From a virus, in the IMG/VR virus record IMGVR_UViG_3300032097_000030: DNA of 64,000 bases. One strand, given 5' to 3'. The position numbers and the translations under genes were made by a program. The notes under the pieces were generated by a model, which saw only the letters and a list, made by a program, of their open reading frames with translations, was not told where the DNA came from and did no database searches. How positions within the stretch are numbered: position 1 is the first letter of the stretch; each line of letters opens with the position of its first letter. This document shows positions 1 to 64,000 of this stretch, in pieces.

Positions 1-805
1 AACTTTCGCCATTTTTTTCCGAATCCGAAGGACCATTAACTGCATCTATATATCTGACGTTCTCCATAATTTTTGTTGGAGTTTTCCCGTTTCTAGCATA
101 TCGAGAATCGACACCTACCTGCCCATCATAGTTATTTCCCCAAGCCCATAATGTCCCATCATTCTTCAATGCCAAAGTATGGCCCGACCCAGAAACAACG
201 TGTACGACATTATCAAGAACCTCCTTTGGTTGAGCAGTCCCCTTTTCTAGACTACCCTCCCAAAACAACACTGTTCCATCCCTTTTTACTACAACTGTAA
301 AACTATATCCCACGGACGCTGACTTAACATTATCCATAAGTTTCCTTGTATTATCATAATAATCAATTTCGTATAATTCTCCTTTTCTAGAAACAGCAAC
401 AGCTCTGCCCCCACATTCAGAAACTGAGGAAACATTACTGAGTATCTTATGGGGCTTAATTGCTGGTTCCAATGGACCGTCACGATCAACTCCCCAAGTG
501 TATAGGTCACCATTAGAAGTTATAGCATAGTTTTTGAGGCCACCTTCAACAAAAACGGCATCCTCGAGTATTAAGATAGGCGTAGCGCTATCTATTTTGG
601 TACCATTTCCCAACTGATTTTGCGTATTTCTACCAGCACCATAAAGTTTACCTCCAGCAGTTATATAGTAAGATACTGCAGAACCCGCATAAATTGACCT
701 GTGCTCAACAGGCAACAGTCCATCTGCTGCTTCCACCCCTACACTTGTCCAAATAGAAAGTATTATAATAACCGCCAATCCTAACAATTTTTTCTTTATT
801 CCCAT
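1..805 (-). CDS. RCC1-repeat exported/cell-surface protein (3' end runs off window; absent from ORF track)
   Basis: Manual translation from ATG 805 (RBS GGAAGGTGG) is open to base 1: MGIKKKLLGLAVIIILSIWTSVGVEA (signal-peptide-like), then RCC1-type repeats GKLYGAGRNTQNQLGNG, NGDLYTWG, GHTLALKNDGTLWAWGNNYDGQVG. Confidence 0.8.
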   Translation of the reverse strand, partial: MGIKKKLLGLAVIIILSIWTSVGVEAADGLLPVEHRSIYAGSAVSYYITAGGKLYGAGRNTQNQLGNGTKIDSATPILILEDAVFVEGGLKNYAITSNGDLYTWGVDRDGPLEPAIKPHKILSNVSSVSECGGRAVAVSRKGELYEIDYYDNTRKLMDNVKSASVGYSFTVVVKRDGTVLFWEGSLEKGTAQPKEVLDNVVHVVSGSGHTLALKNDGTLWAWGNNYDGQVGVDSRYARNGKTPTKIMENVRYIDAVNGPSDSEKNGES

Positions 806-1224
806 GTTAGACCACCTTCCAAATGAATAATAAGCCAAACCCTTTTCACTAGAAACGACTCAAAAATTGTCAATACAAAAGTTTTTTGACCATAACTAGC
901 TTCAACTAAAAGACAAAACTGCTGCCTAATCTTTCAATATACAAGGAGACACCGCCATTGCACCTCACCCGAAAATGATATGTACCATCCTTTTCAAACA
1001 AGTAAAATGATAATAGGAAAAGAAACCATTTATTTTATAAAGCCCGTGTGAGTACATATTTCACCATCCTTATTAGGCATATTTTCCCATTACCTCTCTA
1101 TCTCTTTTTTCGCCCGTCCTAATTCCCCTGCAATACTTCCTTTTTTTTAAAAATATTGGTATTTAAAACCAACCGAAGGCAGCTAACCGATTATTAGACT
1201 TGCACGATTGGAGGGTTGTCGCAT

Positions 1225-2184
1225 TCACCTGGGTAAAAATTCACATTCAACTTCCGTCCCATCAAGCAGGGTTATAATTATTTTATCTCCTTCAATCACC
1301 GTCAGCTTCTCAACCAGTTTAAAGTATAAATCCATATCAAACTCTTGCTTAGGTTTAGCTTCTTTAATAATCCTCATAAACTGCTGCGCCTTGTATCTCT
1401 CAAGTAAATCCCCGCTGTCTTGCTTCTGCCACCATTTCTCCATGAAGTAATCTTTATTCTCCAGCATGGCATTAAAGGTATTTATAAATGCCTGGTATAA
1501 AACCCCATCATCCACATGCTTGTTCTCGCAGCCTTTTTCTCCTTTAGTAGCGTACTTATTATTGCACCGCCAGACTATCCTTCTCAGGCTATCATTGGTA
1601 GAGTTCCACACCTTTCTCCCAAAGGGGCTCCCGCAATGGCCGCAGATTACCCTGCCTGCAAAGGGATTATCTATGGTGGCGTAGTCTATCTTTTTAATAC
1701 CATGTTTCTCTGCAAAGGCTTTTCTTCTTTGCATCTCAAGCTGCACTGCTTCCCACATATCCTTATCGATAATGGCTGGGTGGCTTTCTTCTACATAGTA
1801 CTTTGGTACTTGGCCGTTGTTCTCCGTTCTTTTCTTTGTCAGAAAATCTACCGTATAGGTCTTTTGAAGCAGGGCATCCCCCTTATATTTTTCATTACTA
1901 AGCATCTTCCTAATGCTGCTTTCATACCATTTAGCTTTTCCGTTCCAGTTAAGGACTCCCTCATCTTCAAGCTCTCTAGCTATCCGGTTTGGCCCCTTTC
2001 CATCGAGGTAATCCTTATAAATTCTCCTAACAATCTTGGCCTGTTTTTTATTAATGACAAGGTTACCGTTTTCATCTTTATCGTATCCTAAAAACTTTGT
2101 ATGGTTTATATGAAGCCTGCCCTGTTCAAAGCGTCTTCTGATGCCCCATGTGGAATTTTCTGAAATGGACCGGCTTTCATCTTG
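1225..2184 (-). pseudogene. 3' half of a large serine recombinase gene, catalytic N-terminus missing
   Basis: Frame is open upstream of the track ORF (1225..1905) and reads QDESRSISENSTWGIRRRFEQG...FLGYDKDENG...LSNEKYKGDA...CGHCG zinc ribbon; it begins abruptly at the att-like arm and has no RVST catalytic motif. Confidence 0.85.
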
Positions 2185-2210
2185 TCTAATGACTTAAATA
2201 TTGATACAAT
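2157..2210. other. hybrid (attL/attR-like) recombination site: LSR coding arm + TG + attP-like arm
   Basis: Right half TG-TCTAATGACTTAAATA-TTGATACAAT matches the right half of 12454..12507 at 27/28; left half is LSR coding sequence. Confidence 0.65.
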
Positions 2211-2355
2211 TTAGCGTTATTGATTTACGCTAAAAAGTTTAGGATTAACGCTAAAAGGTGCACACCCCTATCAAGGGAAATTCAATAAGCTTAAAGTTTA
2301 AGACTTCTGCCCTCAACTCTCCTATAATAGAGATTTTTTTCTTAAGTGATATGGA
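2183..2355 (+). repeat. ~170-bp direct repeat, copy 1
   Basis: Aligns with 12480..12652: first 55 nt have 2 mismatches, remainder more diverged; internal TTTAGCGT/ACGCTAAA boxes. Confidence 0.9.
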
Positions 2356-2374
2356 TCAGGTGAAGTTAGTTTAT

Positions 2375-4339
2375 TCATTTTACAATACAATTCTGTAAAC
2401 CTATAGTTTCAATTTTAATACGTTGCTCATTAGTCAGTTTTGGAACCGCCCAAGCTAATAAATATTTTGGCCGAGTGCTTGCAACATATCCAAATCTTGT
2501 CGTCTCATCCTTATCATCTATCCAGTTTTCCCAATATCCCGTTTTTCCGCGTCCATCAGGTGATGAAACTAATAAGACGGCGTCATAAGAGCATCCCTTG
2601 ACGGAATGAATTGTATCAATTCGAAGCTTGGTAAACTCGTCACCTGATATTACTTGTATTGATATTGACGATGTTCCAGAAGGTGTCCTTAAAGTAGCAC
2701 TACCATATATTGATTTGTCAGGCCCCAATACTTGCTGTATATATTGGTCTACAATCTTTATTACTTCTTCTTTAGCGGAATGATACCAATCAGCATAAGT
2801 TTTATCATTAAACGCATTCACAACATCTGAAGCAACAAAACCATTTAAAACATCCCTTAACATCAATCGCCACTTAAATACGTCATCGAAAGTATCCGGA
2901 CAAAAATAATTATCCTTTCTCCCCCTGCTTTTTAACCACTTTTGAATTTGCAATCCTATAAGTAATAGGGCTTCCTTTTTGCTCTCCTGTGTGTCAATTT
3001 TCCACAACTGAACTGCGTAAATAATAGCATGCTGTTTATGGTCTAACGTTGTGCCAGTATTAAGTTTATTTTTTAAACTTGAATTCCGTGTCAATGCAAT
3101 AGCATCTTGTGGTGCTATTTGGTAGCGACGTAAAAGTTCTATGAAGAAATCAACTGCCTCTTCTTCATTCTCATATTCATAATATACCGCCGCGTTGCCA
3201 CAACACAAGTCTTGCGCATGTCCGATGATATCTCGGTTAATACTTTGCAATGCGCAAGCTACGTTAACAATTTTCTGGCAACTTCTAAAGTTGTCCCTTA
3301 GATACATTGTTTCGAACCCTTTTTCGGATATTTGCTTTATCAGGTATTGTGGCTTTGCATCTTTAAAAGAATAAATGGCTTGGTTTAAATCACCAATATA
3401 GTGAATGCTACTTCCTGCATTTTTAAGTAAGCCCAACATTTCTAGTTCAATAAAAGATAAATCTTGACATTCATCTACCATAATCAACGGGAATTTTTTT
3501 GCTAGCAATTTTACGATACCACCATCTTTTAAGCAACTTTTAGCAATTAAGTTCATATCTTCAAAACTTGCAAAGCCATCGCTCCAGAATTTCTTTTTAC
3601 ATTCCAATATCTTGTCTTTAAAGAAATTGTATTTGAATAGATAATCTTTTTTCTTTCGCTTACGTATTTTATTGATATTTTCTTGCATTGTAGGTTGTTT
3701 ATAATACTCTGAAATTTCTATACTATTACTTTCGCCAAAGTAAATGTACCACTTATTATCGCTATGTTGAAATGATATTTGATTGGCATAAATAGAACTC
3801 ATTCTGGGCGGAATAGGAAAATTAAGTGTGTAATTGTTGAGCCAAGTATTATCATAAATTTTCGTACTCTTATCTATTACGGAAAAAGATTTATCTGATA
3901 TTTCCCTATTCCTTTGAAAAAAAGCATATCCGAACTTTTGAGCTATATATCCGTGAATAAAACTTGCAAGAGTACCTATGTAATGCACTGTCGGAATATC
4001 ACGAGGATAAAACAGCCTAACTCTTTCCTTGATTGTGTTTGCGGCTTCATTCGTGAAAGTTAAAACTGCGATTCCAGAAGACTTCTGACTCCAACGACAT
4101 ATTTCAAAGGCAGTTTTCATCCCAAGGACTTCTGTTTTACCACTTCCGGCACAAGCCGACAAGTATGTGCATTTACTTACAGGCGAAAGAATATAGTCTA
4201 TTTGCTTTTCTGTCTTTTCACAAATTCTGCATTTATCATGTTTATTGCATTTACTATCGTTTAAAAATGTACATGTGTGTGCATCATCAGCTAAACATAG
4301 TGTCGCAGAAAGAATATTTTCCTTTTCTCTTTTAGACAT
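2375..4339 (-). CDS. gajB: UvrD/SF1 helicase, Gabija GajB-like, with Cys/His-rich N-terminal extension
   Basis: ACAGSGKT (Walker A), VLTFTN, DECQD, GDLNQAIY, NFRS, TIHSVKG, YVASTR; likely start ATG 4339 overlapping the stop of the upstream OLD gene. Confidence 0.75.
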   Translation of the reverse strand: MSKREKENILSATLCLADDAHTCTFLNDSKCNKHDKCRICEKTEKQIDYILSPVSKCTYLSACAGSGKTEVLGMKTAFEICRWSQKSSGIAVLTFTNEAANTIKERVRLFYPRDIPTVHYIGTLASFIHGYIAQKFGYAFFQRNREISDKSFSVIDKSTKIYDNTWLNNYTLNFPIPPRMSSIYANQISFQHSDNKWYIYFGESNSIEISEYYKQPTMQENINKIRKRKKKDYLFKYNFFKDKILECKKKFWSDGFASFEDMNLIAKSCLKDGGIVKLLAKKFPLIMVDECQDLSFIELEMLGLLKNAGSSIHYIGDLNQAIYSFKDAKPQYLIKQISEKGFETMYLRDNFRSCQKIVNVACALQSINRDIIGHAQDLCCGNAAVYYEYENEEEAVDFFIELLRRYQIAPQDAIALTRNSSLKNKLNTGTTLDHKQHAIIYAVQLWKIDTQESKKEALLLIGLQIQKWLKSRGRKDNYFCPDTFDDVFKWRLMLRDVLNGFVASDVVNAFNDKTYADWYHSAKEEVIKIVDQYIQQVLGPDKSIYGSATLRTPSGTSSISIQVISGDEFTKLRIDTIHSVKGCSYDAVLLVSSPDGRGKTGYWENWIDDKDETTRFGYVASTRPKYLLAWAVPKLTNEQRIKIETIGLQNCIVK

Positions 4340-6176
4340 TCTCTTCGATGCCTCCACAAGCCCATAATATTGCTCTCGCAATATATTCAGGTACAATATA
4401 CTCTTCGTCTATAGCTTCGGCTAGTGCATATGCAAACAAGCCTTTTCCTACTTGTGAATTATCAACATGCTTATAAATGAATTTAGCATCATCACGTAAC
4501 GAACATAAATCTGTATGGTAATTATTATGTTTGTCAACAATCTTTTGAAGATCAGGAGATACTGTTCCATCTGCAGTAGGCCATAGAGATTTCAATGTCT
4601 TTGCCATAACTGCTGGATTTAGCATAGCCATATCGTATTCAAACGTTTTGAGTGGCGATATAAAGAGTCTGGAATATTTATTACTATTGATATCATTAAT
4701 ATAATCGCATACAGAATTATTTCCTGTGACCATTTCTCCTTTTAATGGATAAGTTTCTTTATCAGGATCACGATCGCTCAAGCCTGCACAGAAGATTGGT
4801 ATATTCGGTCCTGAAGAATTATCAAAATTACAAAATAATTTCATGAAATACTTGAAATTTATACCGTTGATATTGATAACCGATATGCCCATTTCTTCAA
4901 TACTATTTGCTAATACTCGCTTCCCTTCAGCAACAGCTTTTCGATTATATTTTTTCAATACATTTACAGCTAATTTTGGAAGTATTAGTGCTTCAGCTAT
5001 GCCCTCAACCATGATAATTCCTCGCGAAAAAAGCATGGTTGATTTTGTTACATCCAGCCACCTGTTAATATATTTTTCAGAAACAGTGTCGCCAAAAACC
5101 TTTTGCTTCAGAGTTATCGCATTAATACATTCATCCTGTTCTGAAACATGAATAATTTTATTAACGCTAACTGATGAAGCTAACACAGGTGAGTGCGTAG
5201 AAACAATAATCTGTGCGTTGTGCAAAGTATCAGACAATGTTTCGAGATATTTGATAAATTTCACTTGTAATTGCGGATGCAAATGAGCTTCTGGTTCTTC
5301 GATTAACAACGCTGTAAATATGTCTGAATCTTTGATTAATTCCAATTCAGCAAACACAGTAGCAATATAAAGGAGATTATTATACCCCAAACTATTGGTG
5401 GCCAAATCTCTGAATTTCATTATATCTATTTCGCCGATTTTCGGAAAGAATACCATTTTTATATTTTCGACTATTTTATTGAATGTTGTTTCAGTAAACT
5501 GTAAATTGACACTTTGACCAAGTTCATTTCCAAGGGATTCTTTGATTTTTGTGTTAATACTCTTTTTTACCGAATCAATCTCAGCATATTTCCCATCGGT
5601 ATTTTCAGTAATGGCATCATTGAATTTTTTTACACTCTCGACAAGCGAATTAGTATTATCGCCATACTTTTTCTTTAAAAGCATGGCTAATCTCGACTTT
5701 CTGGCATTTGCTAGTTTATTTTCCGCATCACGCAATGGCGGCAAATATATACACTCAATACAGTCAAACGTATCTTCTTCAAAAATACTGGCAGATGAGT
5801 TGCCACCCCAATGTTTACGTTTGAAATAGCCAAATCGAGAGGATTTTTTCGATATCAATAAATGTAAATGTGCATTAAAATCCGCACCACACCATGTCAA
5901 AAAAGTGATTTTTTCATCTTCGGTCAAACGAGAAAATTCGGCGGTAATTTTCACCTCATCAGCACGGTTCTTTTTATCTAATTAACAATATAAGTCTCCT
6001 TCCGAAAAAGCAGTATTTGATTCTTTTTCTCTCAATAGTAGCCTAAGTGCATTAATTATTGCAGTCTTTCCAGAGCCGTTTTCGCCAACGAGAATATTTA
6101 ACCCTTTATTAAGGATGACGCTTGATTCCCGATTTGTGTTTTTGTAACCTTCAATCCGTAATTTAGAAATATACAT
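4332..6176 (-). pseudogene. gajA: OLD-family ABC-ATPase/TOPRIM nuclease (Gabija GajA-like) with in-frame TAA at 5982-5984
   Basis: Track ORFs 5982..6188 and 4332..5954 share a frame (GDLYC*LDKK); GENGSGKT Walker A, LGYNN, LIEEPEAHLHP, STHSP, TOPRIM VEGIAE, SDRD, TFEYD. Confidence 0.8.
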
Positions 6177-6251
6177 AGAATCCTCCATTACAATTTATTG
6201 AAGGTGAAGCTTTTTATAGCACAAAACATAATGTTTAAGATGGGTCTAATT

Positions 6252-7463
6252 CTAAGTTCTCGCTTCTTTAGCAATTCTTTCACGGTCATAATCATTCAAA
6301 TGAAGAATAAAATGATAGACAGTCATATGCTTAGCTTTATCTTCAGGAATTATATGAACACTCTTAAAAACATATTGCTGTTCTAAATCCTTTACTGAAA
6401 CTAATTTAAAATTATCGTCTACAAAATTGTTTAGGTTCTCCTTGATTTTATCTATAGCATCTTGCAAATTATATTTTTTGTTTATAGAAATAGTAATGCC
6501 GAAATGAAAATAATGATTTAAATAACCCAACAATTGTTTAAATTGATCTAAAAAATTTTCAATGTGTTTACTTTCAATAATGGCATAGTCTTCATCCCCA
6601 TAAATATATAAGTCAGTTTCCCCTAATGTTTTAATAGCTCTTCCCATCGGAAATTCTCTTGTAATTTGTAAATCATACTTAGATTTTAGAACTTCTTCGA
6701 TACTATCATGTATATCGTTGCTTATCTCGGTTTCACCACGATTACGAAATTCAACTACACGCTTTTGGAATTTACGAAGTACTTTATATAATTCAGTAAT
6801 CACTCCCTTTTCAATGTTAATAGCTTCTAATTTTGTTTTTGGACTCTGGGGTAGCTGTAATTTTCCTAAGTATTGTTTTCTCAAATCTACTGGCATGAGA
6901 TCTATATAATCATATAAATTTACATCTGGAAAAAACATTGAAAACAATTCTTCATTACGTAAAAACATCGTTAACATCTTACTTAATTGCGAGGGGAGAA
7001 AATCATGATCGCAGAAACAGAAATAATAATACGATTCATAATTTTGTATTTCTTTTAAAACATAATTTGTACCATCGTTAGTTAAATAATTTGGATTAGT
7101 TGATATTAGAGAAAAAAGGTCTTTGTTTATTGGATTAGGTATAAGCTCAGAGGGATTATCATTACAATCTTCCCACCATTGTAAAATAGTATATAAAAGA
7201 TACTCGTATTTTGGATTTATATAATATCTAAGTTCAGGGGATAAGATTAGTTCATATAATTCATCTACAAGACATCTACATTCTTGTGGTCTACGCATTA
7301 AATAATCTCTAGGTAGAAAACCATCCATCCCGAAATCTGGATCATTATTCAGATAATCTAATAGTACTCTTACAATTACTGCTAGGTTTCCATTTACATT
7401 TTCTGTGACTTTCATATCAATACTATTGTTTTCGCCATAATCTAAGAAATCTAAAGGAATCAT
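6252..7463 (-). CDS. 403-aa protein with C-terminal PD-(D/E)xK-like nuclease domain
   Basis: C-terminal GETDLYI...AIIESK...QLLGYL pattern; RBS GAGGGAG; AT-rich; co-oriented upstream of gajA. Confidence 0.55.
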   Translation of the reverse strand: MIPLDFLDYGENNSIDMKVTENVNGNLAVIVRVLLDYLNNDPDFGMDGFLPRDYLMRRPQECRCLVDELYELILSPELRYYINPKYEYLLYTILQWWEDCNDNPSELIPNPINKDLFSLISTNPNYLTNDGTNYVLKEIQNYESYYYFCFCDHDFLPSQLSKMLTMFLRNEELFSMFFPDVNLYDYIDLMPVDLRKQYLGKLQLPQSPKTKLEAINIEKGVITELYKVLRKFQKRVVEFRNRGETEISNDIHDSIEEVLKSKYDLQITREFPMGRAIKTLGETDLYIYGDEDYAIIESKHIENFLDQFKQLLGYLNHYFHFGITISINKKYNLQDAIDKIKENLNNFVDDNFKLVSVKDLEQQYVFKSVHIIPEDKAKHMTVYHFILHLNDYDRERIAKEART

Positions 7464-7696
7464 TAATTATCTCCCTCGTAATTGATGGAACCGGTTCTTT
7501 AAACATTTATCGGCTTCTCACTTGCAAAACTTGTGCAATTTTGCAATGAAACATCGTTAAGCTATTCTATATTTTCTTAAAAGTTTCCTGTTAATCATAA
7601 AAATTCCAAAGAAATTAAAGCTCCTTTCTTTTTTAATACACGGTATACAAACATTTCCTATGAAAGCAACCTTCCCCAAAAAACCCCTATAAAAAC

Positions 7697-7737
7697 AAAA
7701 AAAACCCGCAAGTTCAGCACCAAGCCAACCCTGCGGG
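7697..7737 (-). terminator. putative intrinsic terminator after LSR cluster
   Basis: CCCGCA/TGCGGG stem followed by T8 on minus strand. Confidence 0.5.
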
Positions 7738-7753
7738 ATTCTAATTTTCGTAT

Positions 7754-9184
7754 TCAAATTCTTGTTCCGGCAAGAAAAACAACCACCGGTTTGCCATTAA
7801 GCCCGATTTCAATATGGTCAAGTGTCTTAAGCATCAATTCATATGGCATCGTTTCAATGCACCCGACTTCTTCTATCATGCACACCAGTTCCTTAGCCCT
7901 ATATGCAGCCAAAGTATCGTCGCCGTTTATGGTTTGCTGCCGCTTTGGCAAAAAGCTCTCTTTATCATCAACCAGTTGGTTCCATGCTTTGATGAATTCC
8001 TTTTCTGCAATCTCTGCATAAATCCTTTGACCATTCCGGGAGGTATCCTCCCCAACCGGTTTATAGCGTCCAGCCTTGAAGTTACTGCAAATCCAGTACT
8101 TCTTTCCATAATCCTCTTTTCGCTTTGATTTTCGAAGCAAAAATGTATGTCCGCATTCTTTGCAGATGATTTTCCCGCTGAGGGGATACTCCTCACTATG
8201 CCGGTGAAACTTATTCATGTAGTGGTCTTTAGCAAACTGTTCCTGCCGCTTCATTTCAAGCTGCGCGCATTTCCATGTGTCTTTATCGATAATTGCGGGA
8301 TGGGTGTTCTCAAAATAATATTGTGGCAATTCCCCTTCATTCTTCACACGCCGCTTTGTTAAATAATCTGCGTTATAAGTCTTTTGAAACCTTGTATCGC
8401 CCTTCATCTTTTCATTAGTAAGAACTTTTGTGATATGGCTTGCACACCACTCCTTCCCGCCATAAGCCATCAGTACTTTCTCTGTGGTCAGGCGCTTGGC
8501 AATCTGGAAGGTACCGAACCCGTCAAGGAACTCCTGGTAGATCCGGCGCACTACTTTGGCTTGTTCTTCATTAATGATGAGATTACCGTCTTCGTCCTTG
8601 TCATAACCCAGGAATTTACCGCTTGGAATGCTTTTGATATTACCTCTCTCATACTTTCTGCGGATGCCCCATTTAACGTTTTCTGAAATAGCAAGGCTTT
8701 CGGTTTGCGCTACTGCTGAGATCAGCGTCAAAAGCATCTCTCCTTCGCTTCTCATGGTGTGGATATTCTCCTTTTCAAAATAGACATCCACCCCGAGGGC
8801 TTTCAATTCCCTAATACAGTTAAGACAATCAAGAGTATTGCGACCGAAGCGGGAGAGGCTCTTAGTAATGATCATATCTATATGGCCATCTCTGGCGTCC
8901 TGCATCAGACGGTTAAAAGCATCGCGCTTTTTAAGGTCAGTTCCGGAGATGCCTTCATCAGCGTAAATTCCGGCAAAAGAGTAATCAGGATGTGATCTTA
9001 TATAATTTTCGTAATAGGTTATTTGTGCATGATAGCTTGAAAGTTGCTCGTCACTGCCTGTTGAGACCCGGCAGTAAGCCGCAACTCTCTGTTTATTCGT
9101 TTCATTCTTCTCGCCATCCGTTGTACTGGGTAACGGGTATAAGACGGAAATCCTTCTCGGACCTCTTCTTTCTACGGAGGTCAT
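7754..9184 (-). CDS. large serine recombinase
   Basis: AYCRVST, ITKSLSRFGRN, recombinase domain LGYDKDEDG...NEKMKGD, CKECG zinc ribbon. Confidence 0.92.
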   Translation of the reverse strand: MTSVERRGPRRISVLYPLPSTTDGEKNETNKQRVAAYCRVSTGSDEQLSSYHAQITYYENYIRSHPDYSFAGIYADEGISGTDLKKRDAFNRLMQDARDGHIDMIITKSLSRFGRNTLDCLNCIRELKALGVDVYFEKENIHTMRSEGEMLLTLISAVAQTESLAISENVKWGIRRKYERGNIKSIPSGKFLGYDKDEDGNLIINEEQAKVVRRIYQEFLDGFGTFQIAKRLTTEKVLMAYGGKEWCASHITKVLTNEKMKGDTRFQKTYNADYLTKRRVKNEGELPQYYFENTHPAIIDKDTWKCAQLEMKRQEQFAKDHYMNKFHRHSEEYPLSGKIICKECGHTFLLRKSKRKEDYGKKYWICSNFKAGRYKPVGEDTSRNGQRIYAEIAEKEFIKAWNQLVDDKESFLPKRQQTINGDDTLAAYRAKELVCMIEEVGCIETMPYELMLKTLDHIEIGLNGKPVVVFLAGTRI

Positions 9185-10304
9185 GATTCACCTCCTCCAG
9201 AACCATAGGCTCAGTTATTGCATAATCCTTCGAAAGCGCTTCTAATATTCCATCTGCTATGCGCATCCCTATACATACGGCCTTACCTTTTTGCTGATAG
9301 GTTGCACAAATCCAGCTTACATAGCCGCCTTGATGGATGACTCTGATGAGCGATGCTCCACAGTACGGACACTTTAATAAGCCGGTAAAGGGATATTCTT
9401 TCTTTTTTCTGCCTTCACGGATGGTTTGGGCCGCCTTCCACTTTGTTCTTGGAATAATTGCCGGATGGGCATTTTCAACGTAGTACTTGGGCTTTTGCCC
9501 TTTATTTAAAACTTGCTTACCCTCCTCATTAACGAAGGCTTTTTGCATCAAACAGTCGCCGGTATATTTCTCGTTGGAGATGATACTTAAAATCCGGTGC
9601 GAACGCCATGGATTCTTAGTATAGGTAGGGACACCTTCGTCATTTAGTATCTGCGCAATCTTATACCCGGAAATAACATTTAGATAGAGATTATAAATCC
9701 GCTTGACGATTTCTGCCTGCTTTTTATTTATGACCAGACTGCCATTTTCGTCCCGGTCGTAACCCATGAGGCGATTAACGTCTACCATCGCCTCTCCGCG
9801 CTTGAATTTGTTCTGCATGGCCCATTGAACATTGGCACAGACCGACTTTCGTTCTTCTTCCGCGATGGCTGCAAGGACAGTGAGCATTAATTCTCCCTCA
9901 GCATTTATGGTGTTGATGTTCTGCTCTTCGAAGATGACACCCACACCTGCATCTTTTAATTCGCGGACATATTTAAGCAGCATTAGAGTATTCCTTGCAA
10001 ATCGGGAAACCGACTTTGTAATGATAATATCTATTTCACCTGCTCTTGCTTTTTCAAGCATAGCCTTTAGGCCCGGCCGGTCTATTTTTAAGCCGGATAT
10101 ACCCGTGTCTGAGAAAATGCCGCAGAATTCATACGCAGGATTTGACTTTAGCTTTCGTTCATAGTATTCGGTCTGGTTTTGGAGGGAATTCATCTGCCCG
10201 GAGTGTTCAGTTGATACACGTACATAGGCACAAACTCTGATTTTTGGAGGTACGGTGAAGGGATTGAGGCTTCCTTTTATTTCAGTTATCTTTCTTTTCA
10301 CCAT
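9102..10304 (-). CDS. large serine recombinase
   Basis: AYVRVST, TKSVSRFARN, NEKYTGD, CPYCG. Confidence 0.92.
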   Translation of the reverse strand: MVKRKITEIKGSLNPFTVPPKIRVCAYVRVSTEHSGQMNSLQNQTEYYERKLKSNPAYEFCGIFSDTGISGLKIDRPGLKAMLEKARAGEIDIIITKSVSRFARNTLMLLKYVRELKDAGVGVIFEEQNINTINAEGELMLTVLAAIAEEERKSVCANVQWAMQNKFKRGEAMVDVNRLMGYDRDENGSLVINKKQAEIVKRIYNLYLNVISGYKIAQILNDEGVPTYTKNPWRSHRILSIISNEKYTGDCLMQKAFVNEEGKQVLNKGQKPKYYVENAHPAIIPRTKWKAAQTIREGRKKKEYPFTGLLKCPYCGASLIRVIHQGGYVSWICATYQQKGKAVCIGMRIADGILEALSKDYAITEPMVLEEVNHDLRRKKRSEKDFRLIPVTQYNGWREE

Positions 10305-10306
10305 GG

Positions 10307-11899
10307 TTATTCAATCCCCCATGGCAATTCAGTTCCGTCTTTAAACTGAAAAGTTATCTCTTCATTGGATTTTACAACCACTGCGTTAACAGTCGCACAC
10401 CAAAGGCTCTCGTTAAACTCGGTCAGTAGTTCTTTTTGCTCTTTAAGTTGGCGGATGAAGGCGTTCATCTGATTGCGCCTGGCTTTTAAGATTGCGATTT
10501 CGCTATTAAGCTCCTGCTTCCTGTTTTGCAGCTCGTTATATCTGGTAGCAAGGGGGGTGTACCTCTTGGTGTATTCCTTCTGGTCTATTGCTGACCTTGC
10601 GTTTTCAGCAATCAGCTTTTCCACTGCCGCTTCAATGACTGTGCATTCTTCATTGATTTTTTGGCTCTCCTTCTCCTGCTTTTTGAAGTCTGTAATCGTT
10701 ACAATTATTTCATTATAGGTGGATAAAATCTCATCTTTATTTTCAATAAGGCTGTTGAAGGCCTCGACAAAGGCTCGTTTCAGGACTTCTTCTTTCAGGT
10801 GAGGGGTGTTACAATAGGTTCTCTTTCTGAACTTATTATTGCACTGCCAAACGGTGTTGGCGTACTTGGTGGTGGAGTGCCATATCTTTCTGCCGTAAAA
10901 TCCGCCACAGTCCCCACAAACAATCCGGCTGGCAAAGCAGTTAATGGCGCTTGTATATCTTCCTGCCGCTTTACGCCGCCTGAACTCTTCTTGAACCAGT
11001 TCATATGTCTCGGGGCTTATGATTGCCGGATGACTGTTTTCCACATAGTACTGGGGAATCTCACCCTCATTAATTTTCTTTTTCTTGGTAAGGAAATCCA
11101 CTGTAAATGATTTCTGCAGCACAGCATCGCCTTTATATTTTTCATTCTGAAGGATACTCGTTACGGTACTGGGTTGCCATTTCTGTTTACCAGCAGGAGT
11201 CTTGATACCTTTCTCTGTAAGATGCTTTGCTATACCCGAAGGCGTCTTACCTTCAAGAAAGAGTTTGTAAATCAACCGGACAAACTCAGCTTCTTTTTCG
11301 ACAATTTTCGGCAAGCCATCTTCACCTTTTTCGTAACCAAGGAACTGTCCGTATGGCAGGCTGACTTTACCGTCGGCAAACCGTTTGCGCTGACCCCAGG
11401 TGACATTAGCGCTTATTGACCTTGATTCTTCTTGAGCCAAGCTTGACATAATTGAGATCAATAGCTCACCCTTACTGTCTAATGTGTAGATGTTCTCCTT
11501 TTCAAAATAAACCTCCACGCCTTTTTCCTTAAGCTGTCGGACAGTAGTCAGCGTATCAACAGTGTTCCTGGCAAATCTGGACACCGACTTGGTAATAATC
11601 AGGTCGATTTCACCGGCCAGTGCGTCAGCTATCATCTTGTTGAAACCATCACGCTTTTTTGTGCTTGTAGCTGAAATACCCTCATCAGCGTAGACCTCAA
11701 TGAACATCCAAGCTGGATTTGATTTGATGTGTCTAGTGTAATAATCCACCTGCGCCTCGTAGCTTGAGAGCTGTTCATCATTGTCCGTTGAAACCCTTGC
11801 GTAGGCAGCAACCCGTTTTGTTGCTGGAGTTCCGGCAGCTATGGGTGCAAAAAGTCCTGCTGTTGCCGGAATAACTTTTACTGCTCTTGCTGGATACAT
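10307..11899 (-). CDS. large serine recombinase, paralog of 20429..22018
   Basis: AYARVSTDNDEQLSSY, TKSVSRFARN, NEKYKGDA, CGDCG, coiled coil; long identical stretches with 20429..22018. Confidence 0.93.
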   Translation of the reverse strand: MYPARAVKVIPATAGLFAPIAAGTPATKRVAAYARVSTDNDEQLSSYEAQVDYYTRHIKSNPAWMFIEVYADEGISATSTKKRDGFNKMIADALAGEIDLIITKSVSRFARNTVDTLTTVRQLKEKGVEVYFEKENIYTLDSKGELLISIMSSLAQEESRSISANVTWGQRKRFADGKVSLPYGQFLGYEKGEDGLPKIVEKEAEFVRLIYKLFLEGKTPSGIAKHLTEKGIKTPAGKQKWQPSTVTSILQNEKYKGDAVLQKSFTVDFLTKKKKINEGEIPQYYVENSHPAIISPETYELVQEEFRRRKAAGRYTSAINCFASRIVCGDCGGFYGRKIWHSTTKYANTVWQCNNKFRKRTYCNTPHLKEEVLKRAFVEAFNSLIENKDEILSTYNEIIVTITDFKKQEKESQKINEECTVIEAAVEKLIAENARSAIDQKEYTKRYTPLATRYNELQNRKQELNSEIAILKARRNQMNAFIRQLKEQKELLTEFNESLWCATVNAVVVKSNEEITFQFKDGTELPWGIE

Positions 11900-12250
11900 G
11901 AAGCTTTCCTCCTTTCCAAATATTTTAGTTGTCTCTCCCGCGCCTGTTGTCGGGCTTTCTCATTCCAGCTTTCACTACGTGATTTGTTCTGCCACTCCTT
12001 TTGGACAGTCTGGCCGTCACGAAAAACAAATACCAGAAGGTTAGAATCAATAGCCTGTATTTCCTTAATCTTTTGCTCAAAGACCGTCTCATCAAACTTC
12101 GTAAGCCCTAAAACCTCTGTAACTATCGAAAGCAGGATGTCTTCGGGGATTTGCTTGGTGTGGCAGAATGCCTTGCCGAATTTCAGGTAAGTAGAGCAGT
12201 TCCACGAAATCCGTCCGTGTGTGGTCTTGCGTTTGTAGTTTTTACCGCAT
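11878..12250 (-). pseudogene. C-terminal fragment of an LSR (paralog of the end of 21897..23324)
   Basis: CGKNYKRK...WNCSTYL...TKQIPEDILLSI...KEWQNKSRSESW nearly identical to the prophage copy. Confidence 0.85.
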
Positions 12251-12400
12251 ACTTCTCGCATGGATTTTTTTGAATCTAGAGCAAGTATGTATGAATTATG
12301 TATGACTCTATCCATGATAGCATCTGCGATGGTAGGATCGGGGAATAGGTCATACCATTTTGTGTGAGCGATTTGCCCTGAAAGCACGGTAGCGTTTCTA
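12251..12400 (-). pseudogene. istB: IS21-family helper ATPase C-terminal remnant fused in frame to the LSR fragment
   Basis: SGQIAHTKWYDLFPDPTIADAIMDRVIHNSY...KSMRE is the typical IstB C-terminal motif (W...DPT.ADAI.DR..H). Confidence 0.75.
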
Positions 12401-12453
12401 GACGACCATTTTACCCCTTAAAACAGGAAAACCCCTTGTATCAAGGAGTTTTC

Positions 12454-12507
12454 ATTGTATCAAAGTTTGAGTTTTTATTTGTCTAATGACTAAAATATTG
12501 ATACAAT
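12454..12507. other. intact attP-like site for a large serine recombinase
   Basis: Perfect 10-bp inverted repeat ATTGTATCAA (12454-12463) / TTGATACAAT (12498-12507) symmetric about TG 12480-12481, the point where homology to the 2183 copy begins. Confidence 0.65.
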
Positions 12508-12652
12508 TTAGCGATATTGATTTACGCTAAAAAGTACGGGATTAACGCAAAAAAGTACACACCCCCCGGGCGAAATTCAATAAGCTTAAGGTCTTAGAAA
12601 TTCGTCCCTCAACTCTCCTAAAATAGAAGTGTTTTCTCTTCGAGTGAAAGGA
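12480..12652 (+). repeat. ~170-bp direct repeat, copy 2
   Basis: Aligns with 2183..2355. Confidence 0.9.
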
Positions 12653-12834
12653 TTATGTGAATAAGCTTGATCTATGCAACCGAATGCACTTATCCGAGAG
12701 CTTTTCTGAAAATCAAGTTTTTCAAAACCACATAACTTCGCTGATTTTTTTTAGAATAGTGCTTCTTCAGGTTTCTATCTATTCTCATGTCCCCTTAGTC
12801 AATAACCTTTTCCCCTTAACCGTAGGTACCCAGA

Positions 12835-13818
12835 TTAAAATCTAATCGGTATTTTTGAATGATTAACTTTTACATCGTAACCTTTATTAGTCAATTGCAT
12901 TAAAAGCCTTTTTTGCTTTTTCCCATTAAAAAGCGGAGAAACTGTAATTTCACATATTGCCATTTTATCAAAAAGAGGTACAAAAATATACTTTGGAATC
13001 CCAGCGTTACTACCATATCTAAGTTCAGTTTTGGCAAATGGACTTAATGCTGTTTTATCTTCATTTAATGGTAAGTGAATTGCAAGCCTTACCTCTTTCT
13101 CATGTGAAAAATTCTTTGATTTAAAAGCACATCGCCATTTAAACAGTTCGCATGAAATTGCTAATTTAGTTTTTGATAATTGTGTATCATCTTTATGACG
13201 GTATCTATATAATGCTTGTACAAAATCTTTCAATATATCGTCTTTTTCATGGTCGTCATATTCAACAACAATTAATTCGCTTAAGAAATTTCTCTTATAA
13301 GGATGATAGTGAAAGGCTTCCTTCAATTTTAAAGAAGAAAAACCTAAGTTCCAACCCTCATATTGGCCGTTTTTAAGATAATAATTCCACATTGGTAATG
13401 AGTCTGAGAGCGTTGAAAAACAGAATATATATGTAACATATTCAGATATGCAACATTCTTTATATTCTACTCCATCTATTATTAGGGGTGGAATTGCTTT
13501 ATGGATAAAAGGAAATTCCTTAAAGGGTAAAACATTAATTATTGAATTGAAATAATCTTTATCTATATTTTTGTTTTCCAATAACTGCTTACATATATTC
13601 TTATAATATTCAATTATATAACTTCCATCTGTTGTATCATTTACACAATCTATTCTTGTAAATCTTAATTCTATGTTTTCATTTTTCAAAATACCATCTA
13701 CACCCTTTGGCGATGTATAATGATACTGTAATTTATCATTAGGAATAACAGAGACTGATTGGAGTAGTTCTTGTTTCAATTTAATATCTTCTATACAACT
13801 GCAATCAGAAAAGTCCAT
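12835..13818 (-). CDS. DUF2971-like protein
   Basis: YHYTS..G..GIL, ND..DG, FCFS...DSLPMWNYY, K...F..E.EVR motif series. Confidence 0.75.
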   Translation of the reverse strand: MDFSDCSCIEDIKLKQELLQSVSVIPNDKLQYHYTSPKGVDGILKNENIELRFTRIDCVNDTTDGSYIIEYYKNICKQLLENKNIDKDYFNSIINVLPFKEFPFIHKAIPPLIIDGVEYKECCISEYVTYIFCFSTLSDSLPMWNYYLKNGQYEGWNLGFSSLKLKEAFHYHPYKRNFLSELIVVEYDDHEKDDILKDFVQALYRYRHKDDTQLSKTKLAISCELFKWRCAFKSKNFSHEKEVRLAIHLPLNEDKTALSPFAKTELRYGSNAGIPKYIFVPLFDKMAICEITVSPLFNGKKQKRLLMQLTNKGYDVKVNHSKIPIRF

Positions 13819-13895
13819 TTCTAGCCACCCTTAAAACAAATTGATCTTTTTATACTAATAGTCATTCGCATTATTACCCTAATGAGAAGTACAAT

Positions 13896-14025
13896 ATTTA
13901 TATATCGTCCCCGGAATTCCTGACGTGTCCACCCCAATAGGGTGCGTAATACTAAATCCCTAAACACATCCCAAATCTGCAAGTCTTGTGAAAAAGGGCT
14001 GGAGTGCTCGTGTTATATGCCGTTC
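13896..14025. repeat. degenerate attC-like site downstream of HEPN gene
   Basis: Gene-sense strand: GGCATATAAC...AGCACTCC...CGTCAGGAATTCC...GACGATATAT; its far end resembles 14888..14919. Confidence 0.45.
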
Positions 14026-14043
14026 TCAGCCTAAAATTAATAT

Positions 14044-14865
14044 CTAAACGTGATAATGATTTCTGTGATATGAATTCGTATTTATAAAACTAACTGCAAA
14101 AGTATCTGCAGCAATATTCACTAAACTTAGTAAACAATAAGACTTTTTGCATTCTTCTATCGCTTTTTCAGCATTTAATGTCGGGCTCCTTAATATCTGT
14201 TTTTTGCCGAGATCAAACTCATCATTTCCATCTAACATATACATTAAAGGTGAGAATGCATGAGTTACTTCATCTCTCCATCTCTTAATATCCCCATATC
14301 TACGTTTAGCTTCAAGTAATACTTTCCAATCATCTCTATTTTTTAGTTTAAAAGGATCTCCATCTAGAATTCGGCGTTTATTATCGCCATATTTGAGTTT
14401 TATTGAGTCAATAACATTGTTAAAATAAAAAGGAGCATCAATTATTCCATAAAACACAAAAGCTAAATATAGGCCTACACTATCCAATAAACTACAGCTT
14501 CTTACTTGAAAATCACCATAGCTTTGCCAAAAATGTTGACTAAAGTCAGCTGATTTATTTTCGATAGCAGATATATAAGGTTCTATGCTTCCAGTTTTAT
14601 AAAAAAGAAGTAACATACCCATAGCACGCTCAATCTCTCTAAATCTGTACGCATTATTAAGCCACAAATTTATGAATGTCTCAAATTCATTATCTGCTAT
14701 TTTTGCTTCAGCAAATATTTCATCCTCATCTTTTCCGTTTAATAACTTTTCTTTCCTATTCATAATGTCCCTAGGAATTACAAATTCACTTAACTCCTTA
14801 TTAATCTGTTTGTCTAAGTTTTCAACAATCCTCTTTCTCAAATCTATTAATTCCACATTATTCAC
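14044..14865 (-). CDS. HEPN-domain protein (Cthe_2314-like), putative RNase
   Basis: RDEVTH (RxxxxH) followed by AFSP; helical composition. Confidence 0.65.
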   Translation of the reverse strand: MNNVELIDLRKRIVENLDKQINKELSEFVIPRDIMNRKEKLLNGKDEDEIFAEAKIADNEFETFINLWLNNAYRFREIERAMGMLLLFYKTGSIEPYISAIENKSADFSQHFWQSYGDFQVRSCSLLDSVGLYLAFVFYGIIDAPFYFNNVIDSIKLKYGDNKRRILDGDPFKLKNRDDWKVLLEAKRRYGDIKRWRDEVTHAFSPLMYMLDGNDEFDLGKKQILRSPTLNAEKAIEECKKSYCLLSLVNIAADTFAVSFINTNSYHRNHYHV

Positions 14866-14887
14866 CTCATTGGTTTAATAAATATTG

Positions 14888-14919
14888 GAATGGCATGTAA
14901 CGTCTTGGTGTTCCCGACG
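14888..14919. repeat. partial attC-like site upstream of HEPN gene
   Basis: Gene-sense CGTCGGGAACACCAAGAC-GTTACATGCCATTC; 12/14 inverted match to the downstream core. Confidence 0.45.
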
Positions 14920-15076
14920 CCCCTGATCTTACGCTCATGGCCGGAACCGGTTTCCTGCTATCTTTATCTATTTTGTCATCTTTATTCAAACAACAATCCT
15001 TATAAATTATTCCACTACCACACGGACAGGGCTCAGTCTTTCGTATATAAATTAGTAAAAAACAAAATAATTCTCC

Positions 15077-15649
15077 TTACATTTCAATAATATAGAATTT
15101 ACTATGGGCGTTTAAATTTTCCCATACAAATTCATGTCTACCCGATAGAGATATGAAGTCGACATTCTTTGCCCGACCGGTAGGTTTGTAAATGTCTCCA
15201 TAGACAGCATATTCTTGTCTGAAATATCTATAAATACCATCGTTTATTCTTCCTTCGTAAAAGGGTCTATCCGATACTAGAACAACACAGGCAGTTTTAT
15301 TAAATCCCCGATCCTTAAGTTCTTCCATAAATTTTATGTCTTTTGCAAAAGAGTACATTTGCTCAGGATACTGACCATTCATTGGACATTTCATCTCTAT
15401 AGCATACTTTTCATGTTTGTCTTGTGTAAAGATTGTAACATCAATTTCCTTTTTTATCGTTTTGTTATCTCGTGTGAAAAATGAAACATTACGCTCAAAT
15501 TGCACTTTATACTGCGGCAGCATGGTTCTTAAGTAAATCCCCAGTTCATGTACCAGGCTGAATTCATTATAAATTTCTATGTTTTTGTCTCTAACAAACT
15601 TAAAAAAGCTTTCAACTAACCTTTTCAATTCTAACAACAAAGCCACCAC
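15077..15649 (-). CDS. PD-(D/E)xK-like nuclease-fold protein
   Basis: YNEFSLVHELG...ERN...EIDV...AIEMK. Confidence 0.55.
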   Translation of the reverse strand: MVALLLELKRLVESFFKFVRDKNIEIYNEFSLVHELGIYLRTMLPQYKVQFERNVSFFTRDNKTIKKEIDVTIFTQDKHEKYAIEMKCPMNGQYPEQMYSFAKDIKFMEELKDRGFNKTACVVLVSDRPFYEGRINDGIYRYFRQEYAVYGDIYKPTGRAKNVDFISLSGRHEFVWENLNAHSKFYIIEM

Positions 15650-15740
15650 CTGTAATCACAAAGTCTTCCCCATTGATTTTCTGAAACAATCGTACAATCT
15701 AGATATCCATAGAAAATTAGACTAAGCCCCCCCTTTGGGC

Positions 15741-16196
15741 TCATAAAAGAGATGTTATCATCTTTTCAAATAAGTATGGACGAAGCCTCGGCATGTTTTT
15801 CTTGGACAAATTAAGCCCATACTCTGGTTTGCTTTTTAACTCTTCATAGTCCTTATCGCAAAAGAGGTCATTGGGGGCTTTCCAAGTAACTGCAGGAATA
15901 AGATAAGCGTCCGGCAGCCTGCCATCTTCAAATATAAATAGTACAAGATAATTATCCTGGTTAGTTATGTTCCACTTTTCCTTTTACATAAAAACATAAT
16001 TGGTTTGACGTACTGACTTTACTTGAATCTCGAAAAATCGTCCTTCCTTCGTTTTTGCTATAAAATCTATTCCATGATCATCAACCTCTGATGTATATAC
16101 CTCAAATCCGTAAGAAGCAAATTCCATCTTCGCATAATACTCCGCATATCTACCAAGCTGCAGTTTATTTAACCGCGACCAAATTGTATTAGGCAT
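15741..16196 (-). pseudogene. DUF4365-like PD-(D/E)xK nuclease with in-frame TAA at 15984-15986
   Basis: G..AE...DDHGIDF...EIQVKS; frame continues after the stop (YVFM*KEKWNI...SKPEYGLNLSKK) to TGA 15741. Confidence 0.7.
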
Positions 16197-16375
16197 CTCA
16201 ATTCTCCATTAATAAATTTTGTTGAGCAAATTTCACCATATACATTTTTATCTTACCACCTTTTCCCATATTTTTTAAGAGCCTATTTGTCCAACAACTC
16301 ATTAGTCCGATCTACAGTTGGATCAAACCTGCCAGCCTTTTTTATTCCCCAATAAATTCAAGTGGTATTTTTACC

Positions 16376-17191
16376 TCATAACGCAGTATAATCGATAATC
16401 TGTTCAGGTGTAATAGTAACCCCACTCCCCATATAAGCAATAATTTCCGAACCGCCACGTTCGAAACTTCTGCTAACGGCATTTGAAATCAGCCATTTCT
16501 TAAGTATTAACCTACTCTCCATATCTTCCCAATAATTGTCTTCATAATCATAAAAAGAATACCAAGCAAATTGATCGAAATCAGCAAGAAAGGTAACAAT
16601 ATACCCTTTGCTCTTTGTGCACCAAATTTTTTCAACCTCTTTTATGCGTGGAATAAGACTTGATAAGTTCATTAAAAATTCCGGTCTGCAATGAATATCT
16701 GTTCCATAACGGGCAATATCATCTATTGAAAAAAAGGCATTCACTTGCGGATCGAAATATATTTTTCTAGCAACTTCTCTAATGCGTTCTTCTTCAGATG
16801 TAAGCCTAAATCGACCCCTAAATTTATCATAGTCAATATCAATTACTTTCTCGCCTATAACGAGGGCTTTATTCTCGATATCAAATTTAACACCATATTC
16901 TAATAATAAATTCCTTAATGTTGTCTGCTCCGACAAAACCGCCTGTAAATTTTTTATCCCTTGCATTTTAATTTCCAAACAATCATCCCAGTTAGATGTT
17001 ACGTGAAGAGCCTTATATTTTAAGTGATCAATGTTAGTCGAGTCGATGTAGTCCAATCGTTTATTCCAAAATGAATCAAAATCATTATTGCATTCGATTA
17101 TATACTCATCTATAAAACCGCTACCTGTAATATTAAAAAAATCTTGAATGAACTTGAAAGCTGCGTCCGGTGTGCTAATATCAAAAATCAA
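16376..17191 (-). CDS. hypothetical protein, possible ADP-ribosyltransferase-like fold
   Basis: 271-aa ORF; LHVTS...IKMQGIKNL and VNAFFS resemble H-x-T...I...G-L and aromatic-S elements. Confidence 0.4.
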   Translation of the reverse strand: MIFDISTPDAAFKFIQDFFNITGSGFIDEYIIECNNDFDSFWNKRLDYIDSTNIDHLKYKALHVTSNWDDCLEIKMQGIKNLQAVLSEQTTLRNLLLEYGVKFDIENKALVIGEKVIDIDYDKFRGRFRLTSEEERIREVARKIYFDPQVNAFFSIDDIARYGTDIHCRPEFLMNLSSLIPRIKEVEKIWCTKSKGYIVTFLADFDQFAWYSFYDYEDNYWEDMESRLILKKWLISNAVSRSFERGGSEIIAYMGSGVTITPEQIIDYTAL

Positions 17192-17227
17192 TTGATCATC
17201 ACCAAATTCTTAAAAGATTTAACTTTA

Positions 17228-18889
17228 CTACCACCAATGCTGGCCAAACTTTTTTAACGCTTTCTGATCCTCGTTTTTTTCGTGCTCCCGCTTACCAAAC
17301 AACTCATCTTCTCTAGCCACAATTGGATCCAACCAATCAGCTTTTTTCTTTGCCCAATCTATCCAGTTCACCGTTTCTTCATCCATTCCATCTTGGCTAG
17401 CAGAATCCTCCATAGCTTTGACATAGGCTCTTATTCTAGACGCTCTCTCATAGTCCAAGGCCGCGTTCTCCAGCGCAATTGTCCGCTCGACTTCTTCATT
17501 ATATCGGTTCCGGCGTTCTTCCTCCCGCCTCTCTTCTTCCATACGTTTACGCTCGGCTTCTTCACTGGCTTCACGCTCAAGTCTAAGAACTTGGGATTCT
17601 TCGTAAAGTGCTATTAAAATATCACCTAGCCTGGATTCAATAGACATCTTATCGGTTTCTCTGAAATGTCTGCGTTTCCGAATACTAACTCTCAGCCGCC
17701 CATTGAATACGTAGTCATACTTTCTGATTTGGGGTTCACTGGCCCATGTATTATGGCGTTTTGCGTCTTCATAAAGAAGCAAGTCCTTTGCTTCTTGCCT
17801 AGTGATTTCATGCTTTATTTTATCTTGGGACTCAGAAACTTCAAAATGCACATACTCACCTCTAATCTGGAGAGATAGATCATCATTGACAGTACCACCT
17901 AGGTTTTCAACCTGTCGAAAAAGAGCATCAAGTATGCGATAAACTCGTGGGAGGGTTTCATTTGAAATAACTCCGGCAAGAAAGGGCGGACGTTTAGAAT
18001 AGTAATAATTATTGAAGCCTTTTTGTGCGCCTTCAGGTCTCATGTTATTTTTATTCCATTCTTTGACCACAGACTTGTAGGCTGTTATCTTTTTGTGCAG
18101 TTTCACATTTTCAGGTGATACCTTGATTTGTTGTGCAGCAAGTAGTACTTTTTCTCTCTCGGCTTCTGATAAAAAAGCGAGCGGCTGCGAAGCTGTATTA
18201 GTTTCCTTTTCTCCTTCAAAGGTTCTTGCCCCAACTATTTCAGTGACCCCCTTTGTTTTTGGGAGCGGGGTCTTTTTGGGTTTTGCCCCAGCACGAATCT
18301 TTGACCAGTAGCCACGGGGTGGAACAGGTACATTAAGCGATTTACAGATTTTATGTATTGCAACGTCTGACACTCCATATTGAGCAGCAACATCAACAAC
18401 CGGATTTGCCCACACCTGTTCATATAATTTTTCACGGTTATAAATGTTATGCTTACCATCCACAGTACGATAAATATGCTGCTTGTCACGAGGTGTACCC
18501 GAACCTTCAGTGACCAGCTGATTATCAGTTGCCTCAGATTCTTCTGTAGTGTTAACTTCGGAATTTAAGTTTTCCTCAACTTTGACCTCTTTACTAACTT
18601 CGGTAACAGTAGTAAATACGGCAGTGCGTTTTGACCTTTTCGGAGCCGAGTTGTCGGGCAGCGTAACTTCAGTAATCGAGGATTCCGGCAACGGAGTTTT
18701 TGTTACGGTTTTGCCGAAATTCAATTGAGTCCAGTATCCCGATGGTGGGTATGGGATATTTGTTTCTTTGCACAACTTAAGTAATTTGGCATAAGGCACA
18801 TTATATTTCTTGGCGACACCGGACACGGAGATCTCCCAGATCTCATTATACAATTGTTCTCTGGATAATTTTGTGGTTTGCTCTGTCAA
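17228..18889 (-). CDS. hypothetical mobile-element protein with two PPxGYW HTH-like repeats and a coiled coil
   Basis: SREQLYNEIW...PPSGYW and NREKLYEQVW...PPRGYW; E/R-rich coiled coil; C-terminal WIDWAKKKADWLDP. Confidence 0.75.
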   Translation of the reverse strand: MTEQTTKLSREQLYNEIWEISVSGVAKKYNVPYAKLLKLCKETNIPYPPSGYWTQLNFGKTVTKTPLPESSITEVTLPDNSAPKRSKRTAVFTTVTEVSKEVKVEENLNSEVNTTEESEATDNQLVTEGSGTPRDKQHIYRTVDGKHNIYNREKLYEQVWANPVVDVAAQYGVSDVAIHKICKSLNVPVPPRGYWSKIRAGAKPKKTPLPKTKGVTEIVGARTFEGEKETNTASQPLAFLSEAEREKVLLAAQQIKVSPENVKLHKKITAYKSVVKEWNKNNMRPEGAQKGFNNYYYSKRPPFLAGVISNETLPRVYRILDALFRQVENLGGTVNDDLSLQIRGEYVHFEVSESQDKIKHEITRQEAKDLLLYEDAKRHNTWASEPQIRKYDYVFNGRLRVSIRKRRHFRETDKMSIESRLGDILIALYEESQVLRLEREASEEAERKRMEEERREEERRNRYNEEVERTIALENAALDYERASRIRAYVKAMEDSASQDGMDEETVNWIDWAKKKADWLDPIVAREDELFGKREHEKNEDQKALKKFGQHWW

Positions 18890-18998
18890 AATCAGCCCTC
18901 CTTTCTTTCCTTATTTCTCTGGTTCGGGGAAATATGTTCGGCATCAGTGGTCTCCTCTGTTGAATCTGAATCCAGCGAAAACGCGTATTCAAATAGTT

Positions 18999-19334
18999 TT
19001 ATGTCCCTTGTTCCGCGCTTTCGCTTAATATAAAAAGCAGGTCTTTTTTCATTTCTTCAAATTGCGAAATGATGGTGTTAAGGTTCTTCTCAATGTTTTC
19101 AACCTGAACATTGGTTATCTTTCCATGCTTATATGCAATAAGTCGCTCATCAATAATTTGGTAACTCCAGCTGTCGGTATACCGGTCCTCATTACGAATT
19201 GCAAATCCAATTGGTAATAAGTCATTTCTCATTCCGAGGCTCACAGCCGTAGGTGATATTCCAAGATAATCAGCCGCTATTTTGCATGTGATTTTGGAGA
19301 AACTCCTTATTTCTTCATCTGTATATTTACCCAT
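18999..19334 (-). CDS. small HTH protein, excisionase-like
   Basis: AADYLGISPTAVSLGMRNDLLPIGFA...WSYQI; RBS GGAGGTG before ATG 19334. Confidence 0.55.
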   Translation of the reverse strand: MGKYTDEEIRSFSKITCKIAADYLGISPTAVSLGMRNDLLPIGFAIRNEDRYTDSWSYQIIDERLIAYKHGKITNVQVENIEKNLNTIISQFEEMKKDLLFILSESAEQGT

Positions 19335-19530
19335 GTGCTTCACCTCCCCCTTTGTGTGCTTTTTAATATTGTATAATTATTCCATATAATTATCTACCTC
19401 AAATTTGCATCATAGGCCTGCGCCTAAAGCCCTAGCTTCAATAACGGTAAAAAGATTATTTTATTGATACGTTTCCGCAATTATTTTTGAATATTTATAT
19501 TGTACTTTGGGGGTTTTGTGTTATAAACCC

Positions 19531-19560
19531 TTGACTATGTATTAATGTCTGTGATAGTAT
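19531..19560 (+). promoter_or_regulatory. putative sigma-A promoter
   Basis: TTGACT-N18-TAGTAT with TG extension, 29 nt before ATG 19590. Confidence 0.5.
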
Positions 19561-19589
19561 AAATTTACCAAAAGGGGTGTGATCTTCCT

Positions 19590-19949
19590 ATGCAAACTAT
19601 TCAAGAGAATTTTAAAGCAAGATCTACTTACAGTATCCGGTTAAACGACAAACTGGCTGAAATAGCGCAAAAAACAGGTCTCCCACTGAGCAACGTGATA
19701 GAAATCTGCCTTGCAAATTTCGCCACCTTAAATGATGATGAAAAAATTCAATTTATTGCGGAAAACGATCCTGGAAAAATAAATGCTTCAGAATTAAAAG
19801 AACCCACTTTTAATTATGCTGATGAAGCTGTTTGTAAAGCTAAGGACTCTTTAGGGGATAAGGCAAGCAAGATGAGTAATAAAATACTCATCGCAATCGG
19901 CCTTGCGTTATTAGCTGCTTTCCTTTTCAAAGGGGAACAAAATGAATAA
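19590..19949 (+). CDS. ribbon-helix-helix-like protein with C-terminal hydrophobic helix
   Basis: TYSIRL-NDKLAEIAQKTG-LSNVIEICL; ILIAIGLALLAAFLF. Confidence 0.55.
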   Translation: MQTIQENFKARSTYSIRLNDKLAEIAQKTGLPLSNVIEICLANFATLNDDEKIQFIAENDPGKINASELKEPTFNYADEAVCKAKDSLGDKASKMSNKILIAIGLALLAAFLFKGEQNE

Positions 19950-19971
19950 TCATAGGGGAGGGGAGGTGAAT

Positions 19972-20070
19972 ATGAGTACGGCAAGGAGAAAAAAAACTAG
20001 GCATTTTAGCCTAGTATTACCCCAAGAGAAAAAACTAACTTGGGCAGGCCTATTAAAGCCTGTGTATTAA
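19972..20070 (+). CDS. 32-aa basic peptide (not in ORF track)
   Basis: MSTARRKKTRHFSLVLPQEKKLTWAGLLKPVY; strong RBS GGGAGGTG. Confidence 0.45.
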   Translation: MSTARRKKTRHFSLVLPQEKKLTWAGLLKPVY

Positions 20071-20129
20071 AAAACTGTAAATATATAATACCATAGTTTT
20101 TTCTCCCGGGCAAAGAAAGGAGGAGAAAA

Positions 20130-20282
20130 ATGAGCACAGATCGAAGAGCCGGCAAAAAGAATGTTCCACATGTCGGAAAACAGCCACGTTCTCGTACGCA
20201 AAAGGGAACCTGGCGGAAAAAAAGATCTGACGCGGGCAAAAAGCAGGAAGGAAAAAGTCTTTTAGATAAACTACTTGGGTAA
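20130..20282 (+). CDS. 50-aa highly basic peptide (not in ORF track)
   Basis: MSTDRRAGKKNVPHVGKQPRSRTQKGTWRKKRSDAGKKQEGKSLLDKLLG; RBS AGGAGG; followed by hairpin. Confidence 0.6.
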   Translation: MSTDRRAGKKNVPHVGKQPRSRTQKGTWRKKRSDAGKKQEGKSLLDKLLG

Positions 20283-20300
20283 TCACATAAAAAATTTTTT

Positions 20301-20324
20301 AGGGGGAGTATATCCCCCCTTTTA
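20301..20324. terminator. probable bidirectional intrinsic terminator
   Basis: AGGGGGA-gtata-TCCCCC(C)T stem with T-run after and A/T-runs before. Confidence 0.6.
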
Positions 20325-20428
20325 TGCGTTAAGCATAGCCACTCATATTGCTTATATTCAATAAAAAAACTACTGCATTGGCATCATTAGATAAGCATTT
20401 CTGTAATATAACGGGTTTAGTTTTGTTC

Positions 20429-22018
20429 CTATATCTTTGAATTCAGTTCCATTCCGTCCTTAAAAGTAAAAACAATCTCATGCTCAGGATGAACCGTCAC
20501 CGCATCCACTGTTGCATTCCAAAGTTCCTCATCAAATTCAGTCAAGAGCGTGTCACTCTTCTCCAACATCCGAATAAAAGCCCCTATACTTTCACGTTTG
20601 GCATTTCGTTCCAGCCGCTTATTATCAATCTCATCAAGTCCTTTTTTGGCGGCTTCATAACGTTCCACCAAGCTTGTATAATGCTGCTGGTATTCCCCCT
20701 GGTCAAGAGCAGAATGGGCGTTTTCCTCCACACACTTTCGGAGCAGTTCTGCCGCAACCTCACTTTCACTTTGGAACTTGGCGCTTTCTTTTTCAAACTC
20801 TGACGTATCGGTTAGGTCATTAATAATGGCTTCATAGTTTTGCAGGATTTCCCCTTTATTCTCAAGTAGGCTGTTAAAAGTATCTAAAAATGCCTCTTTG
20901 ATTTTATCTTCATAAAGGTGCGGTGTCTGGCACTTATTATTGTTTTTAAACTTATGATTGCATTGCCAAATGGTCCTGCGGTATTTGCTGGTAGAATGCC
21001 ACACCTTACTGCCGAAGAAGCCCCCACACTCACCACAGATAATTTTTCCTGAAAAACAACCACCACCCGTCTTATATCCCTTGGCATTTTTCCGTTTCTT
21101 AAGCTCATGCTGGACAAGATCGAAAACTTCCGGCGTTATGATTGCAGGATGACTGTTTTCCACGTAATACTGTGGAATCTCACCTTCATTGACCTTCTTT
21201 TTCTTGGTAAGAAAATCAACGGTGAAAGTCTTCTGAAGCATCGCGTCACCTTTATATTTTTCATTCTGAAGGATGCTCGTTACGGTACTGGTTTGCCATT
21301 TCTGTTTGCCCGATGGCGTCAGTATGGAACTTTTCGTAAGATGCCTTGCTATACCCGAAGGAGTCTTACCTTCAAGGAACAATTTATAAATCAACCGCAC
21401 TGTTTTGGCTTCCGATTCAACAATCTTAGGAAGCCCATCATCACCCTTTTCGTAACCAAGGAATCTTCCGTAGGGTAGGCTAATCTTTCCATCAGCAAAC
21501 CGCTTTCTTTGACCCCAGGTAACGTTCTCTGAAATACTCCGACTCTCTTCCTGGGCCAAGCTGGACATGATGGTTATAAGCAGTTCACCCTTGCTGTCCA
21601 TGGTGTGGATGTTTTCCTTCTCGAAGTAGACTTCCACGCCTTTTTCTTTAAGCTGTCGGACGGTGCTAAGAGTATCAACAGTATTTCTGGCAAATCGGGA
21701 TACTGATTTTGTAATAATAAGGTCGATTTTACCGATCAGAGCGTCGGCTATCATCCTGTTGAAACCTTCACGCTTTTTTGTGCTTGTAGCTGATATACCT
21801 TCATCGGCATAGACTTCTACGAATTCCCAAGCCGGATTTGATTTGATGTGCCTCGTGTAATAATCTACCTGCGCCTCGTAGCTTGAAAGCTGTTCGTCAT
21901 TGTCCGTTGAAACCCTTGCGTAGGCGGCAACCCGTCTTGTGGCTGGAGTTCCGGCAGTTATCGGTGCAAAGCGTTCTGCTGTTGCCGGAATAACTTTTAC
22001 TGCTCTTGCTGAACACAT
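20429..22018 (-). CDS. large serine recombinase (prophage integrase module)
   Basis: AYARVSTDNDEQLSSY, NEKYKGDA, CGECG. Confidence 0.93.
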   Translation of the reverse strand: MCSARAVKVIPATAERFAPITAGTPATRRVAAYARVSTDNDEQLSSYEAQVDYYTRHIKSNPAWEFVEVYADEGISATSTKKREGFNRMIADALIGKIDLIITKSVSRFARNTVDTLSTVRQLKEKGVEVYFEKENIHTMDSKGELLITIMSSLAQEESRSISENVTWGQRKRFADGKISLPYGRFLGYEKGDDGLPKIVESEAKTVRLIYKLFLEGKTPSGIARHLTKSSILTPSGKQKWQTSTVTSILQNEKYKGDAMLQKTFTVDFLTKKKKVNEGEIPQYYVENSHPAIITPEVFDLVQHELKKRKNAKGYKTGGGCFSGKIICGECGGFFGSKVWHSTSKYRRTIWQCNHKFKNNNKCQTPHLYEDKIKEAFLDTFNSLLENKGEILQNYEAIINDLTDTSEFEKESAKFQSESEVAAELLRKCVEENAHSALDQGEYQQHYTSLVERYEAAKKGLDEIDNKRLERNAKRESIGAFIRMLEKSDTLLTEFDEELWNATVDAVTVHPEHEIVFTFKDGMELNSKI

Positions 22019-23324
22019 GTAGCTTTCCTCCTTTCCAGTATTTTAGCTGGCGTTCCCGGGCCTGCTGACGGGCTTCTTCACTCCAGCTTTCACTGCGTGA
22101 TTTGTTCTGCCATTCCTTTTGGACAGTGCGGCCGTCACGGAAAACAAATACCAGCAGGTTAGAATCAATAGCCTGTATTTCCTTTATCTTTTGCTCAAAT
22201 ACCGTTTCATCAAACTCTTTAAGTCCTAATACCTCTACAGCTATCGAAAGCAGGATGTCCTCGGGGATTTGCTTGGTATGGCAGCTATCCTTGCCATATC
22301 GCAGGTAGGTAGAGCATTTCCATGAAGCCCGCCCGCATGCAGCTTTTCGGTTATAATTTTTCCCGCATTTGCTGCAGACAATTTTACTGGTGAAAGGGTA
22401 TTGCTTGGGGTCATTTTTTCCAGCATTACTATCTCTGTTTTTAGCCATAATCCCCTGAGCTTTTTGGAAAGTAATCTCATCAATTATTGGTGGATGGGTG
22501 TTTTCAGCATAATATTTTGGAAGCATACCTTTGTTGCGCACCAATGTCTTTGTCAAATGGTCTTTAACATACTTTTTCTGAAGCAACGCATTCCCTGCGT
22601 ATTTTTCATTTTTGATGATCTCCGCAACTCTCTCCGAGTTCCAAGTACCCCCTCGAGGTCGTGCAACACCCATACCAGACAACTTTTTTGCAATCAAGGT
22701 GCAGCCCATACCGCCGATATAATCTGCAAAAATCATGCGAACTATTTCTGCCTGTTTGGCGTCAATTTCAATTTCACCATTTTCAATGCGATACCCATAC
22801 AAAAACCTTAAGTTTACAAGCTCTCCGTCAGCAAAAGCTTTTCGAATACGCCACTTGCAGTTTTCACTGACCGAACGGCTCTCTTCTTGCGCAAAAGAAG
22901 CGAGGATGGTAAGCATTAACTCACCATCCCCGCTCATTGAGTGGATATTTTCTTTTTCAAAATAGACATCAACATTGATGCTCTTTAACTCTCGTACCGT
23001 TTCTAACATAGTAACCGTATTCCTTGCGAACCTGGAAATGGACTTGGTTAGAACTAAGTCTATTTTACCGTTTCTGCAGTCGCTCAAGAGCCTCTGGAAC
23101 TCTGCTCTGTTATCTTTGGTGCCGGTCATTGCTTCATCTGCATAAACACCGGCATACTCCCATCCGCGTTGCTTTTGAATATAGTCGCTGTAATAACTGA
23201 TTTGAGCTGATATAGAGTGAAGCATTGCATCTTTGCCACTGGATACTCTGGCATAGGCGGCAACGCGCTTCTTAACTGGTATTGTTGCCTTTATTGGCTC
23301 GATTTTTCGGATGGTTCGCGCCAT
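21897..23324 (-). CDS. large serine recombinase; C-terminus extended by apparent 1-nt deletion near 22037
   Basis: AYARVSSG, TKSISRFARN, NEKYAGNA, CSKCG; tail diverges from the paralog at 11878. Confidence 0.9.
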   Translation of the reverse strand: MARTIRKIEPIKATIPVKKRVAAYARVSSGKDAMLHSISAQISYYSDYIQKQRGWEYAGVYADEAMTGTKDNRAEFQRLLSDCRNGKIDLVLTKSISRFARNTVTMLETVRELKSINVDVYFEKENIHSMSGDGELMLTILASFAQEESRSVSENCKWRIRKAFADGELVNLRFLYGYRIENGEIEIDAKQAEIVRMIFADYIGGMGCTLIAKKLSGMGVARPRGGTWNSERVAEIIKNEKYAGNALLQKKYVKDHLTKTLVRNKGMLPKYYAENTHPPIIDEITFQKAQGIMAKNRDSNAGKNDPKQYPFTSKIVCSKCGKNYNRKAACGRASWKCSTYLRYGKDSCHTKQIPEDILLSIAVEVLGLKEFDETVFEQKIKEIQAIDSNLLVFVFRDGRTVQKEWQNKSRSESWSEEARQQARERQLKYWKGGKLHVFSKSSKSYSGNSRTLCTDNCRNSSHKTGCRLRKGFNGQ

Positions 23325-23388
23325 ATAATCACCTCCCTAGTGTGACATGTTAACTCTGATTTTGATACATAGCAAGCTAATTAACATA

Positions 23389-23550
23389 TCACAAACTACC
23401 TATTAAAGGCTGATATTTGGCAACGAGAAGTGAATTAATCTTGGCGAATTCCTTCCTATTAATTAACCCTTTTGAGAGCATGGTTTTTGCTATGGCAAAT
23501 GATACCTGATAGTTCTTTTCACGTTCAAACTGAGCATGCGTCACAATCAT
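23389..23550 (-). CDS. 53-aa SHOCT-like protein preceding the recombinases (not in ORF track)
   Basis: MIVTHAQFEREKNYQVSFAIAKTMLSKGLINRKEFAKINSLLVAKYQPLIGSL. Confidence 0.6.
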   Translation of the reverse strand: MIVTHAQFEREKNYQVSFAIAKTMLSKGLINRKEFAKINSLLVAKYQPLIGSL

Positions 23551-23962
23551 CCCTCGCTTTTTCAAAACGGTGCTTTATATAACAGGCATGCCCACAAAAC
23601 TTGCGGGTTTTATTGCCATAACTTTCGAATGTTTTCCCACACTCTTTGCAAACCAGTGTGTAATAGGCTTTCTTTTTATATTGGCTGTCATTTTCTTTCC
23701 ACCATGCTCGACGACATTGTTCAGAGCAAAATTTCTTAGGGTGTCCCTTTGTTCCTTGTGTCAAGGGTTCCCCGCAGTGCTTGCAGTTGATATTTGATTC
23801 TTTGTCTTCATGTTCAACGGGCTTTTTACTATTACCGATGTTGTTGCGCCTACAATAGGATTTCACTGTGTTTTCTGAGATTGAAAGGGCTGCAGCTATT
23901 TTCCCGTAGCTCTGTCCAAGCTTGCGCAGCTGCTGAATTTTTAGCTTTTGCTTAGTCGTCAT
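23525..23962 (-). CDS. HTH + CxxC zinc-finger protein
   Basis: GQSYGKIAAALSISENTVKSYCRR; CKHCG, FCSEQCR, CKECG, FCGHACY. Confidence 0.75.
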   Translation of the reverse strand: MTTKQKLKIQQLRKLGQSYGKIAAALSISENTVKSYCRRNNIGNSKKPVEHEDKESNINCKHCGEPLTQGTKGHPKKFCSEQCRRAWWKENDSQYKKKAYYTLVCKECGKTFESYGNKTRKFCGHACYIKHRFEKARDDCDACSV

Positions 23963-23977
23963 GGTTCTACCTCCATG

Positions 23978-24009
23978 AAAAAAGGGGCGACCCGTTTGAG
24001 TCGCTCCCC
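23978..24009 (-). terminator. terminator after endolysin
   Basis: GCGAC/GTCGC stem with GGGG/CCCC and T6. Confidence 0.6.
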
Positions 24010-24026
24010 ATAATGATTGATTAGTG

Positions 24027-24737
24027 TTATTCGTATTTCACATAGCCATCAAAACCTGCCGCTTTAATCTTCTCTAACATGGCATCTGCGTTTTGTTTAT
24101 TGGCAAAAGCACCTACTTGAACACGATATAACTTTTTGGCTTTAGCGATTGGATCATTACTATTAGCGGATTGTTCTGCCTTAAGAGCGACTTTCACAGC
24201 CTTCCGAAAAGTATCCATACTCTCACCATGTTTAGGAAACCAATGCTTCACATCTGCGTGATTACTAGCTATGGCAAGCTTATGACCTTCAGAGTGATCC
24301 ACAATGTCCTGTTCACTCAGCCCATATTTCTTACAGAGCATCACACAAAGTTCCACCGCATTCTGCCAAGCTTTCCTAAAATAAGCTTCCTGCTTTAAAA
24401 CATCATAGCCCACCATGTTAGCCCCACCAGCATAAGAAAACCCACCTGGCTCACAGATTTCAAAGCCAATGTGGGTATTATTCGCCTTCCCACCAGCATG
24501 CCACCCCCGATGCTCCCAGGGGAGGTATTGGTGGACTTCCTTGTCATCCAAAAAAGCATGGACACATACCTGCCGGTTTATCTCCCCCGCCTGGTATGAT
24601 TTATTCCAACGACTAAACCAGTCTACCGCCATCATACCGGGAGTAGCGGTTGAATGTACCATAATGCCCGTGGGGTTAATTTTTCGTCCTGCCTTGTAGC
24701 AATCATTACGAGTCATATATTTTGTTATTAACTCCAT
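24027..24737 (-). CDS. endolysin, Amidase_2 + SPOR domain
   Basis: IMVHSTA, WHAGG, IGFEICE, HSEGH, SNHAD; YRVQVGAFANKQNA. Confidence 0.9.
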   Translation of the reverse strand: MELITKYMTRNDCYKAGRKINPTGIMVHSTATPGMMAVDWFSRWNKSYQAGEINRQVCVHAFLDDKEVHQYLPWEHRGWHAGGKANNTHIGFEICEPGGFSYAGGANMVGYDVLKQEAYFRKAWQNAVELCVMLCKKYGLSEQDIVDHSEGHKLAIASNHADVKHWFPKHGESMDTFRKAVKVALKAEQSANSNDPIAKAKKLYRVQVGAFANKQNADAMLEKIKAAGFDGYVKYE

Positions 24738-24738
24738 T

Positions 24739-25161
24739 TCAATCTTCCTCCCTGGCTTTACCGTTCAGTTGGGACAGAACATCTTGAAGCTTTTCCGGTA
24801 TAGGCAGGCCGATGATGGCGGCATTCTCCAAAATACTGATACCCTCGTTAGACAAGTAGAAAAAAATAACGGCGGTGCGAATTGCACTACCGTTCTTTAT
24901 TAGATGAACATCTACTATGTTTCCAATACCAACCAAGGTAAAAATCAGTACCTTTTTAAATATCCCTCGAGCACCAACTTCACTCGAGAGCCGTTTCTCG
25001 ATGATAGCCACCATCACACCGGTCAAGTAGTCTATGCCCACGAAAGCTATCAGAGCATAAAGAAAACCGTCAAGGCCGCCAAGAAGATATCCCAGCCAGC
25101 CCCCAACGGCTGCAAAAGTTAATTGAAAGGTGCTTGTATCTTTCAAATTAAGTCCCCCCAT
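24739..25161 (-). CDS. phage holin
   Basis: IDYLTG, SSEVGARGIFKK, FYLSNEGISILEN. Confidence 0.9.
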   Translation of the reverse strand: MGGLNLKDTSTFQLTFAAVGGWLGYLLGGLDGFLYALIAFVGIDYLTGVMVAIIEKRLSSEVGARGIFKKVLIFTLVGIGNIVDVHLIKNGSAIRTAVIFFYLSNEGISILENAAIIGLPIPEKLQDVLSQLNGKAREED

Positions 25162-25372
25162 TCTCTTTAACTAAACTTTGATTAATAGAATCCAGTTCTG
25201 CCTGAAGCTGAGCCTTTGCCTCCGTCATTCCCTTAAGCTGAAAGTCATAAGCTTTGATAGATTTTTCAAGCTGCTTTTTCCTTCCTAATAGCCCTTGCTC
25301 GTCCAGCTCTAGTGAATGAATCACCTTAAAGTTTCCTTCCTTATCTTTCTCAACCTTAATATGCTTTGACAT
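25148..25372 (-). CDS. hypothetical coiled-coil protein
   Basis: Likely start ATG 25372 (RBS GAGGTG); position between tail spike and holin. Confidence 0.6.
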   Translation of the reverse strand: MSKHIKVEKDKEGNFKVIHSLELDEQGLLGRKKQLEKSIKAYDFQLKGMTEAKAQLQAELDSINQSLVKENGGT

Positions 25373-25382
25373 CTCTTTCACC

Positions 25383-27725
25383 TCACATATACATAAATAG
25401 TTGAATAAACAAACTGGCATTTATCCTACCTAAAATACTGCTGCCTAGCTCTAAATTATGCCAGCCTGGCGACGTTATATGGGGGGATAATTGGAGTTCA
25501 TTCTTGTTTTCGTTAAATGGCCCCCCAAGTTGCGCAGTAATATCAGTTCCGTCCAGAGTAATTGATATGTCAGCCGGGGCAGTTCCCTCATATATACCAA
25601 AAACCAAATTGTGAGTATGGTCCCCTAAAGAAACCATATGGCGATGATTCGGTAAATACATGTTGTGAGCATGAAACGGCAAAGAAACAGCGTGGGTATG
25701 GGAAACTGATAGCATAGCGTGAGCGTGATCTCCGGCATAAGTATTGTGAAGAATATGGTCATGATAGCCACTTTGTACCCATGAAACACTACCCGTATCG
25801 GTGATAAGGGTAGTGCCATGCTCAATTCCATGGTTATGCGTACCATCTTTCTCCATGGTATTATCGTGAAAATGATAGCCCGCCATATCCATAAAATCGG
25901 GTAATAGATACTGTGAGGGAGAGAGAATCCACAATCCAGGCTCGCTGGTATCTATGTCGCCGCCACCTGACTCAGTGGATGTAAAGGTATAACCACCATC
26001 TTCAGTGGATGCATAAACACCACCTCCTGATGCTGCTCCGGTTTCATAGGCTCTAAACCATTCCTTGGTAAAGCTGAGTTTAAACTGCTTACCATTTAAT
26101 AGATTGGCTCCAGGTGGAACATAGAAAATTATCTTAAGGGGATGAGTGGCATCTACATTATCTACTACATGCAACTGCCAAGTTTGCAGCATACCACGAT
26201 CATCTAAAATAACTGTCGTCCCATCTGATGCTGTAATCCTTAAACCAAAACGCTCTGTAGCGTCCACCTGCCAATGACCGGCATGGAGGCGTTCAATATT
26301 ATTCTCATCATATACATGTAAACCATCAGACATGATTTTGGTATATTCATCAGCGGTAGATAATGCATAAAGTTCGTTAATCACTACGGTACTTGATAGC
26401 ACACCTTCTCCGGTTACTGCTGTTTTGTAGCTTTGCCCACCGTCTTCAGTGATACCAAGTCCCCCTGGCGATAGGCGTACCCCCTTGCCATTTCGCCTGC
26501 CTTCAGCATCAATGCCCCAAAAGTCTATTGTGTTGTCAGTAATAGTTAGCAGCCCATTTGTACCATTGATTAAGGTGGTGGCGGTATTGATAAAGCCTTG
26601 TAACAGGCTATTGGCATGGCGGTTCCGGGTAATTATTCTCGCAGTAGTCACAGCCGGTTTCACAGCATCACTTATCTGCGGTTTCGGAGTTCCCACGTTA
26701 ATGCTGTTTCTCTGCGGTTCATAGGGGTATTCAACCATTTCAATTACTCGTACCCTTAAGCGTACAGAGATATCTTGCGGCCCGGTATATTCTACCGTTA
26801 CCCAATCCCCCACCTCTATTTTATAAAGGGCCTCAGCATACAAGCGGTAAAGGTCAGCCAGCTTCACACTCACACTAAGCTTGGGCCAAGCGACGACCGC
26901 GAGCTTTCTTCGCCCCTGCTCCAACAATTCACTAGGGTCAGCGATCTTGTCATAGGTAACCACATCTTCTCGCACCAAACGCTCCCTTATGATGCTGTCA
27001 GCCGTGTTGTAGCCGAGGGCTGTGAAAAAGGAGAAGTTTTCAATATAGCTATAGCCACCATTGACACTAGCGATATCTACGCCATCCTTTCCTTTCACAT
27101 ATAGCCTGGTTACCAGCCCCTTCGAGTCGTAGCTTAAATCCAAGCTGGCTAAATTTCTTCCTGAACGAATAGTCACCCCGTTATCCTGGCCAATATCGTT
27201 ATATAGGCTCACTGTTTTTTCCAGAGTATCAAATTGCACGAAAGGCCCGTAACAATATTCCTCCACTGCCCCGTATAGTTTAAGTAGCTCGTTTAAAGCT
27301 TCCAGACGATTAAGATTTTCCAAACGGACATCACGGAGAGTGGTGATAGTGGGGTCGCAATACTTTAAAGTCCAGCCCGTATTCTCAAGTACCCTGGCTA
27401 CTGCATAGCTCATACTAGCATTAGAAAAGGCTAGCTCGCCGTCAATATAGCGATAGAGCAGTTCCTCTGCTGAACACACACAGGATACACTGATAAACCC
27501 CTCATCTGTCAAAGTGGCTGAAGGGCTTTTTATGATATACTCACTACCCTCAAAGTAAATTCTGTTTTCGCTTTCGATAAGCCGCAGGGTCTTTTCATTA
27601 ACCAGGCAATTAAACTTTAGGGTGCTCATGCCATTACTACTTCTTACCCGACAAAAATCACTTAGTTCCTTTTGTCCCAAATAGCCTAATCGCTTGATAC
27701 CAGCTGCATCATATATCTCAAGCAT
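25383..27725 (-). CDS. tail spike/Tal (prophage endopeptidase tail-like) with C-terminal HxH repeats
   Basis: GVTIRSGRNLASL...LVTRLYVKGKDG, GDWVTV; eight HxH motifs. Confidence 0.8.
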   Translation of the reverse strand: MLEIYDAAGIKRLGYLGQKELSDFCRVRSSNGMSTLKFNCLVNEKTLRLIESENRIYFEGSEYIIKSPSATLTDEGFISVSCVCSAEELLYRYIDGELAFSNASMSYAVARVLENTGWTLKYCDPTITTLRDVRLENLNRLEALNELLKLYGAVEEYCYGPFVQFDTLEKTVSLYNDIGQDNGVTIRSGRNLASLDLSYDSKGLVTRLYVKGKDGVDIASVNGGYSYIENFSFFTALGYNTADSIIRERLVREDVVTYDKIADPSELLEQGRRKLAVVAWPKLSVSVKLADLYRLYAEALYKIEVGDWVTVEYTGPQDISVRLRVRVIEMVEYPYEPQRNSINVGTPKPQISDAVKPAVTTARIITRNRHANSLLQGFINTATTLINGTNGLLTITDNTIDFWGIDAEGRRNGKGVRLSPGGLGITEDGGQSYKTAVTGEGVLSSTVVINELYALSTADEYTKIMSDGLHVYDENNIERLHAGHWQVDATERFGLRITASDGTTVILDDRGMLQTWQLHVVDNVDATHPLKIIFYVPPGANLLNGKQFKLSFTKEWFRAYETGAASGGGVYASTEDGGYTFTSTESGGGDIDTSEPGLWILSPSQYLLPDFMDMAGYHFHDNTMEKDGTHNHGIEHGTTLITDTGSVSWVQSGYHDHILHNTYAGDHAHAMLSVSHTHAVSLPFHAHNMYLPNHRHMVSLGDHTHNLVFGIYEGTAPADISITLDGTDITAQLGGPFNENKNELQLSPHITSPGWHNLELGSSILGRINASLFIQLFMYM

Positions 27726-27738
27726 CTTATCACCACCT

Positions 27739-29691
27739 TTACAGCCACATTTCCGAAAACTCTATCTCTAAGTTTCCAGCGGAGGTACTGATCTCAGTTT
27801 CGCCCGGTTCAAGATATAAAAAATCCCCTTCAGCCAAATGTGCTGCCGGGGCACCGTTTAAGGTGATTTCTAATTTTTCGCTATCCACAATAAATATATC
27901 GGTGCTGCCAAGTGATGTATTAATATATATCTGGCTGTCACCGATGCTAATTACCGGAAATTCTGCCGGACCAGTAAGGGTTAACCTGAGAGGCGTTTTT
28001 TGTGAACCCCGGTTTAATAGCCAAACGCTACCTGAGGTTTTGTAATACTGGGGTACACCATAAATAAAAGGTTTCGAACAATTGAATTGAAGATTAAGTA
28101 TTTCCATTGAACCGACAGTTTCCATGACGGTTTTCCCCCGAAGCCTTCCTTTATAAACATTGAAATACTCATCATCAAAGCGAAGCTCACATTCTCCCTT
28201 TTTGGGATTAAGCAAAGTATTTAGCTCCTTCTGGGCAGCTACTAAGGCCGACCGGCTATCATGCTTTAATAGGCCCTTTACTACAATGGTTCGCTCCTTG
28301 AATTCGGTGTGATGATAGTAGGTACCATCCATGCCAGGAAGCTTTGTGCTTGTTTCCTCCCCTTCAGGAATTTCCCAGCGCCCCTTAACATCAATGATGG
28401 AAAGTCCAAAGGTTGAGGTATCCACTCCGTCAAAATAAAGCTTTCTTGGCATACCGCTAGCAAAGGCTTCTAGATTAAAAAAGCCGGTGAATATACGCGC
28501 TGTCGCTACCATCTCCACCGTTTTATCTTCAAGTGACCAGTAATATAGTCCGTTGGAATTAGGGTCTAGACTATCTACCTGCACCTTCATCAACGCTTGT
28601 TCTGTTTTATAGTCATACGTCCCTCCTGTAAGACGAAGGGCCTCAAGGTAAAAAATAGTGGCTTGAGTAGCCAGATCGGGGAACTCGCTATCCTTTACTC
28701 CTGTATAGGTATATACATCATAGAAAAAGCCGTTTATCATTAAAGCTTTAGCCCTAGCAACAAAGATCGCGGCCCCACTGCCTTCATTTTTAGCCAAACC
28801 CAGCACCGACCACAGAACTGTATCTGAAGTCCAGTTAACATCTCCCCACTGGTTATATACCGGCGATAGGTTCTTGCCAGTATAATCACTTGTGCCTTCT
28901 ATGGGGGCCATATACATATAAGGCAGACCTACCGTTTCCATTACTCCCCGCTGGCTTTGTATGCAATTTGTGCGGATAAAGTTATGAAATCTATCATTAA
29001 TGTCCCCGATATAGTAAGTCCCGCCCTCAGCAGTTTGCTGGCTATTTCCAAATGCAGCTATTGCAGTTTGCACCAGGTCATAGGCAATATCCCCGAGATG
29101 CAGTGGCACACGCCCGTTAACGGGATAGAATTCTACTCCGGCATCTGTGCGGAGATAAAATTCAGGAAAAGCACCGTCCAAATATGCAGGCAGTTCGGTG
29201 CCGCAAAGGGAAGAAAAAGCAGTCTGCACTTTATAAATGCTCTCAATCAGCTTTAAAGACCACTGTTTGTAAGTATCTTCTCCACAACGAAGGTATAAGC
29301 GGCTTAAACCGTAAGCTGATAAGAACAAATCCCTTGTATATACCTCGCAATAACCATCATCTTTTCGTCTTTGCCATTGCTGATTATCAGTATTAAAGTA
29401 ATGTATGGATTGAAAGTACATGGTTTGGCCATTGACAGTAGTCTCGATAATATTATCAATCAAATTATCTGCGATTAGCTTAGCCTTATCTATCGCGTCC
29501 TTAGTACCATAGGAGCATAAGAAAATAAGCGTCCAGGCGCTGGAGGGAACTAGGGTGGCCGCTCTGGTTGCTTCCCCGGCACCCTCTGTATAATTAAGTA
29601 ATACCAATCCCAACGGGGGGTTAGGGAAAAGACGGTAAAAACTATCTGCGCTATCAGTGACAATCAGTTTACTATTCAATAGTTCTCGCAT
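27739..29691 (-). CDS. distal tail protein (Dit) fused to ~410-aa N-terminal helical-toroid domain
   Basis: C-terminal MPRKLYFDG..FGL...PGMDG...ERTI...F.CSKPFIYG...YLEPGET is Dit-like; no stop or evident RBS at the domain junction. Confidence 0.7.
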   Translation of the reverse strand: MRELLNSKLIVTDSADSFYRLFPNPPLGLVLLNYTEGAGEATRAATLVPSSAWTLIFLCSYGTKDAIDKAKLIADNLIDNIIETTVNGQTMYFQSIHYFNTDNQQWQRRKDDGYCEVYTRDLFLSAYGLSRLYLRCGEDTYKQWSLKLIESIYKVQTAFSSLCGTELPAYLDGAFPEFYLRTDAGVEFYPVNGRVPLHLGDIAYDLVQTAIAAFGNSQQTAEGGTYYIGDINDRFHNFIRTNCIQSQRGVMETVGLPYMYMAPIEGTSDYTGKNLSPVYNQWGDVNWTSDTVLWSVLGLAKNEGSGAAIFVARAKALMINGFFYDVYTYTGVKDSEFPDLATQATIFYLEALRLTGGTYDYKTEQALMKVQVDSLDPNSNGLYYWSLEDKTVEMVATARIFTGFFNLEAFASGMPRKLYFDGVDTSTFGLSIIDVKGRWEIPEGEETSTKLPGMDGTYYHHTEFKERTIVVKGLLKHDSRSALVAAQKELNTLLNPKKGECELRFDDEYFNVYKGRLRGKTVMETVGSMEILNLQFNCSKPFIYGVPQYYKTSGSVWLLNRGSQKTPLRLTLTGPAEFPVISIGDSQIYINTSLGSTDIFIVDSEKLEITLNGAPAAHLAEGDFLYLEPGETEISTSAGNLEIEFSEMWL

Positions 29692-29692
29692 G

Positions 29693-31693
29693 TTATTTAC
29701 CCCCGCTTGCTAAAAACAGGCGGTTCATCATTTCAAGATAGGCTGCGTATGACCAGGAAAAGGACCAGGCTCCGCTTAAATAGCCAAGCCTATTCCCATT
29801 CTTTAAATCTGCCTGCACATATTCAGGCAAGGACCCGAAAGGAAAATTATTAGCTAGAAGCTTAAGCGGCTTTAAATCACCCTCTTCAGCCGCTAACATG
29901 GCAATAATACAGACATGCGGAAACCAGATATCTTTCTTTTTTGCTGTTCCTGTGCTGCTTTGGGAAAAGCCTACCCCATGGTCAAGTTGTAACCCCAGCC
30001 CTCCCAGGGTTGCAACTGCAGTTCTGCTCTTAAGCCAATTGAAACATGACTTGTCATTAAGCATCCAGGCTGCGAAAATATTAGCTGGCACCGTTAAAAC
30101 ACTGTCATACAGCGTCCCATCCTGTTTAATAGCATAATCAAAGCCCCCGTCCTCCCGGCGGTAATCAGCTAACCCCTGCTTAAGAAGACTAAGTGCGTTC
30201 ACCCCAAAGGTAACCCTGCTGTTATCACCTAAGCTTCTATATACCGGGATAAGATTCTCAAGAGCATAAATCCATAAGATATCCACCATGCTTTCATATT
30301 TCACCAACGATGTTGTTATCTCACTAGCATAGTCATCCCAATAATCATGAACATGCCGGGCTAAAATATGTCTATCTGCCTCTATAAAATTGTCCTCTAG
30401 GTAGGTAAACAACTGATCTAGCTGCGGTTTTAACCCTGACAGCAATTGTTTATCATTAGTGTGCCTAAAGTATTTACCGGCTGCCGCCAGGAATACAGCC
30501 GCATTATCGGTGTTGTTATAGTTGTATTCCCCGGTACCATCTATATCAAAGTCGTTTACTGTTAACATGTTCTTACCTTCAAACCAGCTGAGAAACTGGG
30601 CAGCTAGTGCCGGTTTTATTGGGATGAGGGCATGGATCGCCCAGGCAGTATCACGCACCCAGTTATAAGGCCAATTGGGAATTCCCGCTGACAAATAGCC
30701 GCCCACCGACAAATTAAGGATTTGCATGAGAGAAAAATATCCCTTGGCCTTTATTGCTTCCGGGGCAAACCACTGCCTTTCTAAACCGGAAAAGTATTCA
30801 CACCACATGTTCTCTGCGTCCGTATATTCACTTTCCCAATTTGAGAGGCCAGCTACCGCTTTTTCCATTACCTCAGCCTTACTCCTGCCTATGGCGATAG
30901 CAAAAACTACACTACCGCGTTCACCCAGACCATCCGTACCCATACCAACAAAACAACTTGAATGGCTAACAGTAGTTTTAGTCTCATCCAATGCATAGAT
31001 AGGTGTGAACTGAACTGAATCCACCTGATATTCATTCATATTGGTGCAGCTTAAAGCCGCAAACCAGCCGCTATTATGTTCTTCTACCCAAATTACGCCC
31101 TGGCCATTATAAATCTCGTACGCTGCAGACAAATCATGTTTATCTGGCTGGCCGGAATCCCACCCTACCCATTCCATGGCAATCTTTAAATCATTGATGT
31201 TTTGGGCATCGGCAATTATGTACAGTACGTTATTTCGCGAAAAGGATAGTATATCTAAGGCACGTACCTTGCCGTTATAGTCCCTGGCATAGTGCCACTC
31301 CACAATACCGGTAGGATAGCCATCTTTACATTTAAACTTAGTTTCAAAACTGGTATTTTCGGAATTACAGGTGTTCGCTACCAAAGGATAGTAGCCCATG
31401 TCACAGGTTTTAGCCGCTATGGCCGTATTGACATCTCTTTTTCCCGACTTAGCTAACAGCATAGATAAGAAAGGGCGTATATCTACGCTGGATATCTGAT
31501 CATTTAGCACCATCGCTATTTCAGAAGTAGGGTCACTTAGTACGGCCCGCCCGGCAAAATCACTGTGCAAAGTTGAGTCATTAAGGCTAAAACCCTCTGC
31601 TGCTAAGGCTGAGGTCAAACGCTCCGGGGACAAATCAAGCACATAACCGTTTTTAGTGTTAATAATATTCGGTATATCAAAGGCGCTTCTCAT
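29693..31693 (-). CDS. six-hairpin (alpha/alpha)6 glycoside hydrolase, GH15/GDE_C-like, with N-terminal beta-sandwich
   Basis: AGIPNWPYNWVRDTA, D..AVFL.A..KY...TND, DYWDD, GSLPEY, SWSYAAYL. Confidence 0.7.
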   Translation of the reverse strand: MRSAFDIPNIINTKNGYVLDLSPERLTSALAAEGFSLNDSTLHSDFAGRAVLSDPTSEIAMVLNDQISSVDIRPFLSMLLAKSGKRDVNTAIAAKTCDMGYYPLVANTCNSENTSFETKFKCKDGYPTGIVEWHYARDYNGKVRALDILSFSRNNVLYIIADAQNINDLKIAMEWVGWDSGQPDKHDLSAAYEIYNGQGVIWVEEHNSGWFAALSCTNMNEYQVDSVQFTPIYALDETKTTVSHSSCFVGMGTDGLGERGSVVFAIAIGRSKAEVMEKAVAGLSNWESEYTDAENMWCEYFSGLERQWFAPEAIKAKGYFSLMQILNLSVGGYLSAGIPNWPYNWVRDTAWAIHALIPIKPALAAQFLSWFEGKNMLTVNDFDIDGTGEYNYNNTDNAAVFLAAAGKYFRHTNDKQLLSGLKPQLDQLFTYLEDNFIEADRHILARHVHDYWDDYASEITTSLVKYESMVDILWIYALENLIPVYRSLGDNSRVTFGVNALSLLKQGLADYRREDGGFDYAIKQDGTLYDSVLTVPANIFAAWMLNDKSCFNWLKSRTAVATLGGLGLQLDHGVGFSQSSTGTAKKKDIWFPHVCIIAMLAAEEGDLKPLKLLANNFPFGSLPEYVQADLKNGNRLGYLSGAWSFSWSYAAYLEMMNRLFLASGGK

Positions 31694-33870
31694 AACCTCA
31701 CCCCAGTCAAATACATTTGTTCTTTTAAAAGCTCTGCTATCTTTTGGCTCAATTTATATATATCCAGGTCATTAGCCATTTCCATTCTTTCTACCGAGAG
31801 TAAGTTCTCTATCTGCAAACTAGAAGTCCGGCTGGTAGTTCTATCCGCAGGAACCGCCTCTTTTAAAATATTTGTATTGCCTAAGTTCGAAATACTTCCT
31901 GCTAGGTCCATGGCAGCAGACCTTATATCGGGAATACCCTTTTTGATGCCACTTTCCAGCATAGAGATCATATTGGGCATCCATCTATCAGCTTTACTGC
32001 CCGGCCCTTTTTCAGTTGGCGAGGAAAAGCCTAGGTATCCTTTCACGGTATCTGCTACCCTTGCAGTAGCATTTCTTACCCATTTAATACCGGATAAGAT
32101 GCCATCAGCAATATTCTTTATAAGATTTGCTCCCCACTGGGCACCGTTAGAGATAAAATCAGCCACCCATGATTTAACGCGGTTAAATGTAGTTTGAATG
32201 CTTGAGACGATACTTGAAGCGGTGCTTTTAATGCCGTTGTAAATCCCGGTAAACCACCGGCCAATAGCAGCCAATAGATTATTGATAAAGGTGCGAAACT
32301 GCTCGCAATTCTCATAAAGATACTTAAATGCTCCGGCAAAGGGATTAACCATCAAGAGCAAGATGCTCTGCCAATTATCTTTAAAGAAACTAACCACGTT
32401 GTTAAACAGATTGACCATAAAATCAATAGCCTTATTAACTCCATCAACAATTCCATCCCAGATAGCGATAACCGCCTTTTTAAAGTCTTCATTGGTATTC
32501 CATAGATAGACGATTGCTGCCACCAATGCGGCCAGGGCGATAACAACAAGACCTATGGGATTGGCTGACATGGCCGCATTAAGTAGCCACTGAGCTGCTG
32601 CCGCTGCCTTTTGAGCCACAGACAAAACGGTTGTCTTTATTGCTGCGATATTTTCCGCATCGGCAAGCCACTTCACAGCATTCACTGCAGCGCCGACACC
32701 ACTTGTGAGATTGCCCACAAGTGAAAGGAGAGGACCTATTGCTGCGGCAAAACCGATGAAGGAAAGAATCAGTATCTGCGAGCCGTTGTCAAGGTTTCCA
32801 AACCAATCGACTAAACCAGTCAGCTTTCCAATAAGGCCCTCGATGGCAGGCATGGCCGAATTGACCGCCTGCATCAAAGATGAACCGAGTGGCTCTAATG
32901 CAACAGCAGCCCTGTTTTTCATTATGGTCAGCTGCTCAGCAAAATCTATGGTTTCAAAAGCGGCTCCGTTGATAGTTTCACTGCTCGTTTGTAAGGTTTT
33001 CACTAGATCTGACAGTTCAAACCTGCCTTCCCTAATGGCAGCAGCCATATCGGGGCCTATGCGAGTACCGAACATTTCAAGGGCGATGGCATTGGCTTCA
33101 CCGGTGGAGCCTGCCTCCTTTATTCTTTTAGTAACCTCTTCAAGAGCCGCCTTGGTATCGGTAATACCTTCTTGGGCCATCTTGCCCAGTGCTATACGAA
33201 GTCCGCCAAGCACTAGCTCGGTGTTGACCCCTTCCTTTTCAAACTTACCGAGCATAGCAGCTGAGGTCTCTAGGTCAAAGCCCATTTGACGAAGTGGCGC
33301 TCCAAACTCCACCATCTTGGCGTTCAGATCATTAAAACCAATTCCGGTGCTTTGGGCAACCTTAAACAAATAGTCCATGGTGCCTGCAGTATCACCGGCC
33401 GCCACACTCCAGTCTCCAAAAAGGCGCGATGAACTTGATATCATACCTGATAAATCCTCTCCAGTAATGCGAGAGAGGTTCAGCATCTGGGTGGATAACT
33501 CCTGCAGTGGTTTGCCTGCAAGCCCGGTTCTCGTATTAAGATCGGCAATGGCAGTGCTCACATCCTCCATTCCAGCCGGAACGGAAGCATAAACTGCCTT
33601 GAAATCATCCTGAAGGTCCTGAAGTGCTGCACCTGTGGCTCCGGTTCCGACTCGAATTTTCTCGAAAGTATCATCAAAGTCCATCCCCAGCTTTAAAATT
33701 CCTGTGGTAGCGGCGGCGATGGGAAGAGTCAGCCCCTTGGTTAAGGTGCCACCAATGGAAGCGAGGCTTTTACCGGCTTTATCCAATTTTTTTGCAGCAC
33801 TGTTCAAGCTTTTTTGTAGCTCTGAAATATCCGCTCCGATTTTCACCACAACACTTCTAATTACTGCCAT
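31690..33870 (-). CDS. tape measure protein (726 aa)
   Basis: VVKIGADIS..Q, IGGTLTKGLTLPI, Ala/Gly-rich helical repeats, hydrophobic segments, GFSSPT..GP. Confidence 0.9.
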   Translation of the reverse strand: MAVIRSVVVKIGADISELQKSLNSAAKKLDKAGKSLASIGGTLTKGLTLPIAAATTGILKLGMDFDDTFEKIRVGTGATGAALQDLQDDFKAVYASVPAGMEDVSTAIADLNTRTGLAGKPLQELSTQMLNLSRITGEDLSGMISSSSRLFGDWSVAAGDTAGTMDYLFKVAQSTGIGFNDLNAKMVEFGAPLRQMGFDLETSAAMLGKFEKEGVNTELVLGGLRIALGKMAQEGITDTKAALEEVTKRIKEAGSTGEANAIALEMFGTRIGPDMAAAIREGRFELSDLVKTLQTSSETINGAAFETIDFAEQLTIMKNRAAVALEPLGSSLMQAVNSAMPAIEGLIGKLTGLVDWFGNLDNGSQILILSFIGFAAAIGPLLSLVGNLTSGVGAAVNAVKWLADAENIAAIKTTVLSVAQKAAAAAQWLLNAAMSANPIGLVVIALAALVAAIVYLWNTNEDFKKAVIAIWDGIVDGVNKAIDFMVNLFNNVVSFFKDNWQSILLLMVNPFAGAFKYLYENCEQFRTFINNLLAAIGRWFTGIYNGIKSTASSIVSSIQTTFNRVKSWVADFISNGAQWGANLIKNIADGILSGIKWVRNATARVADTVKGYLGFSSPTEKGPGSKADRWMPNMISMLESGIKKGIPDIRSAAMDLAGSISNLGNTNILKEAVPADRTTSRTSSLQIENLLSVERMEMANDLDIYKLSQKIAELLKEQMYLTGVRL

Positions 33871-33874
33871 CCCA

Positions 33875-34222
33875 TCACCTCCATTTCACCGGCACTTTCA
33901 GCCCTTTACTCTTGGCAACCTTTATTAGCTGCTCTATTGACAGGCGACTACTCGTTTTTTTCTTGATTTCGCTGTCCTTTAGAACTTTCTTCAGACTCGG
34001 TAACCTCTTTTGCCTTGCAAATGCTTCCACATGCCAAGCCAGATATATAAGTTCCTGCCTTCGTTCTGATTTCTCTTCCGCGTGGCCCCCGAACATTAGC
34101 GCAAGCTCATAAGGGGTTAACTCCCAAAACTCAGCCGGTTTCAGTCTTAGCTTTTTTATTGCGATGGAAAACAGCTCGTCAAAGTTTAAGCTTTGACTGT
34201 CTCCACCGCCTGTGGGTTTCCC
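33875..34222 (-). CDS. tail assembly chaperone extension reached by -1 frameshift
   Basis: -1 frame from GGGAAAC (34216-34222) is open: GKPTGGG...LKPAEFWELTPYEL...LAWHVEAF, joining track ORF 33875..34096. Confidence 0.75.
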   Translation of the reverse strand, partial: GKPTGGGDSQSLNFDELFSIAIKKLRLKPAEFWELTPYELALMFGGHAEEKSERRQELIYLAWHVEAFARQKRLPSLKKVLKDSEIKKKTSSRLSIEQLIKVAKSKGLKVPVKWR

Positions 34223-34506
34223 GGCTTTGTACCAAAAGCCAGGGTCATGGCTTCACCGAGCTTTTCGGCCACAGTGCCGATGTCACTATATTCATCGATC
34301 AGGTCTGCGCATTTTTCCGGCGTCAGATTTTTATCCTCATGAAAAAGACCCGCATAGACGATGGTCCGCAGGTCTTTGATGGAGATATTATCTAGTTCAA
34401 GTTTCGTAAGGTTTTTACCGGTAAGCTCCTCTATCCTAATGAGAGCGTTCATCCCATACCTAAAGGTCCTTGGCTTATCAAGCTCTATGGATACTCCTTG
34501 CTTCAT
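34186..34506 (-). CDS. tail assembly chaperone
   Basis: Position between tail tube and tape measure; LDKPRTFRYGMNAL...L..IVYAGL. Confidence 0.8.
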   Translation of the reverse strand: MKQGVSIELDKPRTFRYGMNALIRIEELTGKNLTKLELDNISIKDLRTIVYAGLFHEDKNLTPEKCADLIDEYSDIGTVAEKLGEAMTLAFGTKPGNPQAVETVKA

Positions 34507-34511
34507 CTTCT

Positions 34512-35126
34512 TTAATCCTCCCTATAATACAGCTTACCGCTGCCTTCAAATTCAATGCTTTCATTTACTACACCATCAGCTGAAAGCTTAATGCTGTCCC
34601 CCGAAATCCTCCCATAGCCCTCATATCGTTTTTTATTGGTACCAGTGTCCAAATACAAGGCAATGATCACTTCCTGGCCGAGCCTTGAGGACAGTCTTTC
34701 ATCAGCCCAATAGCTCTCTGCAGCAGCAGTAAAGCCGTTTATGGTGGGGAGGTTCTCTTTCCAGCCACCGCTTTCAAAGGTGCTCACATCAACAGTGTCC
34801 GATGAAAGATCTGCGCTCCAGCTAAAGAAGCCTCCTGCCTGGTCTACCCGAATGCTCTTTCCACTGACTGTCACAGTATCAGTACCAAGCAGGGGTACGG
34901 GAAAGATAATGACACCGCCCAAATGCCGGGCTTCAAAATTGCCATTATATTGGACATCGTTTATATAGACGGTTATGGGAGAGTTTCTATCTAAGTACCG
35001 ACATAACTCATCGGTGATAGTGTAGTGCGTAAATTCAATATTGGCTGTGGCTGCTTCTTTAATGAATGTCTCATGCACATCTTCTGTTTGCAAAAACACC
35101 GCACCAACCTTACCTGCTATTGTCAT
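34512..35126 (-). CDS. tail tube protein paralog with ~80-aa insertion
   Basis: MTIAGKVG...SWSADLSSDTVDVS...WKE...ESIEFEGSG. Confidence 0.7.
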   Translation of the reverse strand: MTIAGKVGAVFLQTEDVHETFIKEAATANIEFTHYTITDELCRYLDRNSPITVYINDVQYNGNFEARHLGGVIIFPVPLLGTDTVTVSGKSIRVDQAGGFFSWSADLSSDTVDVSTFESGGWKENLPTINGFTAAAESYWADERLSSRLGQEVIIALYLDTGTNKKRYEGYGRISGDSIKLSADGVVNESIEFEGSGKLYYRED

Positions 35127-35140
35127 CTAGCATCACCACC

Positions 35141-35524
35141 TTAATTGTAGGTCAGTGGACCAGTTCCCTGAAATTCAAAGGAAATGCTCACCGTATCGTC
35201 CACCGGGTCTTCCACCGACAGTCCTGAAATATAAGCGTTTCCTGAATAGTAGTTAGTTGCATTGACATACAGCTTGAGTGATACCTCGGTGCTATTTAAA
35301 TAGGCATCCTGCAGTGCTTTCTGTCCGGTGGCATCGGTATGCACCGAATAAAACCCATCTGCCGAGGCTGACCACTCCTTTAAGCCTGCGATAAACTTTT
35401 TCCAATCATCACCCAGGGCGGTCACATCAAGTGTATCAACACCCAGATCAAGAGACCAACTGCTCACATCCACTACGGTACTTACACCCAGCCCCAGTTT
35501 TCCGCTTTTGCCTGCAATGGCCAT
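35141..35524 (-). CDS. tail tube protein
   Basis: MAIAGKSG...SWSLDLGVDTLDVT...WKKFIAGLKEWS...SFEFQGTG. Confidence 0.8.
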   Translation of the reverse strand: MAIAGKSGKLGLGVSTVVDVSSWSLDLGVDTLDVTALGDDWKKFIAGLKEWSASADGFYSVHTDATGQKALQDAYLNSTEVSLKLYVNATNYYSGNAYISGLSVEDPVDDTVSISFEFQGTGPLTYN

Positions 35525-35527
35525 GGG

Positions 35528-35905
35528 TTATCCCTCCTCAAATTGAAACTCAAATTCAAAAGATACCGAATATATCTCGGTATCTGGTTCATAATCGCTT
35601 ATTTCTTCCATTAACAAAACACTACCGATACTAAGTCCAGCCATCGGTCCGTTAAAGTTTTGTAATTCGCTTTGGATAATTCTCGCTGTTTGGACAGCCT
35701 CTTTGTAACTTGTGGCGTAACAGGAAAACTGTAGCCTTTGCTTGATGAAGCCTGAATCCTCGACAAGACTGCGCAGCCTTTCCACCGATACCGGTAGATA
35801 AACAACGGCCGGCAGTAGTATGTTTTGCGGCAGCAGGAAAGGATAGAGCCTGTTATTCAGTTTCGGTTGCAAATGCGCGCTTACCGCTTCTTCCAGCCGC
35901 ATCAT
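35528..35905 (-). CDS. tail completion/terminator protein (DUF3168-like)
   Basis: RLYP..LPQ...LPAVVY...R.QFSCYA; position. Confidence 0.75.
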   Translation of the reverse strand: MMRLEEAVSAHLQPKLNNRLYPFLLPQNILLPAVVYLPVSVERLRSLVEDSGFIKQRLQFSCYATSYKEAVQTARIIQSELQNFNGPMAGLSIGSVLLMEEISDYEPDTEIYSVSFEFEFQFEEG

Positions 35906-36309
35906 TTTATCCTCCCAATCGCCTGTAAGATTTCCTCGTTAATTGTTCTGGCTACTTTTCTCATGTTTTTGTCAACAGCCGGTCTTAAAAAAGGCTGCGC
36001 TTTCATCTTGGAGGTTCCTAGCTCCACCGGAGCAAAATACTTTACTCTGCCTTTCTTTGTCACATAGTACTGGCTTTTAATGTGCGCTTTTTTGAGTTTA
36101 CTCTTTTTCAGTATCAGACTCTCTTTAAGCCTGCCAGTATCCACCGGAACCCTCTGCTTGGCTTCAAAAAGCACAATATCCGCACCGGCTTTAGACGCTT
36201 TATCCAATACTTCAGTAGCCGCATCACCCATTTCTTCCATCTGCTTTATGACCTCGTCCATACCCTCGATATGCGTCTTGAGCTTTCTTACCCTGGCTCT
36301 TTTAGCCAC
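35902..36309 (-). CDS. HK97 gp10-like neck protein
   Basis: VPVDTGRLKES, VELGTSKMKAQPFLRPA; likely GTG start 36309. Confidence 0.85.
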   Translation of the reverse strand: MAKRARVRKLKTHIEGMDEVIKQMEEMGDAATEVLDKASKAGADIVLFEAKQRVPVDTGRLKESLILKKSKLKKAHIKSQYYVTKKGRVKYFAPVELGTSKMKAQPFLRPAVDKNMRKVARTINEEILQAIGRIK

Positions 36310-36634
36310 CTTGAACCTCCTCCTTGCACATGAGGTTAAGCTCGATATTTTGACTCTCAAGATTAATGACCGATATGATTTCAAATATCCTGTCATCAAA
36401 AATCACACGCATTTTCGGCGTGATCCCTGGCCGGTAACGCATCATAATTTTTGTAGTTATCTCTGCGCTTAGCTGCTGGGAAGCAAAATATTCCTTACCC
36501 GAAACAGGTGAGACATTTGCCCATACCGTTTTGAGATCAATCCATTCCGGATTCTCAGCGCCAAAGCTATCCCTTGAAGCGACATATTCTTGAATGGTGA
36601 CCCGGTGCCTCAGTTTGCCAATCCTCATCACCAT
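36302..36634 (-). CDS. head closure protein (SPP1 gp16-like)
   Basis: GKLRHRVTIQ...DSFG...VWANV.PVSG.E...RY. Confidence 0.88.
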   Translation of the reverse strand: MVMRIGKLRHRVTIQEYVASRDSFGAENPEWIDLKTVWANVSPVSGKEYFASQQLSAEITTKIMMRYRPGITPKMRVIFDDRIFEIISVINLESQNIELNLMCKEEVQGG

Positions 36635-36906
36635 TCCACCTCCCTGTAGGCAAATAGTAGTGTTCTTAAAACATCTGTCAGCTCTGTTGTGTTCAACTCG
36701 TTTCGTTCCTCATATAGCTTGGAAACTGCAAAATAGATGGCGTGTTTAACTGGTTCAGGCACCACACCGGCATAGTCGCTTAATGGAAAACGGAGGATAC
36801 CTTCTACGATATCCTCCGCTGTAGCAATGAAGCTTTCGATGAGCGCATCCTCATCGGCTGAGTCTACTCTTAACCAAGCTTTTGTGTCCTCAAGTGTAAC
36901 CACCAA
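36628..36906 (-). CDS. head-tail connector (gp6-like)
   Basis: TLEDTKAWLRVD..DED.LI...A; LYEER. Confidence 0.88.
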   Translation of the reverse strand: MVVTLEDTKAWLRVDSADEDALIESFIATAEDIVEGILRFPLSDYAGVVPEPVKHAIYFAVSKLYEERNELNTTELTDVLRTLLFAYREVEW

Positions 36907-36924
36907 TACGCTCCCCTCCGTTTA

Positions 36925-37146
36925 TTACTCTGAAGCCATCAGTCCTGCCGCTTTTAGCTTTGCAAGCAGAGCATTAAAATCAGTAACTAAGTCCGCTACT
37001 GTTGCTGCTACACTGTCCGCTTGCAGTGCTGCAGGCTTTAGCTCTATGCCATTAAAGGCTAGTTTCCCGCCAGTGGCCACTTCAAGGGTTCCACCGATAA
37101 CCGTTTTCTCTCCGCCCTGCTCGGTATAGTTTTTAACATTACTCAT
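36925..37146 (-). CDS. head fiber/decoration-like protein
   Basis: KNYTEQGG...Q.DS.A.TV..L..DFNALL.KLK.AG; follows capsid. Confidence 0.65.
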   Translation of the reverse strand: MSNVKNYTEQGGEKTVIGGTLEVATGGKLAFNGIELKPAALQADSVAATVADLVTDFNALLAKLKAAGLMASE

Positions 37147-37156
37147 TACATTTCAC

Positions 37157-38350
37157 CTACGCTTTCTGCTGCAGCACTTTAATGGCTTCAGCTAAGATTA
37201 GCTTTCCATCCACTCGCTGACTGCCCTTAAATCCAACCTGACCTGTTGCGGCATAAAGTTCATTTAGTCTTTGGAAGGACCTGCCTTGTCTATCTGCCAC
37301 CCAGTAGTAGCCAAAGTCACCAAAGGCTATTGTTTTAGCCGATGCTGCAATCGTCGGCACATAAGCAGAAGTTTTCACCGGGCGGTTCAGGATGGTGTCC
37401 GGCTGACCCGCTGTAATTGAAGGCTGCCAAATGTACTGGCCGCTACCGTCTTTTAGCTTTCTGATGGCCTTAATCGTTGCATCGTTCATTACAAAGACAG
37501 CTCTTTTGCGGTAGGGCGATTTGAGGCTATAGAACAGATCCATCACTTCATCCACTGTAAGGGCTGTGGCAGAAGCTGCAGTCACGCCAAGTTCTGCACC
37601 GCCGGTAGCATTGAAAATACCGGTCGGCTTTCCAGTTCCATCGCCAATAAAGAAGGCTTCTTCTTCCTTAGCGCCAATACGGCGGGCAAACTCCTTGGCA
37701 ATATATGCCTGTAAATTAAAAACACTATCATTAAGGAGTTCTTCTGACACCTTAATCATAGTGGCAAGTTTGTAAGCGCCTATGGATACTTGGGTGAATG
37801 CATCGTCTGATTCTGGAATTGGTCCTTCTTCATCCACCCAGGATGCTGTCCCTTTAGAAGCGACAACCGGAATTTTTCTATCCCCGGAAGATGTGGTGAT
37901 GATCTTGGCTAGGGATCTAAAAATGTTCTCTTCTTCAAGAGCTTGGATCAGGGTTCTTTCAAACTCATCTGGAACCAGATAGCCTCCTTCAGAATCAGTT
38001 CCAATCTGCAGGGCGTTTTGCACATCAAAGCTATTCTTGTTTCTTAGGGCTCTCCAGAAAGCTTCTTTGTATTCATCGGTTGCTCGCCCGGTTTTATGTT
38101 CATCTGTTCCACCGGGTTTTGAAGTGATCGGGCGATTAACTGGCTTTGCAAGCTCTAAATCAAGGGCCTGCTGTCTTTCTAATCTGTCAATATCCTTACC
38201 GAGACTTACCACTTCTGCTTCCATCTTTTCATAATTGGCCGTGTCTTCTGCAGAGATTAAACCATCTTCTCCTCTTTTGGAATCGAGAAAGGCTTTAGCC
38301 TGCTCCCAAACCTTTGCTCTTTTTTCACGCAGCTCTAAAATTTTACTCAT
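37157..38350 (-). CDS. major capsid protein, HK97 fold
   Basis: GTDSEGGYLVP, WVDEEG, LKDGSGQYIWQP, FGDF, RVDG. Confidence 0.95.
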   Translation of the reverse strand: MSKILELREKRAKVWEQAKAFLDSKRGEDGLISAEDTANYEKMEAEVVSLGKDIDRLERQQALDLELAKPVNRPITSKPGGTDEHKTGRATDEYKEAFWRALRNKNSFDVQNALQIGTDSEGGYLVPDEFERTLIQALEEENIFRSLAKIITTSSGDRKIPVVASKGTASWVDEEGPIPESDDAFTQVSIGAYKLATMIKVSEELLNDSVFNLQAYIAKEFARRIGAKEEEAFFIGDGTGKPTGIFNATGGAELGVTAASATALTVDEVMDLFYSLKSPYRKRAVFVMNDATIKAIRKLKDGSGQYIWQPSITAGQPDTILNRPVKTSAYVPTIAASAKTIAFGDFGYYWVADRQGRSFQRLNELYAATGQVGFKGSQRVDGKLILAEAIKVLQQKA

Positions 38351-39053
38351 TATGGTTTCCCCCTTTAGGTTTTAAGAGGCCAAGCCTCTTATCAAGTTGT
38401 GTGATATCTGTTCCAGTTTTCTTTGTCTTTTGCGGCAGTTTATTTAAGAATGAATTGACGACTGCCATTTGGCTGTAAATCATTCCTTCCTCTGGTGATG
38501 CTTGATCATTTTCTTTTGCGAACATGACGCCGTCACAAAAGCCAAGCTCCACTGCCTTTTTCGAATTAAACCAGCTTTCAGCATCCATTAGGTGTGAAAG
38601 CTTTGCCCTTGAAAGACCGGTCTTCAGTTCATAAGCGTTGACGATGCTTTCCTTCACCTCACTGAGCATACCCTTGGCCTTTTCCATTTCCCCTGCATCT
38701 CCAAAGGCGATGGTCATGGGGTTATGGATCATCATCATGGAAACAGGGGACATCAGCACCTCACCGCCAGCCATAGCAATAACCGACGCGGCACTAGCTG
38801 CAATCCCGTCAATCTTCACTGTAACCTCACCCTTATATTCCATCAGCATGTTGTATATTTGACTTGCTGCGAAGACGTCACCCCCAGGTGAATTAATCCA
38901 GATGGTAATATCACCGGTACCATCTAATAGTTCTGCTTTAAACTGTTTAGGTGTTACCTCATCGCCAAACCAGGTCTCTTCAGCAATGACTCCGTCAAGA
39001 TAAAGGGTTCTTCCGTCCTCATCCTTGACCCAATTCCAAAATTTTTTATTCAC
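38343..39053 (-). CDS. ClpP-like head maturation protease
   Basis: INSPGGDVF, GIAASAAS, MMIHNP, ESWF. Confidence 0.93.
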   Translation of the reverse strand: MNKKFWNWVKDEDGRTLYLDGVIAEETWFGDEVTPKQFKAELLDGTGDITIWINSPGGDVFAASQIYNMLMEYKGEVTVKIDGIAASAASVIAMAGGEVLMSPVSMMMIHNPMTIAFGDAGEMEKAKGMLSEVKESIVNAYELKTGLSRAKLSHLMDAESWFNSKKAVELGFCDGVMFAKENDQASPEEGMIYSQMAVVNSFLNKLPQKTKKTGTDITQLDKRLGLLKPKGGNHNE

Positions 39054-40279
39054 TTATCTCCCTCCAATCCTCCGGTATTCTTATTTGCGTATGCACCAAC
39101 ATCTTCAAGCTTAAGCATATTTCCATTCATGGCATAAACATCTCCGTGCTCAATTGCATTCATATTCTCCAAAGCTCTTACGTCATTTGGGCTTAAGAAA
39201 CCGTTTTGTATTCCCACAGCATAGCCTTGCATCCTGGAAGTGTAGTCTCCTCTTAAAAGGCCCTCCACTAAAAAGGCAGCAAAATATTTACCTTTTTCCG
39301 CTTTGCTAAACAGTGCTTTATTTATGGATTGCTCGATCCTTACCAACCAAGGTCTTATGGTATGCACTACAAAGCTAATAGACTGATGTTCGATGTTGCT
39401 GAAAGTCGCCTTGTCAAGGCTAGCCACAAGATGGGGAGGAACTCTAAAGATTCTGCAGATTTCCTCCGTCTGAAATTTCCTCGTCTCCAAAAACTGCGCT
39501 TGCTCAGGCGGAATGCCAATGCTTTGAAATTTCATCCCTTCTTCTAGGACTGCAATGCGGTGCGCATTAGCACTTCCCTGATAAACTGTGTTCCAACTTT
39601 CTCTGATTTTTGCCGGGTCTTTCACCACCCCGGGATGTTCTAAAACTCCGCCGGGGCTGGCCCCGTTAGCGAAGAACTTAGCTCCATATTCCTCTGTGGC
39701 AATGGCCATCCCGATAGCGTTTTTAGCCATAGCGATAGGGGAGTATCCCACCAGACCGTCAAAGCCAAGCCCCGGTATATGAAGGACTTCTTCGCTTCTA
39801 AGGATTGCTGTGCCGGTTTCTGTTTGGTATTGATAGTAAAGCTCGCCTTTAGAAGTGCGGTTCACCGTCATTTTGTCAGGGAGCAGGGGAAAGAGGCTTA
39901 AGATATTTCCTCTGCCATCTCTGATAATCTGTGCATAGGCATTTCCCCATAATAAAAGATGACTCATCAGTGTTTCTCTGAACACAAATGAAGTCATCTC
40001 TGGGTTTGGCTCATCGTGGAGCTTGTAATATAGGTTGTGACCCACCGCTTTTTCCTTGCCGCTATCGGTGTGTTTATATATATGAAGCGGCAGGCTTGCT
40101 ATGGTTTCTGCCAGTATCCGAACACAGGCATATACTGCAGTGGTCTGCATGGCAGTTCTTTCATTTACTGCTTTTCCGCTTGTGGCGCTGCCAAAGAAGA
40201 AGCTATAGGTGCTTGGCCATAAGCTGTTTTTCGGGCTGGCTCTTGACTGGAATAACGTTGACAAAAAGGGTATCTTCAT
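39050..40279 (-). CDS. portal protein (HK97 type)
   Basis: TAVYACV..LAE.IASLP, LLLWGNAY, VLHI, G.SPI, FRVPP; start ATG 40279. Confidence 0.95.
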   Translation of the reverse strand: MKIPFLSTLFQSRASPKNSLWPSTYSFFFGSATSGKAVNERTAMQTTAVYACVRILAETIASLPLHIYKHTDSGKEKAVGHNLYYKLHDEPNPEMTSFVFRETLMSHLLLWGNAYAQIIRDGRGNILSLFPLLPDKMTVNRTSKGELYYQYQTETGTAILRSEEVLHIPGLGFDGLVGYSPIAMAKNAIGMAIATEEYGAKFFANGASPGGVLEHPGVVKDPAKIRESWNTVYQGSANAHRIAVLEEGMKFQSIGIPPEQAQFLETRKFQTEEICRIFRVPPHLVASLDKATFSNIEHQSISFVVHTIRPWLVRIEQSINKALFSKAEKGKYFAAFLVEGLLRGDYTSRMQGYAVGIQNGFLSPNDVRALENMNAIEHGDVYAMNGNMLKLEDVGAYANKNTGGLEGDK

Positions 40280-40305
40280 ACACTTTCCTCCTAAAAATGG
40301 GCATG

Positions 40306-40331
40306 AAAATAGCACCTCATATTGAGATGCT
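40306..40331 (-). terminator. hairpin between antitoxin and portal
   Basis: TAGCATCTCA/TGAGGTGCTA stem then TTTT on minus strand. Confidence 0.5.
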
Positions 40332-40386
40332 AAATAACATGCGGTTGGATAGTCTAACTTACTTTAACCGTCCTTGAATTAATTTG

Positions 40387-41406
40387 TTACTCAATTGAAA
40401 GACTCCCTGCGAACGAATAATGAATTACGCAATTCTTTGGTGTGTTTTTGTACGCCTCTTCGTCGTGCATCTTTTTTACAATTTGTGGAGTGGTAAGTTC
40501 CCCGAATTCATTAATAATCTTATCAATTGAAGCAATCTCATCATCTGAAAGGTTCTTAATTTCAAAACCTGGAGTCGGCTTAAATTTATAGGCAATTTCG
40601 TCATATAAAACGATATCAAAACTGACTCCTTCTAACTTTACAATTTGGTCATGCCCCTCTGGTACAGCGCCCATAGGTAATGCACTATACGCAAGACCTG
40701 TTATTGCGTTTCCATGCCTTTTAAAGTTTAATATGTCTGAGTACCACAACATCTTCATAAGTTTCACCTTGTGAAGATTACTAACTCTTTGGGCAAGATA
40801 ATTAATGACTTCAACAACTTTATCAAGCCTTAGTTCCATAGAGCCAGGCACAGTTTCTTCTTCAAAGTCGGCATAAATTGCATAGATTGCGTCTATAAGA
40901 TATTGGTTCTTTCTTTTATTGTATTCTTCATTAGCCTCATGAAAATATTTAGCAAAAGCTTTTTCTGATAATCTATCTTTTGCTCTTTTAAGCATATCCA
41001 GTAACCATTTGGGGTCCGAGTCAATTTTTCTTAAAACATCATCATGAGCTCTATCCTGTACTTGATGGTTTTCATATCGTGTTATTGTGGCTCCTCCCCA
41101 ATCAAGGATTTCAGAAAAGTCTTTTTGGCTAATTCCGTACTTTTCTCTTAAATTCTTGATCTCACTGGAGGTTAATAAACCCATTTTCTTTCTATAAGCA
41201 TCTTTTACAGCAAGGTTATTTGCTCTAATCATATCCTCTGTTTCCAACAATTCATCCGTGTTAGAGCAATATTCATAGATGGATGTGATTTCTACCTCGC
41301 CGCCCTTAAAAATCTCTTTCTCCTCAATTTCAACAATACTTACATCATGTTCTTCCATACAACTCAAACAGAGTTTGTGCTCGCTTCTTAAAGTTTCCAT
41401 TTTCAT
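40387..41406 (-). CDS. antitoxin: MqsA-like Zn ribbon + XRE HTH + DUF4065/Panacea-like domain
   Basis: CLSC...YCS; REKYGISQKDFSEILDWGGATITRYE; KLMKMLWYSD...ITG..Y...PMGAVP. Confidence 0.8.
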   Translation of the reverse strand: MKMETLRSEHKLCLSCMEEHDVSIVEIEEKEIFKGGEVEITSIYEYCSNTDELLETEDMIRANNLAVKDAYRKKMGLLTSSEIKNLREKYGISQKDFSEILDWGGATITRYENHQVQDRAHDDVLRKIDSDPKWLLDMLKRAKDRLSEKAFAKYFHEANEEYNKRKNQYLIDAIYAIYADFEEETVPGSMELRLDKVVEVINYLAQRVSNLHKVKLMKMLWYSDILNFKRHGNAITGLAYSALPMGAVPEGHDQIVKLEGVSFDIVLYDEIAYKFKPTPGFEIKNLSDDEIASIDKIINEFGELTTPQIVKKMHDEEAYKNTPKNCVIHYSFAGSLSIE

Positions 41407-41871
41407 TCACCCCTGTTTTTTCCTATAAGGAAAATCATCATCCACAAACTTCTCTTCAGCAAAATGGAACGACATAACAAAGATATGGTTATCGCCGCCA
41501 GCAGCAATCGCATCTAGAATTTCTACTCTAATTTTTATATAGACATCTTCATCAGAATATTTTTTGCCGAATACTGTCATTTCTGATCGCTTTGGATATC
41601 TTTTATCTTTAACTGTTTCAATATAGTCCTCTACAGTTAGCTGTTCTAGCTCTCTTTTCATAACTTCTACTTCATCTTCATCTGGAAATAGGGTTAGCAT
41701 AGTATACCGGTTTGTGTATTTTTTATCCCTGCGTTCATCTACCTTACGATCTTTTTGAAACTGAACCTTAGCATTACCGCTGTTTATTGCATATTGTAAT
41801 CGATCTATATACGTTGAGATGTCCGCTTTTCTTTCTATTCTTTTTTCTTCATGTGCTTCGCTTTTCTTCAT
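41407..41871 (-). CDS. MqsR-like (RelE-fold) toxin
   Basis: YIETVKD...P...VFGK.Y...VYIKIR...VMSFH; abuts antitoxin. Confidence 0.7.
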   Translation of the reverse strand: MKKSEAHEEKRIERKADISTYIDRLQYAINSGNAKVQFQKDRKVDERRDKKYTNRYTMLTLFPDEDEVEVMKRELEQLTVEDYIETVKDKRYPKRSEMTVFGKKYSDEDVYIKIRVEILDAIAAGGDNHIFVMSFHFAEEKFVDDDFPYRKKQG

Positions 41872-41922
41872 TATAACACTCCCAAAATTCCTTTGTCAAT
41901 TTTTTTGGTATCAATTGATACC
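41870..41922 (-). promoter_or_regulatory. consensus sigma-A promoter plus 16-bp palindrome
   Basis: TTGACA (41894-41899)-N18-TATAAT (41870-41875); GGTATCAATTGATACC at 41907-41922. Confidence 0.55.
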
Positions 41923-42055
41923 GATATTTCCTGGTTAAATATGCCAAAGCCAAAGTAATTATCTCATAAAGCATTTTGAAAAGGAAGCCCCTTGGCGTTA
42001 TCGGTGTCAGAATTTATCAAATTCTAGCATTTAGGGTCGTATTCCGAAACTTATG

Positions 42056-42083
42056 AAAAAAACCGCCCTTCCATAAGAGCGGT
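42056..42083 (-). terminator. terminator after 42088 ORF
   Basis: ACCGCTCTT/AAGGGCGGT stem + T7. Confidence 0.65.
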
Positions 42084-42087
42084 AATC

Positions 42088-42390
42088 TTACTTTTTCGTG
42101 TCACAAAATTTAACATATTTATTTACTGCTGTCCTTAAACTTGATAACCCATTTTTGTCCTTGGGAAGATTGACAGTTTCTACTATTTTCTCTGAACACT
42201 CGAAGGATATTGTCTCAAGTATTAGGTTACATCGGTCCTTGTTGTACTCGTCATCTAGATTTATCGTTCGCTTTAAATGCTCTGTAAGCGCTTCTTCCAC
42301 ACGTCTCACTCTTGATAAATTATCGCTGGTTTGTCTTTTATCCCTACCATCCACATACACTAGCCAATCAGAAAACGCATCATTTCTCAT
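42088..42390 (-). CDS. hypothetical moron protein (100 aa)
   Basis: Likely ATG 42390; own terminator. Confidence 0.65.
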   Translation of the reverse strand: MRNDAFSDWLVYVDGRDKRQTSDNLSRVRRVEEALTEHLKRTINLDDEYNKDRCNLILETISFECSEKIVETVNLPKDKNGLSSLRTAVNKYVKFCDTKK

Positions 42391-42614
42391 ATCATCACCC
42401 CTAGAGGGGATTATATCACAATATTTGGTAACCCGGTTTAGCAATTTGATAGTTTACATACGTCAATTATCGAAAAATCTTACGGCCCTGTTTCTATCGT
42501 AGAGAAAGTTTTATTTTTTTTGTAAATTCTATTGTGCTTTTTCCAATAATATGGTATTTTAGTTATGGTGTTTCAGATAACTGAAACTACTTATAATATG
42601 AGGAGGTTTTATTT

Positions 42615-43022
42615 ATGAAAGCAACTTTTAACGACTTCATTAGGAAAGCTCCCAACTACAAGAAATTTAAAGGCAATGCAGAAGCAATCCATATCTTTAA
42701 TGAGATCCTTTCTGATGATCAAAACATTATTGTAATGATTGATGCTAGTGAAGCAGGAAAGCCTGCATTATGCGCTTGCCTGGAACAAGTTGAAGATTAT
42801 TACTTAAGCCAAGCATTTCCCACCTTTGACTTAAGGGATAATTTTACTAAGCAGGCACTCGGAACGATGGTACGTATTGTCCTTGAACCCTTCGGTTATT
42901 TAACGAAATCTCAGAAAGACATTCCTAAAAGTTATAACGCAAGGTTTGTCACTTCAGCCATGACCTATGCTAAAACAGGACCGGCTACCATGAGAGTAGT
43001 CAGAAGGATTGAACAGATTTAG
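42615..43022 (+). CDS. hypothetical moron protein, opposite strand
   Basis: RBS GAGGAGG; 135-aa ORF converging on terL. Confidence 0.7.
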   Translation: MKATFNDFIRKAPNYKKFKGNAEAIHIFNEILSDDQNIIVMIDASEAGKPALCACLEQVEDYYLSQAFPTFDLRDNFTKQALGTMVRIVLEPFGYLTKSQKDIPKSYNARFVTSAMTYAKTGPATMRVVRRIEQI

Positions 43023-43023
43023 T

Positions 43024-44577
43024 TTATAGCACCAAAATCCCTCTCCCATCATAAACACTTTCTCTATTTTCATTCCTTATAGCCCTATCCAAGGCCATAA
43101 TAAGAGCTACAGCACCGTCAATACGCTCGGTGCTTTTTTCTTTGTCAGGCTTTATATTACCAGCCGGGTCGGTTTTTACAAAGATATTGTCCATCATCCA
43201 TCTTAGAACCGGGTTACCCCCATGAGCAATTTTCCTTTCAAGGGTCAGTTTCATCAGTTCTTTCGAAGGTGGCGACATATCCTTATAACCTTGTCCAAAG
43301 GGAACCACACAAAAACCCATCCCTTCAAGGTTCTGCACCATCTGCACAGCACCCCATCTATCAAAAGCAATTTCCTTAATGTTATACTTTGTCCCCAAGT
43401 CTTCAATGAAAGCCTCAATAAAGCCGTAATGGACGACATTTCCTTCAGTGGTTTTGATGTAGCCCTGCTTCTCCCAAATATCATAGGGCACATGATCCCG
43501 CCTGACTCTTACTTTCAGGTTGTCATCCGGCATCCAGAAGTAAGGAAGCACAATGAATTTCTCTTCTTCTGTCCTTGGTGGAAAAACCAGCACAAACGCC
43601 GTAATATCTGTGGTGCTGGAAAGGTCAAGGCCGCCATAACATTCTCTGCCTTGAAGCTTGTCGATATCAGCTCTTTCATTACAGGCATCCCATTTCTCCA
43701 TTTGCATCCAGCGGGTTGATTGCTTCACCCACTGATTAAGCCTCAGCTGTCTGAAAAGATTTTCTTCCGCAGGATTTTCTTTTGCGCTAAGATAAGCATT
43801 TCTAACTTTTTCTATATCAATGGTATGGCCTAGAGATGGATTAGCTTTATACCAGTTTTTCTCATCGGACCAGTCAGCCTCATAGTCAATCCCAAAAATC
43901 ACTGGGTAAAAAGTGGGGTCAATTTTTCTTCCTTCCAGGACATCCACTGCCTTTTGATGCACCTCATAACAGATGGAGTGCCTATCTGTTCCTGCTGTGG
44001 TTATTAGGAAAAACAAAGGTTGAAGTCTTGCATCGCCAGAGCCTTTTGTCATCACATCATATAGGTCCCGGTTCGGTTGCGCGTGTAATTCATCGAAGAC
44101 AACCGCGTGAACGTTAAGTCCATGTTTGGTGAACGCTTCTGCAGACAACACCTGATAATAGCTATTTGTCGGTTTATAGACCAGACGCTTCACAGACATC
44201 ACCGGTTTAAATCTCTTCTTAAGGGCGGGGGACTGATCCACCATATCAACAGCAACGTCAAATACAATGGAGGCCTGTTGTCTATCCGAAGCACAACCAT
44301 ATACTTCAGCACCCCACTCACCATCACCAGAGGTCATGAGTAATGCAACCGCAGCTGCCATCTCACTTTTACCATTCTTCTTGGGAATTTCAATATAGGC
44401 GGTGTTATATTGCCGGTAGCCGTTTTCCTTCACCGTACCAAACACATCCCGGATGATTTTATCCTGCCAAGGCAGAAGGTCGAAAGGCACGCCTCGCCAT
44501 TGGCCTTTTGTATGTTTTAAGCAGTTGATAAAGTTGACGGCATGCTGTGCTTTTCTCTCATCATGCACCCTTACCAC
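43024..44577 (-). CDS. terL: terminase large subunit
   Basis: IPKKNGKS, FDELH, ITTAG, GGLDLS, KIDGAVA-like RIDGAVALIMAL. Confidence 0.95.
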   Translation of the reverse strand: MVRVHDERKAQHAVNFINCLKHTKGQWRGVPFDLLPWQDKIIRDVFGTVKENGYRQYNTAYIEIPKKNGKSEMAAAVALLMTSGDGEWGAEVYGCASDRQQASIVFDVAVDMVDQSPALKKRFKPVMSVKRLVYKPTNSYYQVLSAEAFTKHGLNVHAVVFDELHAQPNRDLYDVMTKGSGDARLQPLFFLITTAGTDRHSICYEVHQKAVDVLEGRKIDPTFYPVIFGIDYEADWSDEKNWYKANPSLGHTIDIEKVRNAYLSAKENPAEENLFRQLRLNQWVKQSTRWMQMEKWDACNERADIDKLQGRECYGGLDLSSTTDITAFVLVFPPRTEEEKFIVLPYFWMPDDNLKVRVRRDHVPYDIWEKQGYIKTTEGNVVHYGFIEAFIEDLGTKYNIKEIAFDRWGAVQMVQNLEGMGFCVVPFGQGYKDMSPPSKELMKLTLERKIAHGGNPVLRWMMDNIFVKTDPAGNIKPDKEKSTERIDGAVALIMALDRAIRNENRESVYDGRGILVL

Positions 44578-45052
44578 CGCCTTTTAAGAGCACCAGCTCC
44601 ATCGGATCATCCGCATCACCGGACTTATCCGTAACAAGTCTGCTTCTGGCAGAAGGTGTTAACCCAAACTGCTCACAGAATCGGTTCATAATCTTCAAGT
44701 AGGTCTGGGCGATGGATACCTGGGGCACTTGTTGCCAGTACCCGGAGGGCGTTTTAACAATGGTTCCATGTTTAGTGATAAACTCTTCCGCTTCTTTCCA
44801 CCTTGCATAAGCTTGGCAGTATCCAGCAAAGGCAGCCATATCAACTTCTGAAAGTATACCTAGCTGCTCCAGTTGCTTGGCCATCCTACGCCATTCCTTT
44901 TTCGCGTCTGGTTCCAGCCATGTTGGGCATCTTGGCGCTTTCTTTTCCGGTTTAGGTTCATTCTGATTAAGCTCTCTTTTTCCAGGGTTACCTTCTAGTT
45001 CTTTAATTGCGGTGGGTTTTGGTTTTCTTCCACGTTGGGCCACAGGTATCAC
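44561..45052 (-). CDS. terS: terminase small subunit (P27 family)
   Basis: GRKPKPT...GNPGKR...P.WL...AKKEW...FGLTPSAR. Confidence 0.92.
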   Translation of the reverse strand: MIPVAQRGRKPKPTAIKELEGNPGKRELNQNEPKPEKKAPRCPTWLEPDAKKEWRRMAKQLEQLGILSEVDMAAFAGYCQAYARWKEAEEFITKHGTIVKTPSGYWQQVPQVSIAQTYLKIMNRFCEQFGLTPSARSRLVTDKSGDADDPMELVLLKGGGKGA

Positions 45053-45074
45053 CTCCTCTCCAAAACCGCCATAA

Positions 45075-45102
45075 GAAAAAGAGCCTATCTTCTGATAGAC
45101 TC
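45075..45102 (-). terminator. hairpin terminator
   Basis: GAGTCTATC/GATAGGCTC + T5. Confidence 0.55.
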
Positions 45103-45142
45103 AATTCCGAGTAAAATTAACCCCTAATACTTTATGGTTGTA

Positions 45143-45907
45143 TTACTCATCTTTCATATCCACTTTCCTGAAAGCCCCGCTGCCCTCAAGGTTAACAAGC
45201 AGCACCTTCCTAGTGGTTTTATACTCCTTACCGTTCATCCCCAACCGAATTAGCCAAGTTCTAAAAGCATACTTGGGATTGTCATCTTGGGTTGGTTTAA
45301 AAGATGAGCGTTTTAGCTTTTGGGCAGTTTGGTTGATAAATGCTATAAGGTCTTGAAAAGCAGCTATCTTATCAGCATCCAAGTTCTCCGCTGCCAGTTT
45401 AAAGGTAAGGGTCTCTTGTTCAAAATCAAAAGTTAAGCCTTGGCATCTTTCTGGCCCCAGTTCCATGAGGGCTGTTTTAAAATCTTCTATCGTACTAATT
45501 TCCTTCGAGCTTAAATCCTCTGCAAAGGTCTTATCCAACAATTCCTCCGTCAACTTAAAAGCCTTCATGATGAGGTGTTGTTTGCTGGCAAGCATGTTCA
45601 CGATGTTTTGTAATGTCACCCCGGTGTGCCCTTCGAGGGGTAGTTTGACTTCACAACCGTCAAAGCCAATGAGTTCTGGTTTATCTTCATTACCTTCTGG
45701 TGTACCCGTTTCTTCGGGCTGCTCTGCCTGCAAAATCTCTTCCAAAGTTGTAATCTTCCCACCTGCAGTTGTAATGGTTCCCTGCCTGTCAATGGTGTAG
45801 ATCTTTTCTCCTGCCGCAACTTCATAAGCAAAACTGGGCGCTCCTAAGTACTTATGTTTTACCCCTAGGAACTCACTCAGCTTTTTCACCATTTCTTTTC
45901 TATCCAT
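45143..45907 (-). CDS. conserved prophage hypothetical protein
   Basis: Y.GAPSFAY.V; C-terminal NPKYAFRTWLIRLG...RK.LL.NL.G..AF. Confidence 0.7.
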   Translation of the reverse strand: MDRKEMVKKLSEFLGVKHKYLGAPSFAYEVAAGEKIYTIDRQGTITTAGGKITTLEEILQAEQPEETGTPEGNEDKPELIGFDGCEVKLPLEGHTGVTLQNIVNMLASKQHLIMKAFKLTEELLDKTFAEDLSSKEISTIEDFKTALMELGPERCQGLTFDFEQETLTFKLAAENLDADKIAAFQDLIAFINQTAQKLKRSSFKPTQDDNPKYAFRTWLIRLGMNGKEYKTTRKVLLVNLEGSGAFRKVDMKDE

Positions 45908-46011
45908 TCTTTATCCCTCCTGTGTGTTTTGGTAGTCTATATATCACTCTAAACACAGGAAATAGCAAGATGTTTCTAATCAAAAAAGCAGGCCGCTAAG
46001 CCCGCTTCTGT

Positions 46012-46329
46012 TCATTCTTCAATGGCCGTATACCTTGGGTAATCATAACCTTCGCTGTTTACTAGCACCCGCTCGCCGGTATCAAGATTTGTCACCCTGA
46101 TGCACCTTATCTCCCCGTTTTGATTTGAACCGCCATCGTCTTTCTCAATCCAAGGTTGGTCTTCAAGCAGGTCCTTTACGAATTCCTGAAAAGCATAATC
46201 GTTAAGTGTAATCTCCTTTGTTACCTCATAAGTTGATCCAGTAAATCCCTCTTTCTTTGCTTGTCTGGTAGCCTCCATGAGTTCTTCAAGGCTTGCCATT
46301 TTTCTTCCGAAAAGTGCTCTCATTCTCAT
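46012..46329 (-). CDS. conserved prophage hypothetical protein
   Basis: RBS AGGAGG; EGYDYPRY C-terminus; own hairpin at 45982-46010. Confidence 0.7.
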   Translation of the reverse strand: MRMRALFGRKMASLEELMEATRQAKKEGFTGSTYEVTKEITLNDYAFQEFVKDLLEDQPWIEKDDGGSNQNGEIRCIRVTNLDTGERVLVNSEGYDYPRYTAIEE

Positions 46330-46388
46330 TACCTCCTGTGTTTTGTGGTATTCTATATATCACTCTAAACACAAGATTTAGCAAGGGT

Positions 46389-47618
46389 TTATTCTGGTTT
46401 TGGTACATCTTTATAAGATATTTTTTTACCATCTCGTTCAAGAAAGACCCCAGCATCTGAACCGGCTTGCTCAATAAATCTCTTTACAATGACATCGGTG
46501 TATTTTTCATCCAGCTCTACCGTATAACAAATTCGGTTTGTTTGTTCACAGGCAATAAGGGTAGAGCCGCTACCACCGAAAGGGTCAAGGACAATGCAAT
46601 TGCTCATGCTGCTGTTTTGGATTGGATAGGCGCAAAGAGCCACCGGTTTCATAGTCGGATGAAGTTCATTCTTTGACGGCCTATCAAAGTTCCAGATGGT
46701 ACTCTGTTTTCTGTCGGTATACCAGTTATGCTTACCCTCTTTTAGCCATCCGAAAAGAATAGGTTCGTGTTTCCATTGGTACGGGCTCCTGCCAAGAACA
46801 AGACTCTGCTTGGCCCAGATACAAACACCGGATAAGTAAAAGCCTGCATCTTTGAAGGCCTTTCTAAAGTTATAGCCTTCGGTATCCGCGTGGAAAACAT
46901 AGATGGATGCATCCTTTTCCATATAAGCAGCTACGTTGGTGAAGGCTTTAAGCAAAAATTTGTAAAACTCTTCACCCCTCATGTTATCGTTCTTAATATT
47001 GCCGGCTTGGGCAGAGTAATTCACATTATATGGCGGGTCCGTTACTACCAGGTTGGCTTTCTGCCCATTCATAAGCACCCGGTGAATCTCTGAGTCGGTA
47101 CTATCCCCACACACAAGTCGGTGCCTTCCAAGCAACCACACATCACCCTTTTTTGTTATCGCCGGTTCGGCCAACTCCTCATCTACGTCAAAGTCGTCTT
47201 CCTCAATCTCTTTATCGTGGATCTCATTGAAAAGCTGATCAATTTCCGGTGGGTCAAAACCGGTGAAGGAAACGTCATAATCCAGAGACTGCAAATCCTT
47301 AATCAGATCAGCCAGCAGCTCTTTATTCCACTCGCCACTAATTTTATTTAAGGCCACATTCAGAGCTTTTTCCTTTGTTTTATCAATGTCGATTACCACA
47401 CAATCAATCTCTGTATAACCCAATTCCTTTAAAACGGTAATCCGTTGATGTCCACCAATCACCGTCATATCCCTATTAACTATAATGGGATCAACATAAC
47501 CGAATTCAGTTATGCTGTTCTTAATCTTTTCAAACTCGCTGTCACCCGGCTTAAGTTTTTTCCTTGGGTTGTAACCAGCGGGAATCATATCATCTATTTT
47601 TAGTTTTTTAAATTCCAT
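46389..47618 (-). CDS. ParB-N + DNA adenine methyltransferase (beta class)
   Basis: YNPRK...GGHQR ParB-like; DPPY motif IV before LDPFGGSGSTL motif I; likely start ATG 47618. Confidence 0.9.
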   Translation of the reverse strand: MEFKKLKIDDMIPAGYNPRKKLKPGDSEFEKIKNSITEFGYVDPIIVNRDMTVIGGHQRITVLKELGYTEIDCVVIDIDKTKEKALNVALNKISGEWNKELLADLIKDLQSLDYDVSFTGFDPPEIDQLFNEIHDKEIEEDDFDVDEELAEPAITKKGDVWLLGRHRLVCGDSTDSEIHRVLMNGQKANLVVTDPPYNVNYSAQAGNIKNDNMRGEEFYKFLLKAFTNVAAYMEKDASIYVFHADTEGYNFRKAFKDAGFYLSGVCIWAKQSLVLGRSPYQWKHEPILFGWLKEGKHNWYTDRKQSTIWNFDRPSKNELHPTMKPVALCAYPIQNSSMSNCIVLDPFGGSGSTLIACEQTNRICYTVELDEKYTDVIVKRFIEQAGSDAGVFLERDGKKISYKDVPKPE

Positions 47619-48054
47619 CTTCTTCACTCCAAAATCTTGATTTGATATAGCAGTCATGGCAACAATACTTTCGTTTCTTGTTCCCGTAGCAGCTAAACTC
47701 CTTGCCGCAATGCGGGCAAGTATATTGATAGGTTGCTGTGTCCTTTTTGTTCCTTGCTTGGGGATTTTCTCTCCACCATTTCCGCCGGCAAAATTCCGAG
47801 CAAAACTTCCGCACCCTTCCGCGTCCTTTTTGTTTAATAGGTTTGCCACAATAGGAGCAGAGGAGATGATTTTTAATTTTTTCTTTAACGTTAAGTGCTA
47901 CAACTCTCGAATCCCCATCGAGGCCATTTCTTTTACAATAGCCACGAACGCTATCTCGGGACTTCCCTAGCACTGCAGCAATGGCCTTATATCCAACCCC
48001 TTTAAGCCGGAGGTCATGAATTTGCTGCTTTTCCACTTCCGTCATCTCTCGCAC
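47608..48054 (-). CDS. HTH + CxxC zinc-finger protein, paralog of 23525..23962
   Basis: GYKAIAAVLG.SRDSVRGYC; CSYCG, FCSEFCR, CPHCG, YCCHDCY. Confidence 0.75.
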   Translation of the reverse strand: MREMTEVEKQQIHDLRLKGVGYKAIAAVLGKSRDSVRGYCKRNGLDGDSRVVALNVKEKIKNHLLCSYCGKPIKQKGRGRVRKFCSEFCRRKWWRENPQARNKKDTATYQYTCPHCGKEFSCYGNKKRKYCCHDCYIKSRFWSEEDGI

Positions 48055-48347
48055 TCCTTTCTTCGTGTGCTGTGTTCAAAATGGCAACAAAAAAACGTCT
48101 TAGATAGCTCTATATCAGCTTCTTAAAACGTTCTTTCGTTTAATCTAAATTTGCAGCTGTAGTGGCACAGTTTTTACATTATGTGCAGTACTTTCGATAT
48201 AATCGACCTTAAATAATATTATTATAAATTAATTAGTTATGCCCTTGATTTCGTAAAGAAAAGATTTTTACCAGTTATACATTATGTCATAAAAGTTGTA
48301 TGATTTGGCATACGATTAAACAAATAGAAGGAGGTGTTGAATCCAGT

Positions 48348-48866
48348 ATGTTTTTTAGATCGAAGTTATCTGCAAAAAGACTTAATGATCTTTTAAACAA
48401 TGCTTTAATACATAAGATTAGCAATTGTGAATATACCTTGCATGACCACTGGAAAACCATTGCACTTAAACTTGAAAACGCTGAAATAATGAAACGGTTT
48501 TGTGAGCAAGGAGGTACTAATGGAGACGAAACTATAGTAGATATAACAATTACTTTATTAAATGGAAATGCGTGTCTAGTTGTTTATAAGGCTCCTATTG
48601 AGTTTAATTTACTTGATGGTCGGACGTATGATGATAAAGAAAATAGAGAGTTTAGTAGTAATTTAAATTGGATTCATCAAGGTCCCTGGTGCATTGAGAT
48701 TCTATCCCAAGTTGAGGATCTTGAAAAAGATATTGTCATCAGAAAGGAAAATTTACAAAAAGAAAAGTTAAACCATAAGGAAAAAGAACAAAAAAATATC
48801 GAAACTAGAATTGATTATTTTACAAAGGTTTTTAGCCGTAACTCCAGTTCACATAAAACAAAATAA
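48348..48866 (+). CDS. hypothetical AT-rich moron, opposite strand
   Basis: RBS AGGAGGTG before ATG 48348. Confidence 0.6.
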   Translation: MFFRSKLSAKRLNDLLNNALIHKISNCEYTLHDHWKTIALKLENAEIMKRFCEQGGTNGDETIVDITITLLNGNACLVVYKAPIEFNLLDGRTYDDKENREFSSNLNWIHQGPWCIEILSQVEDLEKDIVIRKENLQKEKLNHKEKEQKNIETRIDYFTKVFSRNSSSHKTK

Positions 48867-49090
48867 GTCCAGGCAATTTTGGAGCTTCAAAGTAATTAAA
48901 AAACTTTTTGCAAAATTAACTACTGCATATAAACCATGTACTACAGCTTATTCCAATGGCACCGTTACTTCAACCGCAAAATAATAGCCAAATACATTTA
49001 ACTTATTTATAACCTCATCGCAAATTCCAAGAGGTCGTAAAGTCTTATCGCTACTGAATTTTATAACTCTTTCACCATCTAAAGGATAAC

Positions 49091-49182
49091 CCCCCTTATT
49101 AAATTCCGCGAAAATTTACGCGAAGGGGGCGGACGGTCCCCAGGTCAAGGGTTGTAGGGATTTCAGGCCTCCTGGGGGGTCG
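49091..49182 (-). other. putative cos/packaging signal region
   Basis: GC-rich non-coding CCCCCCAGGAGG...CCGTCCGCCCCCTTCGCGTAAATTTTCGCGG...GGGG between HNH and terminase genes, the usual cos position in HNH-terminase phages. Confidence 0.45.
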
Positions 49183-49190
49183 GTAAATCT

Positions 49191-49733
49191 TCAACGCATT
49201 TGCCATAAAACTAAATCTACTTTTTTGATATCACTTACGTTAACGTCCTTGTATCGGTTGTCAAAGAGTTCGATTAGTCTTTCTGCATCAGCAGTCACCA
49301 TAAACGCTTCATACCAATGTTTAATCCTGCTGTAGATATCGATAGTCTTTTCAAGTCGATTCTTACTTGAATAAGCTGGTTTTTTAAAACCGATGTTTTG
49401 CAGGACAAATGTGTCCCAGACAGGCAATTGGGGATTTATTGTTGCTGCTAACTTGCTAGAAAAAGATGCCTCTATTCTTTCAAATTTGTTGTAGAAATGT
49501 TTAAGCACTTCAGAGAAAGTAACTTCCCTGGATTTATTCCTTTCCATGTACAGATAGTACTCTTTATAAAATTCCGCCTTTCTTTGGCGCATGCGGTAAA
49601 AGCCATTATACTTTTTCCGAAACTGCGTGTCTTTTGAGACATCAACCTTATGCAGCAATTTCATTATTTGTAAATACTTTTCTAACCCCGGTTCTACTCT
49701 TTCAATAGCTTCTAAGGCCTTCGCCATATCCAT
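49191..49733 (-). CDS. moron protein with SFSSK...P..PVWD motif (HhH-glycosylase-superfamily-like?)
   Basis: 180-aa ORF; EASFSSKLAATINPQLPVWDTFV. Confidence 0.5.
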   Translation of the reverse strand: MDMAKALEAIERVEPGLEKYLQIMKLLHKVDVSKDTQFRKKYNGFYRMRQRKAEFYKEYYLYMERNKSREVTFSEVLKHFYNKFERIEASFSSKLAATINPQLPVWDTFVLQNIGFKKPAYSSKNRLEKTIDIYSRIKHWYEAFMVTADAERLIELFDNRYKDVNVSDIKKVDLVLWQMR

Positions 49734-49800
49734 GCTTTAATTCCCCCACTGTAAAATACCTTACTTAAATACTAGCATATCTTACCTTTATTTGGTATGC

Positions 49801-50154
49801 CTAGTAGCTATACCTTGGGTGTCGATCCTCTGTCATCGTCTTCCGATCATGACATTTCTTACATAAAGGCTGCCAGTTATTTTCATCCCAAAAGAGAGTC
49901 TTATCTCCCCGATGCGGTTGTATGTGGTCCACTACCGTAGCAGGGGTAAGCTTTCCCTCCTTTTCACAGTACTTGCAGAGGGGATTAACTTTTAAAAACC
50001 TCTTACTGGCTTTCCTCCAGCGATTGCCATAGCCACGCTCTCTGGCACTTGGTCTGTCACCTTGATGCAGCCGCACATGAAATTCGCAATAGGTTTCGTC
50101 AGCGAGTAAAGGACAGCCCGGATGTTTACAAGGCTTCTTGGGTTTCATTGGCAT
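49801..50154 (-). CDS. HNH endonuclease (packaging-associated)
   Basis: RGYG.RW, C..C...G...ATVVDHIQPH.GD...FWD..NWQPLC..CHD.KT. Confidence 0.93.
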   Translation of the reverse strand: MPMKPKKPCKHPGCPLLADETYCEFHVRLHQGDRPSARERGYGNRWRKASKRFLKVNPLCKYCEKEGKLTPATVVDHIQPHRGDKTLFWDENNWQPLCKKCHDRKTMTEDRHPRYSY

Positions 50155-50188
50155 CTATGTCAACTCCATACTTATCAAAGTGTGCATA

Positions 50189-50223
50189 AAGAAAGCCCTG
50201 GAAGGAACATCCTCCAAGGGCCT
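50189..50223 (-). terminator. hairpin after ArpU-like gene
   Basis: GCCC-TGGAGGA/TCCTTCCA-GGGC + TTTCTTT. Confidence 0.5.
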
Positions 50224-50258
50224 GCGTTATATGCTTCTTGTACAGTTTATATTATATC

Positions 50259-50693
50259 TTAGGGTGACTGTGCAAAACAATGCAAAGAAATGTCCAGTTT
50301 TACTTTTTTTAATGCTTTTGCATGAATATAGTGGACATTACGCCAACCGTAGTTCATGTGCTCTGCAATTTCTTCCCAAGTCTTGTAATTCAAATACCTA
50401 AGTTCCAGCAAAAGATGATACTCGGGTTGCTTCACTGAATTAATAACATTAATGATGTCCCGTTTTAAATCCACCAGCTTATCAATATCTCTATCAATCT
50501 CATGCTCAAGATCTACCAACTTAACAACGGCATTTTCCATGGGACTTCTGTTCTTTGTACCGCTTACTCGCTCGGCATGAATGGTAGCAGTGGCTTTGCT
50601 AGAAAGTTCTCTTAGGTTAGCCACCTGCTCAAGTTTACTATTAATTCTCTGGTCTAGGTGAAAGGCCTGGGATAAATATTCCTTTGCGTTCAT
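50259..50693 (-). CDS. ArpU/RinA-like late transcription regulator
   Basis: AKEYL.Q...LLELRYL....WEEIA..M.Y..R.V...H.KAL. Confidence 0.85.
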   Translation of the reverse strand: MNAKEYLSQAFHLDQRINSKLEQVANLRELSSKATATIHAERVSGTKNRSPMENAVVKLVDLEHEIDRDIDKLVDLKRDIINVINSVKQPEYHLLLELRYLNYKTWEEIAEHMNYGWRNVHYIHAKALKKVKLDISLHCFAQSP

Positions 50694-52048
50694 TACATCA
50701 ATCCCCCTTTGAATGTAGCCTTGACCGCATCGATGAGTGCGGCTTGTGTATTGTCCTTATCTTTCAGAGCTTTCATCACTCGCTCGTCTATCGTTTCTTT
50801 AGCTATAAGATGGTGAATGACTACAGTGTCCTTTTGTCCTTGCCGCCAAAGCCTGGCATTGGTCTGCTGATAAAGTTCCAGGCTCCATGTCAAACCGAAC
50901 CAAACAAGGGTGGATCCGCCAGTTTGCAGGTTCAATCCATGTCCGGCCGAAGCGGGGTGGACTGCTGCAATGGGGATTTCACCGCTGTTCCACCGTTTGA
51001 TGGAATCAGAACTGTCCAGTGTTTCCACTGCAAACCGCTTTTTGATTCGGGCAATATCGTGCTTAAACCAATAGGCTATTAGGACAGGCTTTCCATTGGC
51101 TGCTTCGATTAGATCCTCCAAAGCGTCTAGCTTACGGTCGTGAATGTGTATCACCGCACCATCATCGTCATACACGGCACCATTTGCCATCTGCAAAAGT
51201 TTGCCGGATAGCCCAGCTGCGTTTGATGCTGTGATTTCTTCGCCTTTGATTGTAGCAATAAGGTCTCGTTTTAGGGTTTTGACAGTTTCCATTTCCTTTT
51301 CCGATAGCCGGACAGGCACTTCGTTTAGTAGCAGTTCCGGCAGTTTGAGATAATCAGAACCCTTCATACTGATGGTAATGTCAGAAATCAGCTGATAGAT
51401 TGCTTCTTCTGCTCCAGGTCTTGGCTTATAGGAAAACACCACTTGTTGGTTACGCTTATCCGGCACAAAGTAGTTATCGCGGTATTTACCGATAAATCTT
51501 CCTAACCGCTGCCCTATATCCAAGAGCCGATACTCTGACCACAAATCCATTAGTCCATTTGAGGAAGGCGTGCCGGTCAAGCCTACAATCCTTTTTACTT
51601 TGGGCCTGACTTTCAGCAAGCTCTTAAACCGCTTAGCCTGGTGGGATTTGAAGGAAGACAACTCATCGATGGCCACCATGTCAAAGTCAAAGGGAATGCC
51701 GCTTCGGTGAACGAGCCACTCAACATTCTCCCGGTTGATTATATACACCTGTGCTTTCTGTAGGAGAGCTGATTTCCTTTGCTTTTCCGAGCCCACAGCG
51801 ACCTTGTATGTCAAGCCCTGCAAATGATCCCATTTTTCAATCTCGGCTGGCCAGGTATCCCTTGCTACTCTAAGTGGGGCAATGACCAACACCTTACGGA
51901 CGAGAAAGCTGTCCAGTGTCAAGTCAAAAATAGCAGTCAGCGTGATAACGCTCTTACCAAGCCCCATATCAAGCAGAACTGCTGCAACGGGATGGGAGAG
52001 GATATAGTCTGTTGCATAGACCTGGTATTCATGTGGTCTGTATTTCAT
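50693..52048 (-). CDS. SNF2-family helicase
   Basis: DMGLGKS, IDELS, LTGTP, SAGHGLNLQ, Q..ARLWRQGQ; likely start ATG 52048. Confidence 0.93.
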   Translation of the reverse strand: MKYRPHEYQVYATDYILSHPVAAVLLDMGLGKSVITLTAIFDLTLDSFLVRKVLVIAPLRVARDTWPAEIEKWDHLQGLTYKVAVGSEKQRKSALLQKAQVYIINRENVEWLVHRSGIPFDFDMVAIDELSSFKSHQAKRFKSLLKVRPKVKRIVGLTGTPSSNGLMDLWSEYRLLDIGQRLGRFIGKYRDNYFVPDKRNQQVVFSYKPRPGAEEAIYQLISDITISMKGSDYLKLPELLLNEVPVRLSEKEMETVKTLKRDLIATIKGEEITASNAAGLSGKLLQMANGAVYDDDGAVIHIHDRKLDALEDLIEAANGKPVLIAYWFKHDIARIKKRFAVETLDSSDSIKRWNSGEIPIAAVHPASAGHGLNLQTGGSTLVWFGLTWSLELYQQTNARLWRQGQKDTVVIHHLIAKETIDERVMKALKDKDNTQAALIDAVKATFKGGLM

Positions 52049-52310
52049 GAAGGATCCCTCCAATCTGTTCTGGTCCATCTATACAGAAAACCAAAAACCC
52101 AAGTGACTCCAACTGTCTTTTTCGTTTTTCCTGCAAAGGACGCATTTTCTTTCCTGGGGCTTTCACTTCCACAAAAGCTATTTTTCCATAAGACAGTAGA
52201 ATCAGGCGGTCTGGCATTCCATCGAAACCAGGTGATATAAACTTTAGTGCAAGGCCGCCCATGTCTTTTACCGCTCTGATCAGTTTTTGCTCTACAGTTT
52301 TTTCTCTCAT
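52029..52310 (-). CDS. VRR-NUC domain nuclease
   Basis: REK.VE, GMPDRL, FVEVKAPG; start ATG 52310. Confidence 0.9.
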   Translation of the reverse strand: MREKTVEQKLIRAVKDMGGLALKFISPGFDGMPDRLILLSYGKIAFVEVKAPGKKMRPLQEKRKRQLESLGFLVFCIDGPEQIGGILHEIQTT

Positions 52311-52575
52311 ATATCCTCCATAAAACTGTGTTCCTAGTCCCGAAAAAACCCTATACGCGCGTATATACGCGTCTGCATGTGTGTTATCTCTCTCTTTCTT
52401 TACTATTATTTTTAATAGTAATCTTCGGAACATAGGAACACAGGGTATTAGGCAACGCATTTTATAAGGGGCTGGCGCCTGTTCCGATGTGGTGTACCGA
52501 AAGATGTTTTTTGGTTCATCGGAACCAAACTATTCTGTCCCCAGAATGCACTTGTTCCAAGTGAACCAAATTTTT

Positions 52576-54921
52576 TCATGCCTTGGGAACGTAAAGCCAC
52601 TGTGGCCCGTATAGCGGAATTCGCTCTTTTTTCACAAGGCCACTCCAACCACCGATACCTGCCATAATTGCTGAAATTTCGTTGCCATCCATCCGGCGGA
52701 GATTGGCTCGATCTTTCCCAAAGCATTCACACCATATCTCCATATTGGAGACGGATTCACGCTTCCATACACCCATGCGTCTACTTTCACCGAATTCTGT
52801 ACCGTTAATAAAAGCCCGGCGTTCATATAAGTCCATGCTGTCCCAGTCCTCCGGCAGGAGCATGTCCAAGTAGTCCCGGACCAGCCCTTCTCGCTCATCA
52901 GACTCCATCGCTTCCCGCTGCTCATCCTTAGCAAGCTTTTCAAGACTAACATCCAGGTAGAGCTTTTCATTGGTTTTGACATAAGTAAGCGACTCTGCCC
53001 ATATCTGCAGGACTTCTTCTTGGGTAAGCTGCCAAGATTGTTTATTGCTGCTTCCCGGGGTTTTTACCGGCCAAAAGCGGCGATTACCTGTCGAGTCTCT
53101 TAAGTAGCCTTTTTCCGCATTGGTGGTGCCGAAAAAGACGCACTGCCTGAGGTGAGGGGTTGCCCTGCGCCCGAAGCTGGCGCGATAGATGTCGTTCTGG
53201 CGTGATAGGAAACTGCGAAGGGTTTCCACCTCAGCCTTTTTAAGTCCGGCGAGCTCTCCGATCTCCAGTAGCCAATACCCCTGCAGCTTCTCAGCGGCGG
53301 TTTTGTCTTTTGTGTCTGAAAGGCTGAGTGAATCGGAAAACCATTCGCCGCCAAGCTTAGCAATAAGTGTGCTTTTACCTCCACCCTGCGGGCCATTAAG
53401 CACCAACATGGAGTCAAACTTGATTCCCGGGGTTAACACCCGGGTAATAGCAGCACAAAGCGTTTTTCTGGTTACCGAGCGTACATAGGGGTTATCAGCT
53501 GCACCCAGATAATCGATCAAGAGGGTGTCCACACGGGGAACTCTGTCCCATTCTGGTAATGCTTCAATGAACTCCCTGATGGGATGGTATGAGCGATCAT
53601 CGGCGACCTTCGCTACCGCTACATCGTAGTTTCTTGCAGAGAAAGTTCCGTAGAGCGTGTCAATATAGCTGATTAACTGTGCATCATCCGCATCACGCCA
53701 AAACTTAGATGGGTGAGGCCAAGGCACGTCTCCTTTAATTTCAAGGCTGTCGGATAGCTGATTATATACAATGCTTTTCAGGTCCGAAGCGTTTTCTAAA
53801 ATTAAGATCAGGTTTCGAAGTGAGTTTTTAACGGTACCGGTCTTATCGAGTTCCAGTTGGTTTTCCCAATCTTCATCAACAAACTCACTTTCTGCCTGTG
53901 CTTTTCTTTCTTCAGCAAATTGCTCCTTCACCCGCTCATCTTTCAAAGCAAAATCGGTCATGGCTTTGAAGGAAGGCAGCTTGCTTGGCGCAGTATTGAT
54001 GGATACCTTTTCATCGAGATCTTGAAATTTGTGCACTCGAACCAAGTCGAATGCATTGAGCAGGGTGCCACTTGCAGGATCTGTCGCATGGTGGCTGTAT
54101 GCGAATTTTCCATCGTAAACCACCAGCCCGGCTGATGAGTCCGCTGGGATATAGTCAAAGCGACCGTTCATTGCACTTGGCTCGTAAACATCTGGTAAGA
54201 ACGTGTCAATAGCTTCTTCCGTAGTATAGGCTCTGCAAAATGCACCGATGACGCCTTCTTTGGCGAGCGGATCCGCCTGCTTGGTGATCTTGCGCTGAAC
54301 CACTTCTGACTGCCTAGAGGATACCGGCCACATCGAGGTATCCCGCCAATCTTCGTAATAGGAAAGGTATACATCAGGGTCAAGTAGAGGCCCCTCTTTT
54401 TCTTCAAAAACAAACTCTCCGTCTGAAGGTGTTGATGGCCAATACATCAAACGGGATGGTTCATAGGTGGTATCGTCAAAGAAATCAATGCCTATTTCCT
54501 TCGCTACCATTCGTCCAAGAGCCGGGTATTCATCTTCACTGACCTCGCGAGCCAGTGGTATAAGTAACCTTAGTCGAGGGAACTTGGGGGTGTTTTTGTG
54601 GGTAGAATAGATACAACATTTAAAATCGTGCAGTGTCTCTATCTGATCCCAGACTCCAGGTTTTGCATAATCCATATCAAGGGTAAGTAGAGAACGGCAA
54701 AGCACATAACCATTTCGGCGTTTGCCTTCACGCAGGGCACCGCCTACAAAGCCGCCCACGTCTTTGATAGCATCCTGTTGAGCGCGACTCATCTTGCGAA
54801 ACTCGGATACCGTTTCGGTTGTCCGGATGGTTGTCCTAACGCGGGCAGTGAAGTCCTCCCAGGTGATGTCTTTGTTCTTCCATTTCTTATCCATACGGCT
54901 GTTGCCAACCGCTATTTTCAT
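52576..54921 (-). CDS. primase-helicase, VapE family
   Basis: LDMD, YSTH, PRLRL; GPQGGGKST, EIGEL, FFGTTN, DSTGNRRF; start ATG 54921. Confidence 0.92.
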   Translation of the reverse strand: MKIAVGNSRMDKKWKNKDITWEDFTARVRTTIRTTETVSEFRKMSRAQQDAIKDVGGFVGGALREGKRRNGYVLCRSLLTLDMDYAKPGVWDQIETLHDFKCCIYSTHKNTPKFPRLRLLIPLAREVSEDEYPALGRMVAKEIGIDFFDDTTYEPSRLMYWPSTPSDGEFVFEEKEGPLLDPDVYLSYYEDWRDTSMWPVSSRQSEVVQRKITKQADPLAKEGVIGAFCRAYTTEEAIDTFLPDVYEPSAMNGRFDYIPADSSAGLVVYDGKFAYSHHATDPASGTLLNAFDLVRVHKFQDLDEKVSINTAPSKLPSFKAMTDFALKDERVKEQFAEERKAQAESEFVDEDWENQLELDKTGTVKNSLRNLILILENASDLKSIVYNQLSDSLEIKGDVPWPHPSKFWRDADDAQLISYIDTLYGTFSARNYDVAVAKVADDRSYHPIREFIEALPEWDRVPRVDTLLIDYLGAADNPYVRSVTRKTLCAAITRVLTPGIKFDSMLVLNGPQGGGKSTLIAKLGGEWFSDSLSLSDTKDKTAAEKLQGYWLLEIGELAGLKKAEVETLRSFLSRQNDIYRASFGRRATPHLRQCVFFGTTNAEKGYLRDSTGNRRFWPVKTPGSSNKQSWQLTQEEVLQIWAESLTYVKTNEKLYLDVSLEKLAKDEQREAMESDEREGLVRDYLDMLLPEDWDSMDLYERRAFINGTEFGESRRMGVWKRESVSNMEIWCECFGKDRANLRRMDGNEISAIMAGIGGWSGLVKKERIPLYGPQWLYVPKA

Positions 54922-55334
54922 ATTTCCTGCACCTCCTCGCATTTTTCGGTGAAGTATCTGATGGGAATGCCCCTCTTTTTCGCTTTACTGATCTCCCTAG
55001 CCATGCCGCCCGACACCCTGCCACCGAAGACCCATACCTCATCGCATTTACAGAGCAGGATGAGAGCGAATAATAGTCCAAGTTCGCGCTGTTCGCGATC
55101 CTCATCGTCCATAAACTGCGGGTAATGAAGGTGCGGCGCAAGGGGTATGTACTCCTTGTTGACTGCATACCTGCAATAGCCACGCGCACGGTTGATGTTG
55201 TGTTCAATGTTACCCGCAAAAGGGGAGCAGACATAAACGAGCCGACGGAATTGCTTCTTTTCCTCTAGTGCCACATTAGCCAAAGCTTCTGCTGCTGTGG
55301 GATCTGGATAACCTTCTGCATTGTACTTGTCCAT
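54918..55334 (-). CDS. DUF4406-like protein
   Basis: VYVCSPFAG...APH...CDEVWVFG...GM..EI. Confidence 0.75.
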   Translation of the reverse strand: MDKYNAEGYPDPTAAEALANVALEEKKQFRRLVYVCSPFAGNIEHNINRARGYCRYAVNKEYIPLAPHLHYPQFMDDEDREQRELGLLFALILLCKCDEVWVFGGRVSGGMAREISKAKKRGIPIRYFTEKCEEVQEI

Positions 55335-55336
55335 AA

Positions 55337-56128
55337 CTACTCCACCTCATCATCAGAGTCTTGTTCAATCAGTGGTAGCATGCCATGGTCCTTTAGAAGC
55401 TCATAAATGAACAATCGCCCTTTTTGAGTCCAGTAGGTGTGTACTTTAGAATGCATCGTTCCATCATTTCCGGGGTACGTATGGGTTTTCGTAGTCGTAT
55501 ATCCATGACGGGCATATTTTTGATACAGAAGCCAAATCTTACCCTGTCTAAATTGAACGCCAAGATTATGCAGGTATTCATTGAACCAGCGACCGGATTT
55601 TCCATAGTCCTTGGCAATGGTAGTGATGGATACCGCATCCTTGCAATTAAGCACCACGTCGTAGTAGCTTGCTTTGGGCTTCATCTCTGCAATCTGCTGT
55701 TCTTGAATACCTATGGCAGTCGTAAGTTCAGCGTTCTTTGTTCTTGCCGCCTTTAACTCCTGTAATGCCTTAATTAGAAAATCTGGATTGGCAAGCAACT
55801 CGTCTGTTGCGTAGAGCCCATGCTTTCGAATAGTAGGGAGAACCTCGTGGGTTACCCAACGCTTAAAATTTTTGGCCTCCGGTTTTCGAGAAACCAATAT
55901 GACACTATAAAGACCGCTTTCATTGATAATAGATACTTCTTGTCTTCCACCAGGGGTGTCGATAATATCGACTCCCTTTTCATCACTGTCCAGGCGGGCC
56001 ATAACATCGCGGTTGTTTCCAATGTCCAGTACACTGCAAACATCTTTGAGCACCCACCAAGGGCTTCCGTTTTTCACTACAGTTCTAACTGCGCTGCCTT
56101 CGTAACTAAAAACCTTTAAATCTTTCAT
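55337..56128 (-). CDS. antirepressor, Bro-N + ANT/KilA-C
   Basis: VRTV...PWW..KDVC, INESGLY, F..WVT.EVLP.IR; KPKASYYD, WTQKGR. Confidence 0.9.
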   Translation of the reverse strand: MKDLKVFSYEGSAVRTVVKNGSPWWVLKDVCSVLDIGNNRDVMARLDSDEKGVDIIDTPGGRQEVSIINESGLYSVILVSRKPEAKNFKRWVTHEVLPTIRKHGLYATDELLANPDFLIKALQELKAARTKNAELTTAIGIQEQQIAEMKPKASYYDVVLNCKDAVSITTIAKDYGKSGRWFNEYLHNLGVQFRQGKIWLLYQKYARHGYTTTKTHTYPGNDGTMHSKVHTYWTQKGRLFIYELLKDHGMLPLIEQDSDDEVE

Positions 56129-56216
56129 ATCAAAGCCTCCAGCATATAGTTGTAGGGCGACAAAACCTTGCCCTCACCTATAAGCCAAAAAAGAGGAGGT
56201 ATCGAACCCCCTCCAT

Positions 56217-58151
56217 TTAATCTTTCTGATAAAAGTTACACTCAAAGCCATCAGCACGTAGCATAAGCCCTTTAGCCCAAGGCGGGATCTGACTCATAAT
56301 AGCGCAAATTTTCTCGACGGATTCCTCCTTGGGCGCTTCCAAAACCACCTCATCGTGGACATGCATGACAATCCGATAACCTGCTTTGTTTAGGTTTCTC
56401 ATGGCATAACAAAGAAGATCTCTTGAGATGGCTTGCACGATATTCTCAACAAATTTCGGACCGTAACTATCAATGCGCTCCCATTTTTTTGTTGCTCCTA
56501 CACCTTCGTATGTCACCGCTTCACTGCCAAAGCTATTAAGGCCCATTCTTGGTTTTACATAGGATAGTTGTCTCCGGGACGGAAGCCATATTAAAAGCAT
56601 TCCACTGCGGTATTCAAAGCGGATGCGATGCGTTTGAGTTTTGATTCGCTCTTTAACAGTATTTTTCACTGATCTATCGACATCCCACCATAGCCTTACA
56701 ATATTGGGATTTGCATTTCGCCATGCGTTAACCAAAGGTTTTAGTTCTTCTTCAGCAAGTCCCATCTCCAAGCCGCCCATAGCCTTTAGAGCTCCTACGG
56801 ATCCGCCATATCCAAGAGCCAATTCTGCAATTTTACCTTTTTGTCTTAAGGGGCTTCCTTTTGTCACTTCCTCCAGGGGGACTCTAAACATCTGAGAAGC
56901 GGATGCTTCGTATATTTTCCCATGAGTAGCGAAGACTTTATTTCTCCACGTTTCGCCTGCAAGCCAAGCAATTACTCTAGCTTCAATGGCACTAAAATCA
57001 GCAACGATGAATTTGTGGCCCTCTTTTGGAACAAAGGCAGTACGGATTAATTCAGATAAGACATTGGGAATAGACTCGTATAAAAGTTCCAATGCCTCAA
57101 AGTACCCACACCTCACTAATTTTCGTGCCTCTTCCAAATCCGGCAAATGGTTCTGTGGGAGGTTTTGAACTTGAATAAGCCTTCCTGCAAATCTGCCGGT
57201 TCGATTGGCACCGTAAAACTGTATCAGTCCACGCGCTCTTCCATCAGAACACACTGCATTTTCCATTGTGGTGTATTTCTTTACGCTGGACTTAGCAAGT
57301 AACTGACGTAGCTCCAATACTTCACTTAGATGGGCTGGAGCTTTCTTTAATAACGCTTTGACGGATGCTTTATCAAGACTATCCGTTTCCAGACCATTTT
57401 CGGATAGCCAAGTTTTCATCTGGGCCACTGAATTAGGGTTTTCTAGTTTTGTAAGCTCTCTCAGGCGTCCCATCAATTCTTCTCTGACTTTGTCGTCGCA
57501 TCGGATGGCTTGATGCACCAACTTAAGATCCAACTGAATGCCTCGATCGTTGATTTGCTGGTCAAGGATATAGTTTTCCCACTCATCCTCCTGCATAGGG
57601 AACTTCTGAAGCTTTGCCTGTATAGAGAGCTCAACTTCAACATCTCGATGGTTATATGCTTTAAATCGATCCCACTTATCCGGATTATGTCCTGGCAAAT
57701 TGCGTGTGCGGCCACCATTGGTCTTTGTCGACTTACAGGGCTGACAGAAATAGCGGATGAGTTCTTTCCCTTCGGTCAGTTTTTTCTTATCCGCTCCTGT
57801 TACGATCGCTGCTCCCTTAAGGGAAAGGGGAAGCCCAAGATACGCAGACCACACCATCGTACAGCGCCATGAATCAGGCTCTAGCCACATACCAAAATAA
57901 CGGGATAAACAGATGCGTTCAAACTGCGCATTGAAAGCCCATTTTGTTACCTTGTCATCCAAAATTGCATCCAGTACCTGCTGTGGAATTTCTTCACCAC
58001 ATGCCAGATCAACCACATGCACCGGTCCACCATCCACACTGTAGCCCAAAAGCAAAATATCAAAATTCGGTGCTTCAGCGTAACGATAGACCCCGCTTTT
58101 GGCGAGGTCTACGCTACTATATGTTTCTATATCTATACTGAGGGTTTTCAT
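56217..58151 (-). CDS. DNA polymerase family A
   Basis: IDIET, AFNAQFE, ADFSAIEAR, R.KGK.AELA.GYGG, HVHDE. Confidence 0.95.
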   Translation of the reverse strand: MKTLSIDIETYSSVDLAKSGVYRYAEAPNFDILLLGYSVDGGPVHVVDLACGEEIPQQVLDAILDDKVTKWAFNAQFERICLSRYFGMWLEPDSWRCTMVWSAYLGLPLSLKGAAIVTGADKKKLTEGKELIRYFCQPCKSTKTNGGRTRNLPGHNPDKWDRFKAYNHRDVEVELSIQAKLQKFPMQEDEWENYILDQQINDRGIQLDLKLVHQAIRCDDKVREELMGRLRELTKLENPNSVAQMKTWLSENGLETDSLDKASVKALLKKAPAHLSEVLELRQLLAKSSVKKYTTMENAVCSDGRARGLIQFYGANRTGRFAGRLIQVQNLPQNHLPDLEEARKLVRCGYFEALELLYESIPNVLSELIRTAFVPKEGHKFIVADFSAIEARVIAWLAGETWRNKVFATHGKIYEASASQMFRVPLEEVTKGSPLRQKGKIAELALGYGGSVGALKAMGGLEMGLAEEELKPLVNAWRNANPNIVRLWWDVDRSVKNTVKERIKTQTHRIRFEYRSGMLLIWLPSRRQLSYVKPRMGLNSFGSEAVTYEGVGATKKWERIDSYGPKFVENIVQAISRDLLCYAMRNLNKAGYRIVMHVHDEVVLEAPKEESVEKICAIMSQIPPWAKGLMLRADGFECNFYQKD

Positions 58152-58708
58152 GCTAAGAAATCATCATCCACGTCGGTGACAAAATCTTCAGCTGCATTTG
58201 TTCTGCCACCTAGAGGCTCACCGTCGCGGATCTTTTGAATGTTTCCAAGGCCGCAGGCGATTCCTTTATTGCCATTTGTGTTAAAAGCGTAGAAGTTGAT
58301 ACTTACTCTTGCGTACACCCCTGAGTAGATTTCCGAACGCTCGAAAATTGGGTTGATGTCTTTGTCTACGACTTGCGGTGGTGTATTGCTATTTGCATTG
58401 ACGAAATAACTATTCGCATAGGCTTCATCATCAGGACGGTCTATGTCCCCATCTCGTTGAGGAAGCTTTAAAGCTGCCTTATTAGGAATCTTGCCGCCAA
58501 ATTTACCTTTACCTTCTTCAATTGCTGCATTTACTGCTTCATTAATGGCACCGAGTGTTTTCGTATCACTCTTAGGAATAATCAGGCTCACGCTATATTT
58601 TTCAGCGCCACCATTGATTGATTTTGGTTCCCAAACATTTGCATAAGAGAGTCTTACAACTCCAGTGATTACTTTCGTAGGATTTGTTCTTTTTGCTTTA
58701 TTTGACAT
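58148..58708 (-). CDS. DUF2815 ssDNA-binding protein
   Basis: VRLSYANV, KYSVSL, RDGD, YSG.Y, acidic tail DDDFL. Confidence 0.88.
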   Translation of the reverse strand: MSNKAKRTNPTKVITGVVRLSYANVWEPKSINGGAEKYSVSLIIPKSDTKTLGAINEAVNAAIEEGKGKFGGKIPNKAALKLPQRDGDIDRPDDEAYANSYFVNANSNTPPQVVDKDINPIFERSEIYSGVYARVSINFYAFNTNGNKGIACGLGNIQKIRDGEPLGGRTNAAEDFVTDVDDDFLA

Positions 58709-58710
58709 AA

Positions 58711-59838
58711 TTATTCCTCCATAAAATCATTTTTTGCTGTCCCAGTTGTTATTTCAGGACGCTTGTCTGAGACAGGTACAAGCGTTGGTTTCCCTGGCGG
58801 CTTCTTGATCAGACCACCTAAGATTTCTTTAAATTTGGTTTTTCCCATCAATTTTTCCATTTGGGTAATCGTGATGAGGCTTTGCCTGTAGATATCGTTA
58901 TATCCTGTGTTCTTTGCTGCTTCTGCTACTGCTTTTTCATCTGTGTACTTGCGATTGGATCGACCTGTCACTACCTTAAATCCAGGCCACTCTTTTCCAT
59001 GATTCACTGCTGCATCTGTTGCATAAGCCATGATTTCATTTGCCCAGCTGGTAAGATCACCAACCGATGATAAAATCTCTGCAATTTCTTCATCTGAAAG
59101 TAGTGGCGGCAGTGCAAACTCAAATGTTGCTAATTTCATCTTGGCTTCCGCCCTTGCTCTACACTTCACTGCCGCCCGGCAAAATTGACACCATTCACCA
59201 GCACAGTAATTGCCATCACCTGCAAAGGCTAGTTCAGCTTTGGGCTTCAACTCTTCCTCAGCCCATTGATATAGGCTTTCTTTTGAAACTGTATATGTGC
59301 TAACATTTTCCCGTCTTGGTTGATAGATTGTCATTGATACTGTGTCGGTGTCATAGATCCCATCAAAGATTTCCAGTGCACCAAGTGCATAGAGCTTCAT
59401 TTGCGGATTATCTTCTGCACTTACTAAAACGCCCTGTCCATACTTAAAATCAATAATGTGAAGGCTTCCATCAGCGATAATCACGCAGTCACCGGTTCCA
59501 AACCCATCAGGCACATATTTCGAGAAGTTCAGCCGCTGTTCTATCAAAACGAGTGGATCATTGCAGGTTTGCTTTGCCTGTTCAATAATCTCAAGCACAA
59601 ATTCCACATAACCATCAGTGTAATTGTCCATTTCATCGGAGTCATAAGGTGAGACAGGCTTTTTTGACTGCATCTTAAGTGCCTTTCGAAGCTTGTGTTC
59701 ACTTAATTCGTGGGCGGCTGTTCCTTCGGCTGCAGCTTCACCGCTTTTATCATCAAATTCAAGCTCAAGCCTGGCCGATGGTGTGCAATTCAACCAGCGA
59801 TGGGAACCTGACGCGGAAAGAATAGCATGAGTGCTCAT
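58711..59838 (-). CDS. DUF2800 Cas4-like exonuclease
   Basis: HA.LSAS..HRW..C, GT.AH, FGTGDC, IDFKYG, C.FC. Confidence 0.9.
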   Translation of the reverse strand: MSTHAILSASGSHRWLNCTPSARLELEFDDKSGEAAAEGTAAHELSEHKLRKALKMQSKKPVSPYDSDEMDNYTDGYVEFVLEIIEQAKQTCNDPLVLIEQRLNFSKYVPDGFGTGDCVIIADGSLHIIDFKYGQGVLVSAEDNPQMKLYALGALEIFDGIYDTDTVSMTIYQPRRENVSTYTVSKESLYQWAEEELKPKAELAFAGDGNYCAGEWCQFCRAAVKCRARAEAKMKLATFEFALPPLLSDEEIAEILSSVGDLTSWANEIMAYATDAAVNHGKEWPGFKVVTGRSNRKYTDEKAVAEAAKNTGYNDIYRQSLITITQMEKLMGKTKFKEILGGLIKKPPGKPTLVPVSDKRPEITTGTAKNDFMEE

Positions 59839-60143
59839 TTTAATCCCCCCGCATCAGAGAGCAGGGAAGCGTACTTTGATGGATCAATCTTGCTGAGTTT
59901 GGATGCACCATACTTTTGAAGTAGTTCTCTCACTTCAGCAGTGAATCCATCATGGCTTTTTTCAGCAAGTACAGCTCTTACCTCTTCCAAAGTAATCTGC
60001 TTGTTGATTGGCTCATTTACCGGCTCATGTTGTTGTTTTTCCGTTTCATCATTATTAGTGATTGCATCAGCAACTGCCTGAACACTGTCTGCGAGTGACC
60101 TCAGGCCAGAGACTACATCAAGAAAAAGCTTAGTTTTGCTCAT
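59835..60143 (-). CDS. conserved phage replication-module protein
   Basis: LEEVRAVLAEKS..G...VRELL.KYGA.KLS. Confidence 0.75.
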   Translation of the reverse strand: MSKTKLFLDVVSGLRSLADSVQAVADAITNNDETEKQQHEPVNEPINKQITLEEVRAVLAEKSHDGFTAEVRELLQKYGASKLSKIDPSKYASLLSDAGGLK

Positions 60144-60345
60144 GGCTCACACCTCCTTCCTTTAATTCCTTGATTTCTACCGTCTCGACTGAGTCACCAG
60201 GTGTAATCACAAGCAAGTTTAGATTTTTGCCGAGTAACCAATCGAGCATTTTACTTCGGACGGTTTTCTTGCTGCTTTCAATTACAGGTTTTCTGTCGCC
60301 ACCGGGCTTTGTCACATTGATAGTGACTTTGTGTTTTAGGCTCAT
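60130..60345 (-). CDS. conserved phage hypothetical protein
   Basis: RBS AAAGGAG; coupled to next gene. Confidence 0.7.
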   Translation of the reverse strand: MSLKHKVTINVTKPGGDRKPVIESSKKTVRSKMLDWLLGKNLNLLVITPGDSVETVEIKELKEGGVSHEQN

Positions 60346-60464
60346 TGTCCGTCTCCTTTCCGGGGGGCGATTTATTTGCCCCTCACCAATAAGCGAAAAA
60401 GAAGGTTCTTTCGAACCCCCTTTTCAGGAAAGATATTGAGGTAGGGTTCTTTCGAACCCCATTC

Positions 60465-60953
60465 TCATGAAAGTACTTTTCTTAATTTTTCGTGCATCTT
60501 CTTCAATCGTTTACGAATAGCTGTCTCTGTAACTCCTTCTTCTGTAGCGATATCCACATTGGTTCGGTTTTCGATATAGACCTTCTTAAAGAGCTCCTTT
60601 TGTTGGGGAAGGAGGCAATCCATAGCCTTGGTTAACTTGTCCAGCATATCCAGATGCTCGGCTTCTTTTTCAGCTTCAATAAGTAGCTTTTCTGGATTAG
60701 TGCTATTGTCTGCAAGATATTTATTGCGGTCATTTGCAGATTCATCTTCACCATCATGGTATGCATCCAGATGAGTAGTCACTCGATAGTCATAACGTCT
60801 CTGTTCATCTACTTCGTTATCATCCATGCTGTGCAGTAATTCAATAAATGAATTCGAAGCTTCTCCAGGGCTAATGGTAATTTTAGTTCCATCTGCTGGA
60901 TAGTAAATATACTCCGTTCTCTTATTTGGGCTTGTTTTGTACTTTTTTTGCAT
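60465..60953 (-). CDS. sigma-70 region-4-like regulator
   Basis: L..AM..L.PQQ.EL...VY.E......IA..EGV...AI.KRL; likely ATG 60953. Confidence 0.8.
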   Translation of the reverse strand: MQKKYKTSPNKRTEYIYYPADGTKITISPGEASNSFIELLHSMDDNEVDEQRRYDYRVTTHLDAYHDGEDESANDRNKYLADNSTNPEKLLIEAEKEAEHLDMLDKLTKAMDCLLPQQKELFKKVYIENRTNVDIATEEGVTETAIRKRLKKMHEKLRKVLS

Positions 60954-61106
60954 ATTATTGGCTCCTTTGGTTTTCAAATTTTGGTTTTGAAAATCCGCAG
61001 AAGCCTAAAATCCGTAGAACAAAAATAACGGCCAGGGATAGTCCTCTAATGTGAGAACTAATCCTGGCCGTCATACAGCTCTGCGGATTATCTATTCAAT
61101 TATTTG

Positions 61107-61316
61107 CTATGCTGCTTGAACATGGCTTTCTACATGAAAAGTAGAATTATTCGGTCTTAAAACTATTGTCACAACATCATCTCGTTCAATTTTCAACCTT
61201 CCTCCTATTGGTATTTGAGTGCTTGTCTTACATCTTTTATATGCAATTTCGATAAAACCTGTAGTCGCATTGCCCTTACATGCTAAACGCCCTTTGCAAT
61301 CCCTAATATCTTCCAT
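61107..61316 (-). CDS. hypothetical early protein
   Basis: RBS AGGAGG. Confidence 0.6.
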   Translation of the reverse strand: MEDIRDCKGRLACKGNATTGFIEIAYKRCKTSTQIPIGGRLKIERDDVVTIVLRPNNSTFHVESHVQAA

Positions 61317-61395
61317 TAATGCTCCTCCTTTGACTAATTAGATGCTTGTCTTCTTTCTATCTAAATTTTATATGTTTAATCCCTTCAAATCCTCA

Positions 61396-61427
61396 GCTAA
61401 GACTCGGCTAGGACTCCGCTAAGACTC
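61396..61427. repeat. three tandem GCTA(A/G)GACTC boxes, 11-bp period
   Basis: 61396-61405, 61407-61416, 61418-61427. Confidence 0.85.
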
Positions 61428-61580
61428 ACTTTTAATTAAAATATTCTTGCACAAATTAACTCAGCTAATATAAAGCATAAATAAGCGTTTTTAAATATTT
61501 GATTGTAATTCGCTAATATAAAAGCTATAATTATAGAGATGAGTTTTATTACCATGCGGTAATGCTTGGAGGCGATAATA

Positions 61581-61802
61581 ATGGCTTTTAGTTATAACAA
61601 ACTTTGGAAATTGTTAATTGATAGAAAAATGATGAAAAAAGACTTAATGGCTAAAACAAACTTAACATCAACAACAATGGCTAAAATGAGCAAGGATTTG
61701 CCTGTAAGCATGGATGTGTTAGGTAGAATTTGTAAAGCACTTGATGTAAACATAGGAGACATTGTAGATTACGTAGATGACGAAAAATCTACCAATAAAT
61801 AA
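61581..61802 (+). CDS. XRE/Cro-CI-like HTH regulator
   Basis: SYNKLWKLLIDR.M.K.DL...L...IC..L..NIGDIV; RBS GGAGG before ATG 61581. Confidence 0.9.
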   Translation: MAFSYNKLWKLLIDRKMMKKDLMAKTNLTSTTMAKMSKDLPVSMDVLGRICKALDVNIGDIVDYVDDEKSTNK

Positions 61803-61825
61803 GTGATTGAAAGGGGCTGCAATCT

Positions 61826-63061
61826 ATGAAAAAATTATGTTTTGGTAGTTTCACAACAATACTAAAACTTTGCAAAGTGAAGAGTGTTACCCAAAAGTGG
61901 CTGTGTGGTACATTGCTTCTTTCTATTGCGCCTACTTATGATATTCGTCACGACGATGGGACTGTTTCAGATTTGTTGAAAGGGAAGAAAAACCTATCTC
62001 CTCATGTCACTGAACTTGCTTTAACAGCAGACAAGAAAGAACTGTCAGAATACTTTGAAAGAAGTGTATTGCCTTTATTAGATGGTAATAAAAGAAGCCT
62101 GATAGTTTTAGCATTGAAAGATATAATTGATTCTGATGATACAATCGAAAATGATACTGTTATTGAAATTGTGAACGATATGACAAAGGAAGATATCGCT
62201 AACCGTAATGCTTTTGTCTTAGGAGATTTTTTAGCAGGGATATTTCTTTATACAGTCCTTAATGTCAATAATAGAAACTGCGAAGATAGTATAAAAGAAA
62301 TAACCCATGAGTACATAGAAAGCTTTGAAGATCAAAAAATCAATGTAATCTTTCAGGGTAGCTACAGCAATTTTTCTACTGAAACGGCCCATGAAATTGC
62401 TATGGATGCACGCACTTTGGTTCTACTATCGGAAACCGGAGGTAAATGTCAGCGTTGTAGTAAAGTTTTAGGCATAAAAAAAGAAGGCAACGATGTCAAC
62501 TACGCTAAAATCATTAACCTTTCCGAAAATGAAGATATTGTTTTGTGTGTTGAATGTGAGCGTGAAATCCAAAATGCTTCTGATGGAGAGAAACAAGCCC
62601 TACTGTCTGCAAAACATGATTTGGAAACATTTATAACTGCAAGAGAAGCAACTTCACGTTATAAGATTGAAAAACAGATCGAGCATGTTCTACGAGAAGT
62701 TGATTTAATGGATGTCACAGTCGATACGCAACTTAAAATAAAGCCTGTAAAAGTAGAAAATAAAATTGCTGAAAAGCGCTTAAGAGAGCGCGTACTTTAC
62801 GATGTCAACAGATTGTACCAGGGGGTTAACGACTCCTTAGATCGCTTAGCTGGAGAGAATAAATTGAATACCAATAAATTTGCAAAAAGCATAAAAAGAA
62901 TGTATGAAGATGCGAATGAAACAAACATATCACAAAGCGATCTATACCACCTACTGGTACAAACACTATTTGAAAAAACAGGACGAAAATACAGAGAAGC
63001 TTGTGAGATAATTATCTCCTACTTCGTGCAAAGGTGTGAGGTGTTCGATGAGATTACCTAA
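61826..63061 (+). CDS. ABC-three-component/Lamassu-like effector subunit with HNH-like Zn motif and C-terminal domain
   Basis: CQRC...LCVEC; ends IISYFVQRCEVF; first gene of a three-gene operon. Confidence 0.65.
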   Translation: MKKLCFGSFTTILKLCKVKSVTQKWLCGTLLLSIAPTYDIRHDDGTVSDLLKGKKNLSPHVTELALTADKKELSEYFERSVLPLLDGNKRSLIVLALKDIIDSDDTIENDTVIEIVNDMTKEDIANRNAFVLGDFLAGIFLYTVLNVNNRNCEDSIKEITHEYIESFEDQKINVIFQGSYSNFSTETAHEIAMDARTLVLLSETGGKCQRCSKVLGIKKEGNDVNYAKIINLSENEDIVLCVECEREIQNASDGEKQALLSAKHDLETFITAREATSRYKIEKQIEHVLREVDLMDVTVDTQLKIKPVKVENKIAEKRLRERVLYDVNRLYQGVNDSLDRLAGENKLNTNKFAKSIKRMYEDANETNISQSDLYHLLVQTLFEKTGRKYREACEIIISYFVQRCEVFDEIT

Positions 63062-63287
63062 TAAAGTAACCACATATACAAACAGCATCATTGCCCTCTT
63101 CCCTAATATCCTAGAAGCACTGGAAGAAAGCGATATGATACCAAAAGAACTATTTGAACAAGTATCTTTAGGTAAAGGAACTATGGGGGATTTTTTAAGC
63201 GCCTTAGATTGCTTGTTTGCATTAGGCCAAATTGAAATTATTGAGGAAGGGAGGGTACTACACTATGTTAAAACAGATTCACTGTGA
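63036..63287 (+). CDS. ABC-three-component middle component
   Basis: LPNK...F..ALDCLFALG.I; small winged-helix-sized ORF overlapping both neighbours. Confidence 0.65.
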   Translation: MRCSMRLPNKVTTYTNSIIALFPNILEALEESDMIPKELFEQVSLGKGTMGDFLSALDCLFALGQIEIIEEGRVLHYVKTDSL

Positions 63288-64000
63288 TAAATTTGCTCCA
63301 GGGCATCAAACAATAGATTTTAGTTCCGGCCTTAATACAGTTTTAGGTAATGATGGCGGAAGCAATGCTATCGGCAAATCAACATTTCTTTGGATTATTG
63401 ACTATGTCTTCGGTGGTGACAGTTACTACTCTCTCTCAGATGATATAAAATCAGAGATTGGGCCACATACTATTTTTTTCGTTTTCGAGTTTGAAGGTAA
63501 ACCGCATTATTTTTATCGAAACACTGAAGATCCAAAGAATGTATATCGAAGCGACAAAGACTACCATTTAATTGAAAAATTATCATTAGAAGAATATAGA
63601 GCCTTACTGTACCAGGAATATAGCATTGGACTACCCATGCTCAAGTTCGGAGAAATTACTGAGCGATTTTTTCGTATTTATGGACGAAAAAACACACTAG
63701 AAAAATATCCATTATTAATTAAACCTAGAGAGCAAGATGAAAAAGCTGTTGATTTCCTGATGAAGTTTTTCGGGCATAGTGAAATACTAACCTCAATCAA
63801 AACTATGGAAGAAGAGCTGGGCGTAAAAGCATTACAGTATAAATCGAAGCAGCGCCAGCAGGTCGATATAGAAAAAATCGAAATGAACAAAAAAGCAATA
63901 GAGTCACTTAAGGTAAGACTGCAAAAACTCATGAAAAGTAATGAAGATGCGCAATTAGCAATGTTTGGATTTGATACTCAATCTTTTGAAAGAATTACTA
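63265..64000 (+). CDS. DUF2326-like SMC/ABC ATPase (partial; absent from ORF track)
   Basis: Manual translation MLKQIHCDKF...GLNTVLG...NAIGKSTFL.IIDYVFGG, open to window end, entering coiled coil. Confidence 0.8.
   Translation, partial: MLKQIHCDKFAPGHQTIDFSSGLNTVLGNDGGSNAIGKSTFLWIIDYVFGGDSYYSLSDDIKSEIGPHTIFFVFEFEGKPHYFYRNTEDPKNVYRSDKDYHLIEKLSLEEYRALLYQEYSIGLPMLKFGEITERFFRIYGRKNTLEKYPLLIKPREQDEKAVDFLMKFFGHSEILTSIKTMEEELGVKALQYKSKQRQQVDIEKIEMNKKAIESLKVRLQKLMKSNEDAQLAMFGFDTQSFERIT

Follow-up and report, generated by a model that had tools for sequence, protein, structure and literature searches.

We found that the truncated large serine recombinase (LSR) gene near the left end of the analysed window, a 64,000-nt stretch of the IMG/VR virus record IMGVR_UViG_3300032097_000030, ends at a genuine crossover-type hybrid site, where the remaining part of the gene (X′) and the right arm (P′) of a palindromic attP-like site meet at a shared central TG. 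Sequence comparison across genomes indicates that the same dinucleotide, read as the CA of a conserved Gln codon on the gene strand, is a recurrent crossover hotspot inside LSR genes of at least two subfamilies. The partners joined to this hotspot are of three kinds: the end of a target gene (tmRNA or rumA), a tmRNA-like stub, and the P′ arm. A limited literature search found no description of this LSR intragenic hotspot.

The X′ gene runs from the Gln codon of the AQDES motif to its stop codon. Pfam recognized the Recombinase domain (PF07508, 6.5e-25) followed by the zinc ribbon (PF13408, Zn_ribbon_recom, 1.2e-12), and it found no Resolvase catalytic domain (PF00239), the one with the nucleophilic serine, in X′. 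With the N-terminal catalytic domain absent, X′ is a fragment derived from an LSR and not a functional LSR. In an alignment with A, B, C, E and F, the five LSRs of the window that are full length, its first residue falls on the Q of AQ(E/D)ES, where helix E begins, and by the open reading frame list its first in-frame start codon comes not before 1905. The nearest homologues are LSRs of 443/470 aa, with 73–81% identity overall. Domain content and the alignment start at Q thus agree with the initial annotation, which had placed the cut in the L-A-Q/D-E-S region of the gene.

Read on the plus strand, the LSR part stops with ..CATCT, after which come the TG and a 26-nt arm. Positions 2183–2210 and 12480–12507 both start with TG and are identical at 27 of 28 positions, which bears out the proposal that the cut gene joins the right arm of the palindrome at the same central TG. 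The likeness extends to the right over about 158 bp of non-coding sequence (2182–2339 versus 12479–12635, 84–91%), and its left limit is the T before the TG. All three junctions of the locus, X′–TG–P′, P–TG–P′ and P–TG–tmRNA, share this TG, as anticipated for a crossover-type joint (Table 1). To the left of X′ lie an RCC1/SLH surface protein gene and then, in succession, IS3, IS66, IS110 and a trio of tyrosine recombinase genes. We found no P′-type end in that IS-rich region, which would be the left side of element 0, the presumed owner of X′. The trio (contig L058, 6473–9706) consists of genes for proteins of 341, 327 and 411 aa and sits beside a shortened IS66 transposase gene.

Table 1. Coordinates of the features at the X′ junction and in the neighbouring elements.
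Feature	Position	Strand	Evidence or remark
X′, C-terminal 319 codons of an X-type LSR	1225–2184	minus	ORF list, Pfam, alignment
TG crossover dinucleotide	2183–2184		CA of the Gln codon on the gene strand; recurs at 12480–12481 and at the tmRNA junction
P′ arm (2185–2210) and conserved non-coding end module of element 1	2185–2339	plus	Repeated at 12482–12635
Element 1, 10.3-kb Gabija island, prophage-remnant-like	2185–12479		P′ end, Gabija, 403-aa gene, LSRs A, B, C, D′, P end
Gabija pair, GajB (2375–4396) and GajA (4332–5954)	2375–5954	minus	PADLOC, Pfam
403-aa gene between Gabija and the LSR array	6252–7463	minus	No Pfam or PADLOC match
Full-length LSRs A (7754–9184), B (9102–10304) and C (10307–11899)	7754–11899	minus	Pfam Resolvase, Recombinase, Zn ribbon
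D′, C-terminal remainder of an F-like LSR that is broken within the zinc ribbon	11878–12387	minus	Joined to IstB-like fragment
attP-like site (P arm, TG, P′ arm), joint of element 1 and the prophage	12454–12507	plus	54-bp imperfect palindrome
Element 2, 58.9-kb siphovirus-like prophage, extends to ~71341	12482–64000		Pfam; P arm abuts tmRNA 3′ end

In window orientation, the locus consists of X′, TG, element 1, TG, element 2, TG and the tmRNA gene. A second copy of the P arm, with one mismatch, lies about 7.3 kb past the right end of the window in the complete 3.72-Mb genome, and it leads through TG into the 3′ end of the tmRNA gene (..CCTCCACCA, here as its reverse complement). ARAGORN placed the tmRNA at 1144–1500 of contig L004, with the P arm at 1501–1526 on the opposite strand, showing integration at ssrA: the distal P arm lies directly against the 3′ CCA with which the tmRNA gene closes, and the terminal CA of that gene forms the other border of the array. 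With up to three mismatches allowed, the window holds one P arm, and the complete genome has no third copy. Since the sole other copy of the left arm abuts the tmRNA gene, the integration target of the array is ssrA and not the LSR gene, contrary to the proposal that the LSR gene had been the target of the palindromic element; the cut also occurs elsewhere without an arm of the palindrome. X′ itself occupies the position expected for the chromosomal flank of the tmRNA gene. A search for empty tmRNA sites in the four genomes available for the same class did not yield the native flank: the tmRNA flanks were not syntenic, and one genome carried a different LSR element.

Element 1 contains a Gabija system, identified by adjacent genes for GajA (ATPase and OLD/TOPRIM; PADLOC 1.2e-181) and GajB (UvrD-like helicase; 5.9e-160), and its four-LSR array is intact in two relatives (L042 and L043). 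At its P end, an IstB-like fragment at 12256–12381 scored 2e-5 in Pfam, just above the cut-off, and an event of the IS21 type is suggested to have removed the phage body of this element. The fragment belongs to a 169-aa open reading frame shared with D′ (12256–12387, minus strand), of which the first ~44 residues match the C-terminal part of IstB, the IS21 helper.

Element 2 begins with its P′ end and solo defence or defence-like genes, followed by LSR E (20429–22018), LSR F (21897–23324) and the lysis and tail genes, and continues through capsid, portal, TerL, replication and defence genes, including a type III restriction-modification system, to its P end. The five cargo genes next to the P′ end (12835–18889) have no PADLOC match and a single Pfam match (DUF2971); a second DUF2971 gene lies at the other end of the prophage (L048, 672–1679). 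The tmRNA-proximal end (61826–64000 and L048) encodes a HamA/DUF1837-like protein with an ABC-3C CTD11 domain, an AAA ATPase, and the type III restriction-modification pair (Mod, 772 aa; Res, 835 aa). Decay grows with distance from the tmRNA gene, from an intact-looking prophage to a remnant and then to an LSR stub with an IS-rich region, and this gradient fits serial insertion next to the tmRNA gene. Contigs from public sequencing runs all show the assembled arrangement, which, for contigs, has no bearing on excision; upon inspection, an apparent loose end at 12481 in these data was simply the tmRNA junction contig.

The joint between the two elements has the layout of an LSR att site: about 50 bp, imperfect inverted arms, and a 2-bp core common to all three junctions. 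Its outer inverted repeats are perfect over 10 bp around the TG, and the two arms agree at 19 of 26 positions. The outer 10-mer has 4 copies in the window against 0.28 expected. An additional exact copy of this motif (ATTGTATCAA, plus strand) at 2610–2619 inside gajB has no partner at the right spacing and is probably due to chance.

Diverse Bacillota carry the exact 26-mer P′ arm, which was found in 7 contigs of genomes and in about 6 of metagenomes; it was absent from IMG/VR, and the site region had no match in INPHARED. Its left neighbours fall into three classes, namely the P arm, a terminator hairpin and an LSR gene. The first class, with an intact P–TG–P′ site, includes L028, L031 (C. 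beijerinckii), L034/L036, L037 and, roughly, L025, and the same layout is present twice in L046. The terminator hairpin, found in L027, L033 and L057 (C. butyricum), is likely the native flank. Megaplasmids of Peptoclostridium acidaminophilum and C. butyricum share the layout of element 2, with a P′ end, a few kb of defence cargo, E-like and F-like LSRs, a SHOCT gene, lysis and phage genes. That of P. acidaminophilum has two P–TG–P′ joints 9 kb apart with no LSR in between, and in that of C. butyricum the P arm continues across the TG into a short tmRNA-like stub. Stacking in tandem, including defective members, is a habit of this element family; the tandem accretion that the initial annotation had envisaged is thus borne out both by the two head-to-tail elements at ssrA and by the intact P–TG–P′ joints in relatives.

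The same breakpoint recurs in other genomes, as the initial annotation had asked: in a metagenome contig, in two further genomes, in a second relic, and in about 10 of the best 120 homologues of X′. In the metagenome contig L038 (identical to L030), the LSR gene reads ..GGCTTTCTTCT, followed by TG and the P′ arm. This LSR, an open 118-codon fragment, is 74% identical to C and 44% identical to X′; because it is nearer to C than to X′ and its reading frame is open, the genes diverged while working and the cuts were independent. In Candidatus Formimonas warabiya (G032, L039), a tmRNA-3′-like end of ~25 nt runs into ..(K)EESWSISENVTWGQRKRF.. of a C-like LSR, giving a tmRNA–CA–LSR joint with one substitution; that this stretch is a real tmRNA gene was ruled out. 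In a third genome (G185, L056), a 22-nt tmRNA-like end (..CCGCCTCCAC) passes at CA into QEESRSISENVTWG.., which belongs to a C/E-like LSR. This last case came from a pattern designed for the junction of a tmRNA end with QEES in 400 genomes, and is therefore not an unbiased sample; the pattern had 6 matches, and the LSR junction was present in this one only. The second relic, in the same genome as X′ (G000, ~3,371,190–3,372,330; L047, ~7194–8331), is 52% identical to X′, contains stops and begins with QEES; at a distance of ~740 bp there is an rlmD/rumA-type methyltransferase gene, which is intact.

Among the best 120 homologues of X′, about 85% are full length, including prophage copies in chromosomes, and in about 10 the LSR sequence sets in at QDES, preceded by foreign residues. 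Five of these (P0156, P0220, P0151, P0177 and P0208) follow the C-terminal tail of rumA/rlmD (..FP(H/Q)TG-like), as in ..DMFPQTG/QDES of P0156 (L062) and ..MFPHTG/QDES of P0220, and the remaining ones follow MPKER/MPKDR, AICQGR or MT. In rumA the CA opens the His codon of ..PHTGH.., and in the LSR genes it opens the Gln codon. The junction lies elsewhere in only 2 of the best 120, with a third such case in G405, where a second X-type fragment breaks 13 codons upstream and provides a counter-example to strict use of the site. The truncated LSRs of L040 and L044 also break at other positions. A second cluster of breakpoints near DFLTKKK (L038, L056 and G032) was dropped, as the positions differ by ~12 nt.

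The initial annotation had further predicted a reciprocal joint, in which the 5′ half of the LSR gene meets the left arm of the palindrome; this joint is absent from both the window and the complete genome. Searching the whole genome by tblastn with all seven LSR sequences, we found no N-terminal LSR fragment. The two hybrid products expected of a conservative recombination are therefore not both present in the complete genome. Four near-complete genomes (G000, G032, G405 and G406) together hold at least five C-halves cut at the Gln codon and no matching N-half. One true reciprocal product is known for an X-type LSR: in P0268 (L063), the N-half ..ILSSLA continues into HVESVVQLIRS, the tail of rumA, so conservative integration via the intragenic site also occurs. 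Most other proteins ending at SSLA are nonsense mutants and were not counted as N-half junctions. One example is an X-type LSR of L060, from an 88-member protein cluster: at 930–960, C-to-T changes have turned its Gln codon into TAG and the following Arg codon into TGA, so the gene looks split though it is not. For short N-terminal fragments of C-type LSRs, none of 120 listed diverges at the Gln codon, in a ranking that favours longer matches.

We put at about even the chance that X was cut at the intragenic hotspot by an excision-type event in which the N-half was lost, with stacking at ssrA following or combined with that event. X′ would be the relic of an older LSR-bearing element, in which the intragenic site stood in for the distal att site of the element and recombined with a neighbouring att site. 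The excised circle would have taken the N-half and the phage body, and the C-half of the LSR gene would have stayed with whatever lay beyond it; the generic product would be the target, CA, the LSR C-half, cargo and the P′ end. By one route, X would have been cut against the tmRNA-side site to give X′–TG–tmRNA, as in G032 and G185, and elements 1 and 2 would have inserted by the tmRNA gene afterwards; by another, the attP-like joint of a tandem array would itself have been the partner in the cut of X. The LSR genes of intact relatives sit between the lysis module and the cargo and are co-directional with the target gene, so that the intragenic and target-side att sites are direct repeats and recombination between them would remove the phage body. 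Contig L068 has a layout like that of the window, with two LSRs, cargo, a short arm and an X-type C-half. We favour intramolecular excision over integration because the N-halves are missing and the geometry fits; the intramolecular nature of the reaction, the responsible enzyme and the order of events are what we infer here.

Against this excision-type reading, the assembled contigs, with their single arrangement, showed no excision or deletion product, and the intragenic site only weakly resembles the att arms. The reciprocal product P0268 and the lack of a P′-type end for element 0 also count against it. The initial annotation had noted a loose resemblance of the arm, read toward the centre, to codons for T-I-L-S-S-L-A-Q. 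For A, B, C, E and F the resemblance does not exceed chance; it holds weakly for two of three X-type genes, in which the P′ arm scores in the top 1–3% of positions. If real, this likeness would mean that the N-side of the intragenic site mimics a P′ half-site, as a surrogate in an excision-type reaction would need; we treat it as a lead, not as support. To our knowledge, canonical phage LSRs recombine attP with attB only and not hybrid sites. The proposed reactions, and accretion itself, involve hybrid or surrogate sites, and would thus need relaxed site choice.

Extending this reading beyond the present locus, we tentatively propose, with confidence somewhat short of even, that LSR genes of several subfamilies share a Gln-codon site used as a surrogate att site by their own or co-resident recombinases, resulting in self-truncation and in cargo fixed by tmRNA or rumA. 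Recurrent, precise self-truncation would eject or split the element and leave behind the DNA-binding half together with the defence cargo. If so, the elements would have a built-in mechanism for grounding prophages and laying down defence islands.

The reading of the initial annotation, in which the attP of element 1 integrated in trans into a resident LSR gene acting as attB and the reciprocal half, with everything behind it, was lost later, is in our view unlikely. The joint does have the expected form of an attP × attB product, a second LSR type is cut at the identical codon and joined to this arm, and no prior event is required. However, the reciprocal half is absent from the complete genome, and the P arm of element 1 leads into the P′ arm of the prophage and not into LSR sequence; for these two reasons, integration in trans needs at least two further precise events. 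Moreover, C-halves cut at the same codon have tmRNA-like or rumA partners without a P′ arm, so the cut in X′ does not require the palindrome of element 1. The accompanying idea that a rival's recombinase was thereby disabled is speculation.

Somewhat more doubtful is that the integrase gene split itself, the intragenic site being the true attP of an X-type element that integrated at or near ssrA and later lost the end with the N-half; elements 1 and 2 would then have inserted between the tmRNA gene and X′. Both reciprocal rumA products are known for X-type genes (..FPQTG/QDES in P0156, L062; ..ILSSLA/HVESVV in P0268, L063), and Ambroset et al. place one direct repeat inside the serine integrase gene in rumA-targeting ICEs (PMC4701971). 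A gene that is split upon integration is at odds, however, with the best 120 X-type homologues, about 85% of which are full length even in chromosomal prophage copies, and with the ratio of at least five C-halves to no N-halves in the four near-complete genomes. Most apparent SSLA-ending proteins are the nonsense mutants noted above, and X-type genes usually have rumA-like partners, not tmRNA.

An ordinary illegitimate or microhomology-mediated deletion, with TG on both sides by chance, is very improbable. Both parental sequences would end in T-rich ..TTG, and the neighbouring D′ was truncated by an unrelated event involving the IS21-type fragment, but the microhomology amounts to 3 nt only and the same nucleotide is broken at no fewer than five independent loci and in about 10 database proteins, whereas other truncated LSRs (L040, L044 and the second copy in G405) break elsewhere. 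Least credible of all, to the point of being nearly negligible, is that a DDE transposon, such as an IS21-like or Tn7-like one, struck the LSR gene and that the conserved end is its terminal inverted repeat: the end begins with TG, the arms are imperfect inverted repeats and an IstB-like fragment lies at 12256–12381, but only TG is repeated at the element borders, where a DDE element should leave a duplication of at least 3 bp (4–5 bp in the refuting condition named by the initial annotation), elements 1 and 2 have no transposase gene beyond that fragment, their ends abut each other and the tmRNA CCA without a spacer, and they carry 2–4 LSRs in a layout that relatives share.

Among known systems, SCC elements stack at rlmH. 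In Dehalococcoides, tandem genomic islands with CcrB-like serine recombinases occupy ssrA (McMurdie et al. 2011, PMC3146451). As in both of these, LSR islands are stacked here head-to-tail where an RNA-related gene present in one copy has its 3′ end; defective members occur among them, and accretion is proposed. The Dehalococcoides borders are 20-bp repeats of the ssrA end with insertion at the T-loop (PMC3146451), whereas the crossover here is at the terminal CA; also unlike those islands, the present array has a 54-bp palindromic attP-like site at its internal joint and is bounded on its outermost side by a cut LSR gene. Streptococcal rumA ICEs have one direct repeat in rumA and the other in the serine integrase gene, with exchange of the 3′ parts (PMC4701971). 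They resemble the present case in having an att repeat in the integrase gene, and X-type homologues are here fused to the rumA tail. The exchange in those ICEs alters the C-terminal ends and the frame (PMC4701971), whereas the cut described here is in frame, at the start of helix E, and splits the catalytic domain from all DNA-binding domains. A further difference from the streptococcal ICEs is that tmRNA ends and the attP arm also serve as partners.

SSV1-type archaeal viruses likewise have a recombination site within the recombinase gene: attP lies inside a tyrosine integrase gene that is split when the virus integrates, and both halves persist, in contrast to the mostly solitary C-halves found here. 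Phage large serine integrases such as those of A118/LI, Bxb1 and phiC31 use an attP of ~50 bp with imperfect dyad symmetry and a 2-bp crossover, producing hybrid attL and attR. The site described here is alike in size, symmetry, crossover and hybrid products; unlike those systems, which are strictly attP × attB, the present family shows frequent tandem arrays, which imply use of hybrid sites, and has 2–4 LSR genes per element. Accretion of ICEs and CIMEs (ICESt1/ICESt3 type) and "grounded" prophages are known from tyrosine recombinase systems. There, as here, defective elements are kept by active ones and cargo stays while the prophage body is lost, but in the present case the grounding event appears to be site-specific and inside a recombinase gene.

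If LSR genes hold a crossover hotspot, this would explain the N-terminally truncated "recombinase family" genes that lie by tmRNA, rumA and island borders, and would provide a site-specific route from prophage to fixed defence island. It would also mean that these enzymes have an off-target site within the integrase gene itself, which is relevant to genome engineering with them. The site at 12454–12507 and the tmRNA end form a testable site pair for a tandem-stacking family; canonical serine integrases should not stack.

The element ends have additional repeat features. The end modules at 2211–2262, 12508–12560 and ~1600–1690 of L004 each have 2–3 direct CGCTAAAAAG-like copies followed by GTGCACACCCC, and related G/C-rich GTGCA repeats are present in the ends of L025, L027, L028 and L059. 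These repeats may be binding sites for accessory proteins. In L026 and L035 (a Clostridium MAG), a partial copy of P′ (..TGTCTAATGACTTAAATATTGACAGACTC) directly precedes the full arm, and this doubled arm may be a scar of repeated recombination.

Follow-up and report, generated by a model that had tools for sequence, protein, structure and literature searches.

An orphan HEPN-like gene as probable exchangeable cargo in the putative defence slot of a large-serine-recombinase prophage

Introduction

How did a lone HEPN-like gene come to lie in the 64,000-nucleotide stretch of viral DNA analyzed here (the window; IMG/VR record IMGVR_UViG_3300032097_000030)? An initial annotation of positions 13896-14919 proposed that the gene was packaged like an integron cassette, although without an integrase, that it encoded a probable RNase toxin, and that it had been captured by a large serine recombinase (LSR) element. 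If true, this proposal would be notable, as a Firmicute-type genome lacking an integrase would then contain an integron-type cassette.

In integrons, the attC site forms an imperfect hairpin, some 57-141 nt long, between the R'' (RYYYAAC) and R' (GTTRRRY) cores. The stem of its bottom strand is interrupted by extrahelical bases, its central spacer is left unpaired, and the GTTRRRY sequence that starts a cassette is complementary to the R'' core of the cassette's own attC. Prophages and satellites may also carry defence hotspots beside their integrase genes, as is known from the P2/P4-like elements of E. coli. HEPN proteins are recognized by their Rx4-6H signature (in its shortest form R-x4-H), and HEPN toxins usually come with a cognate partner. 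We therefore analyzed the protein family, the flanks of the gene, the contexts of its homologues, and the surrounding mobile element.

Materials and Methods

Since Rfam contains no attC family, a covariance model of attC sites, R3, was built for this analysis. This home-made model comprises 19 attC sites from class-1 integrons, about a dozen of which are distinct. Its seed of six 60-nt sites, annotated with the R''/R' stem, the unpaired spacers, and the L''/L' stem with two extrahelical bases, was iterated twice. A scan of IMG/VR with the class-1 5'-CS primer yielded a single real integron (contig L020), and the 13 other contigs matching this primer contained neither attC nor 3'-CS and were set aside. 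The training sites were thus taken from plasmid records, and belonged to the cassettes aadB, aadA1, aadA2, aadA5, aadA16, orfD, orfF, aac(6')-Ib, blaGES-5, blaIMP-22, blaOXA-2, dfrA12, dfrA17, dfrA27, and arr-3. When applied to true sites held out of the training set, R3 scored the aadA7 attC of L020 at 74.5 bits; of the two metagenomic sites in contig L004, one reached 40.0 bits (E 1e-7) and the other 27.4 bits (E 2e-4). For the published IntegronFinder model, a sensitivity of 61-88% on planted sites and of 96% on INTEGRALL sites has been reported (PMC4889954).

The chance level of the repeats flanking the gene was estimated at 1500 random places of the complete genome in which it lies (a single contig of 3.72 Mb), taking at each place two 150-nt flanks located 822 nt apart. 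The eight PF18730 proteins used for hhalign comparison came from genomes of the same phylum. The genomic contexts of homologues were compared on contigs L003 and L004, the contigs of homologues P0002-P0008 lying outside this comparison.

Results

The orphan ORF probably encodes a HEPN protein

The HEPN-like gene is located on the minus strand at positions 14044-14865 and encodes a protein of 273 aa from a GTG start codon at 14865; the protein-database call uses an alternative GTG at 14856, giving 270 aa. The ORF is AT-rich (~30% GC) and is bordered by GC-richer patches at ~13896-14030 and ~14880-14960. Its protein family comprises nine clusters in a set of 5.8 billion proteins. An exhaustive HMMER profile search with the family among 1.84 billion representatives recovered nine of them, several being fragments, and revealed no remote relatives and no bridge to other families. 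No homologue was found in the genome-contig set, in the viral-contig set, or in three other genomes of the same taxonomic family. The family alignment contains the invariant blocks FWxSYGDF, SCSLLDSxG, WRxExxHxFSP, and SYHR. In particular, R197-x4-H202, an Rx4H motif read as WRDEVTH in this protein and as WRDEvxH in the alignment, is invariant in 9/9 members.

The 273-aa protein alone matched nothing in Pfam, PADLOC, or NCBIfam. The members of the family gave sub-threshold Pfam matches to three different HEPN families, all spanning the motif region, with E values of 0.015-0.12 and scores of 12.8-15.8 bits for cut-offs of about 27; for HEPN membership, a score of 15.7 bits compares with a curated Pfam threshold of 27.1. 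Comparison of the family with the eight PF18730 members by hhalign gave an E value of 2e-4, with a probability of only 47%, over 120 columns, and paired SCSLLDSVG with FSLLDKLG and WRDEVTH with RRNAEIH, the motifs being in register. The closest structural cluster in the ESM Atlas was 'Cthe_2314 family HEPN' (TM 0.58/0.63 over 204 residues), in which 81% of the members carry PF18730. A PF05168 HEPN cluster was also present among the structure neighbours, and a PF18730-bearing cluster was among those listed by the ESM Atlas feature search. The AlphaFold (AF2) model was all-helical and of mediocre confidence (pLDDT 63.5); Foldseek against the PDB found nothing beyond generic helical bundles, and a wide VIA-align search likewise found generic helical bundles only (Z ≤8.8).

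As four independent, individually weak lines agree, the 273-aa ORF most probably encodes a HEPN superfamily protein that is closest to the Cthe_2314-like HEPN proteins. The HEPN assignment of the initial annotation is supported by the invariant Rx4H, the hhalign comparison with PF18730, and the ESM Atlas neighbour, which make the ORF very probably HEPN-like. The protein is a putative RNase that may play a role in defence or act as a toxin, and this very rare and divergent family is a reasonable candidate for a single-gene defence or toxin effector.

The resemblance to PF18730 concerns the all-helical architecture, the length (~250-270 aa), the xSxLDxxG helix and R-x4-H found in register, and the nearest ESM Atlas cluster; both families are found in mobile or defence contexts of Bacillota. 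However, the family described here stays under the Pfam gathering threshold, its motif is R-D-E-x-x-H instead of R-N-x-x-x-H, and it possesses additional invariant blocks (FWxSYGDF and SYHRN) and an N-terminal coiled helix.

A short SEC-C ORF precedes the HEPN-like gene

A 65-aa ORF containing the SEC-C zinc motif CPCGSGIIYKDCC is located upstream on the same strand (14867-15064), with a TTG start codon at 15064 and a GGAG ribosome-binding site. It matches the SEC-C domain PF02810 (31.5 bits for a cut-off of 20.4), and its DNA resembles that encoding the N-terminal SEC-C of 226-aa proteins found on Bacillus plasmids. Among proteins of 35-114 aa, neither the ORF nor its tail had any homologue but itself. 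Given this tail without relatives, the ORF probably represents what is left of the 5' part of a truncated gene encoding an N-terminal SEC-C domain. Its stop codon (14867) falls among the ribosome-binding and start signals of the HEPN-like gene.

Such a position of the stop codon would be expected if the two genes formed a toxin-antitoxin pair, in which the translationally linked SEC-C peptide would be the antitoxin or the regulator of a HEPN toxin, and the GC-rich patches would be regulatory; a partner of this kind would also be in keeping with the usual organization of HEPN toxins. We consider this explanation unlikely, because the small ORF is devoid of homologues in its size class, no such ORF precedes the homologues on contigs L003 and L004, the latter forming a single-gene cassette (see below), and no MNT-type nucleotidyltransferase was detected with Pfam. 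The gene does recall the HEPN-MNT type II toxin-antitoxin systems in that an Rx4H HEPN putative RNase is carried by a mobile element. Unlike in these systems, there is no MNT partner, and the neighbours are the unconserved SEC-C peptide and a DUF2971 protein, with no NTase domain found by Pfam.

The repeats flanking the gene are at chance level

All the letters on which the cassette proposal was based are present on the gene strand (minus). Of the two arms of the 12/14 inverted repeat, the upstream one, GTTACATGCCATTC (14888-14901), corresponds to codons R-Y-M-P-F of the SEC-C ORF, and the downstream one, GAACGGCATATAAC (14012-14025), lies 19 nt past the stop codon of the HEPN-like gene. The upstream copy of the CGTC...GACG 'echo', CGTCGGGAACACCAAGACGTT (14899-14919), also lies within the SEC-C ORF, and the downstream copy, CGTCAGGAATTCCGGGGACGAT, is found at 13904-13925. 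The upstream 'GTT core' of the supposed cassette is thereby coding sequence of the 65-aa SEC-C ORF.

The similarity between these sequences did not exceed that of random places with the same geometry, of which 5.7% reached 12/14 or better for inverted matches and 8.5% for direct ones. For ungapped direct 21-mers, the real flanks reached 13/21 at best, the mode of the background. In gapped local alignments of the flanks, evaluated with 1000 shuffles, the direct comparison had a z of -0.7, and the best inverted match lay elsewhere, in an AT-rich 10-mer (z 1.7, p 0.09). Among the 87 inverted repeats found in an 8-kb region, the 14-nt pair did not rank with the 25 longest. In the whole genome, 20 matches per 14-mer were counted at up to two mismatches vs. 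a calculated expectation of ~24, and each of the 21/22-nt echo motifs was single. Arrays of TAACGTC...TTCCCGACG had been suggested as a check, and this string proved unique in the genome; BLAST of either flank against the complete 3.72-Mb genome returned only the flank itself. Although real as letters, both the CGTC...GACG echo and the 12/14 inverted repeat are best taken as chance similarities.

A pattern combining both echoes, CGTC-N10-13-(G/C)ACG-WTWYAT, was found genome-wide only at the two flanks. These two copies were themselves the source of the pattern, and ~1.8 chance matches are expected, so that it does not constitute evidence and was set aside.

The flanks are not attC sites

When folded as single-stranded DNA, the regions 13896-14045 and 14866-14990 gave z values of -0.67 to +0.51 relative to shuffles on both strands, and no bottom-strand hairpin with extrahelical bases was obtained. 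Candidate sites extending from ATATAAC to either plausible 3' core folded less well than shuffled sequence (z +0.6 to +1.7). With R3 used without filters over the whole 64-kb window, the best score was 11.7 bits (E 3.4), with no such match near the HEPN-like gene and no array (at least two attC within 4 kb). A search restricted to the two flanks gave at best 1.7 and 2.1 bits, compared with 27-75 bits for the true sites held out of the model. The sequence GTTACAT, which lies inside the SEC-C ORF, departs from the GTTRRRY consensus at one position and pairs with ATATAAC at 6/7 positions. By eye, the 3' flank looked similar to the first attC of L004 (GCACT..CCC / GGG..GTG / TTAGGG), but this likeness was discarded, the alignment having a z below 1 and R3 scoring 1.7 bits on the opposite strand.

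In parallel, no integron integrase was found in the genome with TIGR02249. The best score, 92 bits for a cut-off of 265, is the ordinary level of Xer-type recombinases, at which 14/14 control genomes also stayed. None of the Firmicutes genomes surveyed with IntegronFinder contained a complete integron (PMC4889954).

The flanks of the HEPN-like gene are not attC sites, apart from a slight chance of a very atypical or badly decayed site that the home-made R3 would miss, and no integron machinery is acting at this locus. The initial annotation was right that no integron integrase is present, but not about attC-like packaging. It had itself named two observations that would speak against its proposal, and both were made: the hairpin is absent, and neither the rest of the genome nor three other genomes of the same taxonomic family contain similar sites, apart from an unrelated 26-nt identity described below. 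Since the cassette proposal fails these tests, the locus appears ordinary in its mobility.

Homologues of the gene are found in other mobile contexts

The protein has a homologue, P0002, with 79% identity, and more distant ones on contigs L003 (54%) and L004 (49%). The L004 homologue, from a metagenome contig, is the only ORF between two attC sites placed around it in the correct orientation (40.0 and 27.4 bits) and is a genuine single-gene integron cassette. The HEPN-like family thus indeed circulates in integron cassette pools, and the intuition of a cassette is right for the family, though not for this locus. The L003 homologue lies between IS3-type transposase genes. No similarity was detected between the flanks of the gene in the window and those of the L003 and L004 homologues, including the attC sites of the latter (all z <1), so that homology ends at the ORF. 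One family is therefore encountered in three mobile contexts, being packaged with attC sites in L004, bordered by IS3 genes in L003, and placed in the cargo slot of an LSR prophage in the window, an illustration of how effectors of this kind pass between capture systems.

These contexts raise the question of whether the gene could be a decayed or secondary-site cassette, inserted by IntI at a GTT in the SEC-C gene, with GTTACAT...ATATAAC as the last trace of R'/R''. The true attC sites of L004 show that a related gene can be packaged in this way, but the flanks in the window are unlike these sites. The orientation of the 14-nt repeat fits an R' at the 5' boundary and an R'' directly behind the stop codon, although an equally good inverted repeat is found at more than one in twenty random places (the 5.7% given above). 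The 19-nt distance between the stop codon and ATATAAC is typical; however, GTTACAT violates the GTTRRRY consensus, and a secondary-site insertion retains the whole 3' attC hairpin, which is missing here. Moreover, the genome has no IntI, no other attC was found in the window or in the genome, and the Firmicutes survey (PMC4889954) reported no complete integron. This explanation is thus very unlikely. We attach an equally slight chance to its broader form, according to which the family would be a stand-alone anti-phage effector moving between integron pools, IS-flanked units, and LSR-prophage slots, the copy studied here being a former cassette with an attC eroded to GTTACAT/ATATAAC. If true, the eroded cassette would bear witness to gene flow from integrons to prophages, into a lineage without integrons.

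Finally, a non-autonomous transposable unit, MITE-like or IS-derived, carrying the HEPN-like gene between the 14-nt arms as terminal inverted repeats can practically be dismissed: imperfect inverted repeats closely bracket the ORF, and the L003 homologue lies between IS3-type transposase genes, but no target-site duplication was seen by eye beside the arms, no second copy of the arms or of the unit is present in the genome, the repeat is at chance level, and one arm is inside the SEC-C ORF.

The gene lies in a variable slot of an LSR prophage

The third element of the initial annotation, capture by an LSR element, agrees with the Pfam domains, the ORF map, and the prophage relatives, which place the gene in the cargo of such an element. 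Two LSR genes of this prophage, encoding proteins of 529 and 475 aa, are located on the minus strand at 20429-23324. The 529-aa protein contains the Resolvase, Recombinase, and Zn_ribbon_recom domains (Pfam), and the 475-aa ORF was assigned by its ~42% identity to Pfam-scanned LSRs. Phage-sized genes extend from 23.5 to ~60 kb in the ORF map, and an LSR triplet is found at 7754-11899. An att-like palindrome at 12454-12507 (inverted repeat I6, not assigned to a strand) marks the end of the element, and its right half recurs at 2182-2223 (42 nt, 95% identity). This palindrome with its half-site repeat, together with the LSR genes, indicates that the AT-rich region from 12.5 to 20.4 kb is the integrase-proximal end of the prophage, with the HEPN-like gene lying ~1.5 kb inside this end.

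Between the LSR genes and the SEC-C ORF, a conserved gene of 190 aa (15077-15649, minus strand), in which a D...E-x-K nuclease-like motif was noticed by eye, anchors a slot of variable content. Homologues with 66-71% identity are present in nine IMG/VR prophage contigs, always directly downstream of the LSR genes and upstream of variable genes, and at the DNA level nothing beyond this 190-aa gene is shared. In the window, the slot contains the SEC-C stub, the HEPN-like gene, and, as second cargo gene, a DUF2971 gene (12835-13818, minus strand; Pfam PF11185, E 9e-8) with weak PADLOC matches to PDC-S31/DndF. In the related prophages, it is occupied by a GmrSD_N/DUF7834 and GmrSD_N/GmrSD_C pair (L052), by a PDC-S11 candidate defence protein (L056), or by unknown genes (L053 and L059). 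A frameshifted pseudogene of a DUF4365/Mrr-like nuclease, at about 15740-16196 upstream of the 190-aa gene, indicates that the region is in flux. No tRNA or tmRNA was found in the 64-kb window by ARAGORN, Rfam gave nothing relevant over 12300-20500, and a promoter/terminator scan gave nothing in the flanks of the HEPN-like gene.

Judged by its gene content, the anchored slot follows the pattern of a prophage defence hotspot. A variable, putative defence slot with a conserved 190-aa anchor is thus now identified in a group of serine-recombinase prophages.

Discussion

Taken as a whole, the sequence comparisons and structural models lead us to estimate at about 80% the probability that this gene, encoding an orphan Cthe_2314-like HEPN putative RNase, is exchangeable cargo in the defence slot of an LSR prophage. 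The cargo would sit in a variable slot that has the integrase module on one side and the attachment-site end of the prophage on the other. The HEPN-like and DUF2971 genes most likely came by ordinary recombinational module swapping in a prophage defence hotspot, since related prophages keep the 190-aa anchor beside the LSR genes and then carry differing defence genes. The same swapping event would also have left the truncated start of the SEC-C gene upstream. In this scheme, the protein would be a stand-alone Rx4H RNase, silent until phage infection or another stress triggers RNA cleavage, and would act as an abortive-infection or toxin-type effector.

The slot resembles known defence hotspots by its conserved anchor next to the integrase, followed by genes that differ between related prophages and include recognized defence genes. 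It differs from the P2/P4-type hotspots by its LSRs, its Gram-positive-type lineage, and its uncharacterized 190-aa anchor, and its role in defence is a putative one, judged from the genes it carries.

Single-gene anti-phage cassettes have been reported in sedentary chromosomal integrons, such as 'Esos', which has a HEPN-like domain only (bioRxiv 10.1101/2024.07.02.601686). Esos, likened here by its description only, is the closest functional analogue of the HEPN-like gene. Like an integron cassette, the locus consists of a small, promoterless-looking single HEPN-like gene with GTT upstream and AAC just downstream; unlike an integron cassette, it has no attC hairpin, covariance-model signal, array, or IntI.

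One further observation concerns a stretch downstream of the gene (13886-13911, minus strand), which is 96% identical over 26 nt, with an exact 21-nt core, to a single site in genome G003, from another genus of the same taxonomic family. The stretch is single-copy in each genome, and a 19-mer of it is absent from IMG/VR. The gene context in G003 is unrelated. Upstream of the site lie an HNH gene and a Gly-rich ORF; the downstream side has a small membrane ORF and a radical-SAM gene. In both genomes, the stretch is preceded by a CGTC-N12-(G/C)ACG mini-hairpin. It is not an attC, and may represent either a regulatory site common to both genomes or a scar of recombination.

A homologue of the HEPN-like gene in an integron cassette

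A 282-aa homologue of the window's HEPN-like gene, sharing 49% identity with it, was found between two attC sites on the metagenome contig L004 (SDBT01131969.1). These sites, located at L004:495-564 and L004:1536-1621, scored 40.0 and 27.4 bits, respectively, with an attC covariance model whose training set consisted of class-1 sites only. Both bracketing sites are genuine, and the L004 homologue is therefore a true single-gene integron cassette. The Pfam scan gave no match for the ORFs neighbouring this homologue.

In the window, a 26-nt stretch with the core ACGATATATAAATATTGTACTTC (13886-13911, minus strand) was nearly identical to L070:1501-1526, which corresponds to G003:C139:25439-25464 in a genome of the same family but of a different genus. 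The G003 counterpart is a single site whose gene surroundings are unrelated to those in the window, and a CGTC-N12-(G/C)ACG mini-hairpin precedes the 26-nt stretch in both genomes alike.

About 5 kb past position 1 of the window, and so a short way beyond its edge, there are at least two adjacent tyrosine-recombinase ORFs (343 and 332 aa; G000:C1:827386-828871). They were among the weak matches to the NCBIfam integron-integrase model TIGR02249 and are not integron integrases.

The cargo slot and the stacked elements

An uncharacterised 190-aa gene (15077-15649, minus strand), in which a D...E-x-K motif was spotted by eye, had homologues with 66-71% identity across nine IMG/VR prophage contigs (L051-L059), adjoining large serine recombinase (LSR) genes. 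This anchor gene is a marker of a slot with variable defence cargo, which in these contigs was a GmrSD pair in some cases, and PDC-S11 or genes of unknown kind in others.

The chimeric 169-aa ORF at 11878-12387 (minus strand) consists of an IstB-like C-terminal piece fused to a segment that matches the 475-aa LSR (21897-23324) over its residues 320-429 with 84.5% identity. It is a recombinase-gene fragment where the two stacked elements join. A 42-nt direct repeat (12479-12520 and 2182-2223, 95% identity) takes in the att-like palindrome's right half (palindrome at 12454-12507), and its copies are probably attachment-site copies bounding an element at 2.2 to 12.5 kb.

Upstream of the slot, a DUF4365/Mrr_cat_2-like PD-(D/E)xK nuclease gene (about 15740-16196, minus strand) is interrupted about 70 aa in, by either a frameshift or a stop, its C-terminal part running on in another frame. 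A 68-nt direct repeat with 71% identity was also observed, one copy (16293-16360) in the gap downstream of a 271-aa gene and the other (17298-17365) in the 3' part of a 553-aa gene, which points to either C-termini that are related or a duplication of part of the sequence.

What the first reader, a model, noticed from the sequence alone, without database searches (positions are those of the whole stretch)
27739..29691. Dit protein fused to a ~410-aa alpha/alpha-toroid domain
Seen: a Dit-like ~237-aa C-terminus (from MPRKLYFDG) in frame behind a helical domain with EVYTRD...LY...G...Y, WTSD..LW and Q......NGLYYW patterns. Established: decorated Dits usually carry internal carbohydrate-binding inserts. 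Inference: an N-terminal six-hairpin glycosidase/lyase-like domain, probably displayed in six copies at the tail tip, is atypical.
Basis: partly seen in the sequence, partly recalled or inferred. Interest (0 to 1): 0.75.

Follow-up and report, generated by a model that had tools for sequence, protein, structure and literature searches.

The report
Sugar-enzyme-like barrel fused to phage Dit
A prophage tail-tip ring protein (Dit) carries a 410-residue sugar-enzyme-type barrel on its front end, while most related prophages encode the same barrel cut in two, with its last piece on the Dit protein, which suggests a previously undescribed way of mounting a glycan-acting module on a phage baseplate.

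Summary
The ORF is on the minus strand at 27739-29691. It encodes 650 aa (72.9 kDa), lies between the tape measure/666-aa gene and Tal, and belongs to an apparently complete siphovirus prophage.

- **Dit part:** residues 414-650 are a classical Dit (Pfam Sipho_tail and SPP1_Dit; PHROG Dit 1.5e-32).
- **No internal start:** no in-frame internal start has a Shine-Dalgarno site, so the fused protein is the expected product.
- **Relatives are mostly split:** most relatives encode the unit as two genes cut inside the barrel, as 357-359 aa plus a 294-aa Dit, or 391 plus 267 aa. One lineage has two unrelated genes between the halves. The last helices, with the conserved W385 and E393, then sit on the Dit polypeptide.
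- **The window's junction:** it lacks 8 nt that are present in the split forms. A second fused homolog exists at 43% identity.
- **Selection:** all parts are under purifying selection (dN/dS about 0.1).
- **Distant homologs:** the domain also occurs in Tal extensions, a tail fibre and lectin-domain proteins.

Most likely this is a baseplate-mounted module that binds or cleaves a glycan. Activity and the six-copy display remain inferred. I rate it a new variant of a decorated Dit.

The parts
27739..29691 (-). Whole ORF: 650 aa, 72.9 kDa, pI 4.8; toroid-Dit fusion (P0001)
   Evidence: SD GGGGG at 29700-29704 upstream of the ATG at 29691 (duplex -9.9 kcal/mol)
28459..29691 (-). Residues 1-411: (alpha/alpha)6-type toroid with no Pfam or PHROG family. 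Conserved W106, E116, Y141, D201, Y258, N274, D284, D290, D325, Y327, W385 and E393 are all present
   Evidence: AF2 pLDDT 93.6; Foldseek and VIA-align; conservation in the 34-sequence alignment A3
28459..28620 (-). Residues 358-411: last part of the barrel (helices 361-369 and 394-411, W385, E393). In split relatives this piece forms the N-terminal extension of the Dit polypeptide
28621..28627 (-). AGGAGGG, the relic of the Dit ribosome-binding site of split relatives. The 8 nt that follow GGAGG in those relatives are absent here, and their ATG is ACG (T358, 28618-28620)
   Evidence: DNA alignment A4; duplex -10.8 kcal/mol
28590..28616 (-). Out-of-frame 8-codon mini-ORF behind the relic SD. 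Its TGA overlaps the in-frame ATG of M368 (TGATG)
   Evidence: M368 is the Dit start used in L011 and P0044
28441..28458 (-). Residues 412-417: short low-confidence hinge between toroid and Dit
   Evidence: pLDDT below 50 at 411-413 in the full-length model and at 414-418 in the domain model
27739..28452 (-). Residues 414-650 plus stop: classical-size Dit (ring domain plus galectin-like C-domain) with no inserted CBM
   Evidence: Pfam, PHROG and PDB hits; beta-rich model
29693..31693 (-). Upstream 666-aa gene, conserved next to the toroid gene in all relatives.
   Evidence: earlier finding e1-5355585; no sequence similarity to the N-domain
25383..27725 (-). Tal (780 aa, Prophage_tail), downstream partner of Dit. 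No separate receptor-binding gene follows before holin and endolysin
31690..33870 (-). Tape measure protein (726 aa)

Best explanation
The gene encodes one 73-kDa polypeptide. A complete (alpha/alpha)6-type toroid (residues 1-411) from an unclassified branch of the six-hairpin glycosidase clan is tethered by a roughly 6-residue hinge to the N-terminus of a classical distal tail protein (414-650).

Shown here: the ORF, both folds, the absence of an internal ribosome-binding site in frame, and purifying selection.

Inferred: Dit forms the hexameric hub between the tail tube and Tal, so up to six toroids would sit around the tail tip. There the conserved pocket (E116, D201, D290 and E393, with W106, Y141, Y258, N274 and W385) would bind, and probably cleave, a host surface polysaccharide during adsorption. 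It would act alongside the neighbouring 666-aa toroid protein and the Tal extension, since the phage has no separate receptor-binding gene.

The fused form is the covalent version of a unit that most relatives encode as two polypeptides. In those relatives the barrel's last helices are carried by Dit, which implies that barrel and Dit are physically joined throughout the family. My odds: real fused product 0.9; toroid fold 0.97; baseplate-mounted glycan-directed role 0.7; catalytic rather than binding-only about 0.55.
For: ORF and Dit identity.

Fold:
- pLDDT 93.6, pTM 0.93.
- Foldseek E 5e-8 to GH126 3ren, then 2-epimerases, GH76, GH88 and GH8.
- profile against GH76 4c1s, E 6e-8.
- members give weak hits to C5-epim_C, GH88, GH76 and GH127.
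- Atlas structural neighbours are six-hairpin families.

Full-length model: two confident bodies with a low-confidence hinge at 411-413.

No internal start: SD duplex energies are +0.1 (M368), -3.0 (M394) and -0.2 (M414), against -9.9 (own start) and -8.5 (Tal start).

Fused architecture is viable and old. P0009 is a 654-aa fused homolog, 43% identical end to end, in a syntenic tail module. Distant homologs carry the domain uninterrupted to about residue 405.

Physical coupling in split relatives:
- Nine Dit clusters keep the N-extension.
- The cut falls at 357/358 or at about 388.
- L011 has DUF4279 and DUF503 between the halves, yet its Dit keeps the extension.
- dN/dS is 0.04-0.12 for the fragment gene, the extension and the Dit core among split forms, and 0.07-0.10 between the window and L007.

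Glycan-directed role:
- The domain recurs in Tal proteins (P0013, P0014) and in a tail-collar fibre protein (P0019).
- It also occurs beside Laminin_G_3, F5/8-type-C, Big_2 and hyaluronate-lyase N-beta modules.
- The conserved acids lie at the end of the long loops, just before alternate helices, together with conserved aromatic residues.
- The alpha/alpha toroid is a recognised, rare depolymerase fold in prophages (PMC12491483).

The prophage looks complete: TerS, TerL, portal, ClpP protease, capsid, completion proteins, tail tube, TMP, Tal, holin and endolysin.
Against: There is no experimental evidence that the protein is made, incorporated or active. No catalytic residues could be assigned by homology: sequence hits to GH76 are out of register, and identity to all solved structures is 6-15%. 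The nearest structural neighbours (AGE epimerases/isomerases) act on free sugars, not polymers. The fused form is known from only two lineages. In the tree the window sits inside a clade of split forms (96/96 support). Its fusion may therefore be a secondary 8-nt loss in a prophage whose inducibility is unknown.
Confidence: 0.7

Rival explanations
1. Dual products. The relic ribosome-binding site inside the fused gene still loads ribosomes. They translate the 8-codon out-of-frame mini-ORF and re-initiate at M368 through the TGATG stop-start overlap. The cell would then make both the 650-aa fusion and a free 283-aa Dit, and the ring would carry fewer than six toroids.
For: AGGAGGG followed by an out-of-frame ATG gives the strongest SD duplex in the region (-10.8 kcal/mol). 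The mini-ORF's TGA overlaps the ATG of M368. M368 is the natural Dit start in L011 and P0044, which are 284 aa.
Against: 'TTGATG' is simply the conserved Leu-Met codon pair and is also present in split relatives. Re-initiation efficiency is unknown. There are no expression data. Ribosomes translating the main frame would compete with internal loading.
Confidence: 0.15
2. Accidental read-through fusion in a silent prophage. An 8-nt deletion joined two genes that normally work as separate proteins. The fused product is neutral or harmful, and the prophage no longer makes infectious particles.
For: The window is nested among split forms in the tree. The split forms share a homologous 8-nt segment that the window lacks. 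The fused allele of this clade is known only from this one sequence. Prophage remnants of this family exist (L010/L011, L016/L017).
Against: The deletion restores the frame that the domain needs, so the product is a complete barrel and not a disrupted one. All family-conserved residues are intact. A 43%-identical fused homolog shows that the architecture is tolerated over long times. The prophage's structural and lysis genes are all open.
Confidence: 0.12
3. Non-catalytic adaptor or lectin. The toroid is only a binding or scaffolding module, for example a dock for the 666-aa protein or a lectin for a cell-wall glycan, and has no enzymatic activity.
For: No catalytic pair could be mapped. No His column is conserved, and no adjacent Asp-Asp pair as in GH76 is conserved. 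Known Dit decorations are binding modules, not enzymes (PMC7291167).
Against: There is one invariant acid (D290) and several 76-88% conserved acids (E116, D201, D284, D325) across 20-30%-identical homologs. The domain also co-occurs with lectin-type modules in large proteins, which is the usual layout of a catalytic module plus CBMs.
Confidence: 0.3

Closest known systems
'Evolved' Dits of Lactobacillus phage J-1, lactococcal 936 and streptococcal phages (as reviewed in PMC7291167)
   Same: A Dit that carries an extra glycan-directed module at the tail tip, in a siphophage of a Gram-positive host.
   Different: There the extras are beta-sandwich CBMs inserted in loops of the C-terminal galectin domain. 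Here a 46-kDa alpha-helical toroid precedes the N-terminal ring domain, and the Dit itself is of classical size with no insertion.
Six-hairpin (alpha/alpha)6 enzymes: AGE-family 2-epimerases/isomerases (5x32, 3vw5), GH126 (3ren), GH88 (1vd5), GH76 (4c1s), GH8 (1wzz; PssZ 6r2m)
   Different: Identity is 6-15%. No member reaches any Pfam family threshold convincingly. The family's conserved residues (W106, Y258, N274, D290) do not match the His pair of AGE enzymes or the Asp-Asp pair of GH76, as far as conservation shows. None of those enzymes is part of a virion.
Tal extensions and tail fibres with glycosidase domains (e.g. Listeria phage PSA Tal, per PMC7291167) and alpha/alpha-toroid prophage depolymerases (PMC12491483)
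   Same: A virion-borne carbohydrate-active module at the tail tip. Distant homologs of this very domain sit in Tal proteins and in a tail-collar fibre protein.
   Different: The carrier here is Dit, and the module is N-terminal. Toroid depolymerases are under 1% of the Klebsiella prophage depolymerases catalogued.
Split relatives of this same locus (L003, L007, L008, L018: 359 aa + 294 aa; L001: 391 + 267 aa; L011 with two genes in between)
   Same: Same two parts in the same gene order: TMP, ~666-aa gene, toroid, Dit, Tal. Identity is 69-76%, or 46% for L001.
   Different: They are two polypeptides, with the cut inside the barrel. The window joins them in frame because 8 nt are absent.

Membership tests
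Distal tail protein (Dit) of siphophages | N-terminal ring (Sipho_tail/RIFT-related) domain plus C-terminal SPP1_Dit galectin-like domain | tested here: met
   Pfam PF05709 at 51.4 bits (cut-off 24.2) and PF22768 at 41.1 bits (cut-off 25); PHROG 33 at E 1.5e-32; PDB 2x8k at E 1e-5
Distal tail protein (Dit) of siphophages | Gene lies between the tape measure and Tal in the tail module | tested here: met
   Order is TMP 31690-33870, 666-aa gene, this ORF, Tal 25383-27725. One extra gene and the toroid coding part intervene, unlike the usual immediate tmp-dit-tal order (PMC7291167)
Distal tail protein (Dit) of siphophages | Forms a hexameric ring in the virion | not testable with these tools
   Hexamer prediction exceeds the size limits, and no coordinates are returned
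'Evolved Dit' (sensu Dieterle/Hayes/Cambillau) | Carbohydrate-binding module inserted in a loop of the galectin domain | tested here: not met
   The Dit part is 237 aa. The two Pfam domains cover 426-538 and 562-649, leaving only 23 residues between them, and the model is all beta with no extra domain
Six-hairpin glycosidase clan ((alpha/alpha)6 toroid) | Barrel of paired inner and outer helices | tested here: met
AGE superfamily (GlcNAc / cellobiose 2-epimerases, mannose isomerase) | Pair of catalytic histidines on inner helices (from established knowledge of the family) | tested here: not met
   No His column reaches 70% conservation in the 34-sequence alignment. Caveat: no residue-level structural alignment was available
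GH76 alpha-1,6-mannanases | Adjacent catalytic Asp-Asp pair (D124/D125 in BcGH76; D136/D137 variant named in PDB 6y8f) | tested here: inconclusive
   The best sequence hits are GH76 (E 6e-8) but out of register. P0001 has D111-D112, but the pair is not conserved at 70% or more
Phage polysaccharide depolymerase | Degrades host capsule, EPS or wall polysaccharide | not testable with these tools
   Needs an enzyme assay. Only fold and context support it

The most novel reading that the evidence does not exclude
The barrel is a naturally split protein that serves as a baseplate dock. In most relatives the toroid gene stops 50 or 20 residues short of a complete barrel, and the missing helices, with the conserved W385 and E393 that probably line the pocket, form the N-terminal extension of Dit. 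The module would then fold fully, and its pocket would be completed, only once it is seated on the Dit ring. The window's fusion is the covalent form of the same device. Fusion, two different fission points and a two-gene insertion between the halves would be interconvertible states of one machine.
Probability: 0.35. Interest if true: 0.75.

Novelty: new variant of a known kind. Interest (0 to 1): 0.6.

Why it matters
Dit is usually treated as a passive hub that at most carries small lectin inserts. Here it carries a full enzyme-type barrel on its N-terminus, in a phage with no separate receptor-binding gene and a second toroid gene next door. If the barrel is active, that widens the known ways in which siphophages of Gram-positive hosts mount glycan-processing activity at the tail tip.

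The natural series of fused, split at 357/358, split at about 388, and split with two genes in between, all under purifying selection, is a ready-made system for studying protein-fragment complementation in virion assembly. It also defines an unannotated six-hairpin family (about 30 representatives among 1.8 billion) for CAZy-type characterisation.

Tried and rejected
- **Complex prediction of a split pair** (P0004 alignment plus residues 1-75 of the L003 Dit alignment): best ipSAE 0.10, 'no answer', controls not run. This counts neither for nor against binding.
- **Wider search for relatives.**
  - IMG/VR pattern scan: no relative.
  - GTDB species genomes: only the Peptococcaceae MAG that was already known.
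  - INPHARED tblastn: no match.
  - The host's family and class hold only 4 genomes, and none of the other three has a match.
- **Paralogy with the neighbouring 666-aa toroid gene:** rejected; BLASTP E is 0.4 or worse.
- **Programmed frameshifting in split relatives as the source of a fused product:** rejected. There is no slippery heptamer at GGTTATTGATG. L008 has a different spacing (TAA TC ATG). L011 has about 0.9 kb and two genes between the halves.
- **Separate Dit from M414:** rejected. It has no SD (-0.2 kcal/mol), and no relative starts there.
- **Polarity of the 8-nt difference:** unresolved. The tree favours a secondary re-fusion in the window. However, a fused ancestor is required earlier, because the barrel's C-terminal helices are read in the Dit frame in both split types, and distant homologs have the domain uninterrupted.
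- **Literature:** four full-text searches found no N-terminally decorated Dit and no toroid on a Dit.
- **Assignment of catalytic residues by homology:** not possible, because hits are out of register and no coordinates are returned.

Full report
**Observation.**
The plus strand of 27739-29691 is full of stops. The minus strand is one open frame of 650 codons, kept as P0001. Its ATG at 29691 follows a GGGGG Shine-Dalgarno site and lies one base after the stop of the upstream gene. The Tal gene starts 13 nt after its stop.

The product would be 72.9 kDa with pI 4.8. The identical protein is called on at least eight further contigs from other assemblies. A read-level check was not possible.

**Context.**
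The ORF sits in a siphovirus prophage that looks complete. On the minus strand it has:
- TerS, TerL, portal, ClpP-type protease and HK97-type capsid
- head completion and gp10-like proteins
- tail tube and tape measure (726 aa)
- a 666-aa gene with no family, then this ORF
- Tal (780 aa, Prophage_tail), holin and an Amidase_2-SPOR endolysin
- two serine recombinases

No separate receptor-binding or fibre gene follows Tal. I did not re-test that. I only showed that it has no sequence similarity to the N-domain.

**The C-terminal part is a classical Dit.**
- Pfam Sipho_tail covers 426-538 and SPP1_Dit covers 562-649, both above the gathering scores.
- PHROG 33 'Dit' scores E 1.5e-32.
- SPP1 gp19.1 (PDB 2x8k) scores E 1e-5.
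- Only 23 residues lie between the two Pfam domains, so there is no inserted CBM. This is not an 'evolved Dit' in the published sense (PMC7291167).

**The N-terminal part is an (alpha/alpha)6-type toroid.**
Pfam and PHROGs find nothing. An exhaustive HMMER search of 1.8 billion representatives gave 31 relatives. With a 34-sequence alignment, AlphaFold2 gave pLDDT 93.6 and pTM 0.93, with ten helices of nine or more residues between 48 and 411.

The structure searches agree:
- Foldseek's best matches are GH126 3ren (E 5e-8), glucose, cellobiose and GlcNAc 2-epimerases, GH76, GH88 and GH8.
- A profile of the alignment hits GH76 sequences at E 6e-8, though out of register.
- Individual members give weak hits to C5-epim_C, GH88, GH76, GH127 and GlcNAc_2-epim.
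- The ESM Atlas neighbours are the same families.

The toroid reading is therefore confirmed. The domain is an unclassified branch of the six-hairpin clan.

**Conserved residues.**
W106, Y258, N274, D290 and G331 are invariant across homologs that are 20-30% identical. E116, Y141, D201, D284, D325, Y327, W385 and E393 are 74-91% conserved, and P0001 keeps all of them.

E116, D201, D290 and E393 each lie at the end of a long loop, immediately before helices 119-136, 200-214, 289-317 and 394-411. By the known geometry of these barrels, that puts them on the loop-rich face that forms the substrate pocket. This last step is inference, because no coordinates were available. No His column is conserved, which argues against AGE-type chemistry. 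The GH76 Asp-Asp pair is not conserved either.

**Where else the domain occurs.**
- It occurs inside Tal proteins: P0013 after the Tal N-domains, and P0014 before them.
- It occurs in a protein with a tail-collar fibre N-terminus (P0019).
- It occurs in large proteins with Laminin_G_3, F5/8-type-C, Big_2 or hyaluronate-lyase N-beta modules, or pilin-like N-methylation motifs.

This is the layout of a catalytic or specific glycan-recognition module with accessory binding modules. It shows that phages mount the domain on several tail-tip carriers. The alpha/alpha toroid is a recognised but rare (under 1%) depolymerase fold in Klebsiella prophages (PMC12491483).

**Fused versus split.**
The closest relatives of the N-part (69-76% identity) are stand-alone proteins of 357-359 aa.

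| Locus | Arrangement |
|---|---|
| L003, L007, L008, L018 | Stand-alone gene directly followed, by a TGATG overlap or 2 nt, by a 294-295-aa Dit. The first ~56 Dit residues align with P0001 358-413 |
| L001/L002 (Peptococcaceae MAG, 46% identity) | Cut lies after the equivalent of E388 (391 + 267 aa) |
| L011 | Two unrelated genes (DUF4279, DUF503) lie between the 357-aa gene and a Dit that starts at the equivalent of M368 and still carries the extension |

Nine 90%-identity clusters of Dits carry this extension.

The barrel needs residues up to about 411, and distant homologs have the domain uninterrupted to about 405. The cut is therefore inside the fold. Helices 361-369 and 394-411, with W385 and E393 (or only the last helix and E393 in L001), are on the Dit polypeptide.

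Among split forms, dN/dS is about 0.09 for the fragment gene, 0.04-0.12 for the extension and 0.07-0.11 for the Dit core, with synonymous sites near saturation. The split state is therefore old and maintained. Window against L007 gives 0.10, 0.07 and 0.09.

**How the window differs.**
After GGAGG, the split forms have eight more bases (TGGTTATT, TGGTCTTT or TGGTTAAT). These shift the frame, create the stop and are followed by the Dit ATG. The window lacks these eight bases and has ACG (T358) where they have ATG.

A second fused protein, P0009 (654 aa, 43% identical over the whole length, in a syntenic module), belongs to the L001 clade.

A fused ancestor is logically required, because in both split types the barrel's last helices are read in the Dit frame. 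In the tree, however, P0001 sits in a 96/96-supported clade with split forms. The window's state may therefore be a secondary re-fusion. I leave the polarity open.

**Is Dit made separately?**

| Candidate start | SD duplex (kcal/mol) |
|---|---|
| ORF's own start | -9.9 |
| Tal start | -8.5 |
| M368 (in frame) | +0.1 |
| M394 (in frame) | -3.0 |
| M414 (in frame) | -0.2 |
| Out-of-frame ATG at 28616 | -10.8 |

No relative starts its Dit at M414. The fused protein is therefore the expected product.

One oddity remains. The relic SD (AGGAGGG, 28621-28627) precedes the out-of-frame ATG at 28616. The 8-codon ORF that it opens ends in a TGA overlapping the ATG of M368, which is the Dit start used in L011 and P0044. 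Termination-reinitiation could thus give some free Dit. I rate this at 0.15.

**Full-length model.**
pLDDT is 89.3 and pTM is 0.72. Both bodies are confident and the hinge is low-confidence (411-413 below 50). The belt hairpin (450-461) is also low, as expected for a monomer. The model indicates two rigid domains on a short tether.

**Mechanism.**
Shown: the fused ORF, both folds, a conserved pocket-like set of residues, selection, and recurrence of the domain on tail-tip proteins.

Inferred: Dit hexamerises (PMC7291167), so up to six toroids would ring the tail tip. There they would bind, and more likely than not cleave, a host surface glycan during adsorption. They would act alongside the adjacent 666-aa protein and the Tal extension.

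In split relatives the toroid fragment is most simply held on the baseplate by completing its barrel with the Dit extension. This is not shown, and the one complex prediction gave no answer (listed under Tried and rejected only).

**Comparison and novelty.**
The function resembles evolved Dits and Tal-borne glycosidase modules. It is not an evolved Dit by definition, since it has no galectin-loop insertion. It is a structural member of the six-hairpin clan but of none of its defined families.

No relative was found in 50,697 phage records or in IMG/VR (a pattern-limited scan). Only one other GTDB species genome has one. Four literature searches found no N-terminally decorated Dit.

I rate it a new variant of a known kind, with interest 0.6. 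The split-barrel docking idea is the more novel reading: probability about 0.35, interest 0.75 if true.

Noticed in passing
window 28590-28627 (- strand): A relic Shine-Dalgarno site (AGGAGGG) and an out-of-frame ATG open an 8-codon ORF inside the fused gene. Its TGA overlaps the in-frame ATG of M368 (TGATG), which is the start that some split relatives use for Dit.
   Followed up: partly
L011 864-3617 (also L010 4001-5563): Two non-phage-like genes (DUF4279, 137 aa; DUF503, 93 aa) are inserted between the 357-aa toroid-fragment gene and the Dit gene. The Dit still carries the barrel-completing extension.
   Followed up: partly
L016 3653-4882; L017 802-2031: A lone 294-aa Dit gene with the N-extension (P0012, six member sequences) sits directly after DUF503. 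It is flanked by metabolic genes (Rieske/FAD oxidoreductase, mannitol dehydrogenase) with no other phage gene in view. It may be a prophage remnant or a retained Dit.
   Followed up: no
L014 323-6825; L015: P0014 (1207 aa) has the toroid domain N-terminal to Tal domains. It lies directly after a tyrosine integrase. It is followed by a Peptidase_C1/Cu_amine_oxidN1 protein and an Amidase_2, then FtsK/SpoIIIE and Replic_Relax genes on the other strand. This is a Tal-like protein in what looks like an integrative or conjugative element and not a full phage.
   Followed up: no
window 29693-31693 (- strand): A 666-aa gene with no Pfam or PHROG hit is conserved immediately upstream of the toroid gene in every relative locus (665-682 aa).
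   Followed up: partly
window 40387-41406 (- strand): A 339-aa protein with HTH_3, a weak MqsA-like match and a SocA/Panacea antitoxin-type domain sits between the terminase and portal genes, a moron-like position.
   Followed up: no
window 20429-23324 (- strand): Two overlapping large serine recombinase genes (529 and 475 aa) lie at the end of the prophage after the endolysin and a small HTH gene. The same pair is seen in relatives L003 and L018.
   Followed up: no
BFVD hit A0A3S7URQ5; ESM Atlas cluster (465 aa, 104 members, 72% viral): One unnamed viral protein (TM 0.71, 17% identity) and one mostly viral Atlas cluster share this toroid shape, so similar modules exist in other uncharacterised phage proteins.
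   Followed up: no
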